Below are positions 1 through 64,000 of a DNA stretch of 64,000 bases, piece by piece. The position numbers were made by a program, and so were the translations under genes. The notes under the pieces are model-generated. The model saw only the letters and a list, made by a program, of their open reading frames with translations, searched no databases and was not told the DNA's origin. Source of the stretch: Candidatus Zipacnadum vermilionense (GTDB taxonomy: Bacteria; Armatimonadota; Zipacnadia; Zipacnadales; Zipacnadaceae); NCBI GenBank assembly GCA_029821755.1, contig JALGSV010000017.1, positions 7,429-71,428 of the forward strand, read 5' to 3'. How positions within the stretch are numbered: the first letter of the stretch is position 1; each line of letters opens with the position of its first letter.

Positions 1-842
1 ACGATATCGACGGGCTCCTCCAGCACCGCTTTTGCCGCGCGCTCGGCCTCGGTCATGCCGGCGATCTGGACCGCGCGAGTCTCCCCGGCCCAGAGCCCGG
101 TCACTCGGCGGTCCTCGTCGAGCGTGCAGGCCACGGAGAAGTCAGCCTCCCCGGCCAGGCGGTAGGCCTCCCAGGTCTCCAGGTCAGCGGGATTGCCCCG
201 CACCCGGCCCATCTCCACCGCGGCGTGCTCGATGATTTCCGGGCAATGGAAGAGGCAGATGGTCTCCTCGGCGGCCAGGCCGGGGAGGATCATCTTGCGC
301 CCGCCGGAGTACCCGGCGAATAGGTGCGGCTCGATCAGCGAGACCAGCACGCGCAGGTCGGCCTCGAGGTAGCGGCGGTCGACCAGCACCGGGGCGCCGC
401 GAGGGGTGCGGCCTACCCAGGCATGGCTCTCCATATCCCGCGCCTGGTGGGACTCAATGCGGTAGCCGCCGCCGGCGATTTCCGGGCCGACCATCTCGGC
501 GAGGTCCTCGGGAGTCGCCTCCCGATGCAGGCCCGTGGCGACGAGGAGGAGAATATCCTCCCGGGCCAGGCCGGCCGAGGCTAGGGCCTCGAGAATCGGC
601 GGGAGCAGTCGCGACCCCGGTAGCGGCCGGGTCAGATCCGGGATGACCAGGCAGGCGTCCCGCCGGCCGCGGGCCAGCTCGGCCAGGGGCGCGGTCTCCA
701 GCGGCGCCCGCAGGGCCACAGCGGCAGCCTGCTCGACATCGGGCAGAGATGCTCCGGCGTTCAGGCGCAGGACGTGCTTGACGTTGCGGTCGGGGAGGCA
801 GACGGACAGCCCCTCGCGGCCATAGCGGAGCTTGATATCCAT
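1..842 (-). CDS. LarA-like (lactate racemase N-terminal domain, DUF2088) protein, C-terminus truncated by the window edge
   Basis: The reverse-strand translation from ATG at 842 reads MDIKLRYGREGL... It contains the LarA hallmarks DLTRPLP, ATGLHRE and AGYSGGRKMILPG. The ORF runs off the left edge, so it is absent from the ATG-to-stop track. Confidence 0.6.
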   Translation of the reverse strand, partial: MDIKLRYGREGLSVCLPDRNVKHVLRLNAGASLPDVEQAAAVALRAPLETAPLAELARGRRDACLVIPDLTRPLPGSRLLPPILEALASAGLAREDILLLVATGLHREATPEDLAEMVGPEIAGGGYRIESHQARDMESHAWVGRTPRGAPVLVDRRYLEADLRVLVSLIEPHLFAGYSGGRKMILPGLAAEETICLFHCPEIIEHAAVEMGRVRGNPADLETWEAYRLAGEADFSVACTLDEDRRVTGLWAGETRAVQIAGMTEAERAAKAVLEEPVDI

Positions 843-937
843 GGCAGAAGGCTTCGCCGCGCGCGAGCAGCAGACCTCTAGGAGGGGCCGCTCGACACGG
901 CCCCTCCGTTCGGACATCATCTCAGGAGGAATCATCC

Positions 938-1984
938 ATGTCTTTACCCTTACCTGCGCACTCCATGCGCGATTGCTTCGCGGCTCTGGCTCACGGAGGA
1001 GAGCGGCGGCTCAGCTTCGAGCGGCTACAGCCGGCGGATTGGCAACAGTGGCAGGCCGAGCTGCGCGAAGCGCTGCGCGAGCTGCTCGCCGTGGACGTCT
1101 ATGAGCCGCATGAGGTCTGTGCAGAGGTGGTGTCGGAGGAACAGAGGGACGGGTATCGGCGGCAGCTTCTGCGGGTGCAAGGGCGGGATGGGGCAGTGAT
1201 CCCGGCGTACTGGCTGATTCCCGATAACCTGGCGGCGCCGGCGGGGGTGATGATCGCCCTGCACGGGCATGGAGCGGGGAAGGTCAAGCCGGCGGCGGCC
1301 AGCCAGGACTACTGGGGGCGGCCGGTGGATATCTCCGGGGAGCGCGACTATGCAGTGCAGGCCGTCCGGCGGGGGTACTTGGCCCTGGCGCCGGACCTGC
1401 GCGGCTTTGGCGAGATGATGTTTCCTGAAGCGCTGGAGGTGGCCAAGGAGAACACCTGCACGGAGATGGCGATGCGGGCGCTGATGGTAGGGCAGTCACT
1501 GCCGGGGATGCGCGTTCGGGATATGTCCAGCTTGGTGGACTGGCTGCTCACCCAACCGCAGGTGGACCCGGCGCGGATCTTCGCCACCGGCCAGTCCGGC
1601 GGGGGGACGCTCACCGTCTGGGCCGCCGCCCTCGACGAACGGATCACCGCGGCGCTGCCCTCTTGCGGCTTGTGCACCTTCGAGCACTCGATCATGGCCA
1701 TTCACCACTGCCCGTGCAACTACGTGGCGGGCACGATGGACCTGTGCGAGTACTACGATCTGGCCGGCTTGATCGCCCCGCGGCCGCTGCTGATCATCGC
1801 CGGGGCGCTGGATTCCATCTTTCCGCTGGCGGGTGTGCGGATAGCGTACGAGAAGGCCCGGGAGGTCTACCAAGCGGCCGGGAAGCCCGAGAACATCGAA
1901 CTTTTCGTGGGCGGGGAAGGTCACCGCTATTACGCTGAACGGGTATGGGGGTTCCTGGAGGAGAAGTGGGAGGGGACGCCGTAG
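938..1984 (+). CDS. alpha/beta-hydrolase (dienelactone hydrolase / acetyl-esterase-like serine hydrolase)
   Basis: 348-aa ORF with AGGAGG 8 nt upstream of the ATG. It has a GQSGGG nucleophile-elbow motif and HGHGAGK and DxxxH elements typical of the DLH/AXE fold. Confidence 0.65.
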   Translation: MSLPLPAHSMRDCFAALAHGGERRLSFERLQPADWQQWQAELREALRELLAVDVYEPHEVCAEVVSEEQRDGYRRQLLRVQGRDGAVIPAYWLIPDNLAAPAGVMIALHGHGAGKVKPAAASQDYWGRPVDISGERDYAVQAVRRGYLALAPDLRGFGEMMFPEALEVAKENTCTEMAMRALMVGQSLPGMRVRDMSSLVDWLLTQPQVDPARIFATGQSGGGTLTVWAAALDERITAALPSCGLCTFEHSIMAIHHCPCNYVAGTMDLCEYYDLAGLIAPRPLLIIAGALDSIFPLAGVRIAYEKAREVYQAAGKPENIELFVGGEGHRYYAERVWGFLEEKWEGTP

Positions 1985-2270
1985 GCCGGCCGCCCTCAGT
2001 CGGGCGCTTTCCGACCTGCCCGCCGCCGCTGCGACGCCAGTCCGCGTGGTTGGGCGCCTCGACCCTCGCCACCGCAGTCTCATAGCCGACAGCCGGAGGC
2101 GGCGCACGGGCCTACGTCCGCGCCCCGCGTCTGCCGGACTACGGCGCCTACTAGGACTACCTGCAAATGCATCCGGAGGAGTTTGCGCAGCTTGCCAGCG
2201 CCATCCTCTTCGCGATGCCGGAGGGCGATCGGCAAGGGGTAGTGCTGCTGAAGGAAGAGATGACCACCTC

Positions 2271-5200
2271 ATGAATGACAGCCCCCATGACTGGCAGAGG
2301 CAGGAGGCGCGCCGGCTGGAGACGCGGGTTGCCGAATCGGCCCGCATCCTGGACGGCTTGATGCGCAGCTCCTTCACGCCCCTGGTCTTGCTCGACCCGA
2401 ACCTCAACTTCGTCCGCGTCAATGAGGCATACGCCCAGGCCTGCGCCAAGGAAGTGGAGGACTTCCCCGGACATAACCACTTCGTGTGGTACCCCTCCGA
2501 AGAGTTGGAGGCCACCTTCCGTCAGGTGGTGGAGAGCAAGCAGCCCTGGGAGACCGAGGCCCGGCCCTTCGTCTTTCCCGACCACTCGGAGTGGGGCACC
2601 ACCTATTGGGACTTGTCGCTTACTCCGCTCCTGGACGACCAGGGCAAGGTGGAGTACCTGGTATTCTCCCTAAAGGACGTCACCGAGCGCGTAACGGCGC
2701 AGCAGGAGCTGGAGGAACACCGGCAGCACCTGGAGGACTTGGTTAGCCAGCGCACCGGGGAACTACGCGAGTCCGAGCAGCGCTACCGGACGGTGGCCGA
2801 CTACGCCTATGGCTGGGAGTGGTGGATGTGGCCGGACGGAAGCTTCGCCTACGTTTCGCCGTCGGCGGAGCGGGTCACCGGCTACCCGGCGCAGAGCTTC
2901 ATGCTCGACCCGGCCTTCTACCACACGATCACCCACGAGGAGGACGTCGCGGGTTTGGAGGAGCACGAGCGGGAGGCGATGGCCAACGAGCGGCCGAGGG
3001 CCTACGAGTTCCGTATCGTGCGCCAGGATGGCCAGATACGGTGGCTCGAGCACATCTGCCAGGCTGTCTATGATACGGAGGGCAACTTCGCGGGACGGCG
3101 GGGCAGCAATCGGGATGTGACTGCGCGCAAGCAGGTCGAGGCCGAGCGCCAAGCTACCCTGGAACTGCTGCGTCTGGTCAACTCCGGCCAGGACCTGACC
3201 AGCCTCCTGCGGGAAGCCACCGGCTTCCTACAGAGACTCTCGGGCTGTGACGCCGTAGGGATCCGCCTACGCGACGGAGGCGATTTCCCGTACTTCGAGA
3301 CCACGGGCTTCTCGGCCGATTTCGTGGCGAAGGAGACCCACCTATGTGCCACCGATGAGCGCCTAGGGCCACTCACCGATGAACAGGGAAACCCTCGTTT
3401 AGAGTGTGTCTGCGGCGCGGTGCTCTCGGGCCGCGTTGACCCGTCCCTGCCTTGCTTCACGCCCGCAGGAAGCTTCTGGACCAACAGCACTACCGACCTG
3501 CTGGCGGGGCTCCGGAGAGATCAGCTAGGCGCCGCCTTCCGCGGCCGCTGCGTGAAGGAGGGCTACGAGTCAGTGGCGCTGGTCCCCTTCCGCGTCGGCG
3601 ACGAGGTGCTGGGATTGGTGCAGTTCAACGACCGAGGCCGGGACCGGTTCACGCTTGACGACATTTCCTGCTTCGAGCGGCTGACCTCCAACCTGGCCGT
3701 CGCGGTGGCGCAGCGCCAAGCCGAGGCCGAACGTGAGCGGCTGTTGCATGACCTGGAGGTTGAGCGGGCGCGGTTTGCCGCGGTGTTAGAGCAGGCGCCG
3801 CTGGGGATCATCGTCGGCGAGGCTCCCAGCGGCAAGCTGATCCTGAGCAACGCCGAGGTAGAGCGCATCTTCCGACACTCCTTCATCCCCAGCGCCGATA
3901 TTGGCGAGTACCGGGCCTGGCAGGGCCTACACCCAGATGGCCAGCCCTATGAGCCGGGGGAGTGGCCACTGGCGCGCGCTCTCACCTCGGGCGAGGTGGT
4001 GCGCGACGAGGAGGTCGACATCATCCGCGGCGATGACACGCACGGCACGATATCACTCAACGCCGCGCCGGTGAGGGACGCCGACGGCAAGATCGTCGCC
4101 GGGGTGGTGGCTTTCGGGGATATCACCTACCGGCGGTGGGCGGAGGAGGAGCTCCACAAATACCAGGAGCACTTGGAGGAGCTGATTGACGAGCGTACCC
4201 GAGAGCTGGAGGAGACCGCCAGCCAACTGGCAGAGCAGCACGCCTTCAGCGAGGCCGTGCTGGCCACGGTGGCGACGCTGATCATGGTCTTGGACAATCA
4301 GGGGCGAATTGTGCGCTTCAACCGGGCCTGCGAGGAAACCACCGGCTATACCTTCGAGGAGGTCGAGGGGCGCCCCTTCTGGGATTTCTTGGTCTTGCCC
4401 GAAGAGGCCGACCAGGTGCGGGACACATGGCAGGAGCTAATCAACAACTTGGCCAATCGCAATGAGAACCATTGGGTCACCAAGGACGGCGGGCGCCGGT
4501 TGATCTCCTTTAACAACACGGTGCTGGTGGGGCCGGAGGGCCTGGTGGAGTATGTCATCGCCTCCGGGCTGGACGTTACCGAACACCGGGAATTGGAGCA
4601 AGCTCTCGCCGGGAGCGAGGAGAAGTACCGGAGTCTAGTCAATGAGGCCAATGTGATGGTTCTGAGCATGAACCCAGCCGGGGAACTCACTTTCATGAGC
4701 CCATATGCCCTCAAGTTCTTCGGCTATACGGAGGAGGAAGTGCTGGGCCGCAACGCACTGGGGATCATCGTGCCGGAGACCGACAGTGAGGGCCACGACC
4801 TGTCGGGGATGGTGTCGGAGATCGCCGGGCGACCCGACGCCTACGGCTACCACGAGAACGAGAACATCACCAAGAACGGGCAGCGCATGTGGATGTCCTG
4901 GTCGAACCAGCCGCTGTACGGTGCAGAGGGGGAGGTCGTCGGACTGCTGAGTATCGGCGTGGACCGCACCGAGCAGAAGCGAGCCGAGGAGATGCTCCAC
5001 GACTACCGGGAGAGCCTGCGGTCGCTGGCCTCGGAGCTGGCCCTAGCCGAGGAGCGCGAGCGGCGGCGCATCGCCGTCGGCATCCACGACCACGTCAGCC
5101 AGACGCTGGCTCTCGCCAAGATGCGGCTGGGCTCGTTGCGCCGCTCGTCGTTAGGGCTGCCCCGGGACGAGTCGCTTGCGGAGGTGGAGAAACTGGTCGA

Positions 5201-5669
5201 TCAGGTTATTGACCACACCCGGACGTTGACCTTCGAGCTAAGCCCGCCGATCCTGTACGAGCTGGGCCTTAATCCGGCGCTGGAATGGGTGTGCGAGGCC
5301 ACCACCAGCCGCCATGGCCTGCCCTGCTACTTAGAGGGCACCCCCAAGCTCCTACCCCTGGCCGACGACGTGCGGGTGGTGCTGTTCCAGGGCGTGCGGG
5401 AACTGCTGAACAACACGGTCAAGCACGCGCAGGCCGGCCGGGCGACTGTAGCCGTGCGGCGCGAAGAGAACTGGGTCCACATCACGGTGGAGGACGACGG
5501 GGTGGGCTTTGACACCGCCGACCTCGGCCGGGCCGTGGGGGAGAAGCAGTCCTTCGGCCTGTTCAACATCCGCGAACGCCTGCAGTACCTGGGTGGCTAC
5601 GTCGAGATCGAGTCCACCCCGGGCGAGGGGACGCGGGTAACACTGACCGCGCCGCTGGTCGAGGAGTAG
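2271..5669 (+). CDS. multi-PAS/GAF sensor histidine kinase (HisKA_3 + HATPase_c, NarL-type partner)
   Basis: Long ORF. The likely start is ATG 2271 (MNDSPHDW...), just after a short upstream ORF stop. It has repeated PAS-like segments. The H-box is HDHVSQTLALAK and is followed by a C-terminal GHKL ATPase block (N, G1, G2: GEGTRVTL). Confidence 0.85.
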   Translation: MNDSPHDWQRQEARRLETRVAESARILDGLMRSSFTPLVLLDPNLNFVRVNEAYAQACAKEVEDFPGHNHFVWYPSEELEATFRQVVESKQPWETEARPFVFPDHSEWGTTYWDLSLTPLLDDQGKVEYLVFSLKDVTERVTAQQELEEHRQHLEDLVSQRTGELRESEQRYRTVADYAYGWEWWMWPDGSFAYVSPSAERVTGYPAQSFMLDPAFYHTITHEEDVAGLEEHEREAMANERPRAYEFRIVRQDGQIRWLEHICQAVYDTEGNFAGRRGSNRDVTARKQVEAERQATLELLRLVNSGQDLTSLLREATGFLQRLSGCDAVGIRLRDGGDFPYFETTGFSADFVAKETHLCATDERLGPLTDEQGNPRLECVCGAVLSGRVDPSLPCFTPAGSFWTNSTTDLLAGLRRDQLGAAFRGRCVKEGYESVALVPFRVGDEVLGLVQFNDRGRDRFTLDDISCFERLTSNLAVAVAQRQAEAERERLLHDLEVERARFAAVLEQAPLGIIVGEAPSGKLILSNAEVERIFRHSFIPSADIGEYRAWQGLHPDGQPYEPGEWPLARALTSGEVVRDEEVDIIRGDDTHGTISLNAAPVRDADGKIVAGVVAFGDITYRRWAEEELHKYQEHLEELIDERTRELEETASQLAEQHAFSEAVLATVATLIMVLDNQGRIVRFNRACEETTGYTFEEVEGRPFWDFLVLPEEADQVRDTWQELINNLANRNENHWVTKDGGRRLISFNNTVLVGPEGLVEYVIASGLDVTEHRELEQALAGSEEKYRSLVNEANVMVLSMNPAGELTFMSPYALKFFGYTEEEVLGRNALGIIVPETDSEGHDLSGMVSEIAGRPDAYGYHENENITKNGQRMWMSWSNQPLYGAEGEVVGLLSIGVDRTEQKRAEEMLHDYRESLRSLASELALAEERERRRIAVGIHDHVSQTLALAKMRLGSLRRSSLGLPRDESLAEVEKLVDQVIDHTRTLTFELSPPILYELGLNPALEWVCEATTSRHGLPCYLEGTPKLLPLADDVRVVLFQGVRELLNNTVKHAQAGRATVAVRREENWVHITVEDDGVGFDTADLGRAVGEKQSFGLFNIRERLQYLGGYVEIESTPGEGTRVTLTAPLVEE

Positions 5670-5791
5670 GCGCGGGAGGGGCCGGATACTTCGCCCGCTG
5701 GCGTGGGCTCGTATGCGGCCCCCAGGTGAACCGTTGCGCCGCGTGCGTAGCCGGCCCCCCCCGGCGGACCCGCTGCCCAAGGAGAAGCACC

Positions 5792-6445
5792 ATGAGCATG
5801 AAGGTAATCATCGTAGACGATCACCAGCTATTCCGGCAGGGCCTCCGGGCACTGCTGGAGGGCGAGTCGGACATGGAGGTCGTGGGTGAGGGGGAGAACG
5901 GCCACGAAGCGGTACGGCTGTGCAAGCAACTCAAGCCCGAGGTGGTGGTGATGGACGTGGGGATGCCGGAACTCAACGGCATGGAGGCCACCCGGCAGTG
6001 CCTGGCGGAGCACCCGAAGGTCAAGATCCTGGCGCTGTCCATGCACGCCGACCGGCGCTTCGCTTCCGGCATGCTCCGGGCGGGTGCCTCCGGCTACCTG
6101 CTCAAGGACGCGGCCTTCGACCAGCTCATCGAGGCCATTCGCGCCGTGGCGGCGGGCCAGATCTACCTGAGCCCGGCCGTCACCGAGGTGGTGGTGGATG
6201 ACTACGTCCACCGCCTGGCGAGCGGCGCGGAAAGCGCCTTCTCGGTGCTTTCCGCCCGCGAGCGCGAGGTGCTCCAGTGCCTGGCCGAGGGTCTCAGCAC
6301 CAGGGAGATCGCCGAGGCCCTGCATGTAAGCGCCAAGACCATCGAGACCCACCGGCAGCAGGTAATGAACAAGCTAGACATCCACAACGTCGCTGAGCTA
6401 ACGAAATATGCAGTGCGCGAGGGGCTGACTTCGCTGGAGCCGTAG
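5792..6445 (+). CDS. response regulator, NarL/LuxR family (REC + LuxR HTH)
   Basis: MSMKVIIVDDHQLFRQGL... receiver domain with the phospho-acceptor Asp context VVVMDVGMPELNG, and a C-terminal LuxR-type HTH (REREVLQCLAEGLSTREIAEALHVSAKTIETH). AAGGAG sits 7 nt upstream. It lies immediately downstream of the kinase. Confidence 0.9.
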   Translation: MSMKVIIVDDHQLFRQGLRALLEGESDMEVVGEGENGHEAVRLCKQLKPEVVVMDVGMPELNGMEATRQCLAEHPKVKILALSMHADRRFASGMLRAGASGYLLKDAAFDQLIEAIRAVAAGQIYLSPAVTEVVVDDYVHRLASGAESAFSVLSAREREVLQCLAEGLSTREIAEALHVSAKTIETHRQQVMNKLDIHNVAELTKYAVREGLTSLEP

Positions 6446-6513
6446 ACGAGGGCGCCGGACCTCTAATCGCAGGCGGGCGTCGCACTCGGGACGCACCGCC
6501 GGGAGTTCGCGGG

Positions 6514-7179
6514 ATGATCAAGGGGCAGCAACAGACACGGGTGGAGCCGGTCGAGATCACTGTGGACGGGGCTCGGTTACAGGGAGACCTCTCCCTGCCA
6601 CCGCAGGCGTCCGGTCTGGTGCTATTCGCGCACGGCAGCGGCAGCAGTCGGCATAGCCCCCGCAACCAATATGTCGCTGAGACCCTCCAGCAAGAGGGCT
6701 TGGCGACGCTCTTGTTGGATTTGCTCACCACCGAAGAGGAGGCGGTGGACGCGTACACCCGCCACTACCGCTTCGATATCCCCCTCCTGGCCGGCCGGTT
6801 GGTGGGAGCCACCGACTGGGCGGCCCACGACGTGCGCACGGTCTCCCTGCCGGTGGGCCATTTCGGCGCCAGCACCGGGGCGGCGGCGGCACTGGTCGCG
6901 GCCGTAGACCGTCCGGAGGTGCTCCGCGCTATCGTCTCTCGCGGCGGCCGGCCGGATCTGGCCGGCGCGGCACTCTCTCAGGTCATAGCCCCCACCCTCC
7001 TGATCGTAGGCGGCTACGACACCCCCGTCATCGCCCTCAATCAGGAGGCCTACAACCAGTTACCCGACGGTAAGGAAATGATGATCGTCCCCCGCGCCAC
7101 GCACCTGTTCGAGGAGCCCGGCGCCCTGGAGGAGGTCGCGCGGCTGGCCGGCGAGTGGTTCCTGCGGCACCTGAAATAA
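6514..7179 (+). CDS. alpha/beta hydrolase (dienelactone-hydrolase-like)
   Basis: 221 aa. It has the LVLFAHGSGSSRHSPRN and GHFGASTGAAAAL (GxSxG) motifs and the conserved C-terminal His region RATHLFEEPG. Confidence 0.7.
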   Translation: MIKGQQQTRVEPVEITVDGARLQGDLSLPPQASGLVLFAHGSGSSRHSPRNQYVAETLQQEGLATLLLDLLTTEEEAVDAYTRHYRFDIPLLAGRLVGATDWAAHDVRTVSLPVGHFGASTGAAAALVAAVDRPEVLRAIVSRGGRPDLAGAALSQVIAPTLLIVGGYDTPVIALNQEAYNQLPDGKEMMIVPRATHLFEEPGALEEVARLAGEWFLRHLK

Positions 7180-7202
7180 AGAGAGAACGCAGCGGCTGGC
7201 CC

Positions 7203-7242
7203 CATCCCCCCGACCCCCCTTTCCCCTTGTGGGAGAGGGGGG
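7203..7242. repeat. GC-rich hairpin repeat, family 1, copy 1 (CCCCCCTTTCCCC-TTGT-GGGAGAGGGGGG)
   Basis: Near-perfect 12-bp inverted repeat with one mismatch. Its upstream flank CATCCCCCCGACCCCCC resembles the other copies at 16672, 42266 and 43717. It lies between the hydrolase gene and folC. Confidence 0.6.
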
Positions 7243-7367
7243 TCACTACTAACGGTGGCCTTGGCCCCGGGGCGGCGACGGGCGAGGGGTATTTGCCCCG
7301 CGGGAAGGAAAGACGAGTCGAGAGCGCGAATGCCTCTTGTTCGGAACTACCGGGGACGAGATATACC

Positions 7368-8738
7368 GTGGACGATCTGACTACCTTCGACCAAGCCAAG
7401 GACTGGCTCCACTCCTTCGTGGACTTCGAACGCCGAGGCTTCCGGCGGCACTTTGCCGACGTGGTCAACCTCGACACCATCCGCGCCCTGCTGAGCATGC
7501 TGGGCAGTCCCCACGAGCGCTTCCCCAGCCTGCACCTGGCCGGCACCAAGGGCAAGGGCTCCACGGCGGCGCTGTGTGAGGCGGCCCTGCGCGCCGCGGG
7601 CTATCGCACGGGCCTGTACACCTCCCCGCACCTGCTCAGCATGCGTGAGCGCATCCGCCTGAACGGTGTCCCGGTGAGCGAAGAGCAGATTGTGGCCCTC
7701 GTCCGTCAGGTCCAGTCGGCCGCCGAAAGCCTCCGCGAGCGTCCGGACCTCAACCCGCCCACCTTCTTTGAGATACACACCGCTATGGCCTTCCTGGCCT
7801 TTGCCGAGGCGGGGGTGGATATCGCGGTGGTGGAGACCGGTCTAGGCGGACGGCTGGATGCCACCAACGTCATCGTGCCCCTGGTGACCGCGATCACTAC
7901 CGTGGGGCGCGACCACACAGACATCCTCGGGGATTCCCTGCCCCAGATCGCACGGGAGAAGGCGGGTATCATCAAGCCGGGGGCGCCGGTGTGCCTGGGT
8001 GAGCAGGAGCCGGAGGTGGAGGACGTGATCCTGGCGCGCGCGGTGGAGGTGGGGGCCCCGGTGCGGCGAGCCCCGCGGGTGCGGGCGGTGGGGCGACCCC
8101 GTCCCCTGGAGCCGCCGGATGACGGCGAGCCCCTCCCCTGCGCGGCGCAGACAGTGGCTATCGAGACGGGGGGCGGGGACTGGCGCGTGCGGTTGCCCCT
8201 GGCGGGGCGGCACCAGTGGGGCAACCTGGGGCTGGCCTGGACGGCGGTGGAGGCTCTGGGCGAGCAAGGCTTTCCGGTCAAGCGGCGACAGTTCGTAGCG
8301 GGGGTGAAGAGCCTGCGTTGGCCAGCGCGGCTGGAGGTGGTCCAGGCGCGGCCCTGGGTGGTGCTGGACTGCGCCCACAACGTGCCCTCGCTGCGTGCCC
8401 TGGCCGCTGCCTTGCCGGCCTCCCTGCGCTACCGGCGGTTGATTTTGGTCTACGGGCTTTCTGCCGATAAAGAGATTGAGGCTGCTACCCAGGAGATTGC
8501 CCCGCTGGCGGAGGCCGTGGTGCTGACCCAGGCGATGGTGCACCGCGCCCTGTGGGTCAGCGAGTTGGCCCGGGCCACCTGGGGCGCCTGGCGCGCCACC
8601 CCGCACCTGGCCTGGACCGTCGAGGAGGCTCTCCAGCGGGCGCGCGCCCTGGCCGACCCGGAAGACTGCATCTGCGTGACCGGATCGGTGTTCGTAGTCG
8701 GTGCGGCCTTGCAGGCGCTGGGGATGGAGGTCCGGTAG
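7368..8738 (+). CDS. folC: folylpolyglutamate synthase / dihydrofolate synthase (Mur ligase family)
   Basis: P-loop LHLAGTKGKGST. The Mur-ligase middle and C-terminal domains are present, including VVETGLGGRLDATN and the DCAHN motif. The start is taken as the in-frame GTG at 7368 (VDDLTTFDQAKDWL...); the track ORF from 7155 overlaps the upstream gene and the hairpin. The alternative TTG at 7293 cannot be excluded. Confidence 0.8.
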   Translation: MDDLTTFDQAKDWLHSFVDFERRGFRRHFADVVNLDTIRALLSMLGSPHERFPSLHLAGTKGKGSTAALCEAALRAAGYRTGLYTSPHLLSMRERIRLNGVPVSEEQIVALVRQVQSAAESLRERPDLNPPTFFEIHTAMAFLAFAEAGVDIAVVETGLGGRLDATNVIVPLVTAITTVGRDHTDILGDSLPQIAREKAGIIKPGAPVCLGEQEPEVEDVILARAVEVGAPVRRAPRVRAVGRPRPLEPPDDGEPLPCAAQTVAIETGGGDWRVRLPLAGRHQWGNLGLAWTAVEALGEQGFPVKRRQFVAGVKSLRWPARLEVVQARPWVVLDCAHNVPSLRALAAALPASLRYRRLILVYGLSADKEIEAATQEIAPLAEAVVLTQAMVHRALWVSELARATWGAWRATPHLAWTVEEALQRARALADPEDCICVTGSVFVVGAALQALGMEVR

Positions 8739-8837
8739 GCCGCGGCGATGTCGGACACCTGCTTCATCGCCCCCTCGCACTGTCTTTCAGGGCGTGCTTC
8801 CTCATATTACGGCCGCCAAACAGGAGGCGCTGTTCCA

Positions 8838-10579
8838 TGCTGATCCGCTGCCTTGCCTGTCTCTGCCTGCTGCTGCCGGCATCGCTGGGGTGGGCCGCCG
8901 AAGGCCAGCCCGTACCCGCCATGACCCCCGAAGCCGCCGCCACGGCCGAGAATCCCCCCGCCCCCACCGGCCCGACTGGCCTCACGGACGCCCAGAAACT
9001 CTACGAGCAGGTCAACGCTCTCCTGATAATCCGCGGCCTGGGGATCACCGACGAGCAACTGGAGCAGCTCCTGCCGATTCTGGAGAACCTGCGGGACAAC
9101 CGGACCTACGCGCTGCAGACGACCGCCCGGGCTTGGCAGCAGGACAGCGAGAATCTCCAGGCGGCGATTGAAGCGGCGGTGACCGGACGGGCCGCGGGGG
9201 AGGCCTTGGCGCCCGCGCAGAAAGCGCTGGCCGACTTTCAGGAGGCCGCCGGGGGGCTGCTGCAGGCCAACCAGAACGGGGCCACCCAACTCGCGGCGGT
9301 GCTGAGCCCGGCCCAGGAGTCGTTGTACGAGTCGTTACCTCAGTACCTGGTGCGCCAGCAGTCCGAGGCGCTGCTGGGCGGCGCGCCCAGCGTGCAGGAC
9401 TACTTCGTCAGCCAGATCGACCTCCTGCGTTCCCTGTCCCTGGACGAGTACCGTCTGGTGCGCTACTGGGAGGCCGAGCGTCTGGCCAGTCTGCTCCGCC
9501 CGCCGGACACCCCGGGATTCGCCTACCTGCAGTCGCGTCTGCTGGACGCCATGGACACCATGTACCTGAGGTCCGACGGGGATTACCTCTACCAGCGCGC
9601 CAACCTGGCCCGGCAGATCGCGCAGTACCTGGGTCTGCAGGAAACGGTGCGCTCTACCTACTTCCGATGGAGCGAGATCGCGCTGTTGCTGACCAGTGAC
9701 CAGACGCCGCAGGTGATCCAGCAACTGCTGGGGCAGACACCGCAGCCGGTGCCGACGGTGGATCCCGAGGTGCAAAGGCAGGCGCGGGAGATGCGGGATG
9801 CGGCGGCCCAGGCGCAGGTGCTGCTGCTGGCGCGCAGCATGGCTCTGACCGCGGGCCAACTGGCGGTCATGCAGCCGCTGGTGCAGCAGGCAGCGACGGC
9901 AAGGGGGGAGCCGGGCAAGGCGAGGGCGACCCAGATCGCTCGGCGACAGGCGGCGTTGCACGAGATGCGGGACAGTCTGCTGGCCGGGCCGGAGGCGCCG
10001 CCGGGCCTGGACGAGGCCTGGACGGACCTGCAGCAGGCTATCCAGGAGGAGCGGCAGATCGCCCTGGGCACGGCTACGGAGAAGCTGGTGCAGACTCGGG
10101 ACTATCTGACTGCCGACCAGGTCGCTCTGCTCCACTGGCCGCTGGCCCTGGCCGGCGGGGCCGGTCGGCAGGCGCAGCTAGAGGAACTGCGCTACATTGC
10201 CGTCCAGATGTCCATCGGCTACACCTTGTTCGACCACCGCTACGCCGCCGCCGGGCGGGTGGCGCGCAGGATGATGCGCCCTGCCCGCACGCTGAACGTG
10301 CTCAATGAGTACGTGCCGCAGGACTCACCCTACCGCCGGGCGGCGGAGCAGTACCTGCTCGACATGGTGCGCCAGGCGCGCGCGGTGCCTGCGGCGTCCT
10401 GGGAGGCGACCTGGCCGCGGCTGGTCACGGAGATGATGGTCGCGCTGGGCGCGGTGCCGGGTCCGGGGGTGGTGTTCTCCAACGCGCCGCCGGAGGCCTG
10501 GGACGACTACTTCACCACCCTCACCGACCCGGTGGCTCCGGATCTGCTGGAGAGAATAGCGGTCGCGCGAGGAGGGTAG
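8838..10579 (+). CDS. secreted hypothetical protein (Ala/Gln/Leu-rich, predicted all-alpha)
   Basis: AGGAGG precedes ATG 8838. The N-terminus MLIRCLACLCLLLPASLGWAAEG is a signal peptide. I recognise no catalytic motif. A REP-type hairpin sits immediately downstream. Confidence 0.5.
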
Positions 10580-10598
10580 CGGGGGGAGGACCTGACGG

Positions 10599-10905
10599 CT
10601 GTAGGGCGCGGGCTCGTACCGCGCCCCATAGATATGCGGCGGACAGGGCGGGCTAGAAAGCCCGCCCCACGCGGAAACGACTTTCTAAGAGCGTGTACGA
10701 AAAGCCCGGCCGCTTCGTAGGGGCGAGGTCGTTTCCCGCGAAACATCCGCCCGCGCGTGCCGCAGACCGTGAGAATAGTCAGGTTCTCAGCACTCGCGGG
10801 CGGATATTGACGAGCGAGTACGCTCGCCAATATCCGCCCCTACAAAGCCCAGATTCGACTTCTCGTACACGCTCTGAACACAACCCTCGTACCGCGCCCT
10901 ACAGC
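10599..10905. mobile_element. foldback / MITE-like palindromic element (~307 bp) with 13-bp terminal inverted repeats CTGTAGGGCGCGG ... CCGCGCCCTACAG
   Basis: The termini at 10599-10611 and 10893-10905 are exact reverse complements. The interior carries nested inverted repeats: ACGACTTTCTAAGAGCGTGTACGA vs TCGTACACGCTCT, and AAACATCCGCCCGCG vs CGCGGGCGGATATT. It embeds a REP-type hairpin (10604-10626) and a family-2 repeat copy (10631-10675). No transposase-like ORF is present. It is intergenic. Confidence 0.5.
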
Positions 10906-10943
10906 GGACCGGGCCGGCGTCAGTGCCGGCGTCTGTCCCCCGG

Positions 10944-10972
10944 TTGACTCCCCCGCCCCTGCCCGTTAGACT
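10944..10972 (+). promoter_or_regulatory. candidate sigma70-type promoter for the CE7 esterase gene (TTGACT-17-TAGACT)
   Basis: TTGACT at 10944-10949 and TAGACT at 10967-10972 are separated by a 17-nt spacer, about 40 nt upstream of ATG 11011. Confidence 0.3.
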
Positions 10973-11010
10973 CGAAGCTCCGACGTACCCTGTCTCGAAA
11001 GGCCTCCCCT

Positions 11011-12399
11011 ATGACCCGCCATTCTACCCTCCTGGTGATGGCCCTCACTCTTGTCCTGCCCGGAGTTGTGCTTGCCATGACCTCGAACGTGGCCGTGCCC
11101 TACAACCCTGATCCCTCCCCCCCGCGGTCACATGACGTGACCTTCTACACCGAGCGGCCCTCCGATTTCCTGTTCGACAGCGGAGACGAGATAGTCATCA
11201 TCTGCCAGTCATGGCGGCGATGCCTGGACCTGGACTGGGCGCTGTGCCGCAACATGGTGCGCACGCCGGTGCGCACCGGCCACGTTGCGCCGCTGCCCGG
11301 CAACTGCTACCGGATCGCAATCCCTACGGCGGGTCTTCTGCCGGGCTTCTACGACCTGCGGGTGAAGGTGCGCTACTCCGACAGCGACACCGGCGAGGGG
11401 GTCACCACCTTCGGTTGGCGGATCAACGAGGAACCGATCGTGGAGTACAAGCCAGACGACTTCGAGGCCTTCTGGGCGCAGGCGGTGGCGGACTTGCACC
11501 AGATCCCGCTGGACCTGCAGGTGGAACTGCAGCGGACGTTGGAGGGGCCGGAGATCGGCAAGTACAACTACGAGCATGCGGCCCTGCCCGAGCATCCCGA
11601 CCCCGTGGGGGAGAGGTACAATAGGGTAGAGGTCTACAAGGTAGACTTCGCCTCGTGCGACGGCAAGCGGGTGTACGCCTGGTTCACCAAGCCGGTGGGG
11701 GAGGGGCCGTTCCCGGGGCTGCTGGTGCTGCCGGGAGCGGGGACGGGGCCGCGGCCGGCGCCGGTGGAGCATGCGGCGCAAGGCTTTGCGGCGATGGATA
11801 TCCAGGTCCATAACCAGCCGGTAGACCTGGAGCGCTCGGCCTATCCGCCCTACCCGGCGGAGGACCTCAGCGCACCGGAAAAGATGGTGCATTACTACGT
11901 GTATCTAAACGCGCTGCAGGCGGTGAGCGCGCTGGCGGCCTGTCCGGGAGTAGACGCGGAGCGGCTGGCTTGCGCCGGGGGAAGCCAGGGCGGGCGGCTG
12001 AGCATCGTCGTTCCGGCGCTCGATCGGCGGATCAAGGCCACGGTCCCGGCCATCGCGCATTATGCCTACCTGCCGTGGCTGCACTGGACCGAGCGGATGA
12101 ATAAGCAGAAGAAGAGCGGCGCGGCGGGCTTCGCCCCGCGCGCCCTGCGGCCCACACAGACCACGGTGACGGAGAGCTACTTCGACATCGTCAACTTCGC
12201 GCCGCTGGTGCGCTGCCCGGTGCTGATGAACGCGGGGCTGATCGACCCGGTCTCGCCGGCCACGGGCGTCTTTGCGACCTACCGCAGTCTGACCTGCCCC
12301 AAGGAGATAGTCCCCATGCCCACCTGCGGCCACGACATCTCCTTTGCCTTTGACCGCCACGCCTTCCGGTGGCTGGAGGAGAAGCTGGAGGTGAAGTAA
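11011..12399 (+). CDS. secreted CE7-like acetyl-xylan esterase / cephalosporin-C deacetylase family serine hydrolase with an N-terminal extension
   Basis: Signal peptide MTRHSTLLVMALTLVLPGVVLA. The CE7 signature GGSQGG is present (CAGGSQGGRLSIVV). The C-terminal region DIVNFAPLVRCPVLMNAGLIDPVSPATGVFATYRSL resembles the CE7 block YFDxxNFAxR...GLxDxxCPPS, and the catalytic His is in CGHD. Confidence 0.65.
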   Translation: MTRHSTLLVMALTLVLPGVVLAMTSNVAVPYNPDPSPPRSHDVTFYTERPSDFLFDSGDEIVIICQSWRRCLDLDWALCRNMVRTPVRTGHVAPLPGNCYRIAIPTAGLLPGFYDLRVKVRYSDSDTGEGVTTFGWRINEEPIVEYKPDDFEAFWAQAVADLHQIPLDLQVELQRTLEGPEIGKYNYEHAALPEHPDPVGERYNRVEVYKVDFASCDGKRVYAWFTKPVGEGPFPGLLVLPGAGTGPRPAPVEHAAQGFAAMDIQVHNQPVDLERSAYPPYPAEDLSAPEKMVHYYVYLNALQAVSALAACPGVDAERLACAGGSQGGRLSIVVPALDRRIKATVPAIAHYAYLPWLHWTERMNKQKKSGAAGFAPRALRPTQTTVTESYFDIVNFAPLVRCPVLMNAGLIDPVSPATGVFATYRSLTCPKEIVPMPTCGHDISFAFDRHAFRWLEEKLEVK

Positions 12400-12638
12400 G
12401 GGCGGCCACCTTCGGCGCCGGGCCGCTCATCCGGCTCCGCCTCCGAGTCGTCGCTGCCCATGAGGACAGGTCCCGCCGGGACGAAGACCATCTCGACGGG
12501 AGGTGGCGTATAGAGGGCCGTCTCCAGTCGATGCCGCACCCAGGCCCGCCCGGCAAGCAGCGCCAGTAGCAGAGCGGCGAGCAGCAGCAGGACCGGCCAG
12601 GCCCAGCGGCGAAGCGTGTTTGTATTCTGAGTGCGCAA
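12400..12638 (-). pseudogene. N-terminal remnant of an FGE-sulfatase (SUMF1/formylglycine-generating-enzyme-like) gene
   Basis: The reverse-strand frame reads (TTG) RTQNTNTLRRWAWPVLLLLAALLLALLAGRAWVRHRLETALYTPPPVEMVFVPAGPVLMGSDDSEAEPDERPG. This is a TM/signal segment plus the characteristic MVFVPAGPFLMGSDD...ERP opening of FGE-sulfatase domains. Homology ends where the CE7 gene 3' end begins, and the rest of the domain is absent. Confidence 0.4.
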
Positions 12639-12864
12639 GTCTGAGAGGCTCCTTCCCGATGGTAGTCCTTCCCTTTGACTGCCGCGGGCCGCAAGAGTTC
12701 CCTGGGCGGCAAGGATTATCTGCGTTATGTGACACCTGTTCGATCTGCTGGGTGGCACCGTCTGCCACCAGCTCCCCGACCGTTGCCTGCCGTTTGTCTT
12801 TAGTCGTCCCCTCAGATGTGGTACACTGCCTCGACATCCCTGTGAGCGTCGGAGGTGACTTGTC

Positions 12865-14589
12865 GTGACTCAGCGTCTCAATGATGGTTCGATCGCAAAA
12901 TCATTCGTAATCACCCCGAAAGTTGATGAAAGGCGAGAGTTCCTCGAGATCTCTCGTGACTTCGGCAACCCGCTGGAACTGGTGCGGGAGGCCGTCAGCA
13001 ACTCATACGACGCCGGCGCGGAGGAGATACAGATCCTCTTCGACATGGTGCAGAGTGCCGGAGAGGACGTTCTCCGCATTTGCATCAACGACGACGGCGA
13101 GGGCATGGACGAAGGGGCATTGCAGGCTTTTTTTGACCTAGGAAACTCGCCGCGCAGAGAGCAGCGCCTCCAGGACCCGACCGTGATCCTGATCGGAGAG
13201 AAGGGGCACGGGACGAAGGTCTACTTCAACAGCGCCAGGATAGAAGTGACAACGTGCCGCGGGGCGGATCAAGACGAGTACAAGGCGGTCTTCGACAAGC
13301 CCTTCGCTCGCCTGAACGATTCCGAAAGCTCGCTGGAAGTGCAGGTCACGAGCAGACAGCCTCCGTCATGGTGGCACGGAACGAGAATCGAGATACTGAA
13401 CTACAACAAGAGCCGGCGCGGGCGTTTTTCTCACGCTCAGTTGCGGGACTATGTGCTGTGGTTCACTAGGTTCGGGTCTGTCCGAGACGAGCTCACCGAC
13501 GAACGGGACCCGACGGTCATGCGCTTGAAGGGCCTGGACCGCGAGGAACCCGAGAAGCTTGTGGCCGGTCACGTCTTTCCGAAGGAGAGCCCACCGACGA
13601 GTAAGCTGCTCGACGACTACATGGTCAAAGCGCCCGACCACTACGCCCGCCGCCTCAGGCGGCGGGGGCACTTGCCGGACTCTCCTGACATTGCTTACGA
13701 TGCGAGCTTCTGGGTGGAGGGGGACGGTATCAAGAGCGAGTACAACCCTATGATCCGCCGGCAAGGAAAACCGAGGCAAGAGGGTTCCTACCAGGTCCAG
13801 GAAAGGTACGGACTTTGGCTGTGCAAGGACTTCGTGCCTATTGAGGCTAGGAACGAGTGGATCATCACCAAGGGCCGTGAGTTCACAAAATTCCACGCAT
13901 TCTTCAACTGCCAGGCGTTCAACCTGACGGCAAACCGCGGGTCTGTGCAGAACACGCCGAGCGAGATTCTCGCCGAGGCCGAGAAGGTGTGCAAGGGCAT
14001 CTATCACGAGATTCTCGGGTCCACGGAGTGGACCGACCTGGAGTACCTCGACGAGCAGGCGGGAGCCTACACGACCTTGAAGAACGAACGGCGCGGGCTC
14101 GAGAGGCGGGTGAAGCACATAAAAAACGCACCGCGATGCGAGTACAAGGGGCGGACAATCCTAGCACCCAAGCAGGAGGCGGGGGTCTACTCGGTGTTCC
14201 TCATTCTGTCCATTCTCGAGCCGGACCTGTTCCCCTTCGAGGTGCTGGACTATGACACGCACCAGGGCATCGACATAGTCGCTCAGCCAAGAGGCGATAC
14301 GCCGATGACTGAGACCAAGCTCCGGTACGTGGAGTTCAAATATAGGTTAAGCGCCGGCTTCAACCACACCTTCGACAACCTGCACTCCATCGTTTGCTGG
14401 GAATTGGGACGCCAAGTCGATGAGGAGGTGCAGGACGCAGCCCAAAACCGACGTACACTCCAGAAAGCGCCACCTGGGGACGGTGAGCCAACGAAGTACT
14501 TCCTTGACGATCCAAAGAGTCCTCGTAAGATCGAGGTCCTCCTCCTACCTTTGTTCATCGATGAATGTTGCGGTATCAGATTCCAATAG
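12865..14589 (+). CDS. orphan GHKL-superfamily ATPase (HATPase_c_3-like Bergerat fold) with a long uncharacterised C-terminal region
   Basis: GTG start with GGAGGTGA upstream. The N-terminal ELVREAVSNSYDAGAEEIQI...ICINDDGEGMD matches the N-box and G1 of GHKL ATPases. The remaining ~400 aa carry no motif I recognise. GC is about 55%, against about 67% for the surrounding genome. Confidence 0.7.
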   Translation: MTQRLNDGSIAKSFVITPKVDERREFLEISRDFGNPLELVREAVSNSYDAGAEEIQILFDMVQSAGEDVLRICINDDGEGMDEGALQAFFDLGNSPRREQRLQDPTVILIGEKGHGTKVYFNSARIEVTTCRGADQDEYKAVFDKPFARLNDSESSLEVQVTSRQPPSWWHGTRIEILNYNKSRRGRFSHAQLRDYVLWFTRFGSVRDELTDERDPTVMRLKGLDREEPEKLVAGHVFPKESPPTSKLLDDYMVKAPDHYARRLRRRGHLPDSPDIAYDASFWVEGDGIKSEYNPMIRRQGKPRQEGSYQVQERYGLWLCKDFVPIEARNEWIITKGREFTKFHAFFNCQAFNLTANRGSVQNTPSEILAEAEKVCKGIYHEILGSTEWTDLEYLDEQAGAYTTLKNERRGLERRVKHIKNAPRCEYKGRTILAPKQEAGVYSVFLILSILEPDLFPFEVLDYDTHQGIDIVAQPRGDTPMTETKLRYVEFKYRLSAGFNHTFDNLHSIVCWELGRQVDEEVQDAAQNRRTLQKAPPGDGEPTKYFLDDPKSPRKIEVLLLPLFIDECCGIRFQ

Positions 14590-14655
14590 ACGCGCTGAGC
14601 GGGGCCGTTTCTCACCGGGAGCGCTCCAGGTACATTGACGCGAGGAGAAGAGCCA

Positions 14656-17223
14656 ATGTCGGACCGATACGATTTTCATGCCCTCGAGCCCAAGTGGCAG
14701 CAGCGCTGGGCGGAACGGAAGCTGTTTACTACCGTCACCTCCACGGAACGGCCCAAGTTCTACTACTTGGACATGTTCCCCTACCCCTCCGGCGACCTGC
14801 ACATGGGGCATGTGCGCAACTACATCATCGGCGATGTGATTGCGCGGCATCGGCACATGCAAGGGTTCAACGTCATGCACCCCATGGGCTGGGACGCCTT
14901 CGGCCTGCCCGCCGAGAACGCGGCCATCGAGCGCGGCATTCATCCCGCTATCTGGACCCAGGCTTCTGTGGTGAAGATGAAGGAGCAGTTCGACGCGCTG
15001 GGGATCACCTATGACTGGGCCCGCGAGGTCAACGCCGCCGCGCCGGACTACTACCAGTGGACCCAGTGGCTGTTCCTGCAGCTCTACCAGGCCGGTCTGG
15101 CCTACCGCGGGGAGGCCTCCGTGAACTGGTGCGGGTCGTGCAACACTGTGCTGGCGCGGGAGGAGCTGGAGGGCGCGGTCTGCGAGCGCTGCGGGACGCC
15201 GGTGGAGATCCGCCGCGTCCCGGGCCAGTGGTTCTTTGGCATCACCAAGTACGCCGAGCGCCTGCTGGAGGATATCGCCTTGCTGGGCAAGTGGCCCGAG
15301 CGGGTGCGCGTTATGCAGGAGAACTGGATCGGGCGCTCCACGGGCGTCCAGTTCCGGCTGGCGCTGGAGAACCGCCAAGGCCGGGCCGCCGGCCAGGAGA
15401 TCGAGGTCTTCACCACCCGCATCGACACCATCTATGGCATCACCTTCATGGCCGTGGCCGCCGAGCACCCCCTGGTCAAGGAACTGACCGCCGGGACCGA
15501 GCAGGAGGCGGCGGTGGCGGAGTTCGTGCGCCAGGCGGCGGTGGAGGCGGCTACCGACCGCGAGGCCGCGGCGGTGGAGAAGAAGGGGATGTTTCTGGGC
15601 GCCTACTGCCTGCACCCGCTGACCGGCGAGCGCGTGCCGATCTACGTGACCAACTACGTGCTGATGGAGTACGGCACCGGCGCGGTCATGGCCGTCCCCG
15701 CCCATGACCAGCGCGACCTGGAGTTCGCGCGGGAGTATGGGATTCCGGTGAAAGTGGTGATTCAACCGGAAGGGGAGAGCCTCGATCCCGCCACCATGAC
15801 CGAGGCGTACGTGGATCCCGGCGTCATGGTCAACTCCGGCTCCTACGACGGCATGACCAGCGCGCAGTTCACGGAGGCCATCGCTGACTTTCTGGAGGCT
15901 AACGGAATCGGGGAGCGGCGGGTCAACTACCGGCTGCACGACTGGCTGATCAGCCGCCAGCGCTACTGGGGCTGCCCCATCCCCATCCTCACCTGCGAGA
16001 ACTGTGGCGACGTGCCCGTGCCGGAGGAGCAGCTCCCGGTGCTGCTGCCGGAGCAGGCCGACTTCACCCCCACCGGGGAGTCGCCGCTGGCCCGCGTGCC
16101 CGAGTTCGTCAACACCACCTGCCCCCGCTGCGGCGGCCCGGCGAAACGCGAGACCGATACCATGACCACCTTTGTGGACTCGTCGTGGTACTACCTGCGC
16201 TACGCCAGCCCCGAGGCGACGGACGTGCCCTTCCGGCGTAGCGAGGCGGACTACTGGCTGCCGGTGGACAAATACGTGGGCGGGGTGGAGCACGCCGTAC
16301 GGCACCTGCTCTACTCGCGCTTCATCACCAAGGCGCTCCATGACCTGGGTCTCATTTCCTTCGTGGAGCCCTTCACGGAACTGTTCACGCAGGGGATGAT
16401 CTACAAAGACGGCGCGAAGATGAGCAAGTCCAAGGGCAACGTGGTGCGCCCCGAGGAGATCAGCGACCGGTACGGCACCGATACCGGGCGGACGTTCATC
16501 CTCTTCGTTGGTCCGCCCGACCAGGACGCGGAATGGAGCGACCGCGGCGTAGAGGGCTGCCACCGCTTCCTGCAGCGGGTGTGGCGGGCGGTGGTGGAGA
16601 ACGAGGAGCTGTGGCTGCCGGAGTGGGCGGAGGCGCTCTCTCCCGGTGGCGCCCGCGTCTCGCCCGCCGATCCTACCCCCCTGCCCCCCTCCCTAAAGGG
16701 AGGGGGGAGTGGAGGGGAGGCGTGCCGCGCCCTGCGCCGCAAGACCCACCAGACCATCGCCCGCGTCACCGACGATATCGCCAACATGCGTCTGAACACC
16801 ATGATCAGTGCCATGATGGAACTGACCAACGACCTGCTGCCCTTTGCGGCGCAGTTGACCGCCGAGGACACCGCCGGGCGGGCGGCGTTCAGCGAGGGTG
16901 TGGCTACGCTGCTGCACCTGCTCTCCCCGACCGCCCCGCACCTGTGCGACGAGCTGTGGGAGCGCCTGGGCCACGAGGGCAGCCTCTACGAGCAGCCCTG
17001 GCCGGAGTACGACGCGGCCATCGCCGCCGCCGAGAAGATCACCATCGTGGTGCAGATCAACGGCAAGGTCCGCGATCGTCTGGAGGTCCCTGCCGACACG
17101 CCGATGGAGAGGGTCCAGGAGCTGGCGCTGGCCCGCCCCACCATCCAGAAACAGGTGGAGGGCAAGACGATGCGGAAAGTGGTTGCGGTGGAGGGGAAGC
17201 TGGTGAACTTTGTGGTGGGGTAG
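14656..17223 (+). CDS. leuS: leucine--tRNA ligase
   Basis: The HMGH (HIGH-class) motif is present in YPSGDLHMGHVRNY, and KMSKS is present. The CP1 editing domain and a zinc-binding CxxC region are both present. GAGGAG sits 7 nt upstream of ATG 14656. Confidence 0.95.
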   Translation: MSDRYDFHALEPKWQQRWAERKLFTTVTSTERPKFYYLDMFPYPSGDLHMGHVRNYIIGDVIARHRHMQGFNVMHPMGWDAFGLPAENAAIERGIHPAIWTQASVVKMKEQFDALGITYDWAREVNAAAPDYYQWTQWLFLQLYQAGLAYRGEASVNWCGSCNTVLAREELEGAVCERCGTPVEIRRVPGQWFFGITKYAERLLEDIALLGKWPERVRVMQENWIGRSTGVQFRLALENRQGRAAGQEIEVFTTRIDTIYGITFMAVAAEHPLVKELTAGTEQEAAVAEFVRQAAVEAATDREAAAVEKKGMFLGAYCLHPLTGERVPIYVTNYVLMEYGTGAVMAVPAHDQRDLEFAREYGIPVKVVIQPEGESLDPATMTEAYVDPGVMVNSGSYDGMTSAQFTEAIADFLEANGIGERRVNYRLHDWLISRQRYWGCPIPILTCENCGDVPVPEEQLPVLLPEQADFTPTGESPLARVPEFVNTTCPRCGGPAKRETDTMTTFVDSSWYYLRYASPEATDVPFRRSEADYWLPVDKYVGGVEHAVRHLLYSRFITKALHDLGLISFVEPFTELFTQGMIYKDGAKMSKSKGNVVRPEEISDRYGTDTGRTFILFVGPPDQDAEWSDRGVEGCHRFLQRVWRAVVENEELWLPEWAEALSPGGARVSPADPTPLPPSLKGGGSGGEACRALRRKTHQTIARVTDDIANMRLNTMISAMMELTNDLLPFAAQLTAEDTAGRAAFSEGVATLLHLLSPTAPHLCDELWERLGHEGSLYEQPWPEYDAAIAAAEKITIVVQINGKVRDRLEVPADTPMERVQELALARPTIQKQVEGKTMRKVVAVEGKLVNFVVG
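16672..16720. repeat. GC-rich hairpin repeat, family 1, copy inserted in-frame inside leuS (CCCCCCTCCC-TAAA-GGGAGGGGGG core)
   Basis: The core is a perfect 10-bp stem with a TAAA loop. The extended arms are CCTACCCCCCTGCCCCCCTCCC and GGGAGGGGGGAGTGGAGGGGAGG. The element encodes ...PTPLPPSLKGGGSGGEA... within a variable linker of LeuS before the anticodon-binding domain. The same family occurs intergenically at 7203, 42266 and 43717. Confidence 0.6.
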
Positions 17224-17237
17224 GGGGCAAAGAAGGT
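17183..17237. repeat. direct repeat A (leuS 3' end), left boundary of the R-M cassette
   Basis: The sequence TTGCGGTGGAGGGGAAGCTGGTGAACTTTGTGGTGGGGTAGGGGGCAAAGAAGGT is about 95% identical to 19233-19284. Confidence 0.8.
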
Positions 17238-17240
17238 ACC

Positions 17241-18302
17241 ATGGCAGTCCAACATGCGCTCTTCTCTGAGGTCTTGCCCGCCTTTCCTTCGACGCGTTAC
17301 CAAGGGAGCAAGTCTAAACTGGTGGATTGGATCTGGCGCCAGATCGCCGACCTCAGTTTTGACACGTGCCTTGACGCGTTCGGAGGAACGGGGACAGTTG
17401 CCTATAGATTCAAGCAGGCAGGCAAGTCGGTCACTTACAACGACTCGCTGCGCTTCAACTACTACATCGGACTTGCGCTCATCGAGAACAGCCAAGTTCG
17501 GCTTTCGCCCGACGAGGTCGAAGGGCTCCTGCACAGGCATCCCGGTATCGAGTACCCCAGCTTTATCACCGACACCTTCCACGATGTCTATTTTACTGAT
17601 GCTGAGAACGCGTGGCTCGATCAAACCATCACCAACCTTCGTCGTCTAGATGACGAGTGCAAATTCGCCCTTGCCTCCTTCGCCCTGTGCCAGGCTTGCA
17701 TCATCAAGCGACCCTACAACCTCTTCCACCGAAAGAATCTGTACATGCGACTGTCGAAGGTGCAAAGGTCCTTCGGGAACAAGGTGACATGGGATCGGCC
17801 TTTCGAGGACTGGTTTCGCGTCTTCGTCGCTGAGGCCAATGAGGCGGTATTCGACAACGGGCGACTCAACCACGCCGCTAACTTCGACGCGGTGGAGATC
17901 GAGCAGCCATACGACCTGGTCTACGTCGACCCGCCGTATGTTTCCAGCCGCGGCACTGCCGTGGATTACCGGGACTTCTATCACTTCCTGGAAGGCTTGA
18001 CAATGTATGACGAGTGGCCAGAGCACATAGACTGGCACTCGAAGCACCGACGACTGGTCCCCAAACGGACGCCGTGGGCCGATAAGCGTGCCATTCTGAG
18101 CGCCTTTGACCACCTCTTCGCGAGATTCCAGGACAGCATCATCGTTGTCTCGTACCGGACCGACGGCATTCCGTCCGAGCAGGAACTTGCCTCGGTTCTT
18201 CATCGCTATAAGAAGAATGTTCTCGTGGAACACTACGGCCACTACAAGTACGTGCTATCCAGGAAAGGGGACTCCAAGGAGATGTTGCTCGTAGGGACAT
18301 GA
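17241..18302 (+). CDS. N6-adenine DNA methyltransferase, D12 class (Dam / M.EcoRV family)
   Basis: Motif I is LDAFGGTG. The motif YQGSKSK matches the Dam (Y/W)xGxK motif. Catalytic motif IV is DPPY, in DLVYVDPPY. GC is about 55%. The gene overlaps the downstream endonuclease gene by ATGA. Confidence 0.85.
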   Translation: MAVQHALFSEVLPAFPSTRYQGSKSKLVDWIWRQIADLSFDTCLDAFGGTGTVAYRFKQAGKSVTYNDSLRFNYYIGLALIENSQVRLSPDEVEGLLHRHPGIEYPSFITDTFHDVYFTDAENAWLDQTITNLRRLDDECKFALASFALCQACIIKRPYNLFHRKNLYMRLSKVQRSFGNKVTWDRPFEDWFRVFVAEANEAVFDNGRLNHAANFDAVEIEQPYDLVYVDPPYVSSRGTAVDYRDFYHFLEGLTMYDEWPEHIDWHSKHRRLVPKRTPWADKRAILSAFDHLFARFQDSIIVVSYRTDGIPSEQELASVLHRYKKNVLVEHYGHYKYVLSRKGDSKEMLLVGT

Positions 18303-19120
18303 GTCCGCATACAGGAGGCAGAATGATTGCCGAACAGTTTCGGAGCCAATTGATGGACTACTGCGCGAGGTTCAGGGAGGCCCTATCAACCGAAGCTGGC
18401 GACTGGGCCGTGAAGGGCTTCATAGATGTGTACCGCAACATCTACACCATCTCCGCAGACACCAAGGTCATCTCGAAGATCATCGAACTGATGCTCTTTC
18501 CCCTCATTTCCCTTTTCGCCGAGGAGAACGGCTACAAGATGGTTCTTTCCGAGTATCAGAACCACTACCCTGACGTGACTTTCGTGGCCCAAGACGGAAC
18601 CAAGATCGCCCTAGATCTAAAGAGTACCTACCGGACGGATGAGAACACTGTGAACGGTTTTACGCTTGGGTGCTTTACTGGCTACTTCCGTGACCGGGAG
18701 AGCGAGAAGAATATCACTTTTCCTTACGGGGATTACGCGTGTCACCTCGTGCTGGGTGTCATTTACTCCCGAACCGAGGAGTACCTGGATGAGCGTCATG
18801 TCTATCCCATCGAGGACCTACCGAACATTCTCTCGGTCGTCAAAGATTTCGAGTTCCTGGTGCAGGGGAAATGGTGCATCGCCGGAACGCGACCGGGTAG
18901 TGGGAATACCAAGAACATCGGTTCAGTGAATCGGGTCGCTGATCTGACTGGCGGCACAGGCCCCTTTGCACGACTCGGGGAGGAAGTCTTCGACGATTAC
19001 TGGACCAATTACCTCACGAAGGACATGGCGCGGGCCATTGACTCCAAGGTGCCATACCGGAATCTGCAGGAGTATCTCGCCTGGCGGAAACCCAGCAAGC
19101 GGGCGAGGTCACCCCGATAA
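18299..19120 (+). CDS. type II restriction endonuclease, EcoRV family (PD-(D/E)xK)
   Basis: There is block-by-block similarity to EcoRV. SADTKVISKIIELMLFPLISLFAEENGY aligns with GSDTKVLSTIFELFSRPIINKIAEKHGY. QNHYPDVTF...KIALDLKSTY aligns with QQNHYPDFTL...KIAIDIKTTY, which carries the catalytic D/D/K. GFTLGCFTGY, KWCIAGTRPGSGNTKNIGS and DDYWTNY align with KFTLGGYTSF, KWVIAGDLAGSGNTTNIGS and LDYWRNY. GC is about 52%. Confidence 0.85.
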   Translation: MSPHTGGRMIAEQFRSQLMDYCARFREALSTEAGDWAVKGFIDVYRNIYTISADTKVISKIIELMLFPLISLFAEENGYKMVLSEYQNHYPDVTFVAQDGTKIALDLKSTYRTDENTVNGFTLGCFTGYFRDRESEKNITFPYGDYACHLVLGVIYSRTEEYLDERHVYPIEDLPNILSVVKDFEFLVQGKWCIAGTRPGSGNTKNIGSVNRVADLTGGTGPFARLGEEVFDDYWTNYLTKDMARAIDSKVPYRNLQEYLAWRKPSKRARSPR

Positions 19121-19168
19121 CGCCATGCAGCTACAGCACTAGCTGTTGGCGGAAAGCCCGTGCAAGCC

Positions 19169-19273
19169 ATGAAGACCCTCTTCACCGGCCAGAAGAACCA
19201 CGACTGGAAGCGATCGACGCCCTTTGGCGAGATTGCGGTGGAGGGGAAGCTGGTTAACTTTGTGGTGGGGTAG
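19169..19273 (+). other. chimeric junction remnant: 63 bp homologous to the thuA-like 5' end, fused to a second copy of the leuS 3' end (direct repeat B, 19233-19284)
   Basis: It reads MKTLFTGQKNHDWKRSTPFGE-IAVEGKLVNFVVG*. The first part is about 78% identical to the start of the gene at 19412 (MQTIKTLLLTGQNNHDWQRSTPF). The second part duplicates the leuS C-terminus. Confidence 0.7.
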
Positions 19274-19411
19274 GGGCAGAAGGTGAGGCTAGGGTGACCC
19301 AGGCCGGGGTCGTGCAGGGAGACACTCCCCCGCGGCCTCAAGAAGCAGCCGGACGGGGGTTGAACACGCCCTAAACGCAACTGGCTCACACCATTTCCGA
19401 AGGAACCAAAC

Positions 19412-20125
19412 ATGCAAACTATCAAGACCCTCCTGCTCACGGGCCAGAACAACCACGACTGGCAGCGCTCGACGCCCTTTGTGCGGGACTTGCTGGAGGC
19501 CACCGGGAAGTTCTCGGTGGACGTGGCTGACGACCCCAGCCGGACGCTGTCGTGCTCGGCGGAATTGGCGCAATATAGCCTGATCTTCTCCGACTACAAC
19601 GGGCCGGAGTGGGACGCCCTGGCTCAGGAGAACTTCGCCGCCGTGGTCGGGAACGGGACCGGGCTGGTGATCTTGCACGCCGCGGACAACACCTTCCCCG
19701 GCTGGGTGGAGTACGAGAAGATGGGCGGGATCATGTGGCGGGAAGGCGCGGGGCACGGGGCCTTCCACGAGTTCCCCGTGACCATCCGCGACCACGAGCA
19801 CCCCATCACCCGCGGCGTGGGGGACTTCCTGATCTGGGATGAGCTGTACGCCAACCTCAGCCACATGCACGGGGTGCCGTACGAGGTGCTGGCCACGGGC
19901 TTCTCCGCCACCGAATCCGGTGGTACGGGTAAAGACGAGCCGGTGATGGTCACTACCCAGTACGGCCAGGGCCGCGTGTTCCACATGGTGCTGGGGCACG
20001 TCTGGCCGGTAGGCGAGGATCCCACCTACAAGGGCTCGACGATGATCACCTTCGAGAACGCCGGCTTCCAGACAACGCTCGTGCGAGGGTGCGAGTGGGC
20101 GGCGACGGGTGAGGTGGCGGACTGA
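19412..20125 (+). CDS. ThuA-like (trehalose-utilisation / class-I glutamine-amidotransferase-like) protein
   Basis: 237 aa. The ThuA family pattern is LLLTGQNNHDW...FSDYNGPEW...GLVILHAADNTFPGW...GHGAFHEFP. Confidence 0.65.
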   Translation: MQTIKTLLLTGQNNHDWQRSTPFVRDLLEATGKFSVDVADDPSRTLSCSAELAQYSLIFSDYNGPEWDALAQENFAAVVGNGTGLVILHAADNTFPGWVEYEKMGGIMWREGAGHGAFHEFPVTIRDHEHPITRGVGDFLIWDELYANLSHMHGVPYEVLATGFSATESGGTGKDEPVMVTTQYGQGRVFHMVLGHVWPVGEDPTYKGSTMITFENAGFQTTLVRGCEWAATGEVAD

Positions 20126-20603
20126 GCGCGAGCACGGCCGGCGCCATCCTTCCCGGTACAAGCTGCGCCAGGGAGGGGGGCTGGCAGTGGGCATGGGGGA
20201 GATACTGGACGGGAAGCCGATGGAGCAACTAGGCGGGATGGCGAAGCGCTGGCGCCAGGGCCTGGCCCGTCCCCCGATTCCCCGGGGGCTGTAGTACCTC
20301 ATGGGGAACTGGGGCTGGAAACGTGAGGCAAAGAAGCACGGCGCCCGGCGGCGGCTCTATCGCTGCCCCTTGCCATACTCTGACGGAAGAGGTGTCCTGG
20401 GAGTAGGTCCTCGCCTTCCACGAGGCAATGGAGGAGTACAGAGACTATCCGCATCCCGGAGGGGCCGCATAGGTGGCTCACGCGGAAGGCGCGAGACGCA
20501 AGTTCGCACGCGAACTCAGCCTATGCGGCTCACGCTCGCCCCGAAGCACCGACCAGGCGTTGCTCCAACTAACGCGCGCTTCGCGCGCTTGAGGTGATTA
20601 CCC

Positions 20604-21614
20604 ATGCCCGGCAATCCCACTATCGTCTTCGCCGCCCCCTGCGAGGTCGTCATCGAGGATCGTGACGTCCCCTCCCCCGGCCCCGGTGAGTTGCTCATCC
20701 GCACCCGGCTGACCCTCATCAGCACCGGCACCGAGCTAACCATCCTGGAGGGCAAGTACCCGCCCGGCTCCGCCTGGGCGCGCTACGGCAAGTTCCCCTT
20801 CGCCGCCGGCTACAACAACATCGGGGAGGTCGTCGGGGTCGGACCGGAAGTAGCCGAGGAGTGGATTGGCCGCCGGATTGCCACCCAGGGGAACCACGCA
20901 CAGTACCTGTGCCTGCCGCCCGCCCTCGCGCGGCCGATCCGGCCGGAGGTTGCCGACGAACAGGCGGTCTTCTTCACCATCGCCGAGATCGTGATGAACG
21001 GCATGCGCCGCGGCGGGGTGACCTGGGGGGAGGCCGCGGTGGTCAATGGCCTGGGGCTGTTGGGGCAGCTCGCAGTGCGCCTCTGCCGCCTGGCCGCAGC
21101 ACGCCCGGTCTTCGCCGTGGACCCCGCCGGCCCCCGGCGGGCGTGTCTGCCCGAGGATCCCGGCATAGTACCCGTCAACCCGCTGGAGCAGGACCTCGCG
21201 GAGCTCGTGGCGACCATGACCCGCGGGCGCAAGGCCGACGTGGTTTTTGAGGTCACTGGCAACCCCGACCTGATTCCGGGCCAGGTCTCCGCCTTGCGTC
21301 GCCAGGGGCGATTCGTGATACTCAGCAGTCCCAAGGGCCCCTCGCTGTTCGACTTCCACGACCTGTGCAACAGCCCCAGCTTCACCATCATCGGGGCGCA
21401 CAACGGCTCGCACCCGAAGTGCGAAGAAGGCGATAATCCCTGGACCATGCTCCGCCACGCGGAGCTGTTCTTCGACCTGCTGGCCCAGGGCGCCCTGGAC
21501 ATGACGCCGCTCATCAGCCACCGGGCCCCCTACACCGACGCTCCCATGCTCTACCAGATGCTGGTGGAGGACCGCTCTCAGGCGATGGGGGTGCTGCTGC
21601 GCTGGGGGGAGTAG
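20604..21614 (+). CDS. medium-chain (zinc-type) dehydrogenase/reductase family oxidoreductase
   Basis: A GroES-like N-domain (GPGELLIRTRLTLISTGTE) is followed by a Rossmann domain (VVNGLGLLGQLAV). It is paralogous to the gene at 57184-58200 (about 50% aa identity by eye). Confidence 0.7.
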   Translation: MPGNPTIVFAAPCEVVIEDRDVPSPGPGELLIRTRLTLISTGTELTILEGKYPPGSAWARYGKFPFAAGYNNIGEVVGVGPEVAEEWIGRRIATQGNHAQYLCLPPALARPIRPEVADEQAVFFTIAEIVMNGMRRGGVTWGEAAVVNGLGLLGQLAVRLCRLAAARPVFAVDPAGPRRACLPEDPGIVPVNPLEQDLAELVATMTRGRKADVVFEVTGNPDLIPGQVSALRRQGRFVILSSPKGPSLFDFHDLCNSPSFTIIGAHNGSHPKCEEGDNPWTMLRHAELFFDLLAQGALDMTPLISHRAPYTDAPMLYQMLVEDRSQAMGVLLRWGE

Positions 21615-21647
21615 GCACGCGCAGGTGCAGAGGACTGGACCGCTCCC

Positions 21648-22274
21648 ATGCTCAAAGACCTCACCACCGTCCAAAAGGCCGTCCTCGTCACCCTGGTGGC
21701 AGTGATCGTGCTCTCGGCGGCGGCCGTGGCCTTTCGCCGGGGCCAGTCGCTGCCACCGGACGAGACCGCACCTACTGCCCGCGCTGCCTCGCCCGCGGCC
21801 GCGCGCCCCGTGACCGTGCAGGTCACCGGCGCGGTGCTGCATCCGGGCGTATACATCTTGCAAAATGGTGACCGAGCCGGCGAGGCCATCGAGGCGGCCG
21901 GAGGAGTGACGTCGGACGCGGACGCCGCGGGGGTCAACTTCGCCCGGCGTCTGCGCGACGGTCAACACCTGCAGATCCCCCACCGGCGTTCGACGCCTCC
22001 CGCCTCCCCAAGGGCCCCGGTCTCCACCTCTTCTACGTCCCGCCCGCCGCGCCCGGCGCCGCCTCCCCCTTCCGCCGCGCCCTCTCCGGTCAACCTCAAC
22101 GCCGCCGACGCGGCGCAGTTGGCCCGCCTCCCCGGCCTGTCCCGCGCCCTGGCCGAACGTCTCGTCGCCTATCGCACCGTCCACGGTCAGTTCCGGCGTC
22201 TCGAGGAAACGCTCCTGGTGAAGGGTATGACGCCGGCGATTCTGGAGCAGGCGCGGCCATATCTGAGCCTCTGA
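21648..22274 (+). CDS. comEA: competence protein ComEA (SLBB + tandem helix-hairpin-helix)
   Basis: N-terminal TM segment. SLBB domain: VTVQVTGAVLHPGVYILQNGDRAGEAIEAAGG. C-terminal HhH: VNLNAADAAQLARLPGLSRALAERLVAYRTVHGQFRRLEE. Confidence 0.75.
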   Translation: MLKDLTTVQKAVLVTLVAVIVLSAAAVAFRRGQSLPPDETAPTARAASPAAARPVTVQVTGAVLHPGVYILQNGDRAGEAIEAAGGVTSDADAAGVNFARRLRDGQHLQIPHRRSTPPASPRAPVSTSSTSRPPRPAPPPPSAAPSPVNLNAADAAQLARLPGLSRALAERLVAYRTVHGQFRRLEETLLVKGMTPAILEQARPYLSL

Positions 22275-22299
22275 GCGATGCGCCCACCGCGGCAACGAC

Positions 22300-22327
22300 G
22301 AGAGCCTCCCTACTGAGGGAGGCTCTC
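22300..22327. terminator. bidirectional hairpin terminator between convergent genes (GAGAGCCTCCC-TACT-GAGGGAGGCTCTC)
   Basis: 11-13 bp GC-rich stem with a 4-nt loop, flanked by comEA (+) and the gene at 22357 (-). Confidence 0.6.
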
Positions 22328-22356
22328 GACTCTCTCTGCTACTATTCCTCTTCGCC

Positions 22357-24519
22357 CTACCTTCCCACGCCCGACGACACCGCCGCCAGCAGGGCCTCCG
22401 CGGTCAGCGGATTGGGCGACTCCACTACCCACAGCGCTTCCTGCCCGCCCAGCAGCCCGGCGGTGGCCGACTCTCCTAGCGGGACGCGCGGCATCTCCAC
22501 CTGCCGCATGTAAGTGCGCACGGTTGCCCCCGCCGGGATGGCCAGGAGTTGCTGCTGGAAGTGCCGCGACAGGTTCACCACCCAGACGAGCGCTTTACGT
22601 CCGCCCGGCTCCACCAGCGCCGCCGCGGCTCCGTGGGTGAGCGCCTTCACCTGCACCTCGCCCTCCGCGGTCGCCGGGCGGATGATCGTCGCCACGTAGG
22701 CATAGTCCCCGGCCTGCCAGGGCGCGCCCCGCTCCAGCGTCGGGTACCAGGAGGCGCGGGGAGCGGGCTCGTCCTGGCCCTCGGCAAAGTAGAAGCCGCC
22801 CTGTTCCTCCAGGCGTTCCAGAGTCACCGCCAAGTCGCCGTAGTTGAAGGCCCAATACCGGTCGGTGCGCTCGGCCTGGTCCAGCGGGCGCTCCTGAGGC
22901 GACAGGCGCCAGCGCATCCGCGCTACGTCTTGTCCCTCGACTGCGCCCCCGTCCGCATGGCAGTGGAGCGCGGTCAGACCGATCAGATGGTCCCGCCAGA
23001 CCGCCCAGTGCTGCACCTGGTCCCAGTCGGCGTACTGATTGGCCCCGCCCTCGCCGCCCAAGAAGGGCATATCGCCCCAGTACGGCACGCACAGCCGCGA
23101 TACGCAACTGACCGCCGCCAGCCCCTGGGCCTCCGTGAAGGTCACGGTCGGGTCCCAGTCCACGCAGGCGAAGCGCGTGCGGTAGCCGGCGGGTTGATTC
23201 TCCGCCGCCTCGCGGAAGTCGCGCATGACCTCCAGATACACTCCGTCCACCGCCGCCCCCAACGGGGCCAGCGGCTCGCGGGGGTCGCACAGGTACGCCC
23301 CGGCCAGGCTGTCGTTCATCTGCCGGGTGCCCACCGCCGCGGTGAAATCATCCCAGTGGGAGCGTACGCCCCGGAAGGAGCCGTCCACCATCACCCGCCG
23401 GTCCGGCAGCGGGGTAGGTTCAGGCAGCGTGTTCCTCTCCAGCAGCCGCAACGCAGCGGCATCGAAGGTGGTCAAGTGGTAGTTGTACCAGTGCCAGCCG
23501 GTGTCGGAGAAGGTGGGCACGCGGTTCTCCACATTGTCCGCCTGGAGCAGCACGGCCCGATCTGCCACCGTCCGGTTGGCTCCGTCGCCAGTGGAGGCCG
23601 CGATCATCACCCCTACGCCGGGGACGAGGAAGTTCCAGAAGGTGTGCTTGACCCAAGACTGCTCGGCGTCGGTCTCCCAGCCGCTGCGGTGCTGGACGGC
23701 GGGGAAGTAGGGGGCCATTCGCTTGAGCATGTCCAGCGCGTAGTCGTCGCCGGTTACGTCCCAGTACAGGGCGACCGACTTGACGACCATGTGCTGGTAG
23801 CCGTGCTGGGGCTGGGAGCGGCAGAAGTACGCCATGCCCCCGCCCGGGTACAGCCAGTCGCCATACCGCCGGATCGAGAGCGCCGCCTCCTGCTTGTACT
23901 TCTCGTCGCCGGTAACCTTCCACGCCGCAGCCAGGCCGGAGAGGTAGTACATCTCCGGGTTGGCGTACTGTCCGGCCAGCGCGCTGGGCTGGTAGGGGCC
24001 GAAGTGCTGGGAGATCATGGTGTGGTCGGCGATCTTGACGACGGCTTCCCGCCAGGCCTGCGCGCGCGCCGCGTCCACGTCCCCCGTCTCCAGCCACGAC
24101 AGGGCCGCCCAGGCGTACGATTGGAGCATGAACTGCGCCCCTAGGCCGCCATCGTCCCAGTTGCCATCAGGCTTGATCTTGGGCAGCGCATCCATCATGG
24201 CGAAAGCCCGCTGGCGCAGGACCTCGTTCTTGTGAAAACGACTCCAGGGGTACTGGTAGGCCGCGGCGCCGATCCAGGCGACATTGGCGTCTTCGGCGTT
24301 GCCGTAGATGACGATCTTGGCCGGATCGGTCTCCTCCGTATTCACCCGGTTAAGCCCCTCGGCCGCCCGGAGCTGGATGACGTGCCGCATGAAGGGCTCC
24401 ACCAGCCGCGGGCAGGGGCCGAAGTCGGTAGGGAGTTTGGGGATAGGTTCGGCGGCAAGAGGCAGGGCCGCCAACGCCAGCAAACTCAGGCACAGTGCAA
24501 CGTAGGTCAGCCAAGTCAT
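22357..24519 (-). CDS. secreted hypothetical protein (720 aa), possible polysaccharide lyase / glycoside hydrolase-like
   Basis: Signal peptide MTWLTYVALCLSLLALAALPLAA. The protein is large and Trp/Tyr-rich. I recognise no diagnostic catalytic motif. The function call comes from the neighbourhood only. Confidence 0.45.
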   Translation of the reverse strand: MTWLTYVALCLSLLALAALPLAAEPIPKLPTDFGPCPRLVEPFMRHVIQLRAAEGLNRVNTEETDPAKIVIYGNAEDANVAWIGAAAYQYPWSRFHKNEVLRQRAFAMMDALPKIKPDGNWDDGGLGAQFMLQSYAWAALSWLETGDVDAARAQAWREAVVKIADHTMISQHFGPYQPSALAGQYANPEMYYLSGLAAAWKVTGDEKYKQEAALSIRRYGDWLYPGGGMAYFCRSQPQHGYQHMVVKSVALYWDVTGDDYALDMLKRMAPYFPAVQHRSGWETDAEQSWVKHTFWNFLVPGVGVMIAASTGDGANRTVADRAVLLQADNVENRVPTFSDTGWHWYNYHLTTFDAAALRLLERNTLPEPTPLPDRRVMVDGSFRGVRSHWDDFTAAVGTRQMNDSLAGAYLCDPREPLAPLGAAVDGVYLEVMRDFREAAENQPAGYRTRFACVDWDPTVTFTEAQGLAAVSCVSRLCVPYWGDMPFLGGEGGANQYADWDQVQHWAVWRDHLIGLTALHCHADGGAVEGQDVARMRWRLSPQERPLDQAERTDRYWAFNYGDLAVTLERLEEQGGFYFAEGQDEPAPRASWYPTLERGAPWQAGDYAYVATIIRPATAEGEVQVKALTHGAAAALVEPGGRKALVWVVNLSRHFQQQLLAIPAGATVRTYMRQVEMPRVPLGESATAGLLGGQEALWVVESPNPLTAEALLAAVSSGVGR

Positions 24520-24581
24520 GTAGAAGCCTCCCGGCTAGTAGTATGCGAACGAGGGGGCGGCCACACGCGCAGCGCTGCCCT

Positions 24582-25166
24582 CTATTCCTGGGGGCCTTGC
24601 GCCTGTTCGTCCGCGACCATGTGGGCTATCCTAACTCTTTCCCCATAGTCGGGCATATCTCGCGCGTCCCGCCCGGCTACTGCCCTCCAGAGGGCCGTCG
24701 CCTCTGGTCCCTGACCAAGCTCTGCCGCCGCCAGGTACTCCTCGAGCCCGCCCTCGGGGTTGTGCCAGCGAAACGCCAGCATCTCCGAAAGATGCGCGTA
24801 GAATTCCTCCGTCTTCTCCTCGTCGCCGCCGTAGAAGACGATGTGCGCGTGGGCGACCTCATGTACCAGGACGTACGGGCGCACTGGCGCCTGAAGGATG
24901 ATCAGCGGCGGTTCGCCCAATTCGGCCACTGCGCGCTGATAGCTCTGAACCTCCTTGGCGGGGTCCCCGGAGCGTCCAAGGTACTTCCCGAGAATGCACT
25001 CTTCGTCCGGCTCGCAGTACCGGAGAAAGCTTTCGCCCTCCAACTCGAACACGGGGGGGTCGACCCACCTGGTGTTGGGCGACGGCCATATCGCCGGCCA
25101 CATCGCCGCCAGGAACTCCATCGAGAAGTGCTCCTCGAGCAGGCTGCGCAGGTCTCTGATAGCCAT
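24582..25166 (-). CDS. hypothetical zincin-like protein with an HExxH motif (HEVAHAH)
   Basis: 194 aa. The segment VLVHEVAHAHIVFYGG is consistent with a minimal metallopeptidase-like fold. I cannot place the family. Confidence 0.4.
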   Translation of the reverse strand: MAIRDLRSLLEEHFSMEFLAAMWPAIWPSPNTRWVDPPVFELEGESFLRYCEPDEECILGKYLGRSGDPAKEVQSYQRAVAELGEPPLIILQAPVRPYVLVHEVAHAHIVFYGGDEEKTEEFYAHLSEMLAFRWHNPEGGLEEYLAAAELGQGPEATALWRAVAGRDARDMPDYGERVRIAHMVADEQAQGPQE

Positions 25167-25208
25167 CGTCCTCCTATCAAAGCGGGCGCCCGGAACTCAG
25201 ACCGCTCA

Positions 25209-25742
25209 CTAGTGGAGCGCAATTCTGGGCACGAGGGCAGCGGCCGCGCAACCTGCCGCGAAGAAGAGCACCGCTACGAAGGGAACCGCGCAAACCCAAC
25301 GCGCAAGGGATTCCAGCGGCACGGTTCTTCCCCCAAAGTCGAACGTGGGTTGCTGGCCGAACGCGACCATCCCGTACGCCATGGTCAGCGGTATCGCGCA
25401 TAGCACGATCGCGACAAACACGGCCCGCGTGCCGCACTCTCCAGTCAGGAGAGCCCCCAGTACCACGACCACAAGACCACAAAGAACAAGTGTTCCGATG
25501 GCTGCCAGAACTGGTGGCCAGACAAAGGACCAGTCGCGCTGCGCCTCCTCGCCAATCTCGGCCAGCTTGCGGCGAAGGAGTTCGAGTTCGCGGCGCGACG
25601 CCCAAGCATGACACGATGCGAAGCAAGCGATCCCGATGAAGACCCCAACGGCTACCCCCACGAAAAGCAGTATCACCGGCAGGCCCAAAAACCCGGCGAA
25701 GAGCCAGAAGATGCCCTCGAAGAAGTCCAGAATGACGTGCAA
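25209..25742 (-). CDS. hypothetical integral membrane protein (4-5 TM)
   Basis: 177 aa with multiple hydrophobic helices. It has the same orientation as the flanking small genes. Confidence 0.45.
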   Translation of the reverse strand: MHVILDFFEGIFWLFAGFLGLPVILLFVGVAVGVFIGIACFASCHAWASRRELELLRRKLAEIGEEAQRDWSFVWPPVLAAIGTLVLCGLVVVVLGALLTGECGTRAVFVAIVLCAIPLTMAYGMVAFGQQPTFDFGGRTVPLESLARWVCAVPFVAVLFFAAGCAAAALVPRIALH

Positions 25743-25870
25743 CGTGTTGGCTCCTTCATGTCGCTAGATTAGGGCTTCAGCCCTTGGCCGGTTGCGTCCG
25801 TCTGGGGCTCTTGCGCCGCACGCCACAAAGGATCGCCTCCACGGACGGCGGGATGAAGCCCTTGCACAAG

Positions 25871-26206
25871 CTACGTCCAACGACCCCTGAATAGCCCGCG
25901 GCTCAGCAGCACGGTCAAGAGCGCGGATAGCCCCACGCCTGCCATCCAACCGATGGCACCCAGAACGACCGCTCCAATGAAGAGGCCAAGCAGCCAACCA
26001 AGGACGGCACCGGTGATCGCTCCCAGGACCCCGCCGACTCGCGTAGCAGTCGCGAACCTCCGCCCGGGAGGATATCGGAAGCCACATCTTCTGCAGTCAT
26101 AGCCGTTGGCCGTCGCCTCCATAGACAAGAGGCACCGGGGACATACCCCCCTCATCGCCAACTCCAGCCGTTCCTGGTCAGATTCAGGGAGTTCCGGGGA
26201 CACCAC
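25871..26206 (-). CDS. zinc-ribbon (CPRC...CRRC) protein with C-terminal TM helices
   Basis: 111 aa. It has a CxxC-x15-CxxC motif followed by a Gly/Ala/Leu-rich membrane segment. Confidence 0.45.
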   Translation of the reverse strand: MVSPELPESDQERLELAMRGVCPRCLLSMEATANGYDCRRCGFRYPPGRRFATATRVGGVLGAITGAVLGWLLGLFIGAVVLGAIGWMAGVGLSALLTVLLSRGLFRGRWT

Positions 26207-26353
26207 ACTAATCCCCCCCTTTCCGCCCCGCGTTCAGGCGTACATCAGCCGGCCGCGGGGGACGGGGATTTCTCGGCCTAGCTCTTGGGCGGACTCGATC
26301 CGCTCGGTGATCGCCACCCGCGCCCATCCGCCCGGCGTGCTGCCGGGCGCTCT

Positions 26354-26890
26354 CTAGTCCCCGAACCTCGCCGCGAAGTCCTCATCCGCGACGGTGCGCA
26401 GGATTTCGCCGAAGTAGCAGCGGTGGAAATCACCTGCGGGGTAGGCGCCGGTGATGATCTCGGGCGCCAGGTGCTCCGGGATTACGTCGTTGTGGTGCAC
26501 CACGTTGCACTCGTACACCAGCCCGCACTCGGCGATGCCCGGCGAGGTCACAGTCGCGCTGGGCAGCGGGGTGAAGCCGCACTCGGCGTACTTGTCCAGG
26601 TCCCGCCCCGACCGGGTGCCACACGTCAGCACCTCCTGGGCGTGGATGGGGTACGGTATGTTCACCGTGAAGTCGCCGGTCGCCTCGAGGCATCCGTAGG
26701 TGTAGCGCGAGGGCCGGACCAGACACATGTAGATCGGCTTCCCCCAGATCACGCCGATGGTCCCCCAGCCGATTGCCATGGGGTTGGGCCGTCCGTTGGC
26801 ATCCGACGAGACCAGCAGCGCCCCGTCGCGCGTTAGCGCCGCCGTCGCCTCCCGCAGATACAGGTCAAACGGGACCTCGAGCTTGGCCAT
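26354..26890 (-). CDS. flavin reductase-like (FMN-binding split-barrel) domain protein
   Basis: LLVSSDANGRPNPMAIGWGTIG... is typical of the flavin reductase / HpaC-like domain. Confidence 0.65.
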   Translation of the reverse strand: MAKLEVPFDLYLREATAALTRDGALLVSSDANGRPNPMAIGWGTIGVIWGKPIYMCLVRPSRYTYGCLEATGDFTVNIPYPIHAQEVLTCGTRSGRDLDKYAECGFTPLPSATVTSPGIAECGLVYECNVVHHNDVIPEHLAPEIITGAYPAGDFHRCYFGEILRTVADEDFAARFGD

Positions 26891-27070
26891 TCGTCATCCC
26901 TCCTGAGCAGGTATGGTCGGCTCCCAAGTCGGTATAGGGTCCTATTCGCTTGGCCGCTTTGGTCTTCCTGCGCAGGGAAGGAAGGTCCCTTGCGGAATTC
27001 CCCAGCAAGAGGGCCGCTGGCGGCTCAGCACCGTCCCGCCCTCTTGCAGCGGCCGCTCAGCCCGCCGTCG

Positions 27071-27349
27071 TCAAGGCACTCGCTTCGTCTCCACCCGTCC
27101 ATCGGCCCTCACGTAAATCAGCGACTTGACGCGGGTAGTGGACCGGCGCAGGCGCGTCTGCTCAAAGGGGTCCTGCTCATACTCCGTCTCTGAGTTGCCC
27201 ACCACTACGCTGACGATCGGGTTAGGTTCGGCGGGGACCTGGACCACCGTCCCCGTCTCCGTTCCCTCCGCCCGGGCCAGGTGCGACCACCCGAGTACTC
27301 CCCCCGCCCCCAACACCGCTATCATCACGATCACCCAGTAAGTACGCAT
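27071..27349 (-). CDS. small exported hypothetical protein (93 aa)
   Basis: AAGGAGG lies 9 nt upstream of the ATG at 27349. The signal-like N-terminus is MRTYWVIVMIAVLGAGGVLGWSHLARA. Confidence 0.5.
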   Translation of the reverse strand: MRTYWVIVMIAVLGAGGVLGWSHLARAEGTETGTVVQVPAEPNPIVSVVVGNSETEYEQDPFEQTRLRRSTTRVKSLIYVRADGRVETKRVP

Positions 27350-27432
27350 GGCATCCGTCCTCCTTAACACCTCGACCCTCAACCTTAGACTCCCTCGTTC
27401 CACCCCTCTGAGGTCTGAAGTCTCCCCTTTGT

Positions 27433-28179
27433 ATGACACTCTCCGCGACCGCAAGTTCCCCTGCGGAAGGAGGTTACCCAATCTGCGCCGAAACAGCGCC
27501 CGTGCGCGTCGCCAGGATCTTCCTCCTCGCTTTCATCACTGGCCTCTCCGGCGCCCTGATGCCCGGGCCGCTGCTGGCCATGACCATCGGGCAGGTCTCC
27601 CTGACCGGCTCCTGGCTGGTGGTGCCGCTGATGATGGCGGGCCATGCGGCCCTGGAGCTGGTCGTGGTCAGCCTGCTTATCGCCGGGCTGGTACAGGCCC
27701 TCCGCGCTCGTTGGCCGCGCGGGATCATCAGCCTCGCTGGCGGGGCCGTTCTCCTGTGGATGAGCTACGGGATGCTGCGCAGCGCGGGCGGCATGGCCTT
27801 GGGAGCGGGCAGCGCCGAACGCGTCCTGTCCGCCTGGGAGTTGGTGCTGGCCGGCGTCGCCATTTCCGCGCTCAACCCGACCTTCCTCCCCTGGTGGGCC
27901 ACGGTTGGCGCGGGGGGCCTGACTCAGCTCGCCCCCCGGACCATCCCGGAGTACCTGTCCTTCTACCTGGGGCACGAGCTGTCCGACTTCGGCTGGTATG
28001 GGGTAGTCGGCCTGGCCCTGATTAGCGGCCGCGGCTTGCTCAGCCCCCGCGTCTACGGGGCCCTGGTGCTGCTGTGCGGCTGGGCGGTAGTCATCCTGGC
28101 CTTGTGGTTTATGTACACCGGCGTACAGGTATTGCGCGGGAAGCCTGAGAAAGAATCAACCCGAAATGCTGAACGATGA
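27433..28179 (+). CDS. LysE/RhtB-family amino-acid exporter (start uncertain)
   Basis: FITGLSGALMPGPLLAMTIG matches the LysE-type translocator N-terminal signature. There are 6 predicted TM helices. The true start may be the downstream GTG near 27502. Confidence 0.6.
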   Translation: MTLSATASSPAEGGYPICAETAPVRVARIFLLAFITGLSGALMPGPLLAMTIGQVSLTGSWLVVPLMMAGHAALELVVVSLLIAGLVQALRARWPRGIISLAGGAVLLWMSYGMLRSAGGMALGAGSAERVLSAWELVLAGVAISALNPTFLPWWATVGAGGLTQLAPRTIPEYLSFYLGHELSDFGWYGVVGLALISGRGLLSPRVYGALVLLCGWAVVILALWFMYTGVQVLRGKPEKESTRNAER

Positions 28180-28285
28180 TTGATGAGTCAAGGAGGAGAC
28201 CGGAACGGCCGACGGGGAGGTCTCTCGGTTCGCCGATCACCAAGCATCGATCATCAAGCATCGATTACCATAGGAGGTCCCTTCC

Positions 28286-29308
28286 ATGTCCCGACCCACC
28301 GCTCCTCTTCGCCTGGGCTTCATCGGCCTCGGCGGCATTGGCCACGGTAGCCTCAAGCTGTGCTTAGAGGACGAGGTCTTCACCCCCGTCGCGGGTACCG
28401 ATACCAGCCCGGAGGCGCTGGACCGCGCCGCCGACCTGCTCCCCCGCGAGGCGCTCTTTACCGACTACCGGGAAATGATTGGGCAGGTCCCCATGGACTG
28501 CATCTTCATCGCCACCCCCAATGTCTACCACGCGCCTACGGCGATTGCCGCGATGCGCGCGGGGCTGGACGTGTGCTGCGAGAAGCCGATGGCCGACAGC
28601 CTGGCCGGAGCCAAGAAGATCCTGGCCGCGGCGCGCCAGACGGGGCGGCTATTCATGGTGGCACAGAACCAGCGCTTCCGCGCCGACACCCAGTGGCTCC
28701 GGAGCCGCATCGAGGCCGAGTTGCTCGGCGAGGTTTACGCTATCCACACACGCTGGGTGCGCCGCCATAGCCTGTGCGGCGACCGCTGGTTCCGTTACAA
28801 GGCCCTTTCCGGCGGCGGGCCGCTGATTGATCTGGGCGTGCACGTCATGGACCTCGCCCTGTGGCTGGTCGGTTTCCCCGCCCCGCTGCGGGTCTCCGGC
28901 GCCTGGGGCCAATACTTCTGCCCCGGCGACACGGAGGACTGGGCCTATGGCACGGTTCGCCTGGAGGGCGGCGCGGTTCTCACCTGCGAGGTCTGTGAGC
29001 AGGCGCATCTGGAGAGCGAAAAGATCCAGGTGGAGATCCGCGGCACGAAGGCCGGCGTCATGATCGACGGCCACACCGGCACCACCATCTTCACCACCAC
29101 CCACGGGGCTCCCGCGGACGAAAAGCCGATCCTCGACGCCGACTGGATCGGCAGCCGCCGCCGCGAACTGCATCACTTCGCCGAGAGCGTGATCTCCGGC
29201 CGACCGACGGTCATCCCGCCGGAGCAGTCGGTGCAGATCATGGCTATTATCGACGGGATTTACCGGTCGGGAGTGTCAGGGAAGGAGGTGGCGCTGGGGA
29301 AGGTTTGA
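28286..29308 (+). CDS. Gfo/Idh/MocA family oxidoreductase
   Basis: The N-terminal Rossmann fold is LRLGFIGLGGIGHG. The family-typical EKP motif (CCEKPMA) is present, followed by the C-terminal alpha/beta domain. Confidence 0.8.
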   Translation: MSRPTAPLRLGFIGLGGIGHGSLKLCLEDEVFTPVAGTDTSPEALDRAADLLPREALFTDYREMIGQVPMDCIFIATPNVYHAPTAIAAMRAGLDVCCEKPMADSLAGAKKILAAARQTGRLFMVAQNQRFRADTQWLRSRIEAELLGEVYAIHTRWVRRHSLCGDRWFRYKALSGGGPLIDLGVHVMDLALWLVGFPAPLRVSGAWGQYFCPGDTEDWAYGTVRLEGGAVLTCEVCEQAHLESEKIQVEIRGTKAGVMIDGHTGTTIFTTTHGAPADEKPILDADWIGSRRRELHHFAESVISGRPTVIPPEQSVQIMAIIDGIYRSGVSGKEVALGKV

Positions 29309-29403
29309 CCTCGTGAGACGGACGCCGGCGGCGTCGGCGGCTGGTACTACGGCAGCAGGGCTCACTAGGCCCGCATCCCCTCTCCGTGACTGTGGCTGCA
29401 CCA

Positions 29404-29436
29404 GGGCGGCCCGGATTCCGGGCCGCCCCTTTTTCC
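29404..29436 (+). terminator. rho-independent terminator (GGGCGGCCCGG-ATT-CCGGGCCGCCC + CTTTTT)
   Basis: Perfect 11-bp GC stem with a 3-nt loop and a T-tract, located after the Gfo/Idh/MocA gene. Confidence 0.75.
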
Positions 29437-29541
29437 TGTCTCCGCCTGGAAGGACTTCCCCCATCCCTCGGCGAAACTCGTCCCATACGACTCACCCACC
29501 CTTCCCGGCGCTTCACCCCGGGTGAAGGAGAAAGATGTCCC

Positions 29542-30843
29542 ATGATCTGGGACCCCTATTATGAGTGTATGGACCTCGAGCAACGGCGCGAGCTGCAACT
29601 GCGCCGCCTGCGCGATATGGTGGCTCGCCTGGCCGTCAACGTGCCCTACTACACCCAGGCCTTTGCGGAGATTGACTTCCAGCCAGCCGATCTGCGATCG
29701 CTGGACGATATGGCTCGCTTGCCCTTCGTGGACAAGCATGCCCTGCGGGATAACTACCCGCTGGGCCTGCTGGCCGTGCCCGAAAGCGAGGTCGTCCGCA
29801 TCCACGCCTCCAGTGGCACCACCGGGCAACCCATCATCGTCGGCTACACCGCCGAGGACATCAACACCTGGTCCGAGACTATCGCCCGCACCCTGTGCTG
29901 CAGCGGCGGCACCCGCCACGACATCCTCCAGATAGCCTACGGGTACGGCCTGTTCACCGGGGGCCTGGGGCTGCACTACGGCGGCGAGCGCCTGGGCTGC
30001 ATGGTCATCCCCATGTCCGCGGGCAACACGGCCAAGCAGCTCATGATGATGCGGGACCTGAAGACGACCATCCTCGCCTGCACCCCCTCCTATGCCCTCA
30101 CCCTGGCCGACGCCATGGCTGAAGAGGGGATGACAAAAGAGGACCTCTCCCTGCGCAGCGGCGTCTTCGGCGCCGAGGTGTGGAGCGAGTCGGCGCGGCA
30201 GGCGGTGGAGGAGATGCTGGGCCTCTCCGCGCACGACATCTACGGTCTGACCGAGATCATCGGCCCCGGCGTCTCCGCCGAGTGCGAGGTCAAAGGGACG
30301 ATGCACGTCTTCGACGATCACTTCTACCCCGAGATCATCAATCCCGTCACCGGCGAGTCGCTCCCGGCGGGCGAGAAGGGGGAGCTGGTCTTCACCAGCA
30401 TGACCAAGCGGGCCTTCCCCGTCCTACGCTTCCGCACGCGGGACCTGTCGGCGCTGCACTACGAGCCCTGCGCCTGCGGCCGCACCCACGTGCGCATGGA
30501 GCGCATCACCGGCCGCACGGACGATATGCTCATTATCCGGGGCGTCAACGTCTTCCCCTCGCAGATCGAGGAGGTCCTCGGTCAGGTGGAGGGCGTCGCC
30601 CCGCACTACCAGTTGGTCCTCACTCGCGAGGGGCGGCTGGACGCTCTGGAGGTCCGCGTGGAGGTCTCGCCGGAGATTTTCTCCGATACTGTCCGCGGCC
30701 TAGAGGATGTGCAACAGGAGATCGCCGATCGCCTGCACCACGTGCTGGGCATCCGCGCCAAGGTGACGCTGGTAGAACCCAAGTCCATCGAGCGCAGCGT
30801 CGGCAAAGCCAAGCGGATTATCGATCTGCGGGAGGGAAAATAG
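29542..30843 (+). CDS. phenylacetate-CoA ligase-like adenylating enzyme (PaaK / coenzyme F390 synthetase family)
   Basis: GAAGGAG lies 10 nt upstream. The sequence contains IHASSGTTGQP (AMP-binding P-loop), YGLTE, and a C-terminal lysine region like PaaK. Confidence 0.8.
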   Translation: MIWDPYYECMDLEQRRELQLRRLRDMVARLAVNVPYYTQAFAEIDFQPADLRSLDDMARLPFVDKHALRDNYPLGLLAVPESEVVRIHASSGTTGQPIIVGYTAEDINTWSETIARTLCCSGGTRHDILQIAYGYGLFTGGLGLHYGGERLGCMVIPMSAGNTAKQLMMMRDLKTTILACTPSYALTLADAMAEEGMTKEDLSLRSGVFGAEVWSESARQAVEEMLGLSAHDIYGLTEIIGPGVSAECEVKGTMHVFDDHFYPEIINPVTGESLPAGEKGELVFTSMTKRAFPVLRFRTRDLSALHYEPCACGRTHVRMERITGRTDDMLIIRGVNVFPSQIEEVLGQVEGVAPHYQLVLTREGRLDALEVRVEVSPEIFSDTVRGLEDVQQEIADRLHHVLGIRAKVTLVEPKSIERSVGKAKRIIDLREGK

Positions 30844-30846
30844 ACC

Positions 30847-31299
30847 ATGAACGTGGAAGAGAGAATCACCAAGCAGGTGTCGGTATTCCTGGAGAATAAG
30901 TCCGGCCGCCTGCGAGATGTCTGCCGAACGGTGGGCGACGCGGGGGTCAACATCCGTGCCCTGTGCGTCGCTGACACCTCCGATTTCGGCATCCTGCGCC
31001 TGATCCTGGACGACCCCGACCGGGCGCTCCAGGCCCTGCTGGGCCAAGGCTTCTCGGTAGGCGAGACCAACGTCCTGGCGGTGCAGATCCCCGACAAGCC
31101 AGGGGGCCTGGCCGGCGTCCTGGCGGCCCTCCCCAGCGAGGACCTCAACGTCGAGTACATGTACGCCTTTTTCACCCGTCTAGAGGGCAAGGCGGTAGTG
31201 GTCTTCCGCGTCGGCGATGACCAGATCTCCGAGGTAGCCCAGGCCCTCGAGTCCGCCGGCATCGTCATCATGCGGGCGGAGGAGGTCTACGCCATCTGA
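30847..31299 (+). CDS. ACT-domain protein (PaaK-associated)
   Basis: 150 aa with two ACT-like beta-alpha-beta-beta-alpha-beta units (VSVFLENKSGRLRDVCRTVGDAGVNIRAL...). The gene follows paaK by 3 nt. Confidence 0.7.
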   Translation: MNVEERITKQVSVFLENKSGRLRDVCRTVGDAGVNIRALCVADTSDFGILRLILDDPDRALQALLGQGFSVGETNVLAVQIPDKPGGLAGVLAALPSEDLNVEYMYAFFTRLEGKAVVVFRVGDDQISEVAQALESAGIVIMRAEEVYAI

Positions 31300-31304
31300 T
31301 TGTA

Positions 31305-31327
31305 GGGCGCGGGCTCGTGCCGCGCCC
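31305..31327. repeat. REP-type hairpin (TGTAGGGCGCGG-GCTCGTG-CCGCGCCC), second copy of the unit at 10601-10626
   Basis: The 8-bp GC stem is identical to 10604-10626 except for one loop base. Both copies sit just after a stop codon and are preceded by TGTAG. Confidence 0.65.
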
Positions 31328-31362
31328 TCGGCGTCGGCCCGGAGGATCTCTTCCTCTACGGC

Positions 31363-31731
31363 GTGCACGTCGCCGAGTTCATGCAGGCCGCCCTCGGTCC
31401 GGGCATGCAGACCGTGCGCGCCCTAGGCACTCCGGACAAGTACCACATCTTCATGGACTGGGGCGAGGGTCACACTGCCGTCTGGCTGGTAGGTCCGGCG
31501 GTGGCCCCCGGCTTCCGCATGATCCTCCTGGTCGAGAAGGCCAACCTCCCCCTGACCATCGCCGACTCCACCGGGATGTTCGGGGAGATGCTGCGAGCTT
31601 ACTGCAACCTGGTGGAGACGAGGCAGCCCGTGATCCCCTACGGGGACATGCTGGAGATAGTGCGGGTACTGGACGCCGCGCGGTGGTCCATGGAGAGAGG
31701 CGGGGAAAAGGTGAGGCTGGGCGAGATCTAG
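31363..31731 (+). CDS. hypothetical small protein (about 120 aa)
   Basis: The ORF is conserved-looking but has no motif I recognise. It is in the same orientation as paaK/ACT. The start is ambiguous between the GTG at 31363 and the ATG at 31381. Confidence 0.4.
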   Translation: MHVAEFMQAALGPGMQTVRALGTPDKYHIFMDWGEGHTAVWLVGPAVAPGFRMILLVEKANLPLTIADSTGMFGEMLRAYCNLVETRQPVIPYGDMLEIVRVLDAARWSMERGGEKVRLGEI

Positions 31732-31973
31732 GGCATGACCTCGAAGTTTGGCTCGCGAAATGGCGGACGGGGGCGAAGGCGCAAACGGCCTCTTTCCTCC
31801 AGAGGGACGCCCGCAATCAGCTCGGCTAGTTCTCCGCCAACCCCGCTGCCCGCCCCTGCCGCCCGGCTGCGTCATGCGACACGGGTGGGAGTCCCGTGCC
31901 AGCGCCGCCTCCCGGCGGGGGAGGGCTGTGGGGGTCGCGCGGCGCATAGAGAAGGAACACAATACGCTCGCCT

Positions 31974-34900
31974 GTGGAGGCCCCTATGCCGGTGCGCCGT
32001 GCCTGCCTCGCCATCGCCCTTGCGGTGTTTGCCGCGCTCGCTGCCCATGCCCAGCAACTCGGCGATCCCTCCTTCGAGGCTCTCGCCGAAAAGGACGCTC
32101 CCCGAGAGGCTGTCGCGGGTGGCTGGAGTATCCCGCCCGGACCGCCTTACGCCGACGGTATTGCCGTCCGCGGCGACGCCCAGGCGGCGCATGACGGGGC
32201 CTCCGGGTTGAGCCTGGCGGTCTCCGTCTGGGGGCGGCTGGCGGCGGTGCGCCAGACGGTGGACCTGCCCGCCGGGATGCACGAACTCAAGGTCTGCGCC
32301 AAGGGCGATGGTTTAGTGATTCTCTCGGCGGGCAGCCTGCGGCGGCGCGGCAATTTGGGGAAGGACTGGGCGCAGTACTCCCTCACCTTCGAGGCCGCGC
32401 AGGCCGGCCCCGTGGACCTGACCATTCTCGCCAACTGCAGCGCTTCCGTGGACGACGCCTCCCTGGCCCCCGCCTCCCCCGAGCGCCTCACCGCCTGGCA
32501 GCGGCAGGAGACCGCCCGCGCCGAGTACGGCTTCGTCCCCGACTACCTCTCCGCCCAGTTGCCCCAGCCGGGCGCGCCGGCGATTCCCGCGGGCGACTTC
32601 CAGGCTGGTCCGGTCACCTTCCGCGAGAAGGTCGTCTACTACGACAAGCGTTACGACTCCGTCTGGAGCGTCCACCCGGAGACCCTCGCGCAGTACCTGG
32701 CGGCCAATGACTTCCAGCAGCTTGACGCCGAGGCCTTCGGCGAGTGGATGAAACGCATCACCGCCGCCGGAGCTTACGGCACGGTCTGTGTCATGACCCA
32801 CGGCGTCTGCCCCGGCTCGGTCTGGGACGACGACCCGGAGAAGGCCCCCATCCGCCAGTACCTGGCGGCGGGCGGGCGGGTGGTCTGGGTGGGGGATGTA
32901 CCGCTGTACTACATGCAGGACGCCACCCATCCGCAGGTTTTCAGCAAGGGCGGCCCCGGCCCCATGCTGGATATCCGCGCCGGCTGGGATGTCGGCTGCT
33001 GGGGGAACCAGGGCACACCGACCGTGGCCGGCCTGGGCACGGCCTGGGGCCTTACCGACCCCGGCGGTCCGATCATTGCGGCCTACCCGGAGGACATCAC
33101 CGCCACGCTCTCCGGCTTCCATTCCGACTACGCCGGCTCCGACTTGGCAGTCTGCTACCTGAAGACCTTCAACCCCCTTTACCCGTGGAGCGGCTTCATC
33201 TTCTGCCACCGCAACTCCGACTTCAACAACCCGGCCAACCAGCGGTCGGTTTACCGAGTGGCCCTGCACGCGGGTGAGGCGGTGGAGGCTCCGGTAGGGA
33301 TCAGCGTCGGCGCCGGGCAGCAAGCGCCACTGCTGAAGGTCACGTTCGATGCACCCCGCGATCGGCGCTGCTTCTACCGGGGAGAGAACATCCCCGTGCG
33401 GATCGAGACCACGGACCAGACGCCTGCCCCCGGCCCCGTCGTCTTCTTCCTTGATCGCGCCGGCCAGAGCCTCTCGCCCCTGCAGATGGACCTGCCCATC
33501 CCGGGCCAGGCGGCGACCGCGGTGCTGGCCACCGCCAACCTCGCCTGCGGCGACTACCAAGTCCGGGTGCTGCCCCTCAACACCGACCGTGCCCGCCCGC
33601 TGTGGCAGGCTACTTTGTCGATCTGCCCTCGCCAGGAGGATCCTACCTTCTTCTTTGGTGTTTCCGGCGTCCAGGCCTCCAATCCCTACCGCCAGGAGAT
33701 GATGGTCAAGGACCTGGCCAGCCACGGCATGATGAACGGTTCGGCCACCAAGGAGTCCCCGCCGGGGATACTCGACCTGGGGATGAAATACGGCCTGCGC
33801 TTTGGGATGCGGGCGCATGGCTCGGCCAAGCTGACCGACGCCGAGCGCGAGGAAGCCCTGCGTCGCGGCCCCCATGGGGAGAAGCTCCCCGGCGCCTGGG
33901 AGGGCGGCCGGCCCATCACCGGCCTGCTCAGCGCCCGCGTCCGGGAGACCGCCGCCGCCAGTATGGCCGAGCAGGTGAAGGAATTGGCCGCCTGGCCCTC
34001 GGCCTGGCCGCGCTGTCACACCAACGACGACTTCTCCATGTACTACGGCTTCGACTGGTCCGACCTGGCCCGGCGGACCTTCAAGGAAAAGACCGGTCTG
34101 GACGCCCCCGTTCCGCCCGAAATCGCCAAACTAGGCGCAAGGTTCCGGGATGTCGGAGCCATCGCGCACGAGCCGGGGATCGTCCCCGACAACGACCCTT
34201 GGCTGCAATGGAATATCTTCTGCACCCGCGACCTCGGCGGCGCCTACAACGGCGCCCTCACCCAGGCTTGTGCGGCCGCGGTTCCCGGCATGAAAGTCGG
34301 CCCCGTCCCCGGCGGCATGCAACTCCCGCTCTGGTGCCAGGGCCAGTACCCCCCGCACGACTTCGGCCCCGGCGGCTTCAACTTGCTCCAGTACTACTAC
34401 TACCTCAATTACTGGCAGCCCACCATCGGCAACCTCTACTGGAACGAGGTCGCCCGGATCAACAACCGCGACCTGGAGCTGTGGGCTATGCCTGATTGCG
34501 CCTACCAGGAGTCGCCGGCCTACTACACCAACACCTTCTACCTCCAGGTCGCCGGCGGCGTGCAGGGCCTCAACTACTTCGCCTACACCGAGGCCAAGCC
34601 CGTGGCCTGGGAGACGCTGGGGAAGATCGGCAATACCGTGGTCAAGCCGCTCTACCCCTTCCTGGGCAAGCTCCGCCCTGCCCGCACTAGCGTTGGCCTG
34701 CTGCTGCCCTACACCCAGTGGTGTTACAACTGGCTCTACCCCACCACCGCCATCTACCCCTACGCCAACCTGCTGGGGGCCCACGTGGATGTCCAGCCCA
34801 CCTGTGAGGAGGAGGTTCTTTCCGGTGACGCTGCGCAGTACAAGGTTATCCTGCTGTGGCGGGTGCAGTACCTGCGGCAGTCGGTGGTGACGGCGCTGGA

Positions 34901-35774
34901 GAACTACATCGCGAAGGGTGGTGTGGTCATCTGCGACGCGACTACCCGGGTGCCCATCAAGGGGGCCATCAAGACCTCGGTAGACCTGGCGATGGGCGAG
35001 GGCAAGTCTGACCCCGACCCCAACGATCCCCGCCTGGGCGGCCCCGGCATCCTGGATTACCTGCACCCGGACCGGGTTGCCCTGGTACGCAAGACCCTCG
35101 ACCCCTACGCCCAGCCCTGGGCTGACTGCAGCGACTCCACCCTCATCGCTCGCCGGCATGAGTACCGCGGGGTAACCTACCTGTGGCTGGTGAACATCGA
35201 GAGCCAGGAGGAGTACGAGTATATCCGCCCGCGGGTGGCAGCCGGGGCCCGCCCCGAGGACCCTGGGAAAGCTAAACAAGAGGCGGTGGCCTACCTCGCC
35301 GAACGCACTGCCGGCAAACGCTTCCAGCCGCTGGTGACCATCCCCGCCGGCGGCTGGGCGGCCTACGATGTGCTCCAGGGCAAGCGCTTTGCCCTGCAGA
35401 AGGTGGGAGACCGGCTGGGTTTCCAGGCAGACATGGAGCGCCTGGGCGGGCAGCTTATCGCTTTGTATCCCGAACCGGTGGGGAAGATAGTGGTGGAGGT
35501 GGGCAAGCAGGTGCAGCGGGGCCAGGCGGTGACGCTGACCGTCCGGGTCCTGGGCGTGAGCGGCAAGCCGCTGGCGGGCACACAGCCACTGGCGGTGGAG
35601 GTCTTGACTCCCCAAGGGCGCTGGCTCGAGCTGACCGGCGCCCACGCGACCGAAGACGGCCTGTGGACTGCCACCTTCAACCCGGCCGCCAACGACGTTG
35701 CCGGCCAGTGGCGAATCCAGGTGAAGGAGTTGTCGTCGGAGACGCGAGCCGAGGCGACCGTGACGGTGAAGTAA
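31974..35774 (+). CDS. very large secreted protein: N-terminal CBM-like domain plus a putative glycoside-hydrolase / GATase1-like (GH42-type) core
   Basis: Signal peptide (MPVRRACLAIALAVFAALAAHA from ATG 31986). DPSFE...GGW is a CBM4/9-like opening. VCVMTHGVCPGSVWDDDPE...GGRVVWVGD looks like a class-I amidotransferase-like (trimerisation-type) domain. The C-terminus is Ig-like. No catalytic residues are assigned. Confidence 0.5.
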   Translation: MEAPMPVRRACLAIALAVFAALAAHAQQLGDPSFEALAEKDAPREAVAGGWSIPPGPPYADGIAVRGDAQAAHDGASGLSLAVSVWGRLAAVRQTVDLPAGMHELKVCAKGDGLVILSAGSLRRRGNLGKDWAQYSLTFEAAQAGPVDLTILANCSASVDDASLAPASPERLTAWQRQETARAEYGFVPDYLSAQLPQPGAPAIPAGDFQAGPVTFREKVVYYDKRYDSVWSVHPETLAQYLAANDFQQLDAEAFGEWMKRITAAGAYGTVCVMTHGVCPGSVWDDDPEKAPIRQYLAAGGRVVWVGDVPLYYMQDATHPQVFSKGGPGPMLDIRAGWDVGCWGNQGTPTVAGLGTAWGLTDPGGPIIAAYPEDITATLSGFHSDYAGSDLAVCYLKTFNPLYPWSGFIFCHRNSDFNNPANQRSVYRVALHAGEAVEAPVGISVGAGQQAPLLKVTFDAPRDRRCFYRGENIPVRIETTDQTPAPGPVVFFLDRAGQSLSPLQMDLPIPGQAATAVLATANLACGDYQVRVLPLNTDRARPLWQATLSICPRQEDPTFFFGVSGVQASNPYRQEMMVKDLASHGMMNGSATKESPPGILDLGMKYGLRFGMRAHGSAKLTDAEREEALRRGPHGEKLPGAWEGGRPITGLLSARVRETAAASMAEQVKELAAWPSAWPRCHTNDDFSMYYGFDWSDLARRTFKEKTGLDAPVPPEIAKLGARFRDVGAIAHEPGIVPDNDPWLQWNIFCTRDLGGAYNGALTQACAAAVPGMKVGPVPGGMQLPLWCQGQYPPHDFGPGGFNLLQYYYYLNYWQPTIGNLYWNEVARINNRDLELWAMPDCAYQESPAYYTNTFYLQVAGGVQGLNYFAYTEAKPVAWETLGKIGNTVVKPLYPFLGKLRPARTSVGLLLPYTQWCYNWLYPTTAIYPYANLLGAHVDVQPTCEEEVLSGDAAQYKVILLWRVQYLRQSVVTALENYIAKGGVVICDATTRVPIKGAIKTSVDLAMGEGKSDPDPNDPRLGGPGILDYLHPDRVALVRKTLDPYAQPWADCSDSTLIARRHEYRGVTYLWLVNIESQEEYEYIRPRVAAGARPEDPGKAKQEAVAYLAERTAGKRFQPLVTIPAGGWAAYDVLQGKRFALQKVGDRLGFQADMERLGGQLIALYPEPVGKIVVEVGKQVQRGQAVTLTVRVLGVSGKPLAGTQPLAVEVLTPQGRWLELTGAHATEDGLWTATFNPAANDVAGQWRIQVKELSSETRAEATVTVK

Positions 35775-35897
35775 GGACTCTATCCGCCACGGCCGGAGGA
35801 GGAACTAGCCAACCCAGCAGCGAACACCCGCGGGGAACTCGGCCGTCACGCCGGTTCCCCGCCGTGCTGTCGGTCGGCGATTCCTCTGCTGCGCGAG

Positions 35898-36242
35898 GTG
35901 TGTTCGATGGTCGCCTTCTTCCTCTCCGCCTTCTGGGCCATGCAAGTGACCGCCGTGGTGCTCATCAAGTGGGGCTCCACGGCTCCGGAGCGCTGGTGGT
36001 ACGGCTTCCTCCTCGGCAACCTCTTCGGGGCACCCAGCATGCTGCTGGCCATGAAGGTCTACCAGCGGATGAACCCCAACATCGCCCTGGCGCTGGCCGC
36101 GGGTGGCTCCTTCCTCTTCGCCCAGCTCGCCATGGCCTGGCTGTTCCACTCGCGCCCCACCTCGCTACAGTGGGTGGGCCTGGCGGTCATTGGGGCCGGC
36201 ATGGTCCTGGCCGCCGGCGCCGGGACCAAAGCGGGATCGTAG
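35898..36242 (+). CDS. small 4-TM membrane protein (SMR/EamA-like, DMT superfamily)
   Basis: 114 aa with four hydrophobic helices. It resembles the ArnE/F-type half-transporter. Confidence 0.5.
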   Translation: MCSMVAFFLSAFWAMQVTAVVLIKWGSTAPERWWYGFLLGNLFGAPSMLLAMKVYQRMNPNIALALAAGGSFLFAQLAMAWLFHSRPTSLQWVGLAVIGAGMVLAAGAGTKAGS

Positions 36243-36308
36243 CACCAGAACGGGCACGGCGCCCCGACCGTACCCGTGACCCGTCCCCTCCCCCACGTTC
36301 CACTTCCC

Positions 36309-38097
36309 CTACCGGTACATCCCCCGGATCCTCTCGGCGAACCTCTCCGCCACGGCTTTCCTGCGCACCTTCATCGTGGGCGTGAGTTCCTCTTCCTCAA
36401 TCGTCAGTTCTCGCTCCAGTAGGACGAAGCTCTTGATGCGCTCGAAGTCGGCCAGATGCTCGGTGAGCCGGTTGATCTCCCCCCGCACTAGAGCCTGCAC
36501 CCGCTCGCTTTGCGCCTGCCCCGCGCAATCCTCCGGCACGGCATGTCCGTGCTCCCGCGCCCAGGCTTGTACCCTCTCCACCGCGGGCACCACCAGGGCG
36601 GTTACGTACGGGCAGTGGTCTCCGACTAGCACCACCTGGGCGAGGTAGGGACTCGCCACCAGGGCGCTCTCGATCGGCTGCGGCGCCACGTTCTTCCCGT
36701 TGCTCAGCACGAGGATGTCCTTTAACCGGTCGGTGATGCGCAGGTGCTGCGTCTCGTCCAGTTCGCCGATGTCACCGGTGTGCAGCCAGCCCTCCTCATC
36801 CAGGGCCTCGGCGGTCTCCTCCGGCCGCTGGTAGTAGCCCTGCATCACGTTCGCGCCCCGGACCAGGATCTCCCCCTGCGGGCTCAGGCGCAGTTCGACT
36901 CCGGACAGCGCGGACCCGACCGTTCCCAGCCGGCTGCGGCCGGGCCGATTGACGGTCACCACCGGCGAGGCCTCCGTTAAGCCATAGCCCTCGAGGATAG
37001 GCAAGCCGAGGGCGTGGAAGAACCACTCCGTCGCTGGGGCCAGCGCCGCCCCGCCAGAAATAAAGTACTTCATCCGCTGAAACCCCATCGCCCGGTGCAG
37101 CCTCCGGAAGACCAGCCGGTGGGCCAGCTTCCACTGCGCCCGCAGCCCCAGCCCCGGCGTCCGCCCCTCCTGCTCCGCCTGCACCCGCCGCGTACTCACC
37201 TGTAGCGCCCAGGCAAACAATCGCTGCCGGCGCGGAGGCAGCTTCCCCACCTGGTCGAGAATCGCCTCGTGGAAGGCCTGGTACATCCGCGGCACCAGGA
37301 TCATATGGGTGGGCTGCGCCTCCCGCAGATTCTCCCGCAGCCGCCGCAGGCTCTCGGCGAAGGCCACTTGCGCTCCAGCGGCCAGCGGCAGATAGTACCC
37401 CGCCAGCCGCTCGAGGCAATGGTTGAGCGGCAGGAATGAGAGCAGTAGGTCCTCCGGGGTAAAGTGCAGCACCTCCTGGCACGAGACCAGGTTGGCCATG
37501 AAGTTGCCGTGGGTGAGCAGCACGCCCTTGGGATCGCCGGTGGTGCCGCTCGTGTAGACGATGCTCGCCAGGTCCTCCGACCGCACCACCTCGGCCTGCC
37601 GGTGGTGTTCCTCCTCGCTTCGGGGCGCTTCCGCCCCCCGCCGCAGGGACCTCCGCAAAGCTGACGACGCCCGCCTCCGGCGTCTCGGGAGCGTCCATGA
37701 CCACGATCAGGAGGTCGGGGCAAGCCTGCCGGACCTGCCGCGCTTTCTCCAGTTGCGTCCGGGTGGAGACGATCAGCATGGTCGCGCCGCAGTCGGCGAC
37801 GATGAAGGCCACCTGGACAGCGGGGAGGCTGGTGAAGATGGGGGCATCCACCGCTCCGAGCGCTAGCACAGCCAGGTCGGCGACGGCCCATTCCGGCCGG
37901 TTCTCGGCCAGCAGCACCACCCGGTCCCCGGCCTGCAGCCCGAGAGCCCGCAGGCCAGCGGCGAACTGCCGCACGCGTGCGGCCAGCTCCCCGTAGCTGA
38001 TCGCCCGGTAGCGCCCGCCCTCCCCATACAGCAAAGCCGGCCGCTCCCCATGGCGCTGCACCGACTCCAGGAACATTCGGTTGATGGTACCAGGCAT
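36309..38097 (-). pseudogene. long-chain-fatty-acid--CoA ligase (FadD-like AMP-binding enzyme) interrupted by a single +1/-1 frameshift near 37641-37660
   Basis: Two adjacent minus-strand ORFs in different frames carry the N-terminal half (MPGTINRMFLESVQRHGERPALLY...SFAEV) and the C-terminal half (...RSEDLASIVYTSGTTGDPKGV...). Removing one C from GGTCCCTG restores SFAEVLRRGAEAPRSEEEHH. The site lies in a C/G homopolymer context, so a sequencing error is equally possible. Confidence 0.55.
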
Positions 38098-38198
38098 GAC
38101 GCGCCTATTCGCCGCGGACAGCCCGGTGGCCTTCGCGAGGAGGCCTCCCACCCCTCCAGCGCGAATACCCCCCCCAAACGTTCTCGGAGGTGTCTGCC

Positions 38199-39248
38199 AT
38201 GTCAGAGGTCATGGGCGCTGCTGTTGTTGGAATGGGCTGGGCTGCGGGGGAGCACTTCAAGGCCTACCAGAATAACCCCCACACCAAGGTGCTCAATGTC
38301 TGCAGCCGGACCAAGGCCGGCGCGGAGGCCAAACTGCAGGAGCTGTGCGCGGATACGGACGTGGAGGGCGTACTGGCCTGCGAGACTATCGAGGAAATCC
38401 TGGGCGATCCGGAGATCAAGATCGTCTCTATCTGTTCCCCGCCCAGTTGCCATGTGGAACAGGTCCTGCAGGCCGCTCGGGCCGGCAAGCACATTGTCCT
38501 GGAGAAGCCGGTGGCGCTGAACGTGCCTGACTTGCGCCGCTTGCAGCAGGCCGTCGCCGAGGCCGGCGTCCGGGTAGCTGTGTGCCTGGAGTGCCACTAC
38601 AACCCGCAGGTGCAGGCCCTCAAGTCCATGCTCGACATGGGCCTGATTGGGGAGATCTACTACCTGGAGGGTGACTACTACCACGGCATCGGGCCCTGGT
38701 ACAAGCAGTGGCAGTGGAATACCCAGGTGGAGGAGGGCGGCAGCGCCTTGCTCTCGGCCGGCATCCACGCCCTGGACCTAGTCATGTCCTTCGCCGGGTC
38801 GGAGGTGGAGGAGGTTCATTCCTACGGCTGCCTGAGCCCCAACAACCCGCTGCAGTACACTTACCCCCCCACCTCGGTGACCATCCTGAAGTTCGCGAAC
38901 GGCGTGGTGGGCAAGTGCGCCTCGGACCTGCAGTACCGCGGGCCGTACTACTTCCCCTTCGAGATCCACGGTGAGGCGGGCACCATTCGCGACAACCAGT
39001 TCTTCGCCACCAAGCTGGAGGGCCAGAAGGATTTCGCCGCGGTGCCCACCATCATGCTCGACAGCGGGGATGTGACGCATCATCCCTACCAGGATGAGGT
39101 AGACGAGTTTGTCGAGTGCATCCGGGAGAACAAGCCCTTCCCGATCGATCTGGACTACGCGGCCAAAGCGCACGAGGTAGTCTTCGCTGCTGACCGCTCT
39201 GCGGCGGAGGGCAGGCCAGTGAAGCTGGCGGAGATCAAGGGGGAGTAG
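38199..39248 (+). CDS. Gfo/Idh/MocA family oxidoreductase
   Basis: GGAGGTG lies 9 nt upstream of ATG 38199. The N-terminal GAAVVGMGWAAGEH Rossmann motif and the EKP motif (VLEKPVA) are present. Confidence 0.8.
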   Translation: MSEVMGAAVVGMGWAAGEHFKAYQNNPHTKVLNVCSRTKAGAEAKLQELCADTDVEGVLACETIEEILGDPEIKIVSICSPPSCHVEQVLQAARAGKHIVLEKPVALNVPDLRRLQQAVAEAGVRVAVCLECHYNPQVQALKSMLDMGLIGEIYYLEGDYYHGIGPWYKQWQWNTQVEEGGSALLSAGIHALDLVMSFAGSEVEEVHSYGCLSPNNPLQYTYPPTSVTILKFANGVVGKCASDLQYRGPYYFPFEIHGEAGTIRDNQFFATKLEGQKDFAAVPTIMLDSGDVTHHPYQDEVDEFVECIRENKPFPIDLDYAAKAHEVVFAADRSAAEGRPVKLAEIKGE

Positions 39249-39262
39249 GGGGCGAGGAGCAA

Positions 39263-39296
39263 TGTTTCACGTGAAACAATTGTTTCACGTGAAACA
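39263..39296. promoter_or_regulatory. tandem perfect 16-bp palindromes TGTTTCACGTGAAACA-AT-TGTTTCACGTGAAACA (candidate operator)
   Basis: There are two identical, perfectly self-complementary 16-mers 2 nt apart. They sit in the about 190-bp AT-richer intergenic region upstream of the M16 peptidase operon. Confidence 0.5.
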
Positions 39297-39440
39297 CCGG
39301 GGAACTACCTGACGACTCACACGTTTGTACCTCCGCAGTCAGCCGAAGGCAAACTTCGGTGCTCGCGTCCTTGCGCGAAGGACGACGAACCGCTAACATG
39401 TACTCGCGGTTCGCCAATCGTCTCCAAGGAATAATCATCC

Positions 39441-40790
39441 ATGCGGCCAATGAATTGCCGAATCCTTGTGCTAATAGTTTTGCCCTTGCTCGCCCTTCCC
39501 GCGTTCGCGGCAGAGAGCCCCGCGAAGGTGCTGGACCTGTCCCATGTCCAGGACCAGACGCTGGGGAATGGGATGCGGGTGATCATCAAGTCCGAGCCCT
39601 ACTGGAAAGCGGTGGCCCTGGGGGTGGTGCTACGCACTGGGGCTAAGGACGATCCGGACGGCCAGAGCGGCCTCACCCACCTGGTCGAGCACCTGCTCTT
39701 TGAGCCCTCGCTCCCCGGCAAGTCCCTGTCGGTGGAGGTGGAGAACCTGGGCGGATTCGTGAACGCCGCCACTAGCGCCGACTTCACCCAGATCTCCCTG
39801 GCGGTGGCCAGTCAGTTTGCGCCGGACCTGATGCCGCATCTGGCCAACGCTGTCTTCGGGGCCAAGTTCACCGATGAGCAGGTGGAGGCGGAGAAGGTGA
39901 TCATCGAGCGGGAGATTCAGGACCAGAACTCCGAGGTACTGCCGCGGCTGGAGAGCATGATCTGGGACCTCGCCTTCACCACCCACCCTTACCGCTTCCC
40001 CATCGCCGGCACCAGCGAGAGCGTGGCCCAGCTCACTGCCGCTCAGGCGCGCAAGTTCTACCAGGAGCACTACGTTGCCGGGAACATGGCTCTGATCGCG
40101 GTGGGAGACCTGGACCCCACCTCCTTCTTTGCCCTGGCCCGGCAGCATTTCGGGGGATATCCCAAGCAGGACCGACCCGCCGAGAATCTTCCGGTCGAGC
40201 CGGAGCAGATCGCCGCTCGCACCCGCATCGTCAACCTGGGAGTGGCCAACACGGTCATCCGCTACGCCTGGCGCGTGCCGGGGATTAGCGACAAGCCGGG
40301 CGTCTGTGCCATGGACCTGATGTACACCGCGCTGGACCGGGGCGAGACCAGCCTGCTGAGCAAGGCCCTGGAGCAGAGCCGGCTGGCGCTCGACTCCCGC
40401 TGCAGCTTCCTGACCCACAAATACCCGGGGCTGTTCATGATTACGGTGATCACTCCGCCGGACAAGGAGCTGGAGGCCCGCGGGGCGGTGCTGGCGACGG
40501 TAGCCAGCCTACGCGACAAGCAGTTCTCCGACGAGGAACTGCGTTACCTGAAGAAGCTGCTGTACGCCGACTATGCTTTCTCCAACCAGAGCTACCCGGA
40601 TCAGGTGGGGTCGCTGGCCTTCTACGAGGCCATTGACAGCTACAGGTTCGCTACCAGCTACTTGACCTACACCAACGCGGTCACGGCGGAGCAGATCCAG
40701 GCCGCGGCGAGCAAATACCTGCGCGATGACAACTACAACCTGGTGATCATCCGGCCGCTGCAGCGCGAGCCGGGAGGGGAGCCGGTGTAG
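39441..40790 (+). CDS. M16-family (pitrilysin/insulinase) zinc peptidase, catalytic subunit, secreted
   Basis: Signal peptide MRPMNCRILVLIVLPLLALPAFA. The inverted zinc motif HxxEH is in GLTHLVEHLLFE. The downstream Glu (EREIQD region) is also present. Confidence 0.8.
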   Translation: MRPMNCRILVLIVLPLLALPAFAAESPAKVLDLSHVQDQTLGNGMRVIIKSEPYWKAVALGVVLRTGAKDDPDGQSGLTHLVEHLLFEPSLPGKSLSVEVENLGGFVNAATSADFTQISLAVASQFAPDLMPHLANAVFGAKFTDEQVEAEKVIIEREIQDQNSEVLPRLESMIWDLAFTTHPYRFPIAGTSESVAQLTAAQARKFYQEHYVAGNMALIAVGDLDPTSFFALARQHFGGYPKQDRPAENLPVEPEQIAARTRIVNLGVANTVIRYAWRVPGISDKPGVCAMDLMYTALDRGETSLLSKALEQSRLALDSRCSFLTHKYPGLFMITVITPPDKELEARGAVLATVASLRDKQFSDEELRYLKKLLYADYAFSNQSYPDQVGSLAFYEAIDSYRFATSYLTYTNAVTAEQIQAAASKYLRDDNYNLVIIRPLQREPGGEPV

Positions 40791-42208
40791 TGGGAGGCAG
40801 GAAACGGGAGAAATCGCGAGGCGCGAGAGGCCGGCCGGGAGGGGGGAGTGCAGCCAAGCGGGGGGTTCTGCTGGGATTGCTGCTGCTCCTGGCCTCCCCG
40901 GTCTGGGCTCAGCCGGTGGCGAGGGCGCGGCCGCCGATGGTGGTGCTTTCCAACGGGCTGCGGGTGCTGGGGTATGAGGACTGCTCTACCAGTCTGGTGG
41001 GGGTCTTTCTGGCCCTGAAGGTGGGCGCCTCGGCGGAAGGGTCGGACCTGAGCGGGGCGCGGGACCTGCTGCAAGATGCCTTCCGCTGGTCCCTAGATAG
41101 GAAGCTGCACAGCGACGCCAAGTACCTCAACCTGACCTCGGCGCTACTGGTGGGGCGGGGGCTGAGCCTGGGGACGGAGTGGGAGTACCTGTCACTAAGG
41201 GCGCTGTGCCCGCGCTCGGAACTGGGGCCGCTGCTGACACTGCTGGGGCAGGTCATCTTCCGCGATCCGCTCACGGCTGAGGCGGTAGCCGCCGCGAAAC
41301 AGCAGTTGGCGCGGCAGGGGGAGATCTACCAGACCAACCCGGCTGAGGCGACTTACTACCTCTTCCGCCGCGCGATGCTGGGGCCGGAGATACCGGCGCG
41401 ACCGGTGTATGCCGATCCGCAACGGGTGGTGGCGCTGAGCCTCCCGGCCCTGGAGGCCTTCCGGACCAAGTGGTTTGTGCCCGGCAAGGCGCTGTTGGTG
41501 CTGGCGGGGCCGGGTCAGCCGGAGCAGTTGGTGGCGGAGGCAGTGGAGGCGCTGATGGCGGCGCCCAAGACCGAGGCGCCCTCGGGGTGGCCGCCGCATT
41601 TCTCCTTGCAGCCCTCCAAAGTACAGGTGGCGACCAATCCACGGCTGCAGCAGGGCGACCGGGGCGTGAGCTCCCTGATCGTGGGCTACCGCTTGCCGCC
41701 GGCGGCCGATGCGGACTATCCCGCAAGCCTGGTGCTGTATGAGATGCTCGCCGGCAAGACGGGGATATTGCTTACCGACCAAAGGCTGCGGGAGGCGCTG
41801 ACTGCAACCACCGTGGCCCAGCCGGCCGGGGTGGCGCTGCCGCTGCAGATGCTGCCGCCGGCGCCCTCAGCGGCGCCCTACATGGCAGTGCACATCCAGA
41901 CCGACCCAGCTCGCGTCGGGGCGGTACACGAGGCGCTGAGGCAAGCCTTTGCCAGCGTGGCGACGAAGAGTAAGGACCCGGCGGCGGTGCAGCGGGGCAA
42001 GCAGCGCGCCCTGAGCGCGCAGGCGCTGGCGGGCCTGAACCAGGGCGGCCGGGCGCGGCGCCTGGGAGAATGGGCGCTGTTCGCGCCGGCGCGGGACGAC
42101 CTGCGGGGCTTGCCCAAGCGGATCGAGGCGGTGATGGCAGAGGACCTGCAGAGGGTGGCCAGGCGGTGTCTGATAAGAGAATACGTGGGGCTGCAAATGC
42201 CTGAATGA
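40790..42208 (+). CDS. M16-family peptidase, non-catalytic (inactive) subunit
   Basis: Translationally coupled (TAGTG overlap). It has the M16 fold but lacks HxxEH. It has a positively charged N-terminus followed by a hydrophobic signal segment. The exact start is uncertain. Confidence 0.65.
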   Translation: MGGRKREKSRGARGRPGGGSAAKRGVLLGLLLLLASPVWAQPVARARPPMVVLSNGLRVLGYEDCSTSLVGVFLALKVGASAEGSDLSGARDLLQDAFRWSLDRKLHSDAKYLNLTSALLVGRGLSLGTEWEYLSLRALCPRSELGPLLTLLGQVIFRDPLTAEAVAAAKQQLARQGEIYQTNPAEATYYLFRRAMLGPEIPARPVYADPQRVVALSLPALEAFRTKWFVPGKALLVLAGPGQPEQLVAEAVEALMAAPKTEAPSGWPPHFSLQPSKVQVATNPRLQQGDRGVSSLIVGYRLPPAADADYPASLVLYEMLAGKTGILLTDQRLREALTATTVAQPAGVALPLQMLPPAPSAAPYMAVHIQTDPARVGAVHEALRQAFASVATKSKDPAAVQRGKQRALSAQALAGLNQGGRARRLGEWALFAPARDDLRGLPKRIEAVMAEDLQRVARRCLIREYVGLQMPE

Positions 42209-42265
42209 CGGCAGGCCCAACGACAGGCACAGGGACAGGCACAACGGCAGCGGGAAACGGCGGGA

Positions 42266-42310
42266 GCCTCACCTCCTGCCCCCTCTCCTTGCAGGAGAGG
42301 GGGAGCCTGG
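42266..42310. repeat. GC-rich hairpin repeat, family 1, copy 3 (CCCCCTCTCC-TTGCA-GGAGAGGGGG), terminator-like
   Basis: Perfect 10-bp stem. The flank GCCTCACCTCCTGCCCCCTCTCC is shared with copy 4. Confidence 0.6.
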
Positions 42311-42369
42311 GAAGGGCTCCCAACTCCCAACTCGCGACTCGCGACTTTCGATTCCCCCGGAGGGCAGCT

Positions 42370-42825
42370 ATGATCGACGGAGTTGTCATCAAGCCACTGA
42401 AGGTGCACGCAGACGACCGCGGGTACTTAATGGAGATTCTTCGGGATGACGAGGAGCTGTTTGAGGGTTTTGGGCAGGTGTATGTGACTACCTGCTATCC
42501 GGGCGTGGTCAAGGCCTGGCATGCGCATACCCGGCAGACCGATCACCTGGCATGCGTCTCCGGGACGATGAAGGTAGGGCTGTTTGACGACCGGCCGGAG
42601 TCACCCACGCGGGGGGAGGTCATGAGCCTAGTGCTGGGGCTGGTGCGGCCGGCGTTGGTGCGGGTGCCGCCGGGGATCTGGCACGGCTTTACGGCGGTGG
42701 GGGGCGAGACGGCCATGCTGCTGAATGTGCCGACGGAGCACTACGACTACCAGCAGCCGGATGAACTACGGCGCGACCTCTTCGACCCGGAGATACCGTT
42801 TGAGTGGATCACGAAGGGAGGGTAG
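42370..42825 (+). CDS. RmlC-like cupin (dTDP-sugar epimerase / 3,4-ketoisomerase-like)
   Basis: GGAGGG lies 5 nt upstream. The sequence has YVTTCYPGVVKAWHAHTRQTDHLACVSG and the other cupin His residues. Confidence 0.6.
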   Translation: MIDGVVIKPLKVHADDRGYLMEILRDDEELFEGFGQVYVTTCYPGVVKAWHAHTRQTDHLACVSGTMKVGLFDDRPESPTRGEVMSLVLGLVRPALVRVPPGIWHGFTAVGGETAMLLNVPTEHYDYQQPDELRRDLFDPEIPFEWITKGG

Positions 42826-42860
42826 GAGGGCTGGCCGAGTCGGCTCGATCAGGCACCCGT

Positions 42861-43709
42861 ATGGCACGCAAGCGGTCCACCGACGAGACCCCCGAGGCCC
42901 TCACCCGGCTTGCCCACCTCTACCTCTACGACGAGCCGGAGGCGCCGGGGCTGGATGTGGACTACCTGGGCCGCTATCTGGCCGCGGTGCTGCCTACCTG
43001 TGAGGCCCATCCCCGCACTGACTTCCTCACCCACCACCTGGCCCGCTTCAGCGAAGAGCAGCGTGAGACACTCGGCGAGCAACTGCTGGGACAGTTCCAG
43101 CGGGCGCGGGTGGACAACCTGGCGCCGCCAGGCCTACGGAAGAACCTCCCCGCCGAAGACCCCACCGAGGCCGGCTGGGACGAGGTCTACGATGGCCCCT
43201 CGCTACAGGCTGTCCTGCACCTGCTGATCCCCCCCGAGGAATCCCACCTTAGCGAGCTGCACCTTTCCCTGACCAGTTTGCGGCTGGGGCTGTGGCCGGC
43301 TGCCGACCAATCCTTCCGCCTGAGCCCGGCCCTCTTCGGCGAGCCCAATCTCTTGTCTCTGACCAGTCTGCTCGAGGGCCCGGAGGTCTCGCGGGAGTAT
43401 GAGTTCATGCGGGCGCAGATGGCGATGTTCGGGCTGGAGGAGGGGTTGGAGGCGGTAGAGGATCGCTTCGCTCCGCGGATGCTGGCGGAGGGGGACCCGC
43501 GGTTGAACGAGGTGGTTAAGGGGTTGCTGCTGCAAGCCGTATTCTACCGGCTGTTTGGGGAGGCCTTCTGCCCGGGTCCGGCGTGTCGGCTACACAACGC
43601 GACCACGCAGGAAGAACTCCTGGAGGCGCAGACCGGTCCCGGAGCGGGGCTGTGCGAGAGGCACCGGGAGTGGCTGTGGGCGGTGGAAGGGGCGCCGGAG
43701 AGGGCTTGA
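42861..43709 (+). CDS. hypothetical protein (282 aa)
   Basis: The ORF is coherent with the C-terminal CPGPAC...LCERH cysteines. No family is assigned. It may start at GTG 42804 instead. Confidence 0.4.
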   Translation: MARKRSTDETPEALTRLAHLYLYDEPEAPGLDVDYLGRYLAAVLPTCEAHPRTDFLTHHLARFSEEQRETLGEQLLGQFQRARVDNLAPPGLRKNLPAEDPTEAGWDEVYDGPSLQAVLHLLIPPEESHLSELHLSLTSLRLGLWPAADQSFRLSPALFGEPNLLSLTSLLEGPEVSREYEFMRAQMAMFGLEEGLEAVEDRFAPRMLAEGDPRLNEVVKGLLLQAVFYRLFGEAFCPGPACRLHNATTQEELLEAQTGPGAGLCERHREWLWAVEGAPERA

Positions 43710-43716
43710 GAGGGAA

Positions 43717-43765
43717 GCCTCACCCCCTTGCCCCCTCTCCCTCGCCGGGCTCGGGAGGAGGGGGT
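43717..43765. repeat. GC-rich hairpin repeat, family 1, copy 4
   Basis: GCCTCACCCCCTTGCCCCCTCTCCC-(11 nt loop)-GGGAGGAGGGGG. It lies between convergent genes. Confidence 0.55.
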
Positions 43766-43827
43766 GTCGGGGAAGGGGAGGCAGCGGTCCGGGGCGACAG
43801 ACAGCGCCCCGGCGGACCGGGCGGGCG

Positions 43828-44628
43828 TCAGTCCCCAGAGGTCCCGACTGTATTCCTCAGAGTGCCGATCCCCTCCAGGCTGACCTCCACCACATCCCCC
43901 TGCTTTAGGAAGACCGGCGGGGTGCGTTTGTAGCCTACACCAGGCGGAGTGCCGGTCATGATGACCGTGCCGGGGCGGAGGGTGGTGATCTGGGAGAGGT
44001 AGGTGATCAGTTGGCGGCAGGAGAAGATCATGTCCTGGGTGTTGCCGTCCTGCATGGTCTGGCCGTTGAGGGTCAGGGAGACGGTGGCCTGGTCGGGATC
44101 GACGTCGGTCTCGATCCACGGGCCGAGGGGGCAGAAGGTTTCGAAGGACTTGGCGCGGGCCCACTGCCGGTCGAGGCGGAACTGGCAGTCGCGGGCGGTG
44201 ACGTCGTTGCCGCAGGTAGAGCCGAGGAGGTAGTCGAGGGCCTCCTCCTCAGAGATCTGGTGGCAGGAACGACCGATGACGAGGGCCAGCTCGGCCTCGT
44301 AGTCGACCTCGTCGGGGGCTAGGGCGGGGAGGCGGATCGCGTCGCCGGGACCAAGGACCGAGCTGGTGGCCTTGAGGAAGACAACCGGAGCGGTGGGCGC
44401 GGCCATCTCGATTTCCTGGGCATGAGCGCGGTAGTTGAGGCCGATGGCCCAGATCTCGGGCGGGGCGACGGGGGCCAACAGGCGGCAGTCGGCGAGGGGG
44501 TAGTCGGGGCCAGTCGGGTCCAGGTCTTCCCAGGGGCGACCGGGGAGGGAGTGGATGGTCTCTCCCTCTAATAAGCCATAGAGGACAGTGTCGGCAAGGG
44601 CAAAGCGGACGATCTTCAGCGGGATCAC
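43828..44628 (-). CDS. fumarylacetoacetate-hydrolase (FAH) family protein
   Basis: The FAH-domain pattern is IVRFALADTVLYGLLEG...GLNYRAHAQE...EAELALVIGR...GPWI. The start is taken as GTG 44628. The upstream part of the track ORF covers the repeat element and is probably untranslated. Confidence 0.7.
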   Translation of the reverse strand: MIPLKIVRFALADTVLYGLLEGETIHSLPGRPWEDLDPTGPDYPLADCRLLAPVAPPEIWAIGLNYRAHAQEIEMAAPTAPVVFLKATSSVLGPGDAIRLPALAPDEVDYEAELALVIGRSCHQISEEEALDYLLGSTCGNDVTARDCQFRLDRQWARAKSFETFCPLGPWIETDVDPDQATVSLTLNGQTMQDGNTQDMIFSCRQLITYLSQITTLRPGTVIMTGTPPGVGYKRTPPVFLKQGDVVEVSLEGIGTLRNTVGTSGD

Positions 44629-44680
44629 CTCGGGAGTGTGGCGGGCCTCTGGGATTGTGTCCAAGAACGCCCTTCTCTGC

Positions 44681-44760
44681 TCCGCGTGGCGCGGGCTTTC
44701 TAGCCCGCGCCCGGCAAATATGCGGCTCGGAGGGCCGGCTAGAAAGCCCGCCCCACGCGG
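44681..44760. repeat. family-2 palindromic repeat: inverted 25-bp arms CCGCGTGGCGCGGGCTTTCTAGCCC / GGGCTAGAAAGCCCGCCCCACGCGG around a 28-bp core; a partial copy occurs at 10631-10675
   Basis: The right half (ATATGCGGC..GGA..GGGC.GGCTAGAAAGCCCGCCCCACGCGGA) is nearly identical to 10631-10675. It is intergenic between divergent genes. Confidence 0.65.
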
Positions 44761-44891
44761 AGGCGGCTCCTTAGGCACATTCCTACTTCTTCCCCGTACC
44801 CCACCCCTCGCACCTCCCCGCGCAAAGGACTGCGTTGCCCCGGCGTCGAAAGAGTCCCCAAGATACATCCCAGTCCCCAGGAGGTTCCGTC

Positions 44892-47800
44892 ATGTCCCGG
44901 ATAGCGACTTGCTTACTGCTCGCGCTGCTGGTGGGGGGAGTGCAGGCGGAGGATTTCGAGTCAGGACTGCTGATGAACTGGGGCATTCCCGGCCGCAATA
45001 TGGGGGGGACGAAGATGCCGGAGGGTGGCTCCGTGCGGCTGGCCGACGCCCGGCGAGGGGAGCCCGTGCATGGGGGGCGGTTTGCCCTGCGCGCCGAAGC
45101 CGCGGACCAGACAGTGGCGCTCACACCGGTCAACCGCGTCGCCCTGAGCGACTCCCCCGACGGCCGTTGGCTGGCGGAGGGTTGGGTGCTGGTGGAGCGG
45201 GGGCAACTTTTCACCAACTCGTATCACTTCAACAGTGACGGCGGATACGTGGGGGAGTTGCAGTGGTTCTTCAAGGCGGCGCCGGAGTGGCAGCATGTGA
45301 GAATCGTGGTGGGGCCGCCGGGGAGCGCGGTTGACGCGCCGTTGCGGCCGGGCGGGGTGTCGTTCAGTTGGCCGCTGAACATCCAGCCGCAGAGCGTCAT
45401 CTACTTCGACGATTTCACCATCGAGCCGCTGGACGCGAGCGAGATCAAGGTACTCGACTCCGGTTGGAAGCGGGCGGACGGGAAAACGGCGGTCCAGGTG
45501 CAAGTGACGTTGCGGGAGGTGGGGGACTGCCCGCAGTTGGAGATGGCGGGGCCGAACCGCAATGTCTGGCCGGCGGAGGCAGAGCTTTCGGAGCTGCCCG
45601 TCGCCCCGCGGGCGGGGGTGGAGGTGGCGCTGCGGCTGGACCGACAGAACCTGGACACCGTGGAGCCGGCGGTGGCGACGACGGACGCGGAGGGCCAGGC
45701 GACCTTCACGGTGCGGGCGACGCACAGCGGTACGGTCAAGGCGCAAGCCTACTCGCCCGCCCCGGCGGGGCGACCATACGGGGAGCCGCTGAGCAGCCAA
45801 ACGGCGACGCTGACCTGGGCGGAGCCGGGGGCGGCCGTGGCGATTGAGGATCTGACGGGCCATAACTGGCCGCCGCAGTTGGTCCAGTACCGGATGGCCT
45901 GGGAGCCGGGGGCGGCGCATCCGGAGGGCGTGAGAGCGCAGGACGAAGCAGGCCAGACTCTGGCGACGCAACTGGAGGACGTAGTCAAGCATCCGGATGG
46001 GAGCTTAGCCTCGGCGCTGGTGGGGTGGATCGCGAGCGTTCCTGCCAACGGGACCGCCCGGTACACGGTAGCCGCGCAGCCGGTGAAGACGTACAAGCCG
46101 GCGCCGCAGCCCGAGACGGACCTGAAGGTCGCCCAGGGAGGAAACCTGGAGATCGCCACCGACAAGATTGCCCTGCGCCTGCCGTCGGCGCCGCTCGTCG
46201 TGGAGACGCCCCAGACGGAGGGGATACCGGCGCCGATACTGGCAGTGCGGGGGCGGTCGGGGGCGTGGTTGGGAAGGGGATGGATGGAGCTGCCGGGAGG
46301 GGTCACGCGGGTGACGCCGGAATTGCGGGCGAGCGGGCCCGTCTTCGCGGACTACCATGTGGAGTACGAGGGGCCGGCAGGGCGGTACCTGGTGGACATC
46401 CGCATGGTCACCGGGAGTGAGGTGGCATTAGTCAGCGAGCAGTACGACACCGCAGCGGGGGCCTTCAAGTTCTCCCTCTACGAGAACCTCAAACCCGACA
46501 CCGGCCGCTGGCGGGGACACAGCGCCAGCACGCAGTTCGCGCCCGACTACAAGGGGTTCTTCAGCGACCAGGAGGCGGTCTCACCGCTCAAGTACGACCG
46601 AGAGGGGGCCATCTTCGGGCTGGCCGGATGGATGACGTGGTGGCCGGACACGGGGTTCTACTGGGGCGTCTATGACAGCAATAACCCGCAGTCGGACTAC
46701 CTGGGGATCTTCCGCAGCCGGAGCGGGCAGTGGCAGAATCCGACGTGGCCGGGGGTGGAGATGGCGCAAGCCCCGGACTTGGTCGCGAGCTTCGGGCTGG
46801 GTTGCGGGAAGCGGCAGTGGGGGCTATACTCGGCAACGGCGGCGGAGGCGGTTCCGGTGAGCGGGCGGACCGCGGAATCAGGGCTGAACCGAGCGATGCT
46901 GTGCTACGGGGAGATGCCCTTGGACAAGTATAAGGACTGGATCCTGGATTGGCCGGGAGCGGACCAGGACACCTACCCGCGGATGTTCATCGCGCCGGGG
47001 GAACTGGAGGCAGTGCGGACGCGGGTACAGGCCTGGCCGGAGGGGATGAGCCGGCTGAACACGGTCTTCGGGATGTGGTCGCGGTATCTGGTAACGGAGG
47101 ATGAGAAGCTCGGGCAGGACCTGGTGAACGCGGAGGCGGGTGAGGACTACAACTGGATGGGGCTGAAGCGGCGATTGCAGTGGGATGTGACGGAATGGCT
47201 GGAAGGAGAGGGCGACTGCGGAACCGCGATGCACAATCTGCATGGGCAGATCAAGGGGCGCACCAACGCGCTGCGGTACGACGTGGTGGCCTCAGTGAAG
47301 AACATGACCCCGAAGGAGCGGCGTCAACTGCGGGCGCTAGAGGCCTTTGAATCGAGCAAGATGGCCGACCCGGACTGGGTCCCCTTCGGCACGGGTTTTC
47401 ATCTGGGCAACCCGAACATGCCGACGGCGGTGGCGGCGACGCTGGGAGTGTGCGGGGCGGCGCTGCCCTCGCATCCATATGCGCAGCAGTGGATGGACCG
47501 GGCCTACCGGTACGTGCGGGATACGGTTAACTCCTTCACGGCGTCGGGCGGAGCGTGGAACGAGTGCCCCCATTACCAGATGGACGCCTCCTTGCAGCAG
47601 ATCCTGCAACTGGCGGTGGCGCTGAAGAACGCCGGCTACGCGGACCTGTTCCAGGAGCAGAAGTTGCGCGATACCATGGCCTATGCGGCGGAGATCAGCA
47701 CGCCGCCGGACCCGCGCATTGGGATGCGGCGGCTGCCGAGCTTTGGGCACACGCCGCTCGAGTCGACCTCGCTGTGGGGGTGGATGGCCTCTCAGACGCG

Positions 47801-49169
47801 AGAGATCGACCCCAACTTCGCCGCCACCCAGCAGTGGATGTGGCAGGAGAGCGGACGGGCGCTACAGTACCCCTACGACGAGTTGGAGATAGACCCGAAC
47901 GGCGAGGCTCAAGCGCCAAGCTACACGTCCCGAAACTTCCCCGGCTTCGGCGCGGTGCTGCGCTCGGGGAGCCCCGATCCGCGGGAGACGTACTTCTGCC
48001 TGCGCGGCGGATACTGGCGCAGCCACTACGAGGCGGCGGACTGGGGCAACTTCATCCTGTACGCCAAGGGCGCGCCACTGTGCCTGGATTTCGCCAGCCA
48101 GTATGGGCCCACCGTCAACCGCTCGTACATGCACAACCGGATTTCGTTCAACCACCAGGTGAGCGCGGACAGCGGGAGCGTGACGGCGTTTGCCACGGGG
48201 GAGAAGGCCGATTACCTGCGCTGTACCACCCAGACCCAGCGGCTGTTCGAGCTACCGGAGACGCCGGAGGAGGAGCAGAAGCTGTACGAGCAGCGGGTGC
48301 TGCTGCCCAACAGTTCGCCGCCCTCAAAGCAAATCCCGACGGCGACGTGGGACCGGCGGGTGGCGCTGCTCAAGGACGCGGACGTCATGGGGCCCAACTA
48401 CGTGGTGATGCGGGACAGCTTCTCTGACCATCTGGTGCCGACGGACTGGAATTTGTGGTCGCTAGCGAGCGAGGTCAGATGGGAGGGAGGACGGGCGCTG
48501 GTGACGGCGATGTATGGTGGCGTGCTGCTGGATGTGTACATGCTGGAGCCGGCCGCGCCCCAGTTCGTCACCGGCGAGTGGGCGCACAAGTTCATGCCGG
48601 GCAACACGGGGGGGCTGTGGCAGACGCACAATCCGGGGGTGCCCTTCGAGGAACGGCAGAAGCTGCTGCGGGTCCAGCAGGGCCCGGGAGGCGGGTATCT
48701 GGCGGTGCTGTACCCCCGGACCGCGGAAGAGGCCCCCCCGCAGGTGGAGGCGCTAGCGAACGGGGTGGGGGCGAAAGTGGTGACGCCGCTGGGCACCGAC
48801 GTGGTCCTGCTGCTAGGGCAGGAGGGGACGGCTACCGCGGAGCAGGCGATCCTGGAGGGGAGCGCGGCCACGATCCGGCAGCAGCAGGGGCTGCTGGCGC
48901 TGGCGCTACTAGAGGGGACGCGGCTGGCGTGGGGGAACGACTGGGAGATTGGCCAGGAGACGGCCGGCGGCGGGGTGAACGTGGAGGCAGGGCAGACGCT
49001 ACGGATCAGCACCAGCGGGGCGAAGCGGCAGGTGACGCTGACGGTGCCGGAGGCGTGGGTGGGCGGCCAGTGGCCCGAGAACGGCGCGATCAAGCTGGCG
49101 GAGCGGCAGGGGCAGATCTGGACGCTGGAGGCGCCGGAGGGGGAGGCGGCGGTGGTCATTACGCGCTAG
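44892..49169 (+). CDS. very large secreted hypothetical protein (1425 aa), probable polysaccharide-active enzyme
   Basis: AGGAGG lies 7 nt upstream. Signal peptide MSRIATCLLLALLVGGVQA. The protein is rich in Trp/Tyr/Asn/Gly. I recognise no diagnostic motif. It is adjacent to a GH172 gene. Confidence 0.45.
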   Translation: MSRIATCLLLALLVGGVQAEDFESGLLMNWGIPGRNMGGTKMPEGGSVRLADARRGEPVHGGRFALRAEAADQTVALTPVNRVALSDSPDGRWLAEGWVLVERGQLFTNSYHFNSDGGYVGELQWFFKAAPEWQHVRIVVGPPGSAVDAPLRPGGVSFSWPLNIQPQSVIYFDDFTIEPLDASEIKVLDSGWKRADGKTAVQVQVTLREVGDCPQLEMAGPNRNVWPAEAELSELPVAPRAGVEVALRLDRQNLDTVEPAVATTDAEGQATFTVRATHSGTVKAQAYSPAPAGRPYGEPLSSQTATLTWAEPGAAVAIEDLTGHNWPPQLVQYRMAWEPGAAHPEGVRAQDEAGQTLATQLEDVVKHPDGSLASALVGWIASVPANGTARYTVAAQPVKTYKPAPQPETDLKVAQGGNLEIATDKIALRLPSAPLVVETPQTEGIPAPILAVRGRSGAWLGRGWMELPGGVTRVTPELRASGPVFADYHVEYEGPAGRYLVDIRMVTGSEVALVSEQYDTAAGAFKFSLYENLKPDTGRWRGHSASTQFAPDYKGFFSDQEAVSPLKYDREGAIFGLAGWMTWWPDTGFYWGVYDSNNPQSDYLGIFRSRSGQWQNPTWPGVEMAQAPDLVASFGLGCGKRQWGLYSATAAEAVPVSGRTAESGLNRAMLCYGEMPLDKYKDWILDWPGADQDTYPRMFIAPGELEAVRTRVQAWPEGMSRLNTVFGMWSRYLVTEDEKLGQDLVNAEAGEDYNWMGLKRRLQWDVTEWLEGEGDCGTAMHNLHGQIKGRTNALRYDVVASVKNMTPKERRQLRALEAFESSKMADPDWVPFGTGFHLGNPNMPTAVAATLGVCGAALPSHPYAQQWMDRAYRYVRDTVNSFTASGGAWNECPHYQMDASLQQILQLAVALKNAGYADLFQEQKLRDTMAYAAEISTPPDPRIGMRRLPSFGHTPLESTSLWGWMASQTREIDPNFAATQQWMWQESGRALQYPYDELEIDPNGEAQAPSYTSRNFPGFGAVLRSGSPDPRETYFCLRGGYWRSHYEAADWGNFILYAKGAPLCLDFASQYGPTVNRSYMHNRISFNHQVSADSGSVTAFATGEKADYLRCTTQTQRLFELPETPEEEQKLYEQRVLLPNSSPPSKQIPTATWDRRVALLKDADVMGPNYVVMRDSFSDHLVPTDWNLWSLASEVRWEGGRALVTAMYGGVLLDVYMLEPAAPQFVTGEWAHKFMPGNTGGLWQTHNPGVPFEERQKLLRVQQGPGGGYLAVLYPRTAEEAPPQVEALANGVGAKVVTPLGTDVVLLLGQEGTATAEQAILEGSAATIRQQQGLLALALLEGTRLAWGNDWEIGQETAGGGVNVEAGQTLRISTSGAKRQVTLTVPEAWVGGQWPENGAIKLAERQGQIWTLEAPEGEAAVVITR

Positions 49170-49307
49170 GGCGGCCCGGACAGGTAGGGGCTGGTGACGC
49201 AGCACAGAAGTACCGCGATAGTTGCGGTCTGCTAACGCCGGCGAGAGCCAGCAGACTGGTGAACGACGGGGACGGACGCCTCCGTGCCGACGCGGCAGCG
49301 CCAGTCC

Positions 49308-50480
49308 CTAGCAGATCTCCAGGTAGTCCTTGTCCGGCAGAGCCGGGAAGGGCGCGGTGGGGAGGGTTTGATACCAGTAAGCTACCGAAGCGAGGTCGTC
49401 TTGGAGCGGGAGGTAGCGGCCGCCACTGCGCCAGCCGAGGGCCTGGATGGTTACGCGCAGGTCCTGCTCAAAGCGGATGGGATCCATGATATGCCAGCGG
49501 TATAGCCCAAAGCGCTGCTGGGGCTGGTAGAGCCCGTCGGGGCGCAGCACCTGCGGCAGGCCGGCGTAGGGCGTGGTGAACTCCCGGTAGCCCCCCTGGT
49601 CCTGGCCCACGTCGAAGTTGTAGGAGCCGCAGAAGTAGTCCTCCGTCCCCGTCCCACAGATGGTGGGGAACTCGTCGTCCCCATCCAGGTAGAACTTGAT
49701 CTCCCCCTCGCCCCACCAGCCGGAGTTGTTGACCCCCCAGGCCATGTAGGTGCCCACGTATTGCCCCCAGCCTTGGATGCCGTCCACAACGGTGTAGACC
49801 TCCCGGTAGGGCAGCGGATTGACGCGCCGGAACTGCGCGTGGAAGTAAGCGGCGTCCTCGGGGACCTCGGTTAGGGTGTAGTCAAGCTGATAGTAGCAGG
49901 TGACCGGCTCGGCGTCGATATTGGTCAGGGTGACCCGGCAGGACTTGCGGAAGGGCATCTCCCAGTAGCAGTTGAGGGCGCTGCCGGGGTTGACGCAGAC
50001 GGGGAGGGAAGAGACCTGGGCGTACTTGCCCCAGCCGCAGGCGAAGAAGTCGCCGACCGGGCACTCGACGGAGGGCTGGTCCTGGCCGTCCCAGTAGAGG
50101 CGGAGAATGCTGAAGCGCCAGTTGCCGGTGACGGTGATCCAGAGGTGCTGGATCGCGCCGGGGCCGGTGATAGCGGCCAGCTCGAAGGTCTCGCCGGGCT
50201 CGACCCGCACCGAGGGGGAGACTTTCCAGCCCTGGCCGAGATCGCGAGCGCAGTTGGCGCCGGTGCCCTTGGTGGCCATGGCGGCTTTGCCCTTTTCGCC
50301 GGTGAAGTTCTCCGCGCAGATCGAGCGGGTCTGGGCGCGAGACAGACGCGAGAGGTTGCCGAGGTGGAGTCCAAGTCCGTTGAAGGGGGTCGTGATGGGT
50401 ACCTCCGAAGTTGAGAGCACAGTTCCAACAGTGTTCGGCGAGGCGCGCTGCGGGTCCTTCTTCATCTCTCTGGCGCCCAT
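49308..50480 (-). CDS. DUF2961 / glycoside hydrolase family 172 protein
   Basis: The characteristic blocks are WGEGEIKFYLDGDDEFPTICGTGTEDYFCGSYNF and GLYRWHIMDPIRFEQDLRVTIQALGW. Confidence 0.75.
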   Translation of the reverse strand: MGAREMKKDPQRASPNTVGTVLSTSEVPITTPFNGLGLHLGNLSRLSRAQTRSICAENFTGEKGKAAMATKGTGANCARDLGQGWKVSPSVRVEPGETFELAAITGPGAIQHLWITVTGNWRFSILRLYWDGQDQPSVECPVGDFFACGWGKYAQVSSLPVCVNPGSALNCYWEMPFRKSCRVTLTNIDAEPVTCYYQLDYTLTEVPEDAAYFHAQFRRVNPLPYREVYTVVDGIQGWGQYVGTYMAWGVNNSGWWGEGEIKFYLDGDDEFPTICGTGTEDYFCGSYNFDVGQDQGGYREFTTPYAGLPQVLRPDGLYQPQQRFGLYRWHIMDPIRFEQDLRVTIQALGWRSGGRYLPLQDDLASVAYWYQTLPTAPFPALPDKDYLEIC

Positions 50481-50565
50481 GCGCCAGCCCTGGTAGTGGC
50501 GATTGTCGAGGGCCGCTTACTTGCCGTAGGGGGCCTGCGCCCGCGGTCTGGTACCCATTCAATCA

Positions 50566-51918
50566 TCAATCTCCCGCTCCCCCCTCCGCCATCAGCTTGG
50601 CGGCCGCCGGGAATCGCCTTTGGACTACCTCAAAAACCTCCGTGGCCTGGCGGCGCAGAGCGCGTACCACGTCACGGATCTGGGTCCCGCCCTCGGCTAC
50701 TTCAAGCAGGGAGGGGAACACAAGCGGGAGGCGCTCCTCCGGGGTGGAAAGGACACGCGTGGCCCAGCTCAGCAGATCCACCAGGTTGCGGTAGGCATCG
50801 GTGTGGAGGTAGGCCTCGGGGCTGGCCAGCAGGTCCAGGGCGTAGACCTCGTCCGGCAGGCCGGCGGCGAGCAGCCCAATGCGCCGCAGCAGGCAGGGGA
50901 GACAGCCGCCGCACTGGCGTTGCTGGCGCCCGATGGCCCAGCAGGAGACGGTCTGGGCGATCTCCGCCGGGCTGAGCACCGGCTGCAAGAAGGCGCGGAT
51001 GACCTCGCCCTTGGTCTGGTAGGCCAGGGGATTGAGCAGGCGCACCGGCCAGCCGGCGTGGTCTAGCAGGCGGGTGAACTCCGCGAGCACCGCCGGATGG
51101 GTGCTGTGGGTGGTGAAGCTGCCGCTGCGCGCCTCGGACAGGGGGAGGGCCGAAGTGAGCAGGCAGTTGTCGCAGAGATAGACCTCATCCACGCCCTCGG
51201 CCCGGGCGGCCAGCGCCCCCAGGGTCATGAACAGGAGCGAACGACAGCGTCGGGAGGTCTCCCGCTCGGCAGGCGCGGGGAAGGGGAGGGCGCCGGTGCG
51301 GTGGGAACTGGGCGCCAGCCGCACTTGCGACAGGCAGAACTGATCCGGCCACTTGTCGGCGAAGGTCTGCGTTACCCGATCTTGGGCCTGGGCGACGGTG
51401 GGATTGCCGGAGCGGTGCATGACCAGGCGGGGGCAGCGTTCAGTGCGCAAGAGCATGGCGGCAGCGGCGGCGGAGTCGAGGCCTCCCGAGAGCAAGCAAA
51501 TGCCGTCGGTGTGCAGCCACGGTTCGCCCGAGGCGAGGGGTGTATCTTCCTCCGCTCGGGGGTAGAAACGGAAGCGGAAGCTGTCGCCGGTCATGCGCTG
51601 CAGCAGGCGCGCGAGGGCGGGCTCCTGTCCCGTCCAGAAGTCGAGCTCGCGCACCGCCAAGACCAGCTCGATCTCCCGCACCCAGGCTTCGTTCTCCCCG
51701 CGACGCACGGCCAGGTCGGCCAGGTAGACGGCGGTGGTTACGTCCAGCAGGTCCAGGGCCAGGTCCTCCGACTCACCGGCAGGCAGAGGCAGATCGGTGC
51801 AATCGAGCACGGCATTGCGCCGATCCGAGCGCCAGTCCAGCGCCCAGGCGGCGCGGCCTTCGGCCGCGGCCCGGGCGCTTTCCGGCAGACCCTCAGCTTG
51901 GAGTAGCAATACTGCCAA
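50566..51918 (-). CDS. QueC-like PP-loop ATP pyrophosphatase with about 155-aa N-terminal extension and C-terminal Cys4 zinc motif
   Basis: The PP-loop ICLLSGGLDSAAAA starts near residue 165. The QueC-type zinc ligands are SCWAIGRQQRQCGGCLPC (C-x9-C-x2-C-x2-C). The TTG start is 6 nt after the stop of the upstream gene. Confidence 0.7.
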   Translation of the reverse strand: MAVLLLQAEGLPESARAAAEGRAAWALDWRSDRRNAVLDCTDLPLPAGESEDLALDLLDVTTAVYLADLAVRRGENEAWVREIELVLAVRELDFWTGQEPALARLLQRMTGDSFRFRFYPRAEEDTPLASGEPWLHTDGICLLSGGLDSAAAAAMLLRTERCPRLVMHRSGNPTVAQAQDRVTQTFADKWPDQFCLSQVRLAPSSHRTGALPFPAPAERETSRRCRSLLFMTLGALAARAEGVDEVYLCDNCLLTSALPLSEARSGSFTTHSTHPAVLAEFTRLLDHAGWPVRLLNPLAYQTKGEVIRAFLQPVLSPAEIAQTVSCWAIGRQQRQCGGCLPCLLRRIGLLAAGLPDEVYALDLLASPEAYLHTDAYRNLVDLLSWATRVLSTPEERLPLVFPSLLEVAEGGTQIRDVVRALRRQATEVFEVVQRRFPAAAKLMAEGGAGD

Positions 51919-51924
51919 CTGCCG

Positions 51925-52680
51925 TCAACCCCCCGATAGAACGGTCAGCGAAGCTTCCACACCTTTTCGTACGAGTGGCTCCAACTCCCGGACCCGCTGG
52001 TCCCGGACCAAGGTCATGATCTCCTGCAAGTCCTGCTCGTGCCGGCGCAACACCGGCCCCGAACCTCCCTGCCGCACCAGATCGCCCACCCCCACCACCA
52101 GCCGCCCCGCGTCCTGCACGGTCGGCAGGCCCGTCTGGCCTACGAAATCGCTCACATCCCGCGTCACCAGGTAGCGGAAGGCCTGGTCCAAGCCGTTCCC
52201 GGTGTACTGGCCGGCCAGGGCCGACAGATCGCCCTCCCGGGCAAAGCGGGAGTAGCGGGCGAGCACGGTGGCGGCGGGGAAGTCGTTCCAGTCGGAGGTG
52301 GTGCTGAGACTGTCCAGGACCGTGGGGGGCACCGCATCCAGGGCCAGGGTGCCGGTTACAGAGGGTGCTCGGTCGGCAGCGATGCTTTCCAGCGCGGCGG
52401 CCCGCACGAAAACGGCGAGGTCCAGGGCGGGTATGCCACTGCTCACCGGAGGCTCCGGCAGGGCTGCGCCCGGCTCGGCCAGGGCGGCGCTGGAGTACAG
52501 GACCGCGTCCAGGCAACGCACCGTGGCCGCATCGTGTAGACGCGCGCGGGAAGCTTCATCCAGCGCGGCGACGATGCGGCCGACCACCTCACCAGGTGCG
52601 GGGTTGGGGCGCTGGTACAGCTCTCGTACCAGGTCCCACTCCCGCGTGGCCGGCGAGCGATGCGAGGTTGAGGTGCCCAT
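51925..52680 (-). CDS. hypothetical protein ending in Gly-Gly (...KGVEASLTVLSGG*), cotranscribed with the QueC-like ATPase
   Basis: The frame reads 251 aa from the ATG with GCAGGAC upstream (or 259 aa from TTG 52704). The C-terminal 13 residues resemble the MoaD/ThiS/CysO tails (..GDEVAFFPPVTGG). Confidence 0.5.
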   Translation of the reverse strand: MGTSTSHRSPATREWDLVRELYQRPNPAPGEVVGRIVAALDEASRARLHDAATVRCLDAVLYSSAALAEPGAALPEPPVSSGIPALDLAVFVRAAALESIAADRAPSVTGTLALDAVPPTVLDSLSTTSDWNDFPAATVLARYSRFAREGDLSALAGQYTGNGLDQAFRYLVTRDVSDFVGQTGLPTVQDAGRLVVGVGDLVRQGGSGPVLRRHEQDLQEIMTLVRDQRVRELEPLVRKGVEASLTVLSGG

Positions 52681-53110
52681 AGGTCCTGCCGTAAAGCTAA
52701 ACAATCAGAGTCAGCCCCTCCCCATTCCCTATCCTGCCCGCAAATCCTTCCCCACTACCAACGCTGGTATCGGCAGTCGGGCCTGCTGCCGGCAGTCGCG
52801 CTCGTGCCCATCCCGTCACCAACTCGTAACGCCTGCGCAAACATCACTCGGCAGGAAACCTCTCTTCCTCCGACGAATCACGATCCACGGGGCTCAAGGC
52901 CCGCCGGTTGTCCACGGGGAGGGGCCGGATTCACTTCGCTCATCACGGTCCCCCCAGTGATCCATCTACAGTCCTGGGTCACACTCACCCCCTGGCACTG
53001 CTGGAAAAGTACGCCTCCCGCGTGGTACACTGTCACCTAGAGGACGCGGTGGTGGACAAGCAGAGACTGACCGGAGCATGACGAATCATGCCCCTACATG
53101 GAGCACAATT

Positions 53111-54850
53111 ATGAGTGACACCTTGGGCCAATATCAACGCGGAGAGACCACCATTCCCACTACCCAGGCCGCGTGGCATGTGTATGGGGCGGGGATGGAG
53201 AACGTGGGGCGGGAGGGGAAGCCCGTCGAGATTCCTGTGAACCGTCCCGGTCCAGAGCAACTCCTGGCGCGGGTGGACGCCGCGGGAATCTGCTTCTCCG
53301 ACATCAAGATCATCAAGCAGGGCGGGGACCATCCGCGGCTGTACGGGCGCGACCTGGCCAACGATCCCATCGTGCCGGGGCATGAGGTGGCGCTGACTAT
53401 CGTGGAGGTCGGGGAGCAGTTGGCCGGGCAGTACCACGTCGGCGACCGGTTTGTGGTGCAGGCTGACATCTATGTCAACGGCAAGAACCTGGCCTTCGGG
53501 TACATGCTGCCGGGAGCGTTTGAGCAGTACGTGGTGCTGGGCGAGGAGGCTCTGCGCGGGGATGACGGGGCGTACCTCATCCCGATGCAGGACGAGACCG
53601 GCTATGCCGAGGCGGCTCTGGCCGAGCCGTGGGCATGCGTAGTGTGCGCGTATCGAACCGACTTTCGGCGGACGCTGAAGGAGGGCGGGGTGACGTGGAT
53701 AGTGGGCGGGGCAGACCGTACCGGGTATACGCTGGGCGCCCTGTCCGAGGGACCAGCGCCGGCGCGGGTCGTGCTGACCGAGGTGGCGCTGGAGCTGGCG
53801 GCCGAGATCACCGCCGCGGCGGAGAAGTGGGGCGCGACGATGGTAGCTACGCCGCCGCTGGCTGAACTGAACGTCACCACCGTCCAGGCGCAGGAGTCGC
53901 CGGAGGGCTTCGACGATATCATCGTCCTCGGCCCGCAGCCGCCGGAGCTGATCGAGGCGCTGGCGGCGGCGCTGGGCCGGGAAAGCGTACTCTCTCTGAT
54001 GACCGACCAGCCGCTGGCCCGGCCGGTGGAGATTGACCTGGGGCGGGTGCATTACGACTACACGCGCTACTACGGGCACGCGACGCCGGACCTGGCGGCG
54101 GCGTACCGGGAGACGCGCGCGCCGAACTTCACGCCGGGCGGGACCGCCTGGATCATGGGCGGGGCGGGGCCGATGGGGCAGATGCATACGCAGATCGCCG
54201 CGCAGGCCAGCGAGGGGCCGGGGACCATCGTGGTCAGCGATCTGGACGACGACCGCCTGGAGCTGGTTCGGGAGCGGCTGGAGCCGGTGGCCCAGGCGCG
54301 GGGGCGGCGGATGATCCTGCTCAACCCGAAGGCCCTGGGGCAGGAGGCCTTCGAGGCGCGGCTGCGGGAGATCGCGCCGGAGGGCTTCGACGACATCCAC
54401 GTGCTGGTGCCGGTCCCGGCGCTGATCGCCAGCGCCGTGCCCTTCGCGGGGAAGAACGGGTTGGTGGAGATCTTCGCGGGGATTCCGCGCGGGTCGGTGG
54501 CGGCGACGGACCTGTCGCCCGTGGCGCTGCACGGGGTGCGCTTCCAGGGCACCAGCGGCTCGGCCATCGAGGACCTGCGCACCACGCTGCACATGACCGA
54601 GGCGGGCGAGATAGACACCAACGCCTCGGTGGCGGGTATTGGGGGGATTGAGGCGGTGCACGAGGGGCTGGAGACGGTGCTGGCGATGGGCCTGCCGGGC
54701 AAGATAGTCATCTACCCGCAGATCAATGGCCTCCCCCTGACGCCGCTGACGGAGTTGGCGGAGAAGATGCCAGCGATAGCGGCGCTGCTAGGGCCGGGAG
54801 GGATTTGGACCAGGAAAGCGGAGAAGGCGCTGTTGGAGAGGTATTTGTAG
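53111..54850 (+). CDS. zinc-type alcohol-dehydrogenase-like protein (GroES-like N-domain) with a long C-terminal region
   Basis: GGAG lies 8 nt upstream. GICFSDIKII...PIVPGHEVALTIVEVGE matches the ADH_N fold, and a Rossmann-like GGAGPMGQMHTQ follows. About 580 aa. Confidence 0.6.
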   Translation: MSDTLGQYQRGETTIPTTQAAWHVYGAGMENVGREGKPVEIPVNRPGPEQLLARVDAAGICFSDIKIIKQGGDHPRLYGRDLANDPIVPGHEVALTIVEVGEQLAGQYHVGDRFVVQADIYVNGKNLAFGYMLPGAFEQYVVLGEEALRGDDGAYLIPMQDETGYAEAALAEPWACVVCAYRTDFRRTLKEGGVTWIVGGADRTGYTLGALSEGPAPARVVLTEVALELAAEITAAAEKWGATMVATPPLAELNVTTVQAQESPEGFDDIIVLGPQPPELIEALAAALGRESVLSLMTDQPLARPVEIDLGRVHYDYTRYYGHATPDLAAAYRETRAPNFTPGGTAWIMGGAGPMGQMHTQIAAQASEGPGTIVVSDLDDDRLELVRERLEPVAQARGRRMILLNPKALGQEAFEARLREIAPEGFDDIHVLVPVPALIASAVPFAGKNGLVEIFAGIPRGSVAATDLSPVALHGVRFQGTSGSAIEDLRTTLHMTEAGEIDTNASVAGIGGIEAVHEGLETVLAMGLPGKIVIYPQINGLPLTPLTELAEKMPAIAALLGPGGIWTRKAEKALLERYL

Positions 54851-55035
54851 GGGTACGTTTCAATACGCAGAGCGTTTAGTAACGCACATGACAAGCGCGG
54901 CTTTCGCAGAAGAAGGCCGCGTTTGCGCTGTGCTTGCACTCCTATTTGAGCGCATATTGGCGTGCGGGCATATGAAAACACTGCCATGTTCGCTGTGCAT
55001 GCCTTTGGCATGTGTGGCAGATGGTGCGCTGTCGC

Positions 55036-55064
55036 TTGACATTTCTGCATGAATATGCTACCAT
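55036..55064 (+). promoter_or_regulatory. strong sigma70-like promoter: TTGACA-17 nt-(TGc)TACCAT, driving a low-GC two-gene cassette
   Basis: Exact -35 hexamer TTGACA, with an extended -10 TGcTACCAT. GAGGAGG follows 8 nt before ATG 55096. Local GC is about 48%. Confidence 0.6.
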
Positions 55065-55095
55065 AGAGATAGCATATTAAGAGGAGGAAAGTGAA

Positions 55096-55491
55096 ATGCC
55101 CTTTGAGCGGTTTACGAGAGGCGGCAGGAGATACAGGCCTACGGTGTCCATCAACAAGGGGGGGATAATCGGGTTTAGCAGGGGTTCGTACCACAGATTC
55201 TCTCTCGGGAGATACACGCACGTGGTCTTGTTCTACGATGCGGAAACTCGGCGAGTTGGCGTCATGCTTGCTGTAGATTCGGAGGAGCCAGGAGCCATTC
55301 CGCTCCGGCCCAGGCCAGCGGAGAGTGGCGCAGACGTGTCAGCCAAGAGCTTCTTGGACTTCTACGGGATCCCCTACCAGCACGGAACTGAGCAATACGA
55401 TCCGGAGGTAGTTGACTTCGATGGACAGAAGATGGTAGTATTCACTCTCGCAGAGGAGCCTCCGGCGGGGGAGGACTTCTTCAATGATTGA
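55096..55491 (+). CDS. hypothetical small protein (131 aa), possibly AbrB/swapped-hairpin-like
   Basis: Strong SD. GC is about 55%. PTVSINKGGIIGFSRGSYHRFSLGRYTHVVLFYD is reminiscent of looped-hinge / AbrB-type DNA-binding barrels. This assignment is tentative. Confidence 0.45.
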   Translation: MPFERFTRGGRRYRPTVSINKGGIIGFSRGSYHRFSLGRYTHVVLFYDAETRRVGVMLAVDSEEPGAIPLRPRPAESGADVSAKSFLDFYGIPYQHGTEQYDPEVVDFDGQKMVVFTLAEEPPAGEDFFND

Positions 55492-55542
55492 GTGTGTGGT
55501 GGGCTGATAGAGATTCATGCCCAGAGGAGGTGAGAAAAGCAA

Positions 55543-55941
55543 ATGGCACAATGTTCGATAGTAGAATGGAAACCGACGGTCCCGATACACATCGTGATCT
55601 GGATCATTCTCACCGAGCGGGCTCTGGGCCCTAATCGTCCTGTTACCGCAGCGGTAATCGCCGACTTGGCAGGAATTCGGGACAACGCGCAGCAAACGCT
55701 GACGCGCCGGATTATCCGGGAGATGGTTCGCCTAGGCGCGCCGATCATCGGATCGTCTCGGGGGTTCTTCGTAGCAACCGACCCTGAGCAGGTCTTTCAC
55801 GGGGGGTATTGCCTCCTTGATCGCGCTGCCGAGGTTGAGGCACATGGCCGGGATCTGCTTCAGATTCACCAGAATCTCGGGGAGCACGGCCCCAACGACG
55901 AAAACGGAGAGACCATGCGCATGCGCATGGTCTCTCCCTGA
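55543..55941 (+). CDS. hypothetical winged-HTH protein (HTH_36-like, phage/plasmid-type)
   Basis: AGAGGAGGTGA SD. ILTERALGPNRPVTAAVIADLAGIRDNAQQTLTRRIIREMVRLGAPIIGS fits the wHTH pattern found in replication/regulatory proteins of mobile elements. Confidence 0.45.
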   Translation: MAQCSIVEWKPTVPIHIVIWIILTERALGPNRPVTAAVIADLAGIRDNAQQTLTRRIIREMVRLGAPIIGSSRGFFVATDPEQVFHGGYCLLDRAAEVEAHGRDLLQIHQNLGEHGPNDENGETMRMRMVSP

Positions 55942-55944
55942 ACT

Positions 55945-55982
55945 GGCGGGCGACCGTTTCTTGATGGGGGCGGTCGCCTGCC
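55945..55982 (+). terminator. hairpin terminator GGCGGGCGACCG-(13 nt)-CGGTCGCCTGCC
   Basis: 12-bp stem with one mismatch, immediately after the stop of the 55543 gene. Confidence 0.5.
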
Positions 55983-56221
55983 GCATTATGTCAGACCAAT
56001 GGCCTGGTGTCAATGTTCCGGAGAGCCCTCCCCTCTCCTCCTCCTCGGACCCTCCTCCATGCCACCTCCCCTCCCAACCACCTCTACTTCAGCGACGATC
56101 TTGACACCCTTCGTCGGTATGTCGCCTCCGAGTCGGCAGATTGGGGCCTTTGACGACTTCTGGCAATGGGGGAGCATACCGCTGGCGTCGGGATGAGCCC
56201 CCGATCAGTCTCCCTCCTCCT

Positions 56222-57040
56222 CTACTTCACCACCTTGTTGTCCTCGTCCGTTCCGTACCACCTTGGGATCTGCACGCCGGGTTCGCCCTTGTCGAAGCCG
56301 GGGGCGTTTAGGGTGAAGTGGCCGCCGAAGGGGTCTACGAAGACCTCGCACTTGGTGTCGGCGGGCAAGGCGTTGATGGCGGTGAAGATGCCCTCCGCCG
56401 GGGCGCAGAAGTCGAACAGGCCCAGGGCCAGGCGCAGCGGGGAGTGAATGCGGTGGGCGAAGTTGGCTGGGTCGAAGTACTCCACCACCTTGGCGATCTT
56501 CTGGGGGTCCTCGCCCGCCGGCGCGTGGGGGCCCCACTCCGCGTAGCCCAGGACGGTCCAGTCAATGCGGCACAGGGCGATGGCTGCCCCGGCGGCATCG
56601 GTAAGGGGGCGCAGGCCGGCAGCGACCAGGGTCAGCCCCGCGTAGTGCCCTCCGGAGTACCCGAATAGGTGAGGTCGATGGTGTCCGGGCCGAAGGTGTA
56701 AGACAGGTTCCAGCCGTGCCCGTCGGCAGTGACCACGTTGTCCTTCACCGTAGGGGCGCCGGGCATGGAGGCGACGATATACCACTGGTTCATAGGCGAG
56801 GCGAAGACGCCGGTGGCGGTGCCTCCCTTCTCGGCCCAGACAACCTCGGTGGGCGGGGCCATGAACTCCTGCCCGGCGATGACCAGGGAGGACAGGGCAC
56901 CCTGTCCGTCCACCTGGGCAGTGTAGACGTCGGTCTGCACGGAGAAGCCGTCACCGGCGGGGGTGGACGGGTGCGGCGGTGCAGAGGGCCGCGCAGGCGA
57001 GCAAGAGCATGACAGCAAGCAGTACTGAGAGCTGGTTCAT
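56222..57040 (-). pseudogene. secreted CE7/AXE-like esterase disrupted by two frameshifts
   Basis: The signal peptide (MNQLSVLLAVMLLLACAALC, frame 0) stops after 29 codons. A believable domain continues in frame +1 (AGDGFSVQTDVYTAQVDGQ...NLSYTFGPDTIDLTY). The rest returns to frame 0, with GYSGG and the CE7-like C-terminus KVVEYFDPANFAHRIHSPLRLALGLFDFCAPAEGIFTAINAL. The shifts lie near 56960 (G5 run) and 56665. Confidence 0.5.
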
Positions 57041-57183
57041 AGGACACCTCTCCTGGCAGGGGCGGAAGATTCTGTTCTTAGGGGGGCGATACATCGCGCC
57101 CGGAGGTGGTCATGTGGGGGAATCCTCCGCCTCGCCAGCCCCGACCGGGGGCGGCAAGCCGCACCCCTACATGGCGCGCGTAG

Positions 57184-58200
57184 TCAGTTCCCTGTTCGCC
57201 AGTCCAACACTACCCCCATCGCCTCCGAGCGGTCCTCCAGTAGCATCTCAAAGAGGGCCGGGCCATCTTCCCACGTGCCCCGATGTGTGATTAGCGACCC
57301 CGTCTCCACTTGCCCCGCGGCCAGCAGGTCGAGGAACAGCTCGGTGTGGCGGGCGAAGGTCCACTGGTAGTCGCCGGTCTCGACTGCGGGGTGAGAAAGC
57401 GTGTGCATGCCGATAATCGAGATACTGGGGTAGTGGCACAGATCACAGAAGCTGAAGTCGGTGTTGCCGCGGGGGCTGCTCAGGATAGCGAAGCGGCCCT
57501 GGCGGCGGACGGCCTGGATCTCCTCGGGGATGAGCGAGGCGACCCCGGTCAGCTCGAAGGCGCAGTCGGCGAGGCGACTACGAGTCAGTTCGCGAATGGC
57601 CTCGAGAGAGTCGGTCTCCTGCGCGTTCACCGTATAGACACCGGGGTCCTCGGGGAGCATCGCCAGGCGCTTCGGGGCTACGTCCACGCCGATGACCGGC
57701 CAGGCGCCGGACAGGCGGCTGTAGCGGACCGTGAGTTGGCCGAGCAGGCCCAGGCCGTACACGACTACGCTGTCACCCCACCGCACCTTCGCCCGGCGCA
57801 CCCCGTTCATGCAGATGCCGGAGATGGTGAAGAAGGAGGCGTCCTTATCCGCCAGACCCTCCGGGACGCGGGTGAGGGAGGAGGCGGAGATGACGTTGTA
57901 CAAGGCGTGCCTGCCGGTGGAGGCGACCCGCGCGCCGAGCCAGGCCTCGTCCACGCCGGGGCCGAGGCCGACGACTTCGCCAATGTTGCTGTAGCCTGGT
58001 TTGACGGGAAACTTACCCCAACGGGTGTCCCACAGGGAGCCCTTCGGATAATCCCCGCTGAGCGTGGTAAGCTCGGTGCCGGTGCTGATGAGAGAGCAGC
58101 GGGACTTGATCAGTACCTCGCCCTCGGCGGGTACGGGCATAGGGGAGTCCTCCAGGATGACCTTACGGACTTCCGGGAAGATGATCTGCGGGTTGTTCAT
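57184..58200 (-). CDS. medium-chain (zinc-type) dehydrogenase/reductase family oxidoreductase (paralog of 20604-21614)
   Basis: EGEVLIKSRCSLISTGTELTTLSGDYPKG...GYSNIGEVVGLGPGVDEAWLGARV parallels the 20604 protein block for block. Confidence 0.7.
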   Translation of the reverse strand: MNNPQIIFPEVRKVILEDSPMPVPAEGEVLIKSRCSLISTGTELTTLSGDYPKGSLWDTRWGKFPVKPGYSNIGEVVGLGPGVDEAWLGARVASTGRHALYNVISASSLTRVPEGLADKDASFFTISGICMNGVRRAKVRWGDSVVVYGLGLLGQLTVRYSRLSGAWPVIGVDVAPKRLAMLPEDPGVYTVNAQETDSLEAIRELTRSRLADCAFELTGVASLIPEEIQAVRRQGRFAILSSPRGNTDFSFCDLCHYPSISIIGMHTLSHPAVETGDYQWTFARHTELFLDLLAAGQVETGSLITHRGTWEDGPALFEMLLEDRSEAMGVVLDWRTGN

Positions 58201-58265
58201 GGGAGTAGACCTCAGACCTCAGATTCGGAACTCGAGTCGCGAGTCGGGTGACGGGAAGGCGGACG

Positions 58266-60173
58266 CTAGAAGTCGTCATCGGCGTCGGTTTCGACCGGCG
58301 AAGTAGAGGAGAGCTTCGTGCGGCGTTCGTACCAGAGCACTACCGCCCACACCACCAGCCCGATCACCAGGCCGATCCAGAGGCCGTGGAAGGAGCGGAC
58401 CAGGGAGACGGTCAGGGGGGTGTGCAGGTGGCAGAAGGTGTTGAAGAGGGAGACCTGGCCGATGACGCCGGCGGTGAGGCCGAGCCAGAGGCCCCGGCGG
58501 CTACCGCGAAAGAGTAAGGCCAACGACAGGAAGAGCAGTGGGTGGCCGAAGAGGATCTCCTTGGTGCGCGGGCGCACCCAGAGCAAATGGTCAAGCAGCG
58601 AGCGGAACTGGCGCTCCAGACCCGAGGCCCCTACCGGGGTCTCGTTGCCCGAGCGCAGCAGCAGCAGAGCCACCAGCACCAGGCCGAGCAGGACGGCAAT
58701 AGCGTGCCAGTAGCGCACGGCGAAGTTCAGCGCTTGGGCTAGGCCCGCTCGCAGGGAGAAGGCCTCGGCGCGCGCCTCGCCTACCTCCAGGCGGGTCTCG
58801 CGGTAGGCCGGCATACTTCGTCCCAGGACCACCGTCGCCACCAGCAACAGCGGCAACAGCGCGGCGGGCTTGACCCCGAAGAAGGCGGCCAAACCCAGCA
58901 GGTGCGGCTGGTCGGCGAGCAGAGAGGAAGCGAGTAGCCCTCCGACCAGGGTGACCCCCGAAATCGCTAGGAAGGCCACGACGGCGCGCCGGAGGGGCTG
59001 GCCGAGAGGGCGCTCGGGCCAGCGCAGGAACAGAATTCCCAGGGCGGGGAAGACTACTGCCGCGAGCAGACCGGTGAGGTTGGTCAGTAGCCGCAGGTGA
59101 GCCGCGCCCTGTGCCACCGCGGCCAACACCATCAGCATGTACAACCCCCAGAACCAGGGGAGGCTCAGGGAGAAGAAGGCCTGCGCCAACCCCAGAGCCG
59201 CCGCGCCGATGGCCGCGTAGAGCAGGATGCTCAGCAGGGGAGGGGACGTGGGCGGGGTGTAGAGGGAGGGCGCGCCGAGGGTGTAGCCCTGGCCCTGGAG
59301 AGTCTGGGCGATCTGGCTGAGGTACTCCAGGTTGGCGGTCAGGGGATCGGTGCCCTGGTTGAAGAACAGGCGCAGGTAACAGACGCGGACCTTGCGCTCG
59401 CGCACGGCCAGGGAGTAGCGGTCCACGGCGGCATTGGGCGCGACCCTCTCGGCCATTTCCGTCTCACTGATAGAGTGGACGCGGACCAGGTCGTAGCCCA
59501 CGGCCTGGGCCAGGGCTGAGGCGCCCTGCTGGGGGACCAACTCAATAAAGCCCCAGGTGAGGCCGCGCTGGGCCAGGCCGGCGGCGGTCTGGCCCAGCAG
59601 GCCGCTATTGCCCAGGACCGCGGTGCCCTCGAAGACGACGATGTGCGCCTCGGTGGCCCGCGCGGCATCCAGCGAGACGCCTACGGCGCCGGAGGTGAGA
59701 CAGTACTCCGGCCGAGGGCGAGCGACGACCTCCAATCCGGCCGCGCGGATAGCGTCGCGCGCGGTATAGTCGTACCCGACCCCCAACTCCGGCATGCGCG
59801 CCGCCGCGGCGGACAGGGCAAAGCCGGTGGAATCGGTAGCCGCGCCGGATTCGGGCAGCTTGTGCTTGAGTTGCCACAGAACGTTGTCCGGCAGACGGTA
59901 GGGCGTGGGGTAAGGCAGCGACCGGACGACCTCGTCCAGGCTCAGTTCGGTGAGGGCGACATGGGTGACGCCGTGGGTCTTGAGCTGCTGGAGGACGGTG
60001 GGCAGGGGCTGGCCGTCGAGCTCGGCGAGACTGGCAACCTCGCTGAAGTCTACGGTCAGAGCCACGGTGTTATTGATGCGCTCGATCGCCCAGCGCTGAA
60101 CGCAGATGTAGAGCGCGCTGAAAAGGCCGAGGGCGGCAAGGAAGAGAAGAGTGCGGCGTTGGAGTTGCGTCAT
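58266..60173 (-). CDS. large integral membrane protein of unknown function (N-terminal TM + periplasmic domain, about 9 C-terminal TM helices)
   Basis: 635 aa. Signal/TM segment MTQLQRRTLLFLAALGLFSALYICV. The C-terminal half is very hydrophobic. Confidence 0.5.
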   Translation of the reverse strand: MTQLQRRTLLFLAALGLFSALYICVQRWAIERINNTVALTVDFSEVASLAELDGQPLPTVLQQLKTHGVTHVALTELSLDEVVRSLPYPTPYRLPDNVLWQLKHKLPESGAATDSTGFALSAAAARMPELGVGYDYTARDAIRAAGLEVVARPRPEYCLTSGAVGVSLDAARATEAHIVVFEGTAVLGNSGLLGQTAAGLAQRGLTWGFIELVPQQGASALAQAVGYDLVRVHSISETEMAERVAPNAAVDRYSLAVRERKVRVCYLRLFFNQGTDPLTANLEYLSQIAQTLQGQGYTLGAPSLYTPPTSPPLLSILLYAAIGAAALGLAQAFFSLSLPWFWGLYMLMVLAAVAQGAAHLRLLTNLTGLLAAVVFPALGILFLRWPERPLGQPLRRAVVAFLAISGVTLVGGLLASSLLADQPHLLGLAAFFGVKPAALLPLLLVATVVLGRSMPAYRETRLEVGEARAEAFSLRAGLAQALNFAVRYWHAIAVLLGLVLVALLLLRSGNETPVGASGLERQFRSLLDHLLWVRPRTKEILFGHPLLFLSLALLFRGSRRGLWLGLTAGVIGQVSLFNTFCHLHTPLTVSLVRSFHGLWIGLVIGLVVWAVVLWYERRTKLSSTSPVETDADDDF

Positions 60174-60262
60174 GGCTTTGCTGTCCTCAAGGGTGGGCCC
60201 GGTACTTCGCGCCGCTCGTACCGAGCGGCACTCGTACTCGGCCCTTCCGGGGGCGGCGGAGG

Positions 60263-61399
60263 TTACTCAGCCAACCCGTACTCCTTGTCCACCAGCTCAC
60301 TGATCGCCTCGATGCGCTTGATATCTCCTACCCCGCTGATCTCGTCCGATACTCCCAGGATCAGGCGGGGGGTGAACAGGTCCATGACCCGCTGGGCAAA
60401 GTCGAGGCACTCCTGCAGCGAGTAGTGCGGCAGGAAATGCGTCGCCGGGATCAGGTCCAGCACGACGATGTCGTCGCCCACGGCCGCCTTGATCTCCTCC
60501 AGAGTCATGTCGCCCATCGGTAGGGGCGGCAGAGCCTCCACCCCGTGCAGGCCGGTCTCCTTCAGGTACGGCAGCATCGTTTTCGAGTTGCCGTCCCAAT
60601 GGGTGTGCACGAAACGGCCGTGCTCCCGCATGATCCTGCTGATCTTCTGCCAGCGCGGGAGCAGATAGCGCTTCAGGACCGGCGGCGGGGAGAACTCGTT
60701 ATTGGCATGATCGCCCAGATTGAAGATCCGGCAGGGCAGTTGCAGGGCCGCCTCCAGGGAGCGTTCATCGCGTCGGTCACAGGCCTCCAGGTGTTCCTCC
60801 ACCGCCTCCCGGTGGTCGGTGAGCAGATAGTAGGTGCCGGGCAGGCCGGCCCAAGACTTAATCAGTTCGGTGAAGCCGCTACTGGGGAGGAACACAGTTG
60901 GCTCGCCGCGGATGCCCATGTGCTCCGCTGCCTGCGCGAAGGCCTCCTGGTTCACTTGATACTGCTCGGCATTGACGATGTCCGTGGCCACCTGCAGGTC
61001 AGCGACGGTCTTGACCGGAAACTCGCGGATGCGGTCGTTCCAGATATTCTCGCCCTCGCGGACGAACTGCCGCACCGTGCGGATCTCCCCGCTGCTGGTG
61101 CGATGGCAGGTGGCCTGGTGGTTCTCGTCGAGCGGCTCCTCCCAGGTCACCACCGCACCCTCTTCCGAGGAGCACTCTACACCGCAATGTGAGAAGGTAC
61201 TCACCACACCGGTACTGGCAGGGTAGCGCACGGAGCAGCGTAGGTCGTCGTAGATCTGCAGGTAGTCGCACTCCCGCCACTGCTCGGGGATGGTCCCCCG
61301 GCGGCGGCTGTAGGAAATCCACTCCTCCAGGCGCGGCTGCCACAGCGGTCGGTCGGCGGTACCTTCGTAGATAGCCAGGTTGAGTTCGCGGCGAGTCAT
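60263..61399 (-). CDS. uroporphyrinogen-decarboxylase (URO-D) superfamily protein (MtaA/CmuA-like)
   Basis: 378 aa. The URO-D-like TIM-barrel pattern is FLPSSGFTELIKSWAG...HTHWDGNSKTMLPYLKETGLHGVEALPP. Confidence 0.55.
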   Translation of the reverse strand: MTRRELNLAIYEGTADRPLWQPRLEEWISYSRRRGTIPEQWRECDYLQIYDDLRCSVRYPASTGVVSTFSHCGVECSSEEGAVVTWEEPLDENHQATCHRTSSGEIRTVRQFVREGENIWNDRIREFPVKTVADLQVATDIVNAEQYQVNQEAFAQAAEHMGIRGEPTVFLPSSGFTELIKSWAGLPGTYYLLTDHREAVEEHLEACDRRDERSLEAALQLPCRIFNLGDHANNEFSPPPVLKRYLLPRWQKISRIMREHGRFVHTHWDGNSKTMLPYLKETGLHGVEALPPLPMGDMTLEEIKAAVGDDIVVLDLIPATHFLPHYSLQECLDFAQRVMDLFTPRLILGVSDEISGVGDIKRIEAISELVDKEYGLAE

Positions 61400-61479
61400 G
61401 GGACCTCCGGAAGGGGAAAGCGATGCGCGGGAGAGGTATTCGGCGGAGGGGAGGGGGGGACCTGCGTGGGAAGGGGAGG

Positions 61480-61827
61480 CTACAGGTCAAGCATGATGCG
61501 CAACGTCTTCTCGACCGTGGCCATCGCCGGCTTGGGGATGATGCTCACGCGGCGCTCCAGCCGATCGTGGGAGATGACGCGGATCTGCTCGCACATTGCG
61601 AAGGATTTGCGCGGCAGGCCAGCGGCGGACGACTCCAGAGGGACGTGCGCCGGGTAAGGGCGTTCGGTACTGGTGAGCGGCACGACTATCGCCAGCTCTA
61701 CTGGTGTGGCATTGAAGTGATCGGCGGAGACCACCAGGACAGGTCTGGCCCCGGACTGCTCGTGCCCGTGCGTCTCGCCCAGGTCCGCGTACCAGATCTC
61801 ACGACGGCGCGGCGCGCGCCCGGTCAT
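61480..61827 (-). CDS. mazF: MazF/PemK-family endoribonuclease toxin
   Basis: MTGRAPRRREIWYADLGETHGHEQSGARPVLVVSADHFN...VPLTS matches the PemK/MazF fold (R-x-[DE]-[IV]-W, G-x-E-Q, RP-x-[LV]-V[VL]S). The ATG overlaps the stop of the upstream gene (ATGA). Confidence 0.8.
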   Translation of the reverse strand: MTGRAPRRREIWYADLGETHGHEQSGARPVLVVSADHFNATPVELAIVVPLTSTERPYPAHVPLESSAAGLPRKSFAMCEQIRVISHDRLERRVSIIPKPAMATVEKTLRIMLDL

Positions 61828-62114
61828 TCTTCCTCCCAAGGCCATTCGGCCAGGCCATCCGCGACAGGACCTGCTAGCGAGTTGCTTTCAGCCTTGTAGT
61901 CCGCGAGCGCTTCAGGGCTGTCCCGCAACTCCGCGTGGTAGGCGTCCATGGCTTCCCAGAACCTCTGGCGCTCCGCATCCTCGACCAGCTTGTCCACGGT
62001 CGCCGTCAGCGAAACTCCGGCAGTAGCGGCCCAGCCCTGAAGGGCCTCGTGGCTCCCCACGCTCACCCTTATGGTTCGGGTTCGGGTCTCGGTTGCTTGC
62101 TTTCTTGCAGCCAT
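61824..62114 (-). CDS. antitoxin (RHH / MazE-type) partner of MazF
   Basis: About 96 aa with an acidic C-terminus (AEWPWEEE) typical of antitoxins. The N-terminal TIRVSVGSHEALQGWAATAGVSL is RHH/AbrB-like. Direct repeats TAGAATG x2 sit just upstream. GC is lower than the genome. Confidence 0.65.
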   Translation of the reverse strand: MAARKQATETRTRTIRVSVGSHEALQGWAATAGVSLTATVDKLVEDAERQRFWEAMDAYHAELRDSPEALADYKAESNSLAGPVADGLAEWPWEEE

Positions 62115-62182
62115 TCTAGTGTACATTCTACGCTACAAGCTTGTCGCAGTCAAATGTCTGGACGGCCAAAGGCCAGCCGAGA

Positions 62183-62914
62183 TCAGACTCTAGCCTGCGG
62201 TGGGAGTCTCAGGCCGTGGTCTCTCAGGAGGCCCTCCTCGCTGAGCACCACGCGCGTCTCGCCCTGCGTTACCACTTGGCCCTTCTCCATCAGGACCACC
62301 CGGTCGCACATGTCCCAGACCATCTCCAGGTCGTGCGTGGCAAGGAACATTGTTTGAGGGAGGGAGGCGAGGAGGGCGAGGAAGTCCTCGCGGCCGGCGG
62401 GGTCCAGGCCGCCGGTGGGGTCGTCAAGGGCAAGCAGGCGGCAGTCCATCACCAGGACGGTGGCCAAGGCGACGCGCTTACGCTGGCCCAGGCTGAGGTG
62501 GTACGGGGGGCGGTGGGCGAAGGCGGACATGCCGACGGCCTGGAGAGCGGCCTCGGTACGAGCGCGGGCCTCCGACTCGGGGAGACCGAGGTTGAGCGCG
62601 CCGAAAGCCACATCATCGAAGACGGTGGGCATGAAGAGCTGGTCGTTGGGGTCCTCGAAGACCAGCCCGACCAGGCGGCGGATCTCGCGCAGATTCTTCT
62701 CGTTCAGGGGCAGGGCGCAGACCTCCACCGTGCCGGCGCCGCGCAGGATGCCGTTGAGGTGCAGCATGAGCGTGGACTTGCCCGCGCCGTTGGGCCCGAT
62801 GAGCGCGACGGTCTCCCCTTCGGCCACGTCGCAGGAGACGCCAGCCAGCGCCGGCTGGCCGTCAGGGTAGGAGAAGGAGAGGTCGCGGAGACGGAGGCAG
62901 GGGGTGCCGGTCAC
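62183..62914 (-). CDS. cbiO: ECF/cobalt transporter ATP-binding protein (CbiO/EcfA-like ABC ATPase)
   Basis: Walker A GPNGAGKST, ABC signature LSLGQRKRVALA, Walker B LLALDDPTGGLD. The GTG start overlaps the cbiQ stop (GTGA). Confidence 0.8.
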   Translation of the reverse strand: MTGTPCLRLRDLSFSYPDGQPALAGVSCDVAEGETVALIGPNGAGKSTLMLHLNGILRGAGTVEVCALPLNEKNLREIRRLVGLVFEDPNDQLFMPTVFDDVAFGALNLGLPESEARARTEAALQAVGMSAFAHRPPYHLSLGQRKRVALATVLVMDCRLLALDDPTGGLDPAGREDFLALLASLPQTMFLATHDLEMVWDMCDRVVLMEKGQVVTQGETRVVLSEEGLLRDHGLRLPPQARV

Positions 62915-63660
62915 GCGATCACCATGCTTACCGTGCCGGCAAGTATGAGCGCCAGGACCAGCGCATCCGCCCATCGCCAGCGATTGGAGGTCAAGACCGG
63001 GAGGGTGCCGGTGAAGCCGCGGGCGGTCATGGCCTGGCCCACCCGCTCGGCGCGCTCCCAACTGCGCAGGAAGAGAGAGCCGATCATGGCTCCGGCCACG
63101 CGGGCCCGGCGGCGGAGGGTGGGCGGCACGCCGCGGGCGTCGCGGGCGCGCATCATGTGCGCGGCCTCCTCCTGCAGCAGCGCCAGGTAGCGGAGGGTTA
63201 GCGACAGCACCGTCACCAGTAGGCCCGGCGCCCGGAGCGTCCGGAGGGCGGCCAGCAGATCGTGGGGCGGAGTCACGGCCGCGAGCAGGCTCAGCGTCAG
63301 CAGGCAGACCCCGGCCTTGGCGAGTACGGACTCAAAGGCCAATATGCCCTCCCGGGTGACCGTCAGAGGACCCCACTGCGCCAGGGCGTGGGCCTCGGGG
63401 TGAGCTAGGAAGGGTAGGGACAGGGCAGCGAGGAGCACAAAGGGCAGGGCCAGACTGAGGCGCCGCAGGAGCACCCCGGGCGAAAGCCCGGCGGCTAGCC
63501 ATATCAGGAGCAGTACCCCGGCGGGCCAGAGCAGGCGGGGTAGCTCAATCGAGGGCAGAGCCAGCGCTCCGACCACCAGGGCCAGACAGCCGAGTACCTT
63601 ACCGGCTGGGTGGAGGCTCTCCAGAGACACGCGAAGACGGTTAGCTCGGGGAGTCGGCAT
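62911..63660 (-). CDS. cbiQ: ECF transporter transmembrane (T) component CbiQ/EcfT
   Basis: About 250 aa with 5 TM helices. The CbiQ-type ARxxR motif is in MRARDARG. Confidence 0.7.
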   Translation of the reverse strand: MPTPRANRLRVSLESLHPAGKVLGCLALVVGALALPSIELPRLLWPAGVLLLIWLAAGLSPGVLLRRLSLALPFVLLAALSLPFLAHPEAHALAQWGPLTVTREGILAFESVLAKAGVCLLTLSLLAAVTPPHDLLAALRTLRAPGLLVTVLSLTLRYLALLQEEAAHMMRARDARGVPPTLRRRARVAGAMIGSLFLRSWERAERVGQAMTARGFTGTLPVLTSNRWRWADALVLALILAGTVSMVIA

Positions 63661-63955
63661 GGCGGCGGACGGCCACGGCGGTGAGCAGCCGGGCGGCGGC
63701 GTAGAGGAGGACGAAAACCAGGAGGGTTCCCAGAATCCCTGCCAGGGCCGTGGACAGGCCGGATTGGGCGACTCCGGGGACCTGGTAATCGGGCAGGGGA
63801 GCGGCCACCGAAGGCGTAGCCTGCGCGCGGGAGGCGAAGCCGAGGTGCTCGGCCACCTTCTCCAGGCCATCCGGCCACGAGGAGGCGAAGGGAGCCGCCA
63901 GGGCGGCTACCGCTAGCGCGGCGACCATGATCCAGACCCAGGAGCGCGCTCTCAT
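63641..63955 (-). CDS. PDGLE-domain small membrane protein (CbiN-like cobalt transport accessory)
   Basis: Contains the literal PDGLEK motif flanked by two TM helices. It overlaps the cbiQ start. The cbiM-like gene presumably lies beyond the window edge. Confidence 0.6.
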   Translation of the reverse strand: MRARSWVWIMVAALAVAALAAPFASSWPDGLEKVAEHLGFASRAQATPSVAAPLPDYQVPGVAQSGLSTALAGILGTLLVFVLLYAAARLLTAVAVRRHADSPS

Positions 63956-64000
63956 TCCGTCACCCCTACTGGGCGCTGCGCGGGCCACAGATCCGGGCGC

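What the first reader, a model, noticed from the sequence alone, without database searches (positions are those of the whole stretch)
50566..52704. QueC-like PP-loop ATPase (with extra N-terminal domain) translationally coupled to a protein ending in Gly-Gly: candidate protein-conjugation / sulfur-relay-like module
The downstream gene encodes a QueC homolog. It has the PP-loop SGGLDS and the exact QueC Cys4 zinc motif C-x9-C-x2-C-x2-C. Its adenylation core is shifted about 155 residues in by an N-terminal domain I do not recognise. The upstream gene ends ...KGVEASLTVLSGG*, six nucleotides before the QueC start, and that tail resembles the C-terminus of ThiS/MoaD/CysO beta-grasp carriers.

PP-loop enzymes adenylate carboxylates. 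This holds for QueC itself and for TtuA/NcsA, which use GG-terminated ubiquitin-like carriers. QueC-like proteins of defence islands (QatC, type IV CBASS Cap9) are reported to act as conjugating enzymes. No tRNA-queuosine genes (queD/E/F, tgt) are nearby, so a housekeeping 7-deazaguanine role is unlikely. Divergent 370-bp regulatory DNA separates the pair from the next gene.

The whole module is the best candidate in this window for an undescribed two-component modification or conjugation system. It could be defence-related, such as a minimal Qat/Cap9-like unit, or a peptide/protein C-terminal amidation or thiocarboxylation system.
Basis: partly seen in the sequence, partly recalled or inferred. 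Interest (0 to 1): 0.75.

Follow-up and report, generated by a model that had tools for sequence, protein, structure and literature searches.

The report
Stand-alone QatBC-like protein-modification gene pair
The two genes are a natural two-gene relative of the QatB-QatC core of the QatABCD anti-phage system, in which a QueC-like enzyme most likely modifies the N-terminal glycine of its partner. The partner's C-terminal Gly-Gly is not a ubiquitin-like tail; it overlaps the ribosome-binding site of the enzyme gene.

Summary

**The enzyme.** The 450-aa protein (50566-51918, minus strand) is a QatC-family enzyme:
- PADLOC QatC gives E 1.8e-55.
- Solved QatC structure 9vlk matches at E 1.8e-36.
- The AlphaFold model matches QatC 9y02_B at TM 0.70/0.74.

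The "unrecognised" N-terminal domain is the known QatC extension.

**The partner.** It really starts at ATG 52680 with MGTSTSHRSPATREW. MGTS/Gly2 is the published QatB signature, whose amine enters the QatC active site. The model is all-alpha (pLDDT 90), so it is not a beta-grasp.

**The C-terminal GG.**
- It is followed by 0-4 extra residues in homologs and is absent in 9 of 40.
- It coincides with a Shine-Dalgarno-like G-run for the coupled enzyme gene.
- Gly codons there are 77% GGR, against 38% in the gene body.

**What is new.**
- The partner's globular body shows no sequence or fold similarity to QatB.
- None of 58 genome loci with this partner type has QatA or QatD nearby. Most of these loci are from Armatimonadota.
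- Flanking genes are metabolic.

I file it as a new variant of a known kind. The chemistry and the defence role are inferred.

The parts
51925..52680 (-). Partner gene. It encodes a 251-aa all-alpha protein with a QatB-type N-terminus (MGTS) but a non-QatB body. The stop codon TGA is at 51925-51927.
52615..52680 (-). Codons 1-22, MGTSTSHRSPATREWDLVRELY. This is the proposed substrate tail. After Met1 removal, the Gly2 amine is the inferred nucleophile.
   Evidence: Translation. Majority-residue frequency is 0.84 here against 0.55 for the rest of the protein in 37 orthologs. M1, G2, T3, S4, S9, P10 and W15 are 100% conserved. MGTS/Gly2 is essential in QatB.
52138..52179 (-). Second conserved motif of the partner, FRYLVTRDVSDFVG (residues 168-181). 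It is shared with the ~190-aa type and, in a looser form, with the MGH-type partner proteins of other phyla.
51929..51934 (-). GGGGGG run inside the last codons (tcG GGG GGt) of the partner gene. It is a Shine-Dalgarno-like site 10 nt upstream of the TTG start of the enzyme gene.
   Evidence: Sequence. 37 of 40 orthologous loci have a GGAGG/GGGGG-like site (at least 4 of 5 matches), mostly 6-10 nt from the start. GGR codon bias.
50566..51918 (-). QatC-like PP-loop ATP pyrophosphatase gene (450 aa, TTG start, stop at 50566-50568).
   Evidence: PADLOC QatC 1.8e-55. NCBIfam QatC 6.7e-61 at 206 bits, below the 280-bit cut-off. PDB QatC 9vlk_A 1.8e-36. AF2 model pLDDT 90.5. Foldseek 9y02_B E 1.1e-20, TM 0.70/0.74.
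51514..51918 (-). QatC-type N-terminal alpha/beta extension (about residues 1-135). It includes D56 and the motif D68-x4-R73-x5-W79-x-R81.
   Evidence: Aligned to QatC 9vlk_A residues 58 onward. Strands and helices in the model. Motifs. Described for QatC in PMC13279940 and PMC13329287.
51472..51489 (-). PP-loop SGGLDS (residues 144-149), the ATP pyrophosphate-binding motif.
   Evidence: Essential in QatC by the S156A/S161A mutant.
51094..51111 (-). THSTHP (residues 270-275). It is equivalent to QatC S-T278-R-T280-T-H-P, the Thr pair that replaces the CDG-binding Tyr/Asp of QueC and Cap9.
50893..50943 (-). Zinc-binding Cys4 motif CWAIGRQQRQCGGCLPC (C326, C336, C339, C342), followed by LLRR.
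50569..50826 (-). C-terminal helical extension (residues 365-450). By analogy to QatC, it is the platform that binds the partner protein.
   Evidence: Helices 367-447 in the model. Full-length structural match to QatC. The role in QatB binding is from PMC13279940 and is an inference here.
52681..53077 (.). 397-nt spacer to the divergently transcribed ADH_N-domain gene (53078-54850). It presumably holds the promoter. No riboswitch or special structure was found.
   Evidence: Rfam gave 0 hits at E<=1. Fold z-score -0.91. The only sigma70-like hit lies outside the spacer at 53137-53108.

Best explanation
The pair is a self-contained QatB/QatC-like module.

**Proposed mechanism.**
1. The 450-aa enzyme is a QatC-family PP-loop ATP pyrophosphatase. 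It has a QueC Rossmann core, a zinc site, and QatC-specific N- and C-terminal extensions.
2. It forms a complex with the 251-aa helical partner encoded immediately upstream. The two are made in coupled fashion from one transcript.
3. Met1 of the partner is removed, and the flexible tail G2-T-S-T-S-H-R-S-P10 inserts into the enzyme's active site.
4. The enzyme uses ATP (SGGLDS) to adenylate a carboxylate co-substrate. The Gly2 alpha-amine then attacks it, leaving an amide-linked N-terminal modification.
5. The co-substrate is 7-carboxy-7-deazaguanine by analogy with Cap9. Its identity is still unresolved even for QatC.
6. The modified partner is the functional output. The most likely biological role is anti-phage or abortive defence, as shown for QatBC alone in E. 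coli and P. aeruginosa.

**Shown here.**
- Family membership of the enzyme and conservation of its motifs.
- The fold class of both proteins.
- The conserved Gly2 tail.
- Operon coupling.
- Recurrence of the pair without QatA or QatD.

**Inferred.**
- Complex formation.
- The chemistry.
- The defence role. I put this at roughly 0.55 on its own.
For: **Enzyme is QatC family.**
- PADLOC QatC 1.8e-55 and NCBIfam QatC 6.7e-61.
- PDB QatC 9vlk_A 1.8e-36 and 9zee_B 6e-30, aligned over residues 36/51-364.
- AF2 model pTM 0.92. Best Foldseek hits are QatC 9y02_B and 9y01_B (E 1e-20, TM 0.70/0.74 over the full length), ahead of Cap9 9nto_B (5e-4) and QueC 3bl5 (1.6e-3).
- All QatC-cluster motifs listed in PMC13329287 are present: D56, Dx4R..WxR, DxFxxxF, RxRxxxF, (D/E)N(C/G), HP, Px4TK and C..CGxCxxC..RR.
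- The QueC motifs YxQxHxxE, VPxRN and YPDC are absent.

**Partner tail.**
- M1, G2, T3, S4, S9, P10 and W15 are 100% conserved in 37 orthologs.
- 58 of 58 genome loci of this partner type start MGTS.
- Canonical QatB shares MGTS, and P10 in Pantoea.

**Published basis.**
- The QatB N-terminus sits in the QatC active site.
- G2D and PP-loop mutants abolish defence.
- QatBC alone defends against lambda-vir.
- An NDG-modified GTSKAY peptide was detected by MS.

**Gene organisation.**
- The stop-to-start gap is -4 to +8 nt in most loci, with a Shine-Dalgarno-like site inside the partner's 3' end.
- QatA and QatD are absent from the window and from all 58 genome loci of this partner type, including the 51 closest to the window's enzyme. 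They are present next to most canonical QatB loci found in the same scan.
Against: - NCBIfam QatC score is 206 bits, below the 280-bit equivalog cut-off. This is a divergent clade.
- The partner's globular domain is not QatB.
  - NCBIfam QatB gave no hit at E<=10, while Pantoea QatB scores 1.8e-61 as a positive control.
  - hhalign of 27 against 34 sequences gave probability 0.9%.
- The QatC reaction has never been reconstituted in vitro, so the chemistry is an analogy.
- The context is not a defence island.
  - Neighbours are metabolic or housekeeping genes, with no PADLOC hits.
  - GC content is not atypical.
  - Synteny is conserved within subclades.
  - No member of this clade was found on IMG/VR viral contigs.
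- No complex model could be computed with these tools.
Confidence: 0.72

Rival explanations
1. Same enzymology, meaning N-terminal Gly2 modification of the partner by the QatC-like enzyme. The role, however, is a lineage-specific, vertically inherited regulatory or stress function of Armatimonadota rather than anti-phage defence.
For: - The pair sits among metabolic or housekeeping genes and not in defence islands. Examples are purine biosynthesis, dnaB, and the dnaA/dnaN/recF region in 9 loci.
- There are no PADLOC hits among the window's neighbours.
- No integrase or transposase was seen.
- Synteny is conserved within subclades.
- No copy of this clade was found on viral contigs.
- GC content matches the surroundings.

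Against: - Every experimentally studied QatC or Cap9 relative is an immune component.
- The distribution is patchy: about 50 species in one genome-per-species collection. One MAG carries two copies (L041 and L043).
- The related two-gene MGH-type modules are abundant on (pro)viral contigs. This is typical of defence cargo.
Confidence: 0.25
2. The partner is a ThiS/MoaD/ubiquitin-like carrier whose C-terminal Gly-Gly carboxylate is adenylated by the PP-loop enzyme, leading to thiocarboxylation, amidation or conjugation.
For: - The window protein ends in GG.
- A (A/S)GG-like ending recurs in many orthologs.
- PP-loop enzymes adenylate carboxylates (established knowledge).
- The first substrate of QatC is still unknown.
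Against: - The fold is all-alpha and no beta-grasp is present. The last helix runs to residue 249.
- GG is followed by 0-4 residues or is absent.
- The Gly codons double as the Shine-Dalgarno-like site of the downstream gene. They show GGR bias of 77% against 38%, p 1.8e-12.
- Canonical QatBs end in ...GERSE or ...WGDSA.
- The N-terminus, not the C-terminus, is the conserved end.
Confidence: 0.03
3. Self-ligation variant. The unknown carboxylate activated by the enzyme is the partner's own C-terminus. Gly2 then attacks it, giving head-to-tail cyclisation or polymerisation of the partner.
For: - Both a free Gly2 amine and small C-terminal residues are present.
- No first substrate has been identified for QatC.
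Against: - No C-terminal conservation exists beyond what the Shine-Dalgarno overlap explains.
- An NDG-modified QatB N-terminal peptide was detected in E. coli.
- C-terminally His-tagged QatB still binds QatC, though its function was not tested.
Confidence: 0.03
4. Housekeeping 7-deazaguanine (preQ0/queuosine) biosynthesis by a long QueC.
For: - Pfam QueC hit at 37 bits, above the gathering threshold.
- The PP-loop and the Cys4 zinc motif are present.

Against: - The match covers only residues 275-351.
- TIGR00364 QueC scores 21 bits against a cut-off of 150.
- The QueC catalytic motifs YxQxHxxE, VPxRN and YPDC are absent.
- No que genes or preQ1 riboswitch are nearby.
- QatC does not complement an E. 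coli queC deletion.
Confidence: 0.01

Closest known systems
QatB-QatC core complex of the QatABCD anti-phage system (structures 9Y01/9Y02, 9VLK/9VLL, 9ZEE/9ZEF; PMC13279940, PMC13376578, PMC13639016)
   Same: - The enzyme is homologous over its full length, including the N- and C-terminal extensions, PP-loop, Thr/Ser-x-Thr-His-Pro loop and zinc site.
- The substrate gene lies immediately upstream and is coupled.
- The partner starts MGTS with Gly2, and has Pro10 as in Pantoea QatB.
- The partner is all-helical.
- QatBC alone is experimentally sufficient for defence against some phages.
   Different: - There is no QatA (KAP NTPase) or QatD (TatD nuclease) in the window or in any of 58 related genome loci.
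- The partner's globular body shows no sequence or fold similarity to QatB (NF041924).
- No long Pro/Gly-rich disordered linker of 30-90 aa is present. The model is ordered from about residue 13.
- The enzyme is only about 30% identical to canonical QatC by tblastn and falls below the NCBIfam QatC cut-off.
- The zinc motif spacing is C-x9-C, not C-x19-C.
- The pair occurs in chromosomal, non-island contexts in Armatimonadota.
Type IV CBASS Cap9-CdnD (N-terminal deazaguanylation, NDG; 9NTO; bioRxiv 10.1101/2025.04.06.647259)
   Same: A QueC-fold PP-loop enzyme acts on the Gly2 amine of a partner protein that begins MG(G/T)S. The model matches Cap9 structurally (Foldseek 5e-4).
   Different: - Cap9 is a minimal enzyme of about 185 aa that keeps the QueC CDG-binding Tyr/Asp residues. 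The enzyme here is 450 aa with the QatC-type Thr/Ser loop.
- No CD-NTase, Cap10 (TGT-like) or effector gene was found among the neighbours scanned with Pfam.
Canonical QueC (7-cyano-7-deazaguanine synthase; 3BL5)
   Same: Rossmann core, SGGxDS PP-loop and a C-terminal Cys4 zinc site. It performs ATP-dependent carboxylate activation.
   Different: - The substrate motifs YxQxHxxE, VPxRN and YPDC are missing here.
- The enzyme here has about 135 extra residues at the N-terminus and about 85 at the C-terminus.
- There is no queD/queE/queF context.
Ubiquitin-like sulfur carriers with PP-loop partners (TtuB-TtuA, Urm1/SAMP-NcsA) and ThiS/MoaD
   Same: A PP-loop ATPase is encoded next to a small-residue-terminated protein. 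TtuA appears among weak fold matches (E 0.02-0.05), which reflects only the shared PP-loop core.
   Different: - Those carriers are beta-grasp proteins of about 70-100 aa with a strictly terminal GG.
- The partner here is a 251-aa helical protein with a variable C-terminus and a conserved N-terminus.

Membership tests
QatABCD anti-phage system | QatC: a QueC-fold PP-loop enzyme with QatC-specific N- and C-terminal extensions and QatC motifs | tested here: met
   PADLOC QatC 1.8e-55. PDB QatC 1.8e-36. Foldseek 9y02_B TM 0.70/0.74. Motifs present.
QatABCD anti-phage system | QatC equivalog score (NCBIfam NF041925, cut-off 280 bits) | tested here: not met
   206.3 bits. This is a divergent clade and not an equivalog by NCBI's threshold.
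QatABCD anti-phage system | QatB N-terminal MGTS motif with Gly2, encoded directly upstream of qatC | tested here: met
   MGTSTSHRSP at ATG 52680. Conserved in 58 of 58 related genome loci.
QatABCD anti-phage system | QatB globular domain (NCBIfam NF041924 / Pfam PF28083) | tested here: not met
   - No NCBIfam hit at E<=10, while Pantoea QatB scores 1.8e-61.
- hhalign probability 0.9%.
- PF28083 is not in the local Pfam copy.
QatABCD anti-phage system | QatA (KAP-family NTPase) in the operon | tested here: not met
   tblastn with two QatA queries found nothing in the window at E<0.6. None was found in any of the 58 genome loci of this partner type. No KAP NTPase domain appeared in the Pfam scans or neighbour tables.
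QatABCD anti-phage system | QatD (TatD-family nuclease) in the operon | tested here: not met
   tblastn with three QatD queries was negative. No TatD domain appeared in the Pfam scans or neighbour tables.
QatABCD anti-phage system | Confers phage resistance | not testable with these tools
   Needs cloning and plaque assays.
Canonical QueC (preQ0 synthase) | Catalytic and substrate motifs YxQxHxxE, VPxRN and YPDC, and the TIGR00364 equivalog score | tested here: not met
   Motifs absent. TIGR00364 scores 21.3 bits against a cut-off of 150.3.
Canonical QueC (preQ0 synthase) | SGGxDS PP-loop and Cys4 zinc site | tested here: met
Type IV CBASS (Cap9) | Adjacent CD-NTase substrate and Cap10. Cap9 is a minimal QueC of about 185 aa. 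| tested here: not met
   The enzyme is 450 aa. No nucleotidyltransferase or TGT domain appeared in the Pfam scans of the larger window ORFs I scanned across about 36.3-63.9 kb.
Ubiquitin-like / ThiS-MoaD beta-grasp carriers | Beta-grasp fold | tested here: not met
   The AF2 model has 14 helices and no strands, with pLDDT 90.3.
Ubiquitin-like / ThiS-MoaD beta-grasp carriers | Strictly conserved C-terminal Gly-Gly | tested here: not met
   Variable: 0-4 trailing residues, and absent in 9 of 40 loci. The Shine-Dalgarno overlap and codon bias explain it.

The most novel reading that the evidence does not exclude
QatC-like enzymes have at least three unrelated substrate-protein families:
- CD-NTase.
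- QatB.
- The helical family found here, together with its ~190-aa and MGH-type relatives.

Only a short Gly2 tail unites them. In Armatimonadota the two-gene module appears to be chromosomally stable within subclades, which would fit vertical inheritance. It lies outside defence islands and has no nuclease or NTPase partner.

This would mean that QueC-type N-terminal glycine modification is a general post-translational switch, not solely an immune device. The partner's conserved FRY.V.RD..DFVG helix-loop would then be the real effector or sensor surface.
Probability: 0.25. Interest if true: 0.7.

Novelty: new variant of a known kind. Interest (0 to 1): 0.5.

Why it matters
**The open question.** Three 2026 structural papers showed that QatB-QatC is the core of QatABCD. 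None could reconstitute the reaction or identify the first substrate.

**What published surveys report.**
- One census found canonical four-gene operons in 98% of cases and listed no natural qatBC-only form (PMC13434339).
- A family-wide network analysis found that only about 34% of QatC-cluster genes lie near qatA or qatD (PMC13329287).

**What this window adds.**
- It supplies a concrete example that may belong to that unexplained remainder.
- It is a natural two-gene module in which the enzyme and the four-residue MGTS tail are kept.
- The substrate's body has been replaced by an unrelated helical protein.

**Why that helps.**
- It delimits what the enzyme actually recognises: Gly2, P10, T12 and W15.
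- It gives a minimal system without accessory proteins, from a different phylum, for biochemical reconstitution.
- It warns annotators that current QatB models miss these partners.

**A practical caution.** A terminal Gly-Gly in a high-GC, tightly coupled operon can simply be the downstream gene's ribosome-binding site.

Tried and rejected
**Partner protein: searches that found nothing.**
- Pfam, PADLOC, NCBIfam and PHROGs all gave no hit.
- A PDB sequence search gave only weak DyP-peroxidase matches (E about 0.05). I treat these as chance.
- Foldseek against PDB gave a best E of 0.34.
- Comparison with canonical QatB found nothing beyond MGTS. I used BLASTP, then hhalign with 1, 6 and 34 QatB sequences.

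**Regulatory DNA.**
- Rfam scan of 50300-53300 for a preQ1 or other riboswitch gave 0 hits.
- The RNA fold of the 397-nt leader is not unusual, z -0.91.
- The promoter and terminator scan was uninformative.

**Context.**
- QatA and QatD: tblastn was negative across the whole window and in 10-kb flanks of related loci.
- PADLOC found no defence genes among the ten window neighbours scanned.
- The IMG/VR scan found only distant QatC relatives (25-33% identity) with MGH-type partners.
- Conserved third gene: clustering of neighbours found none shared across subclades.
- The divergent ADH_N gene is shared only with the closest relatives, so I treat it as synteny rather than linkage.

**Other.**
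- Looking up the source contig of the exact partner protein failed; it is not on record.
- I did not scan the window upstream of about 36.3 kb for que genes.


Full report
**Observation**

The two minus-strand ORFs are real.

The downstream one (50566-51918, 450 aa, TTG start) has these features:
- The PP-loop SGGLDS at residues 144-149.
- C326-x9-C336-x2-C339-x2-C342, followed by LLRR.

The upstream one ends ...LTVLSGG-TGA. Six nucleotides then separate it from the TTG of the enzyme gene.

The real start is the ATG at 52680:
- The database copy is 251 aa and 100% identical.
- In 27 aligned homologs, conservation begins exactly at M-G-T-S, and upstream extensions are unrelated.

**The enzyme is QatC family**

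- PADLOC QatC gives 1.8e-55.
- NCBIfam QatC gives 6.7e-61, but 206 bits is below the 280-bit equivalog cut-off.
- phmmer against PDB sequences finds only QatC: 9vlk_A at 1.8e-36 and 9zee_B at 6e-30. The alignment runs from residue 36/51 to 364, so it includes most of the "unrecognised" N-terminal domain.
- An AF2 model (pLDDT 90.5, pTM 0.92) shows four parts:
  - an N-terminal alpha/beta domain;
  - a five-stranded Rossmann core;
  - a low-confidence loop at 258-274;
  - a C-terminal helical extension.
- Its best PDB matches are the QatC chains of the QatB-QatC complex (9y02_B and 9y01_B, E 1e-20, TM 0.70/0.74, full length). These come ahead of Cap9 (5e-4) and QueC (1.6e-3).
- Every QatC-cluster motif listed by Libby et al. 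(PMC13329287) is present. The QueC catalytic motifs are absent.
- The Thr pair that replaces the CDG-binding Tyr/Asp in QatC (T278/T280) corresponds here to T270/S272.

**The partner**

Its first residues, MGTSTSHRSP, carry the MGTS/Gly2 signature. Three 2026 papers identify that signature as the functional end of QatB:
- Met1 is removed.
- Gly2 sits in the QatC active site where CdnD Gly2 sits in Cap9.
- G2D abolishes defence.
- An NDG-modified GTSKAY peptide was detected.

Conservation in 37 orthologs:
- Residues 1-22 are the best-conserved stretch, with majority-residue frequency 0.84 against 0.55 elsewhere.
- M1, G2, T3, S4, S9, P10 and W15 are invariant.

The AF2 model (pLDDT 90.3, pTM 0.88) is entirely helical with 14 helices. 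Only residues 1-6 are disordered. The beta-grasp idea is therefore refuted.

**The C-terminal Gly-Gly**

- In 40 orthologous loci, GG is terminal in 10, followed by 1 residue in 15, by 2 in 5 and by 4 in 1. It is absent in 9.
- In 37 of 40 loci, a GGAGG/GGGGG-like site (at least 4 of 5 matches) lies upstream of the enzyme's start codon, mostly by 6-10 nt. This puts it inside the partner's last codons.
- In the window it is GGGGGG at 51929-51934, 10 nt from the TTG.
- Gly codons in the last six codons are 77% GGR, against 38% in the bodies of the same genes (Fisher p 1.8e-12). The loci are phylogenetically related, so this p-value is optimistic.
- Canonical QatBs end ...GERSE or ...WGDSA.
- The simplest reading is that the terminal glycines are a by-product of the ribosome-binding site of the translationally coupled enzyme gene.

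**What is unusual**

*1. The partner body is not QatB.*
- NCBIfam QatB (NF041924) gives nothing at E<=10, whereas Pantoea QatB scores 1.8e-61 as a positive control.
- A profile-profile comparison of 27 partner sequences against 34 canonical QatBs gives probability 0.9%.

*2. The partner family is small.*
- 34 clusters were found in the 5.8-billion-protein set.
- 167 representatives were found in 1.84 billion proteins with the family profile.
- hhalign links it to shorter forms of ~215 and ~190 aa that start MGTS.S..SP.T..W, at probabilities of 100% and 98.5%.
- The family profile also reaches MGH.RLG.LP.T..W proteins of ~260 aa.
- These relatives share Gly2, P10, T12 and W15. The MGTS forms also share an F/Y..V.RD....VG motif, which the MGH forms carry in a looser form.

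*3. QatA and QatD are absent.*
- A one-genome-per-species scan returned 80 loci.
- All 58 genome loci with the MGTS..SP.T..W partner type lack QatA and QatD within up to 10 kb. Most are Armatimonadota, including Candidatus Zipacnadia and bins labelled WS1. The rest are other phyla with the shorter partner forms.
- Most loci with a canonical QatB-like partner in the same scan have them.
- The window itself has none.

*4. Only the pair is conserved across subclades.*
- Neighbours are metabolic or housekeeping genes.
- PADLOC found no defence genes in the ten window neighbours scanned.
- GC content is unremarkable.
- Synteny is conserved within subclades: a GNAT-like gene in 14 loci and the dnaA side in 9 loci.

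*5. No member of this clade is on IMG/VR contigs.*
- There, 58 of 61 QatC-like loci carry MGH-type partners, again without QatA or QatD.

**Mechanism**

By homology, I propose the following:
1. The enzyme binds its partner.
2. It activates a carboxylate with ATP at the PP-loop.
3. It transfers the activated group to the Gly2 amine.

The carboxylate is CDG by analogy with Cap9. QatC lacks the CDG-reading residues and its substrate is unresolved, so this step is inference.

The defence role is also inferred:
- For: QatBC alone protects E. coli against lambda-vir.
- Tempering this: the non-island, subclade-syntenic context here keeps a non-immune, lineage-specific role alive (about 0.25).

**Comparison with the literature**

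- A 2026 census reported 98% canonical qatABCD operons and no qatBC-only form.
- The QueC-superfamily network paper found only about 34% of QatC-cluster genes near qatA or qatD, without describing the rest.
- I found no paper describing this partner family or two-gene architecture.
- Wassarman et al. explicitly anticipated further QueC-like protein-targeting systems.

**Verdict**

The Qat-like option is right, and the C-terminal GG carrier is wrong.
- This is a new variant of a known kind: a stand-alone QatBC-like module with a novel substrate protein.
- Interest is moderate.

Noticed in passing
window 36309-38151 (-): An AMP-binding (acyl-CoA synthetase-like) gene is split into two overlapping ORFs. 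36796-38151 covers Pfam positions 3-146. 36309-37658 covers positions 148-384 plus the C-terminal domain. This points to a frameshift, a pseudogene or an assembly error.
   Followed up: no
window 55000-56000; ORFs 55096-55491 and 55543-55941 (+): A low-GC patch (0.56, against about 0.67 around it) holds two orphan ORFs with no Pfam or PADLOC hits. The first has a weak phrog_18159 match (E 3.7e-4). It may be a small foreign insertion.
   Followed up: partly
window 56222-57018 (-): Only a fragment of an acetyl-xylan-esterase-like (AXE1) protein is readable, across overlapping ORFs. This is a possible pseudogene.
   Followed up: no
L088-L167 (IMG/VR viral contigs); example L098 5090-7737: 58 of 61 viral-contig loci carry a partner of about 262 aa starting MGH.RLG.LP, directly upstream of a QatC-like gene, with no QatA or QatD. 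The QatC-like protein is 620 aa in L098, where the pair sits next to a Fic-family gene and phage genes. This looks like a prophage-borne two-gene relative that I found no description of.
   Followed up: partly
L003 (Paracoccus pantotrophus pPAN2) 3153-6825: This canonical qat locus appears degraded. An IS5-family element lies where qatA should be. The qatB reading frame begins MHPDPSGG rather than MGTS. A TatD ORF at 6136-6825 is missing from the plasmid gene table.
   Followed up: partly
L014-L043 and L007-L050 (Armatimonadota loci): Neighbours of the pair are subclade-specific:
- a GNAT-like ORF of about 160 aa, convergent downstream, in 14 loci;
- the dnaA/dnaN/recF region in 9 loci;
- a Cys-rich ORF of about 146 aa directly upstream in 8 loci.

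None of these is present in the window.
   Followed up: partly
L041 and L043 (MAG BLK5-2.bin.37): The same metagenome-assembled genome carries two QatC-like copies on different contigs, 45% and 49% identical to the window's enzyme by tblastn.
   Followed up: no
window 50566-51918, residues 250-252 and 269-272: The window's own subclade has DN(C/A/G) and TTHS where most of the rest of the family has ENG and STRS. These are conservative drifts in two active-site-proximal motifs.
   Followed up: partly
Pfam library used by the tools: Canonical QatB carries PF28083 in precomputed annotations. The local Pfam-A copy returns no family for Pantoea QatB. A Pfam negative therefore says nothing about QatB membership. 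NCBIfam NF041924 had to be used instead.
   Followed up: yes
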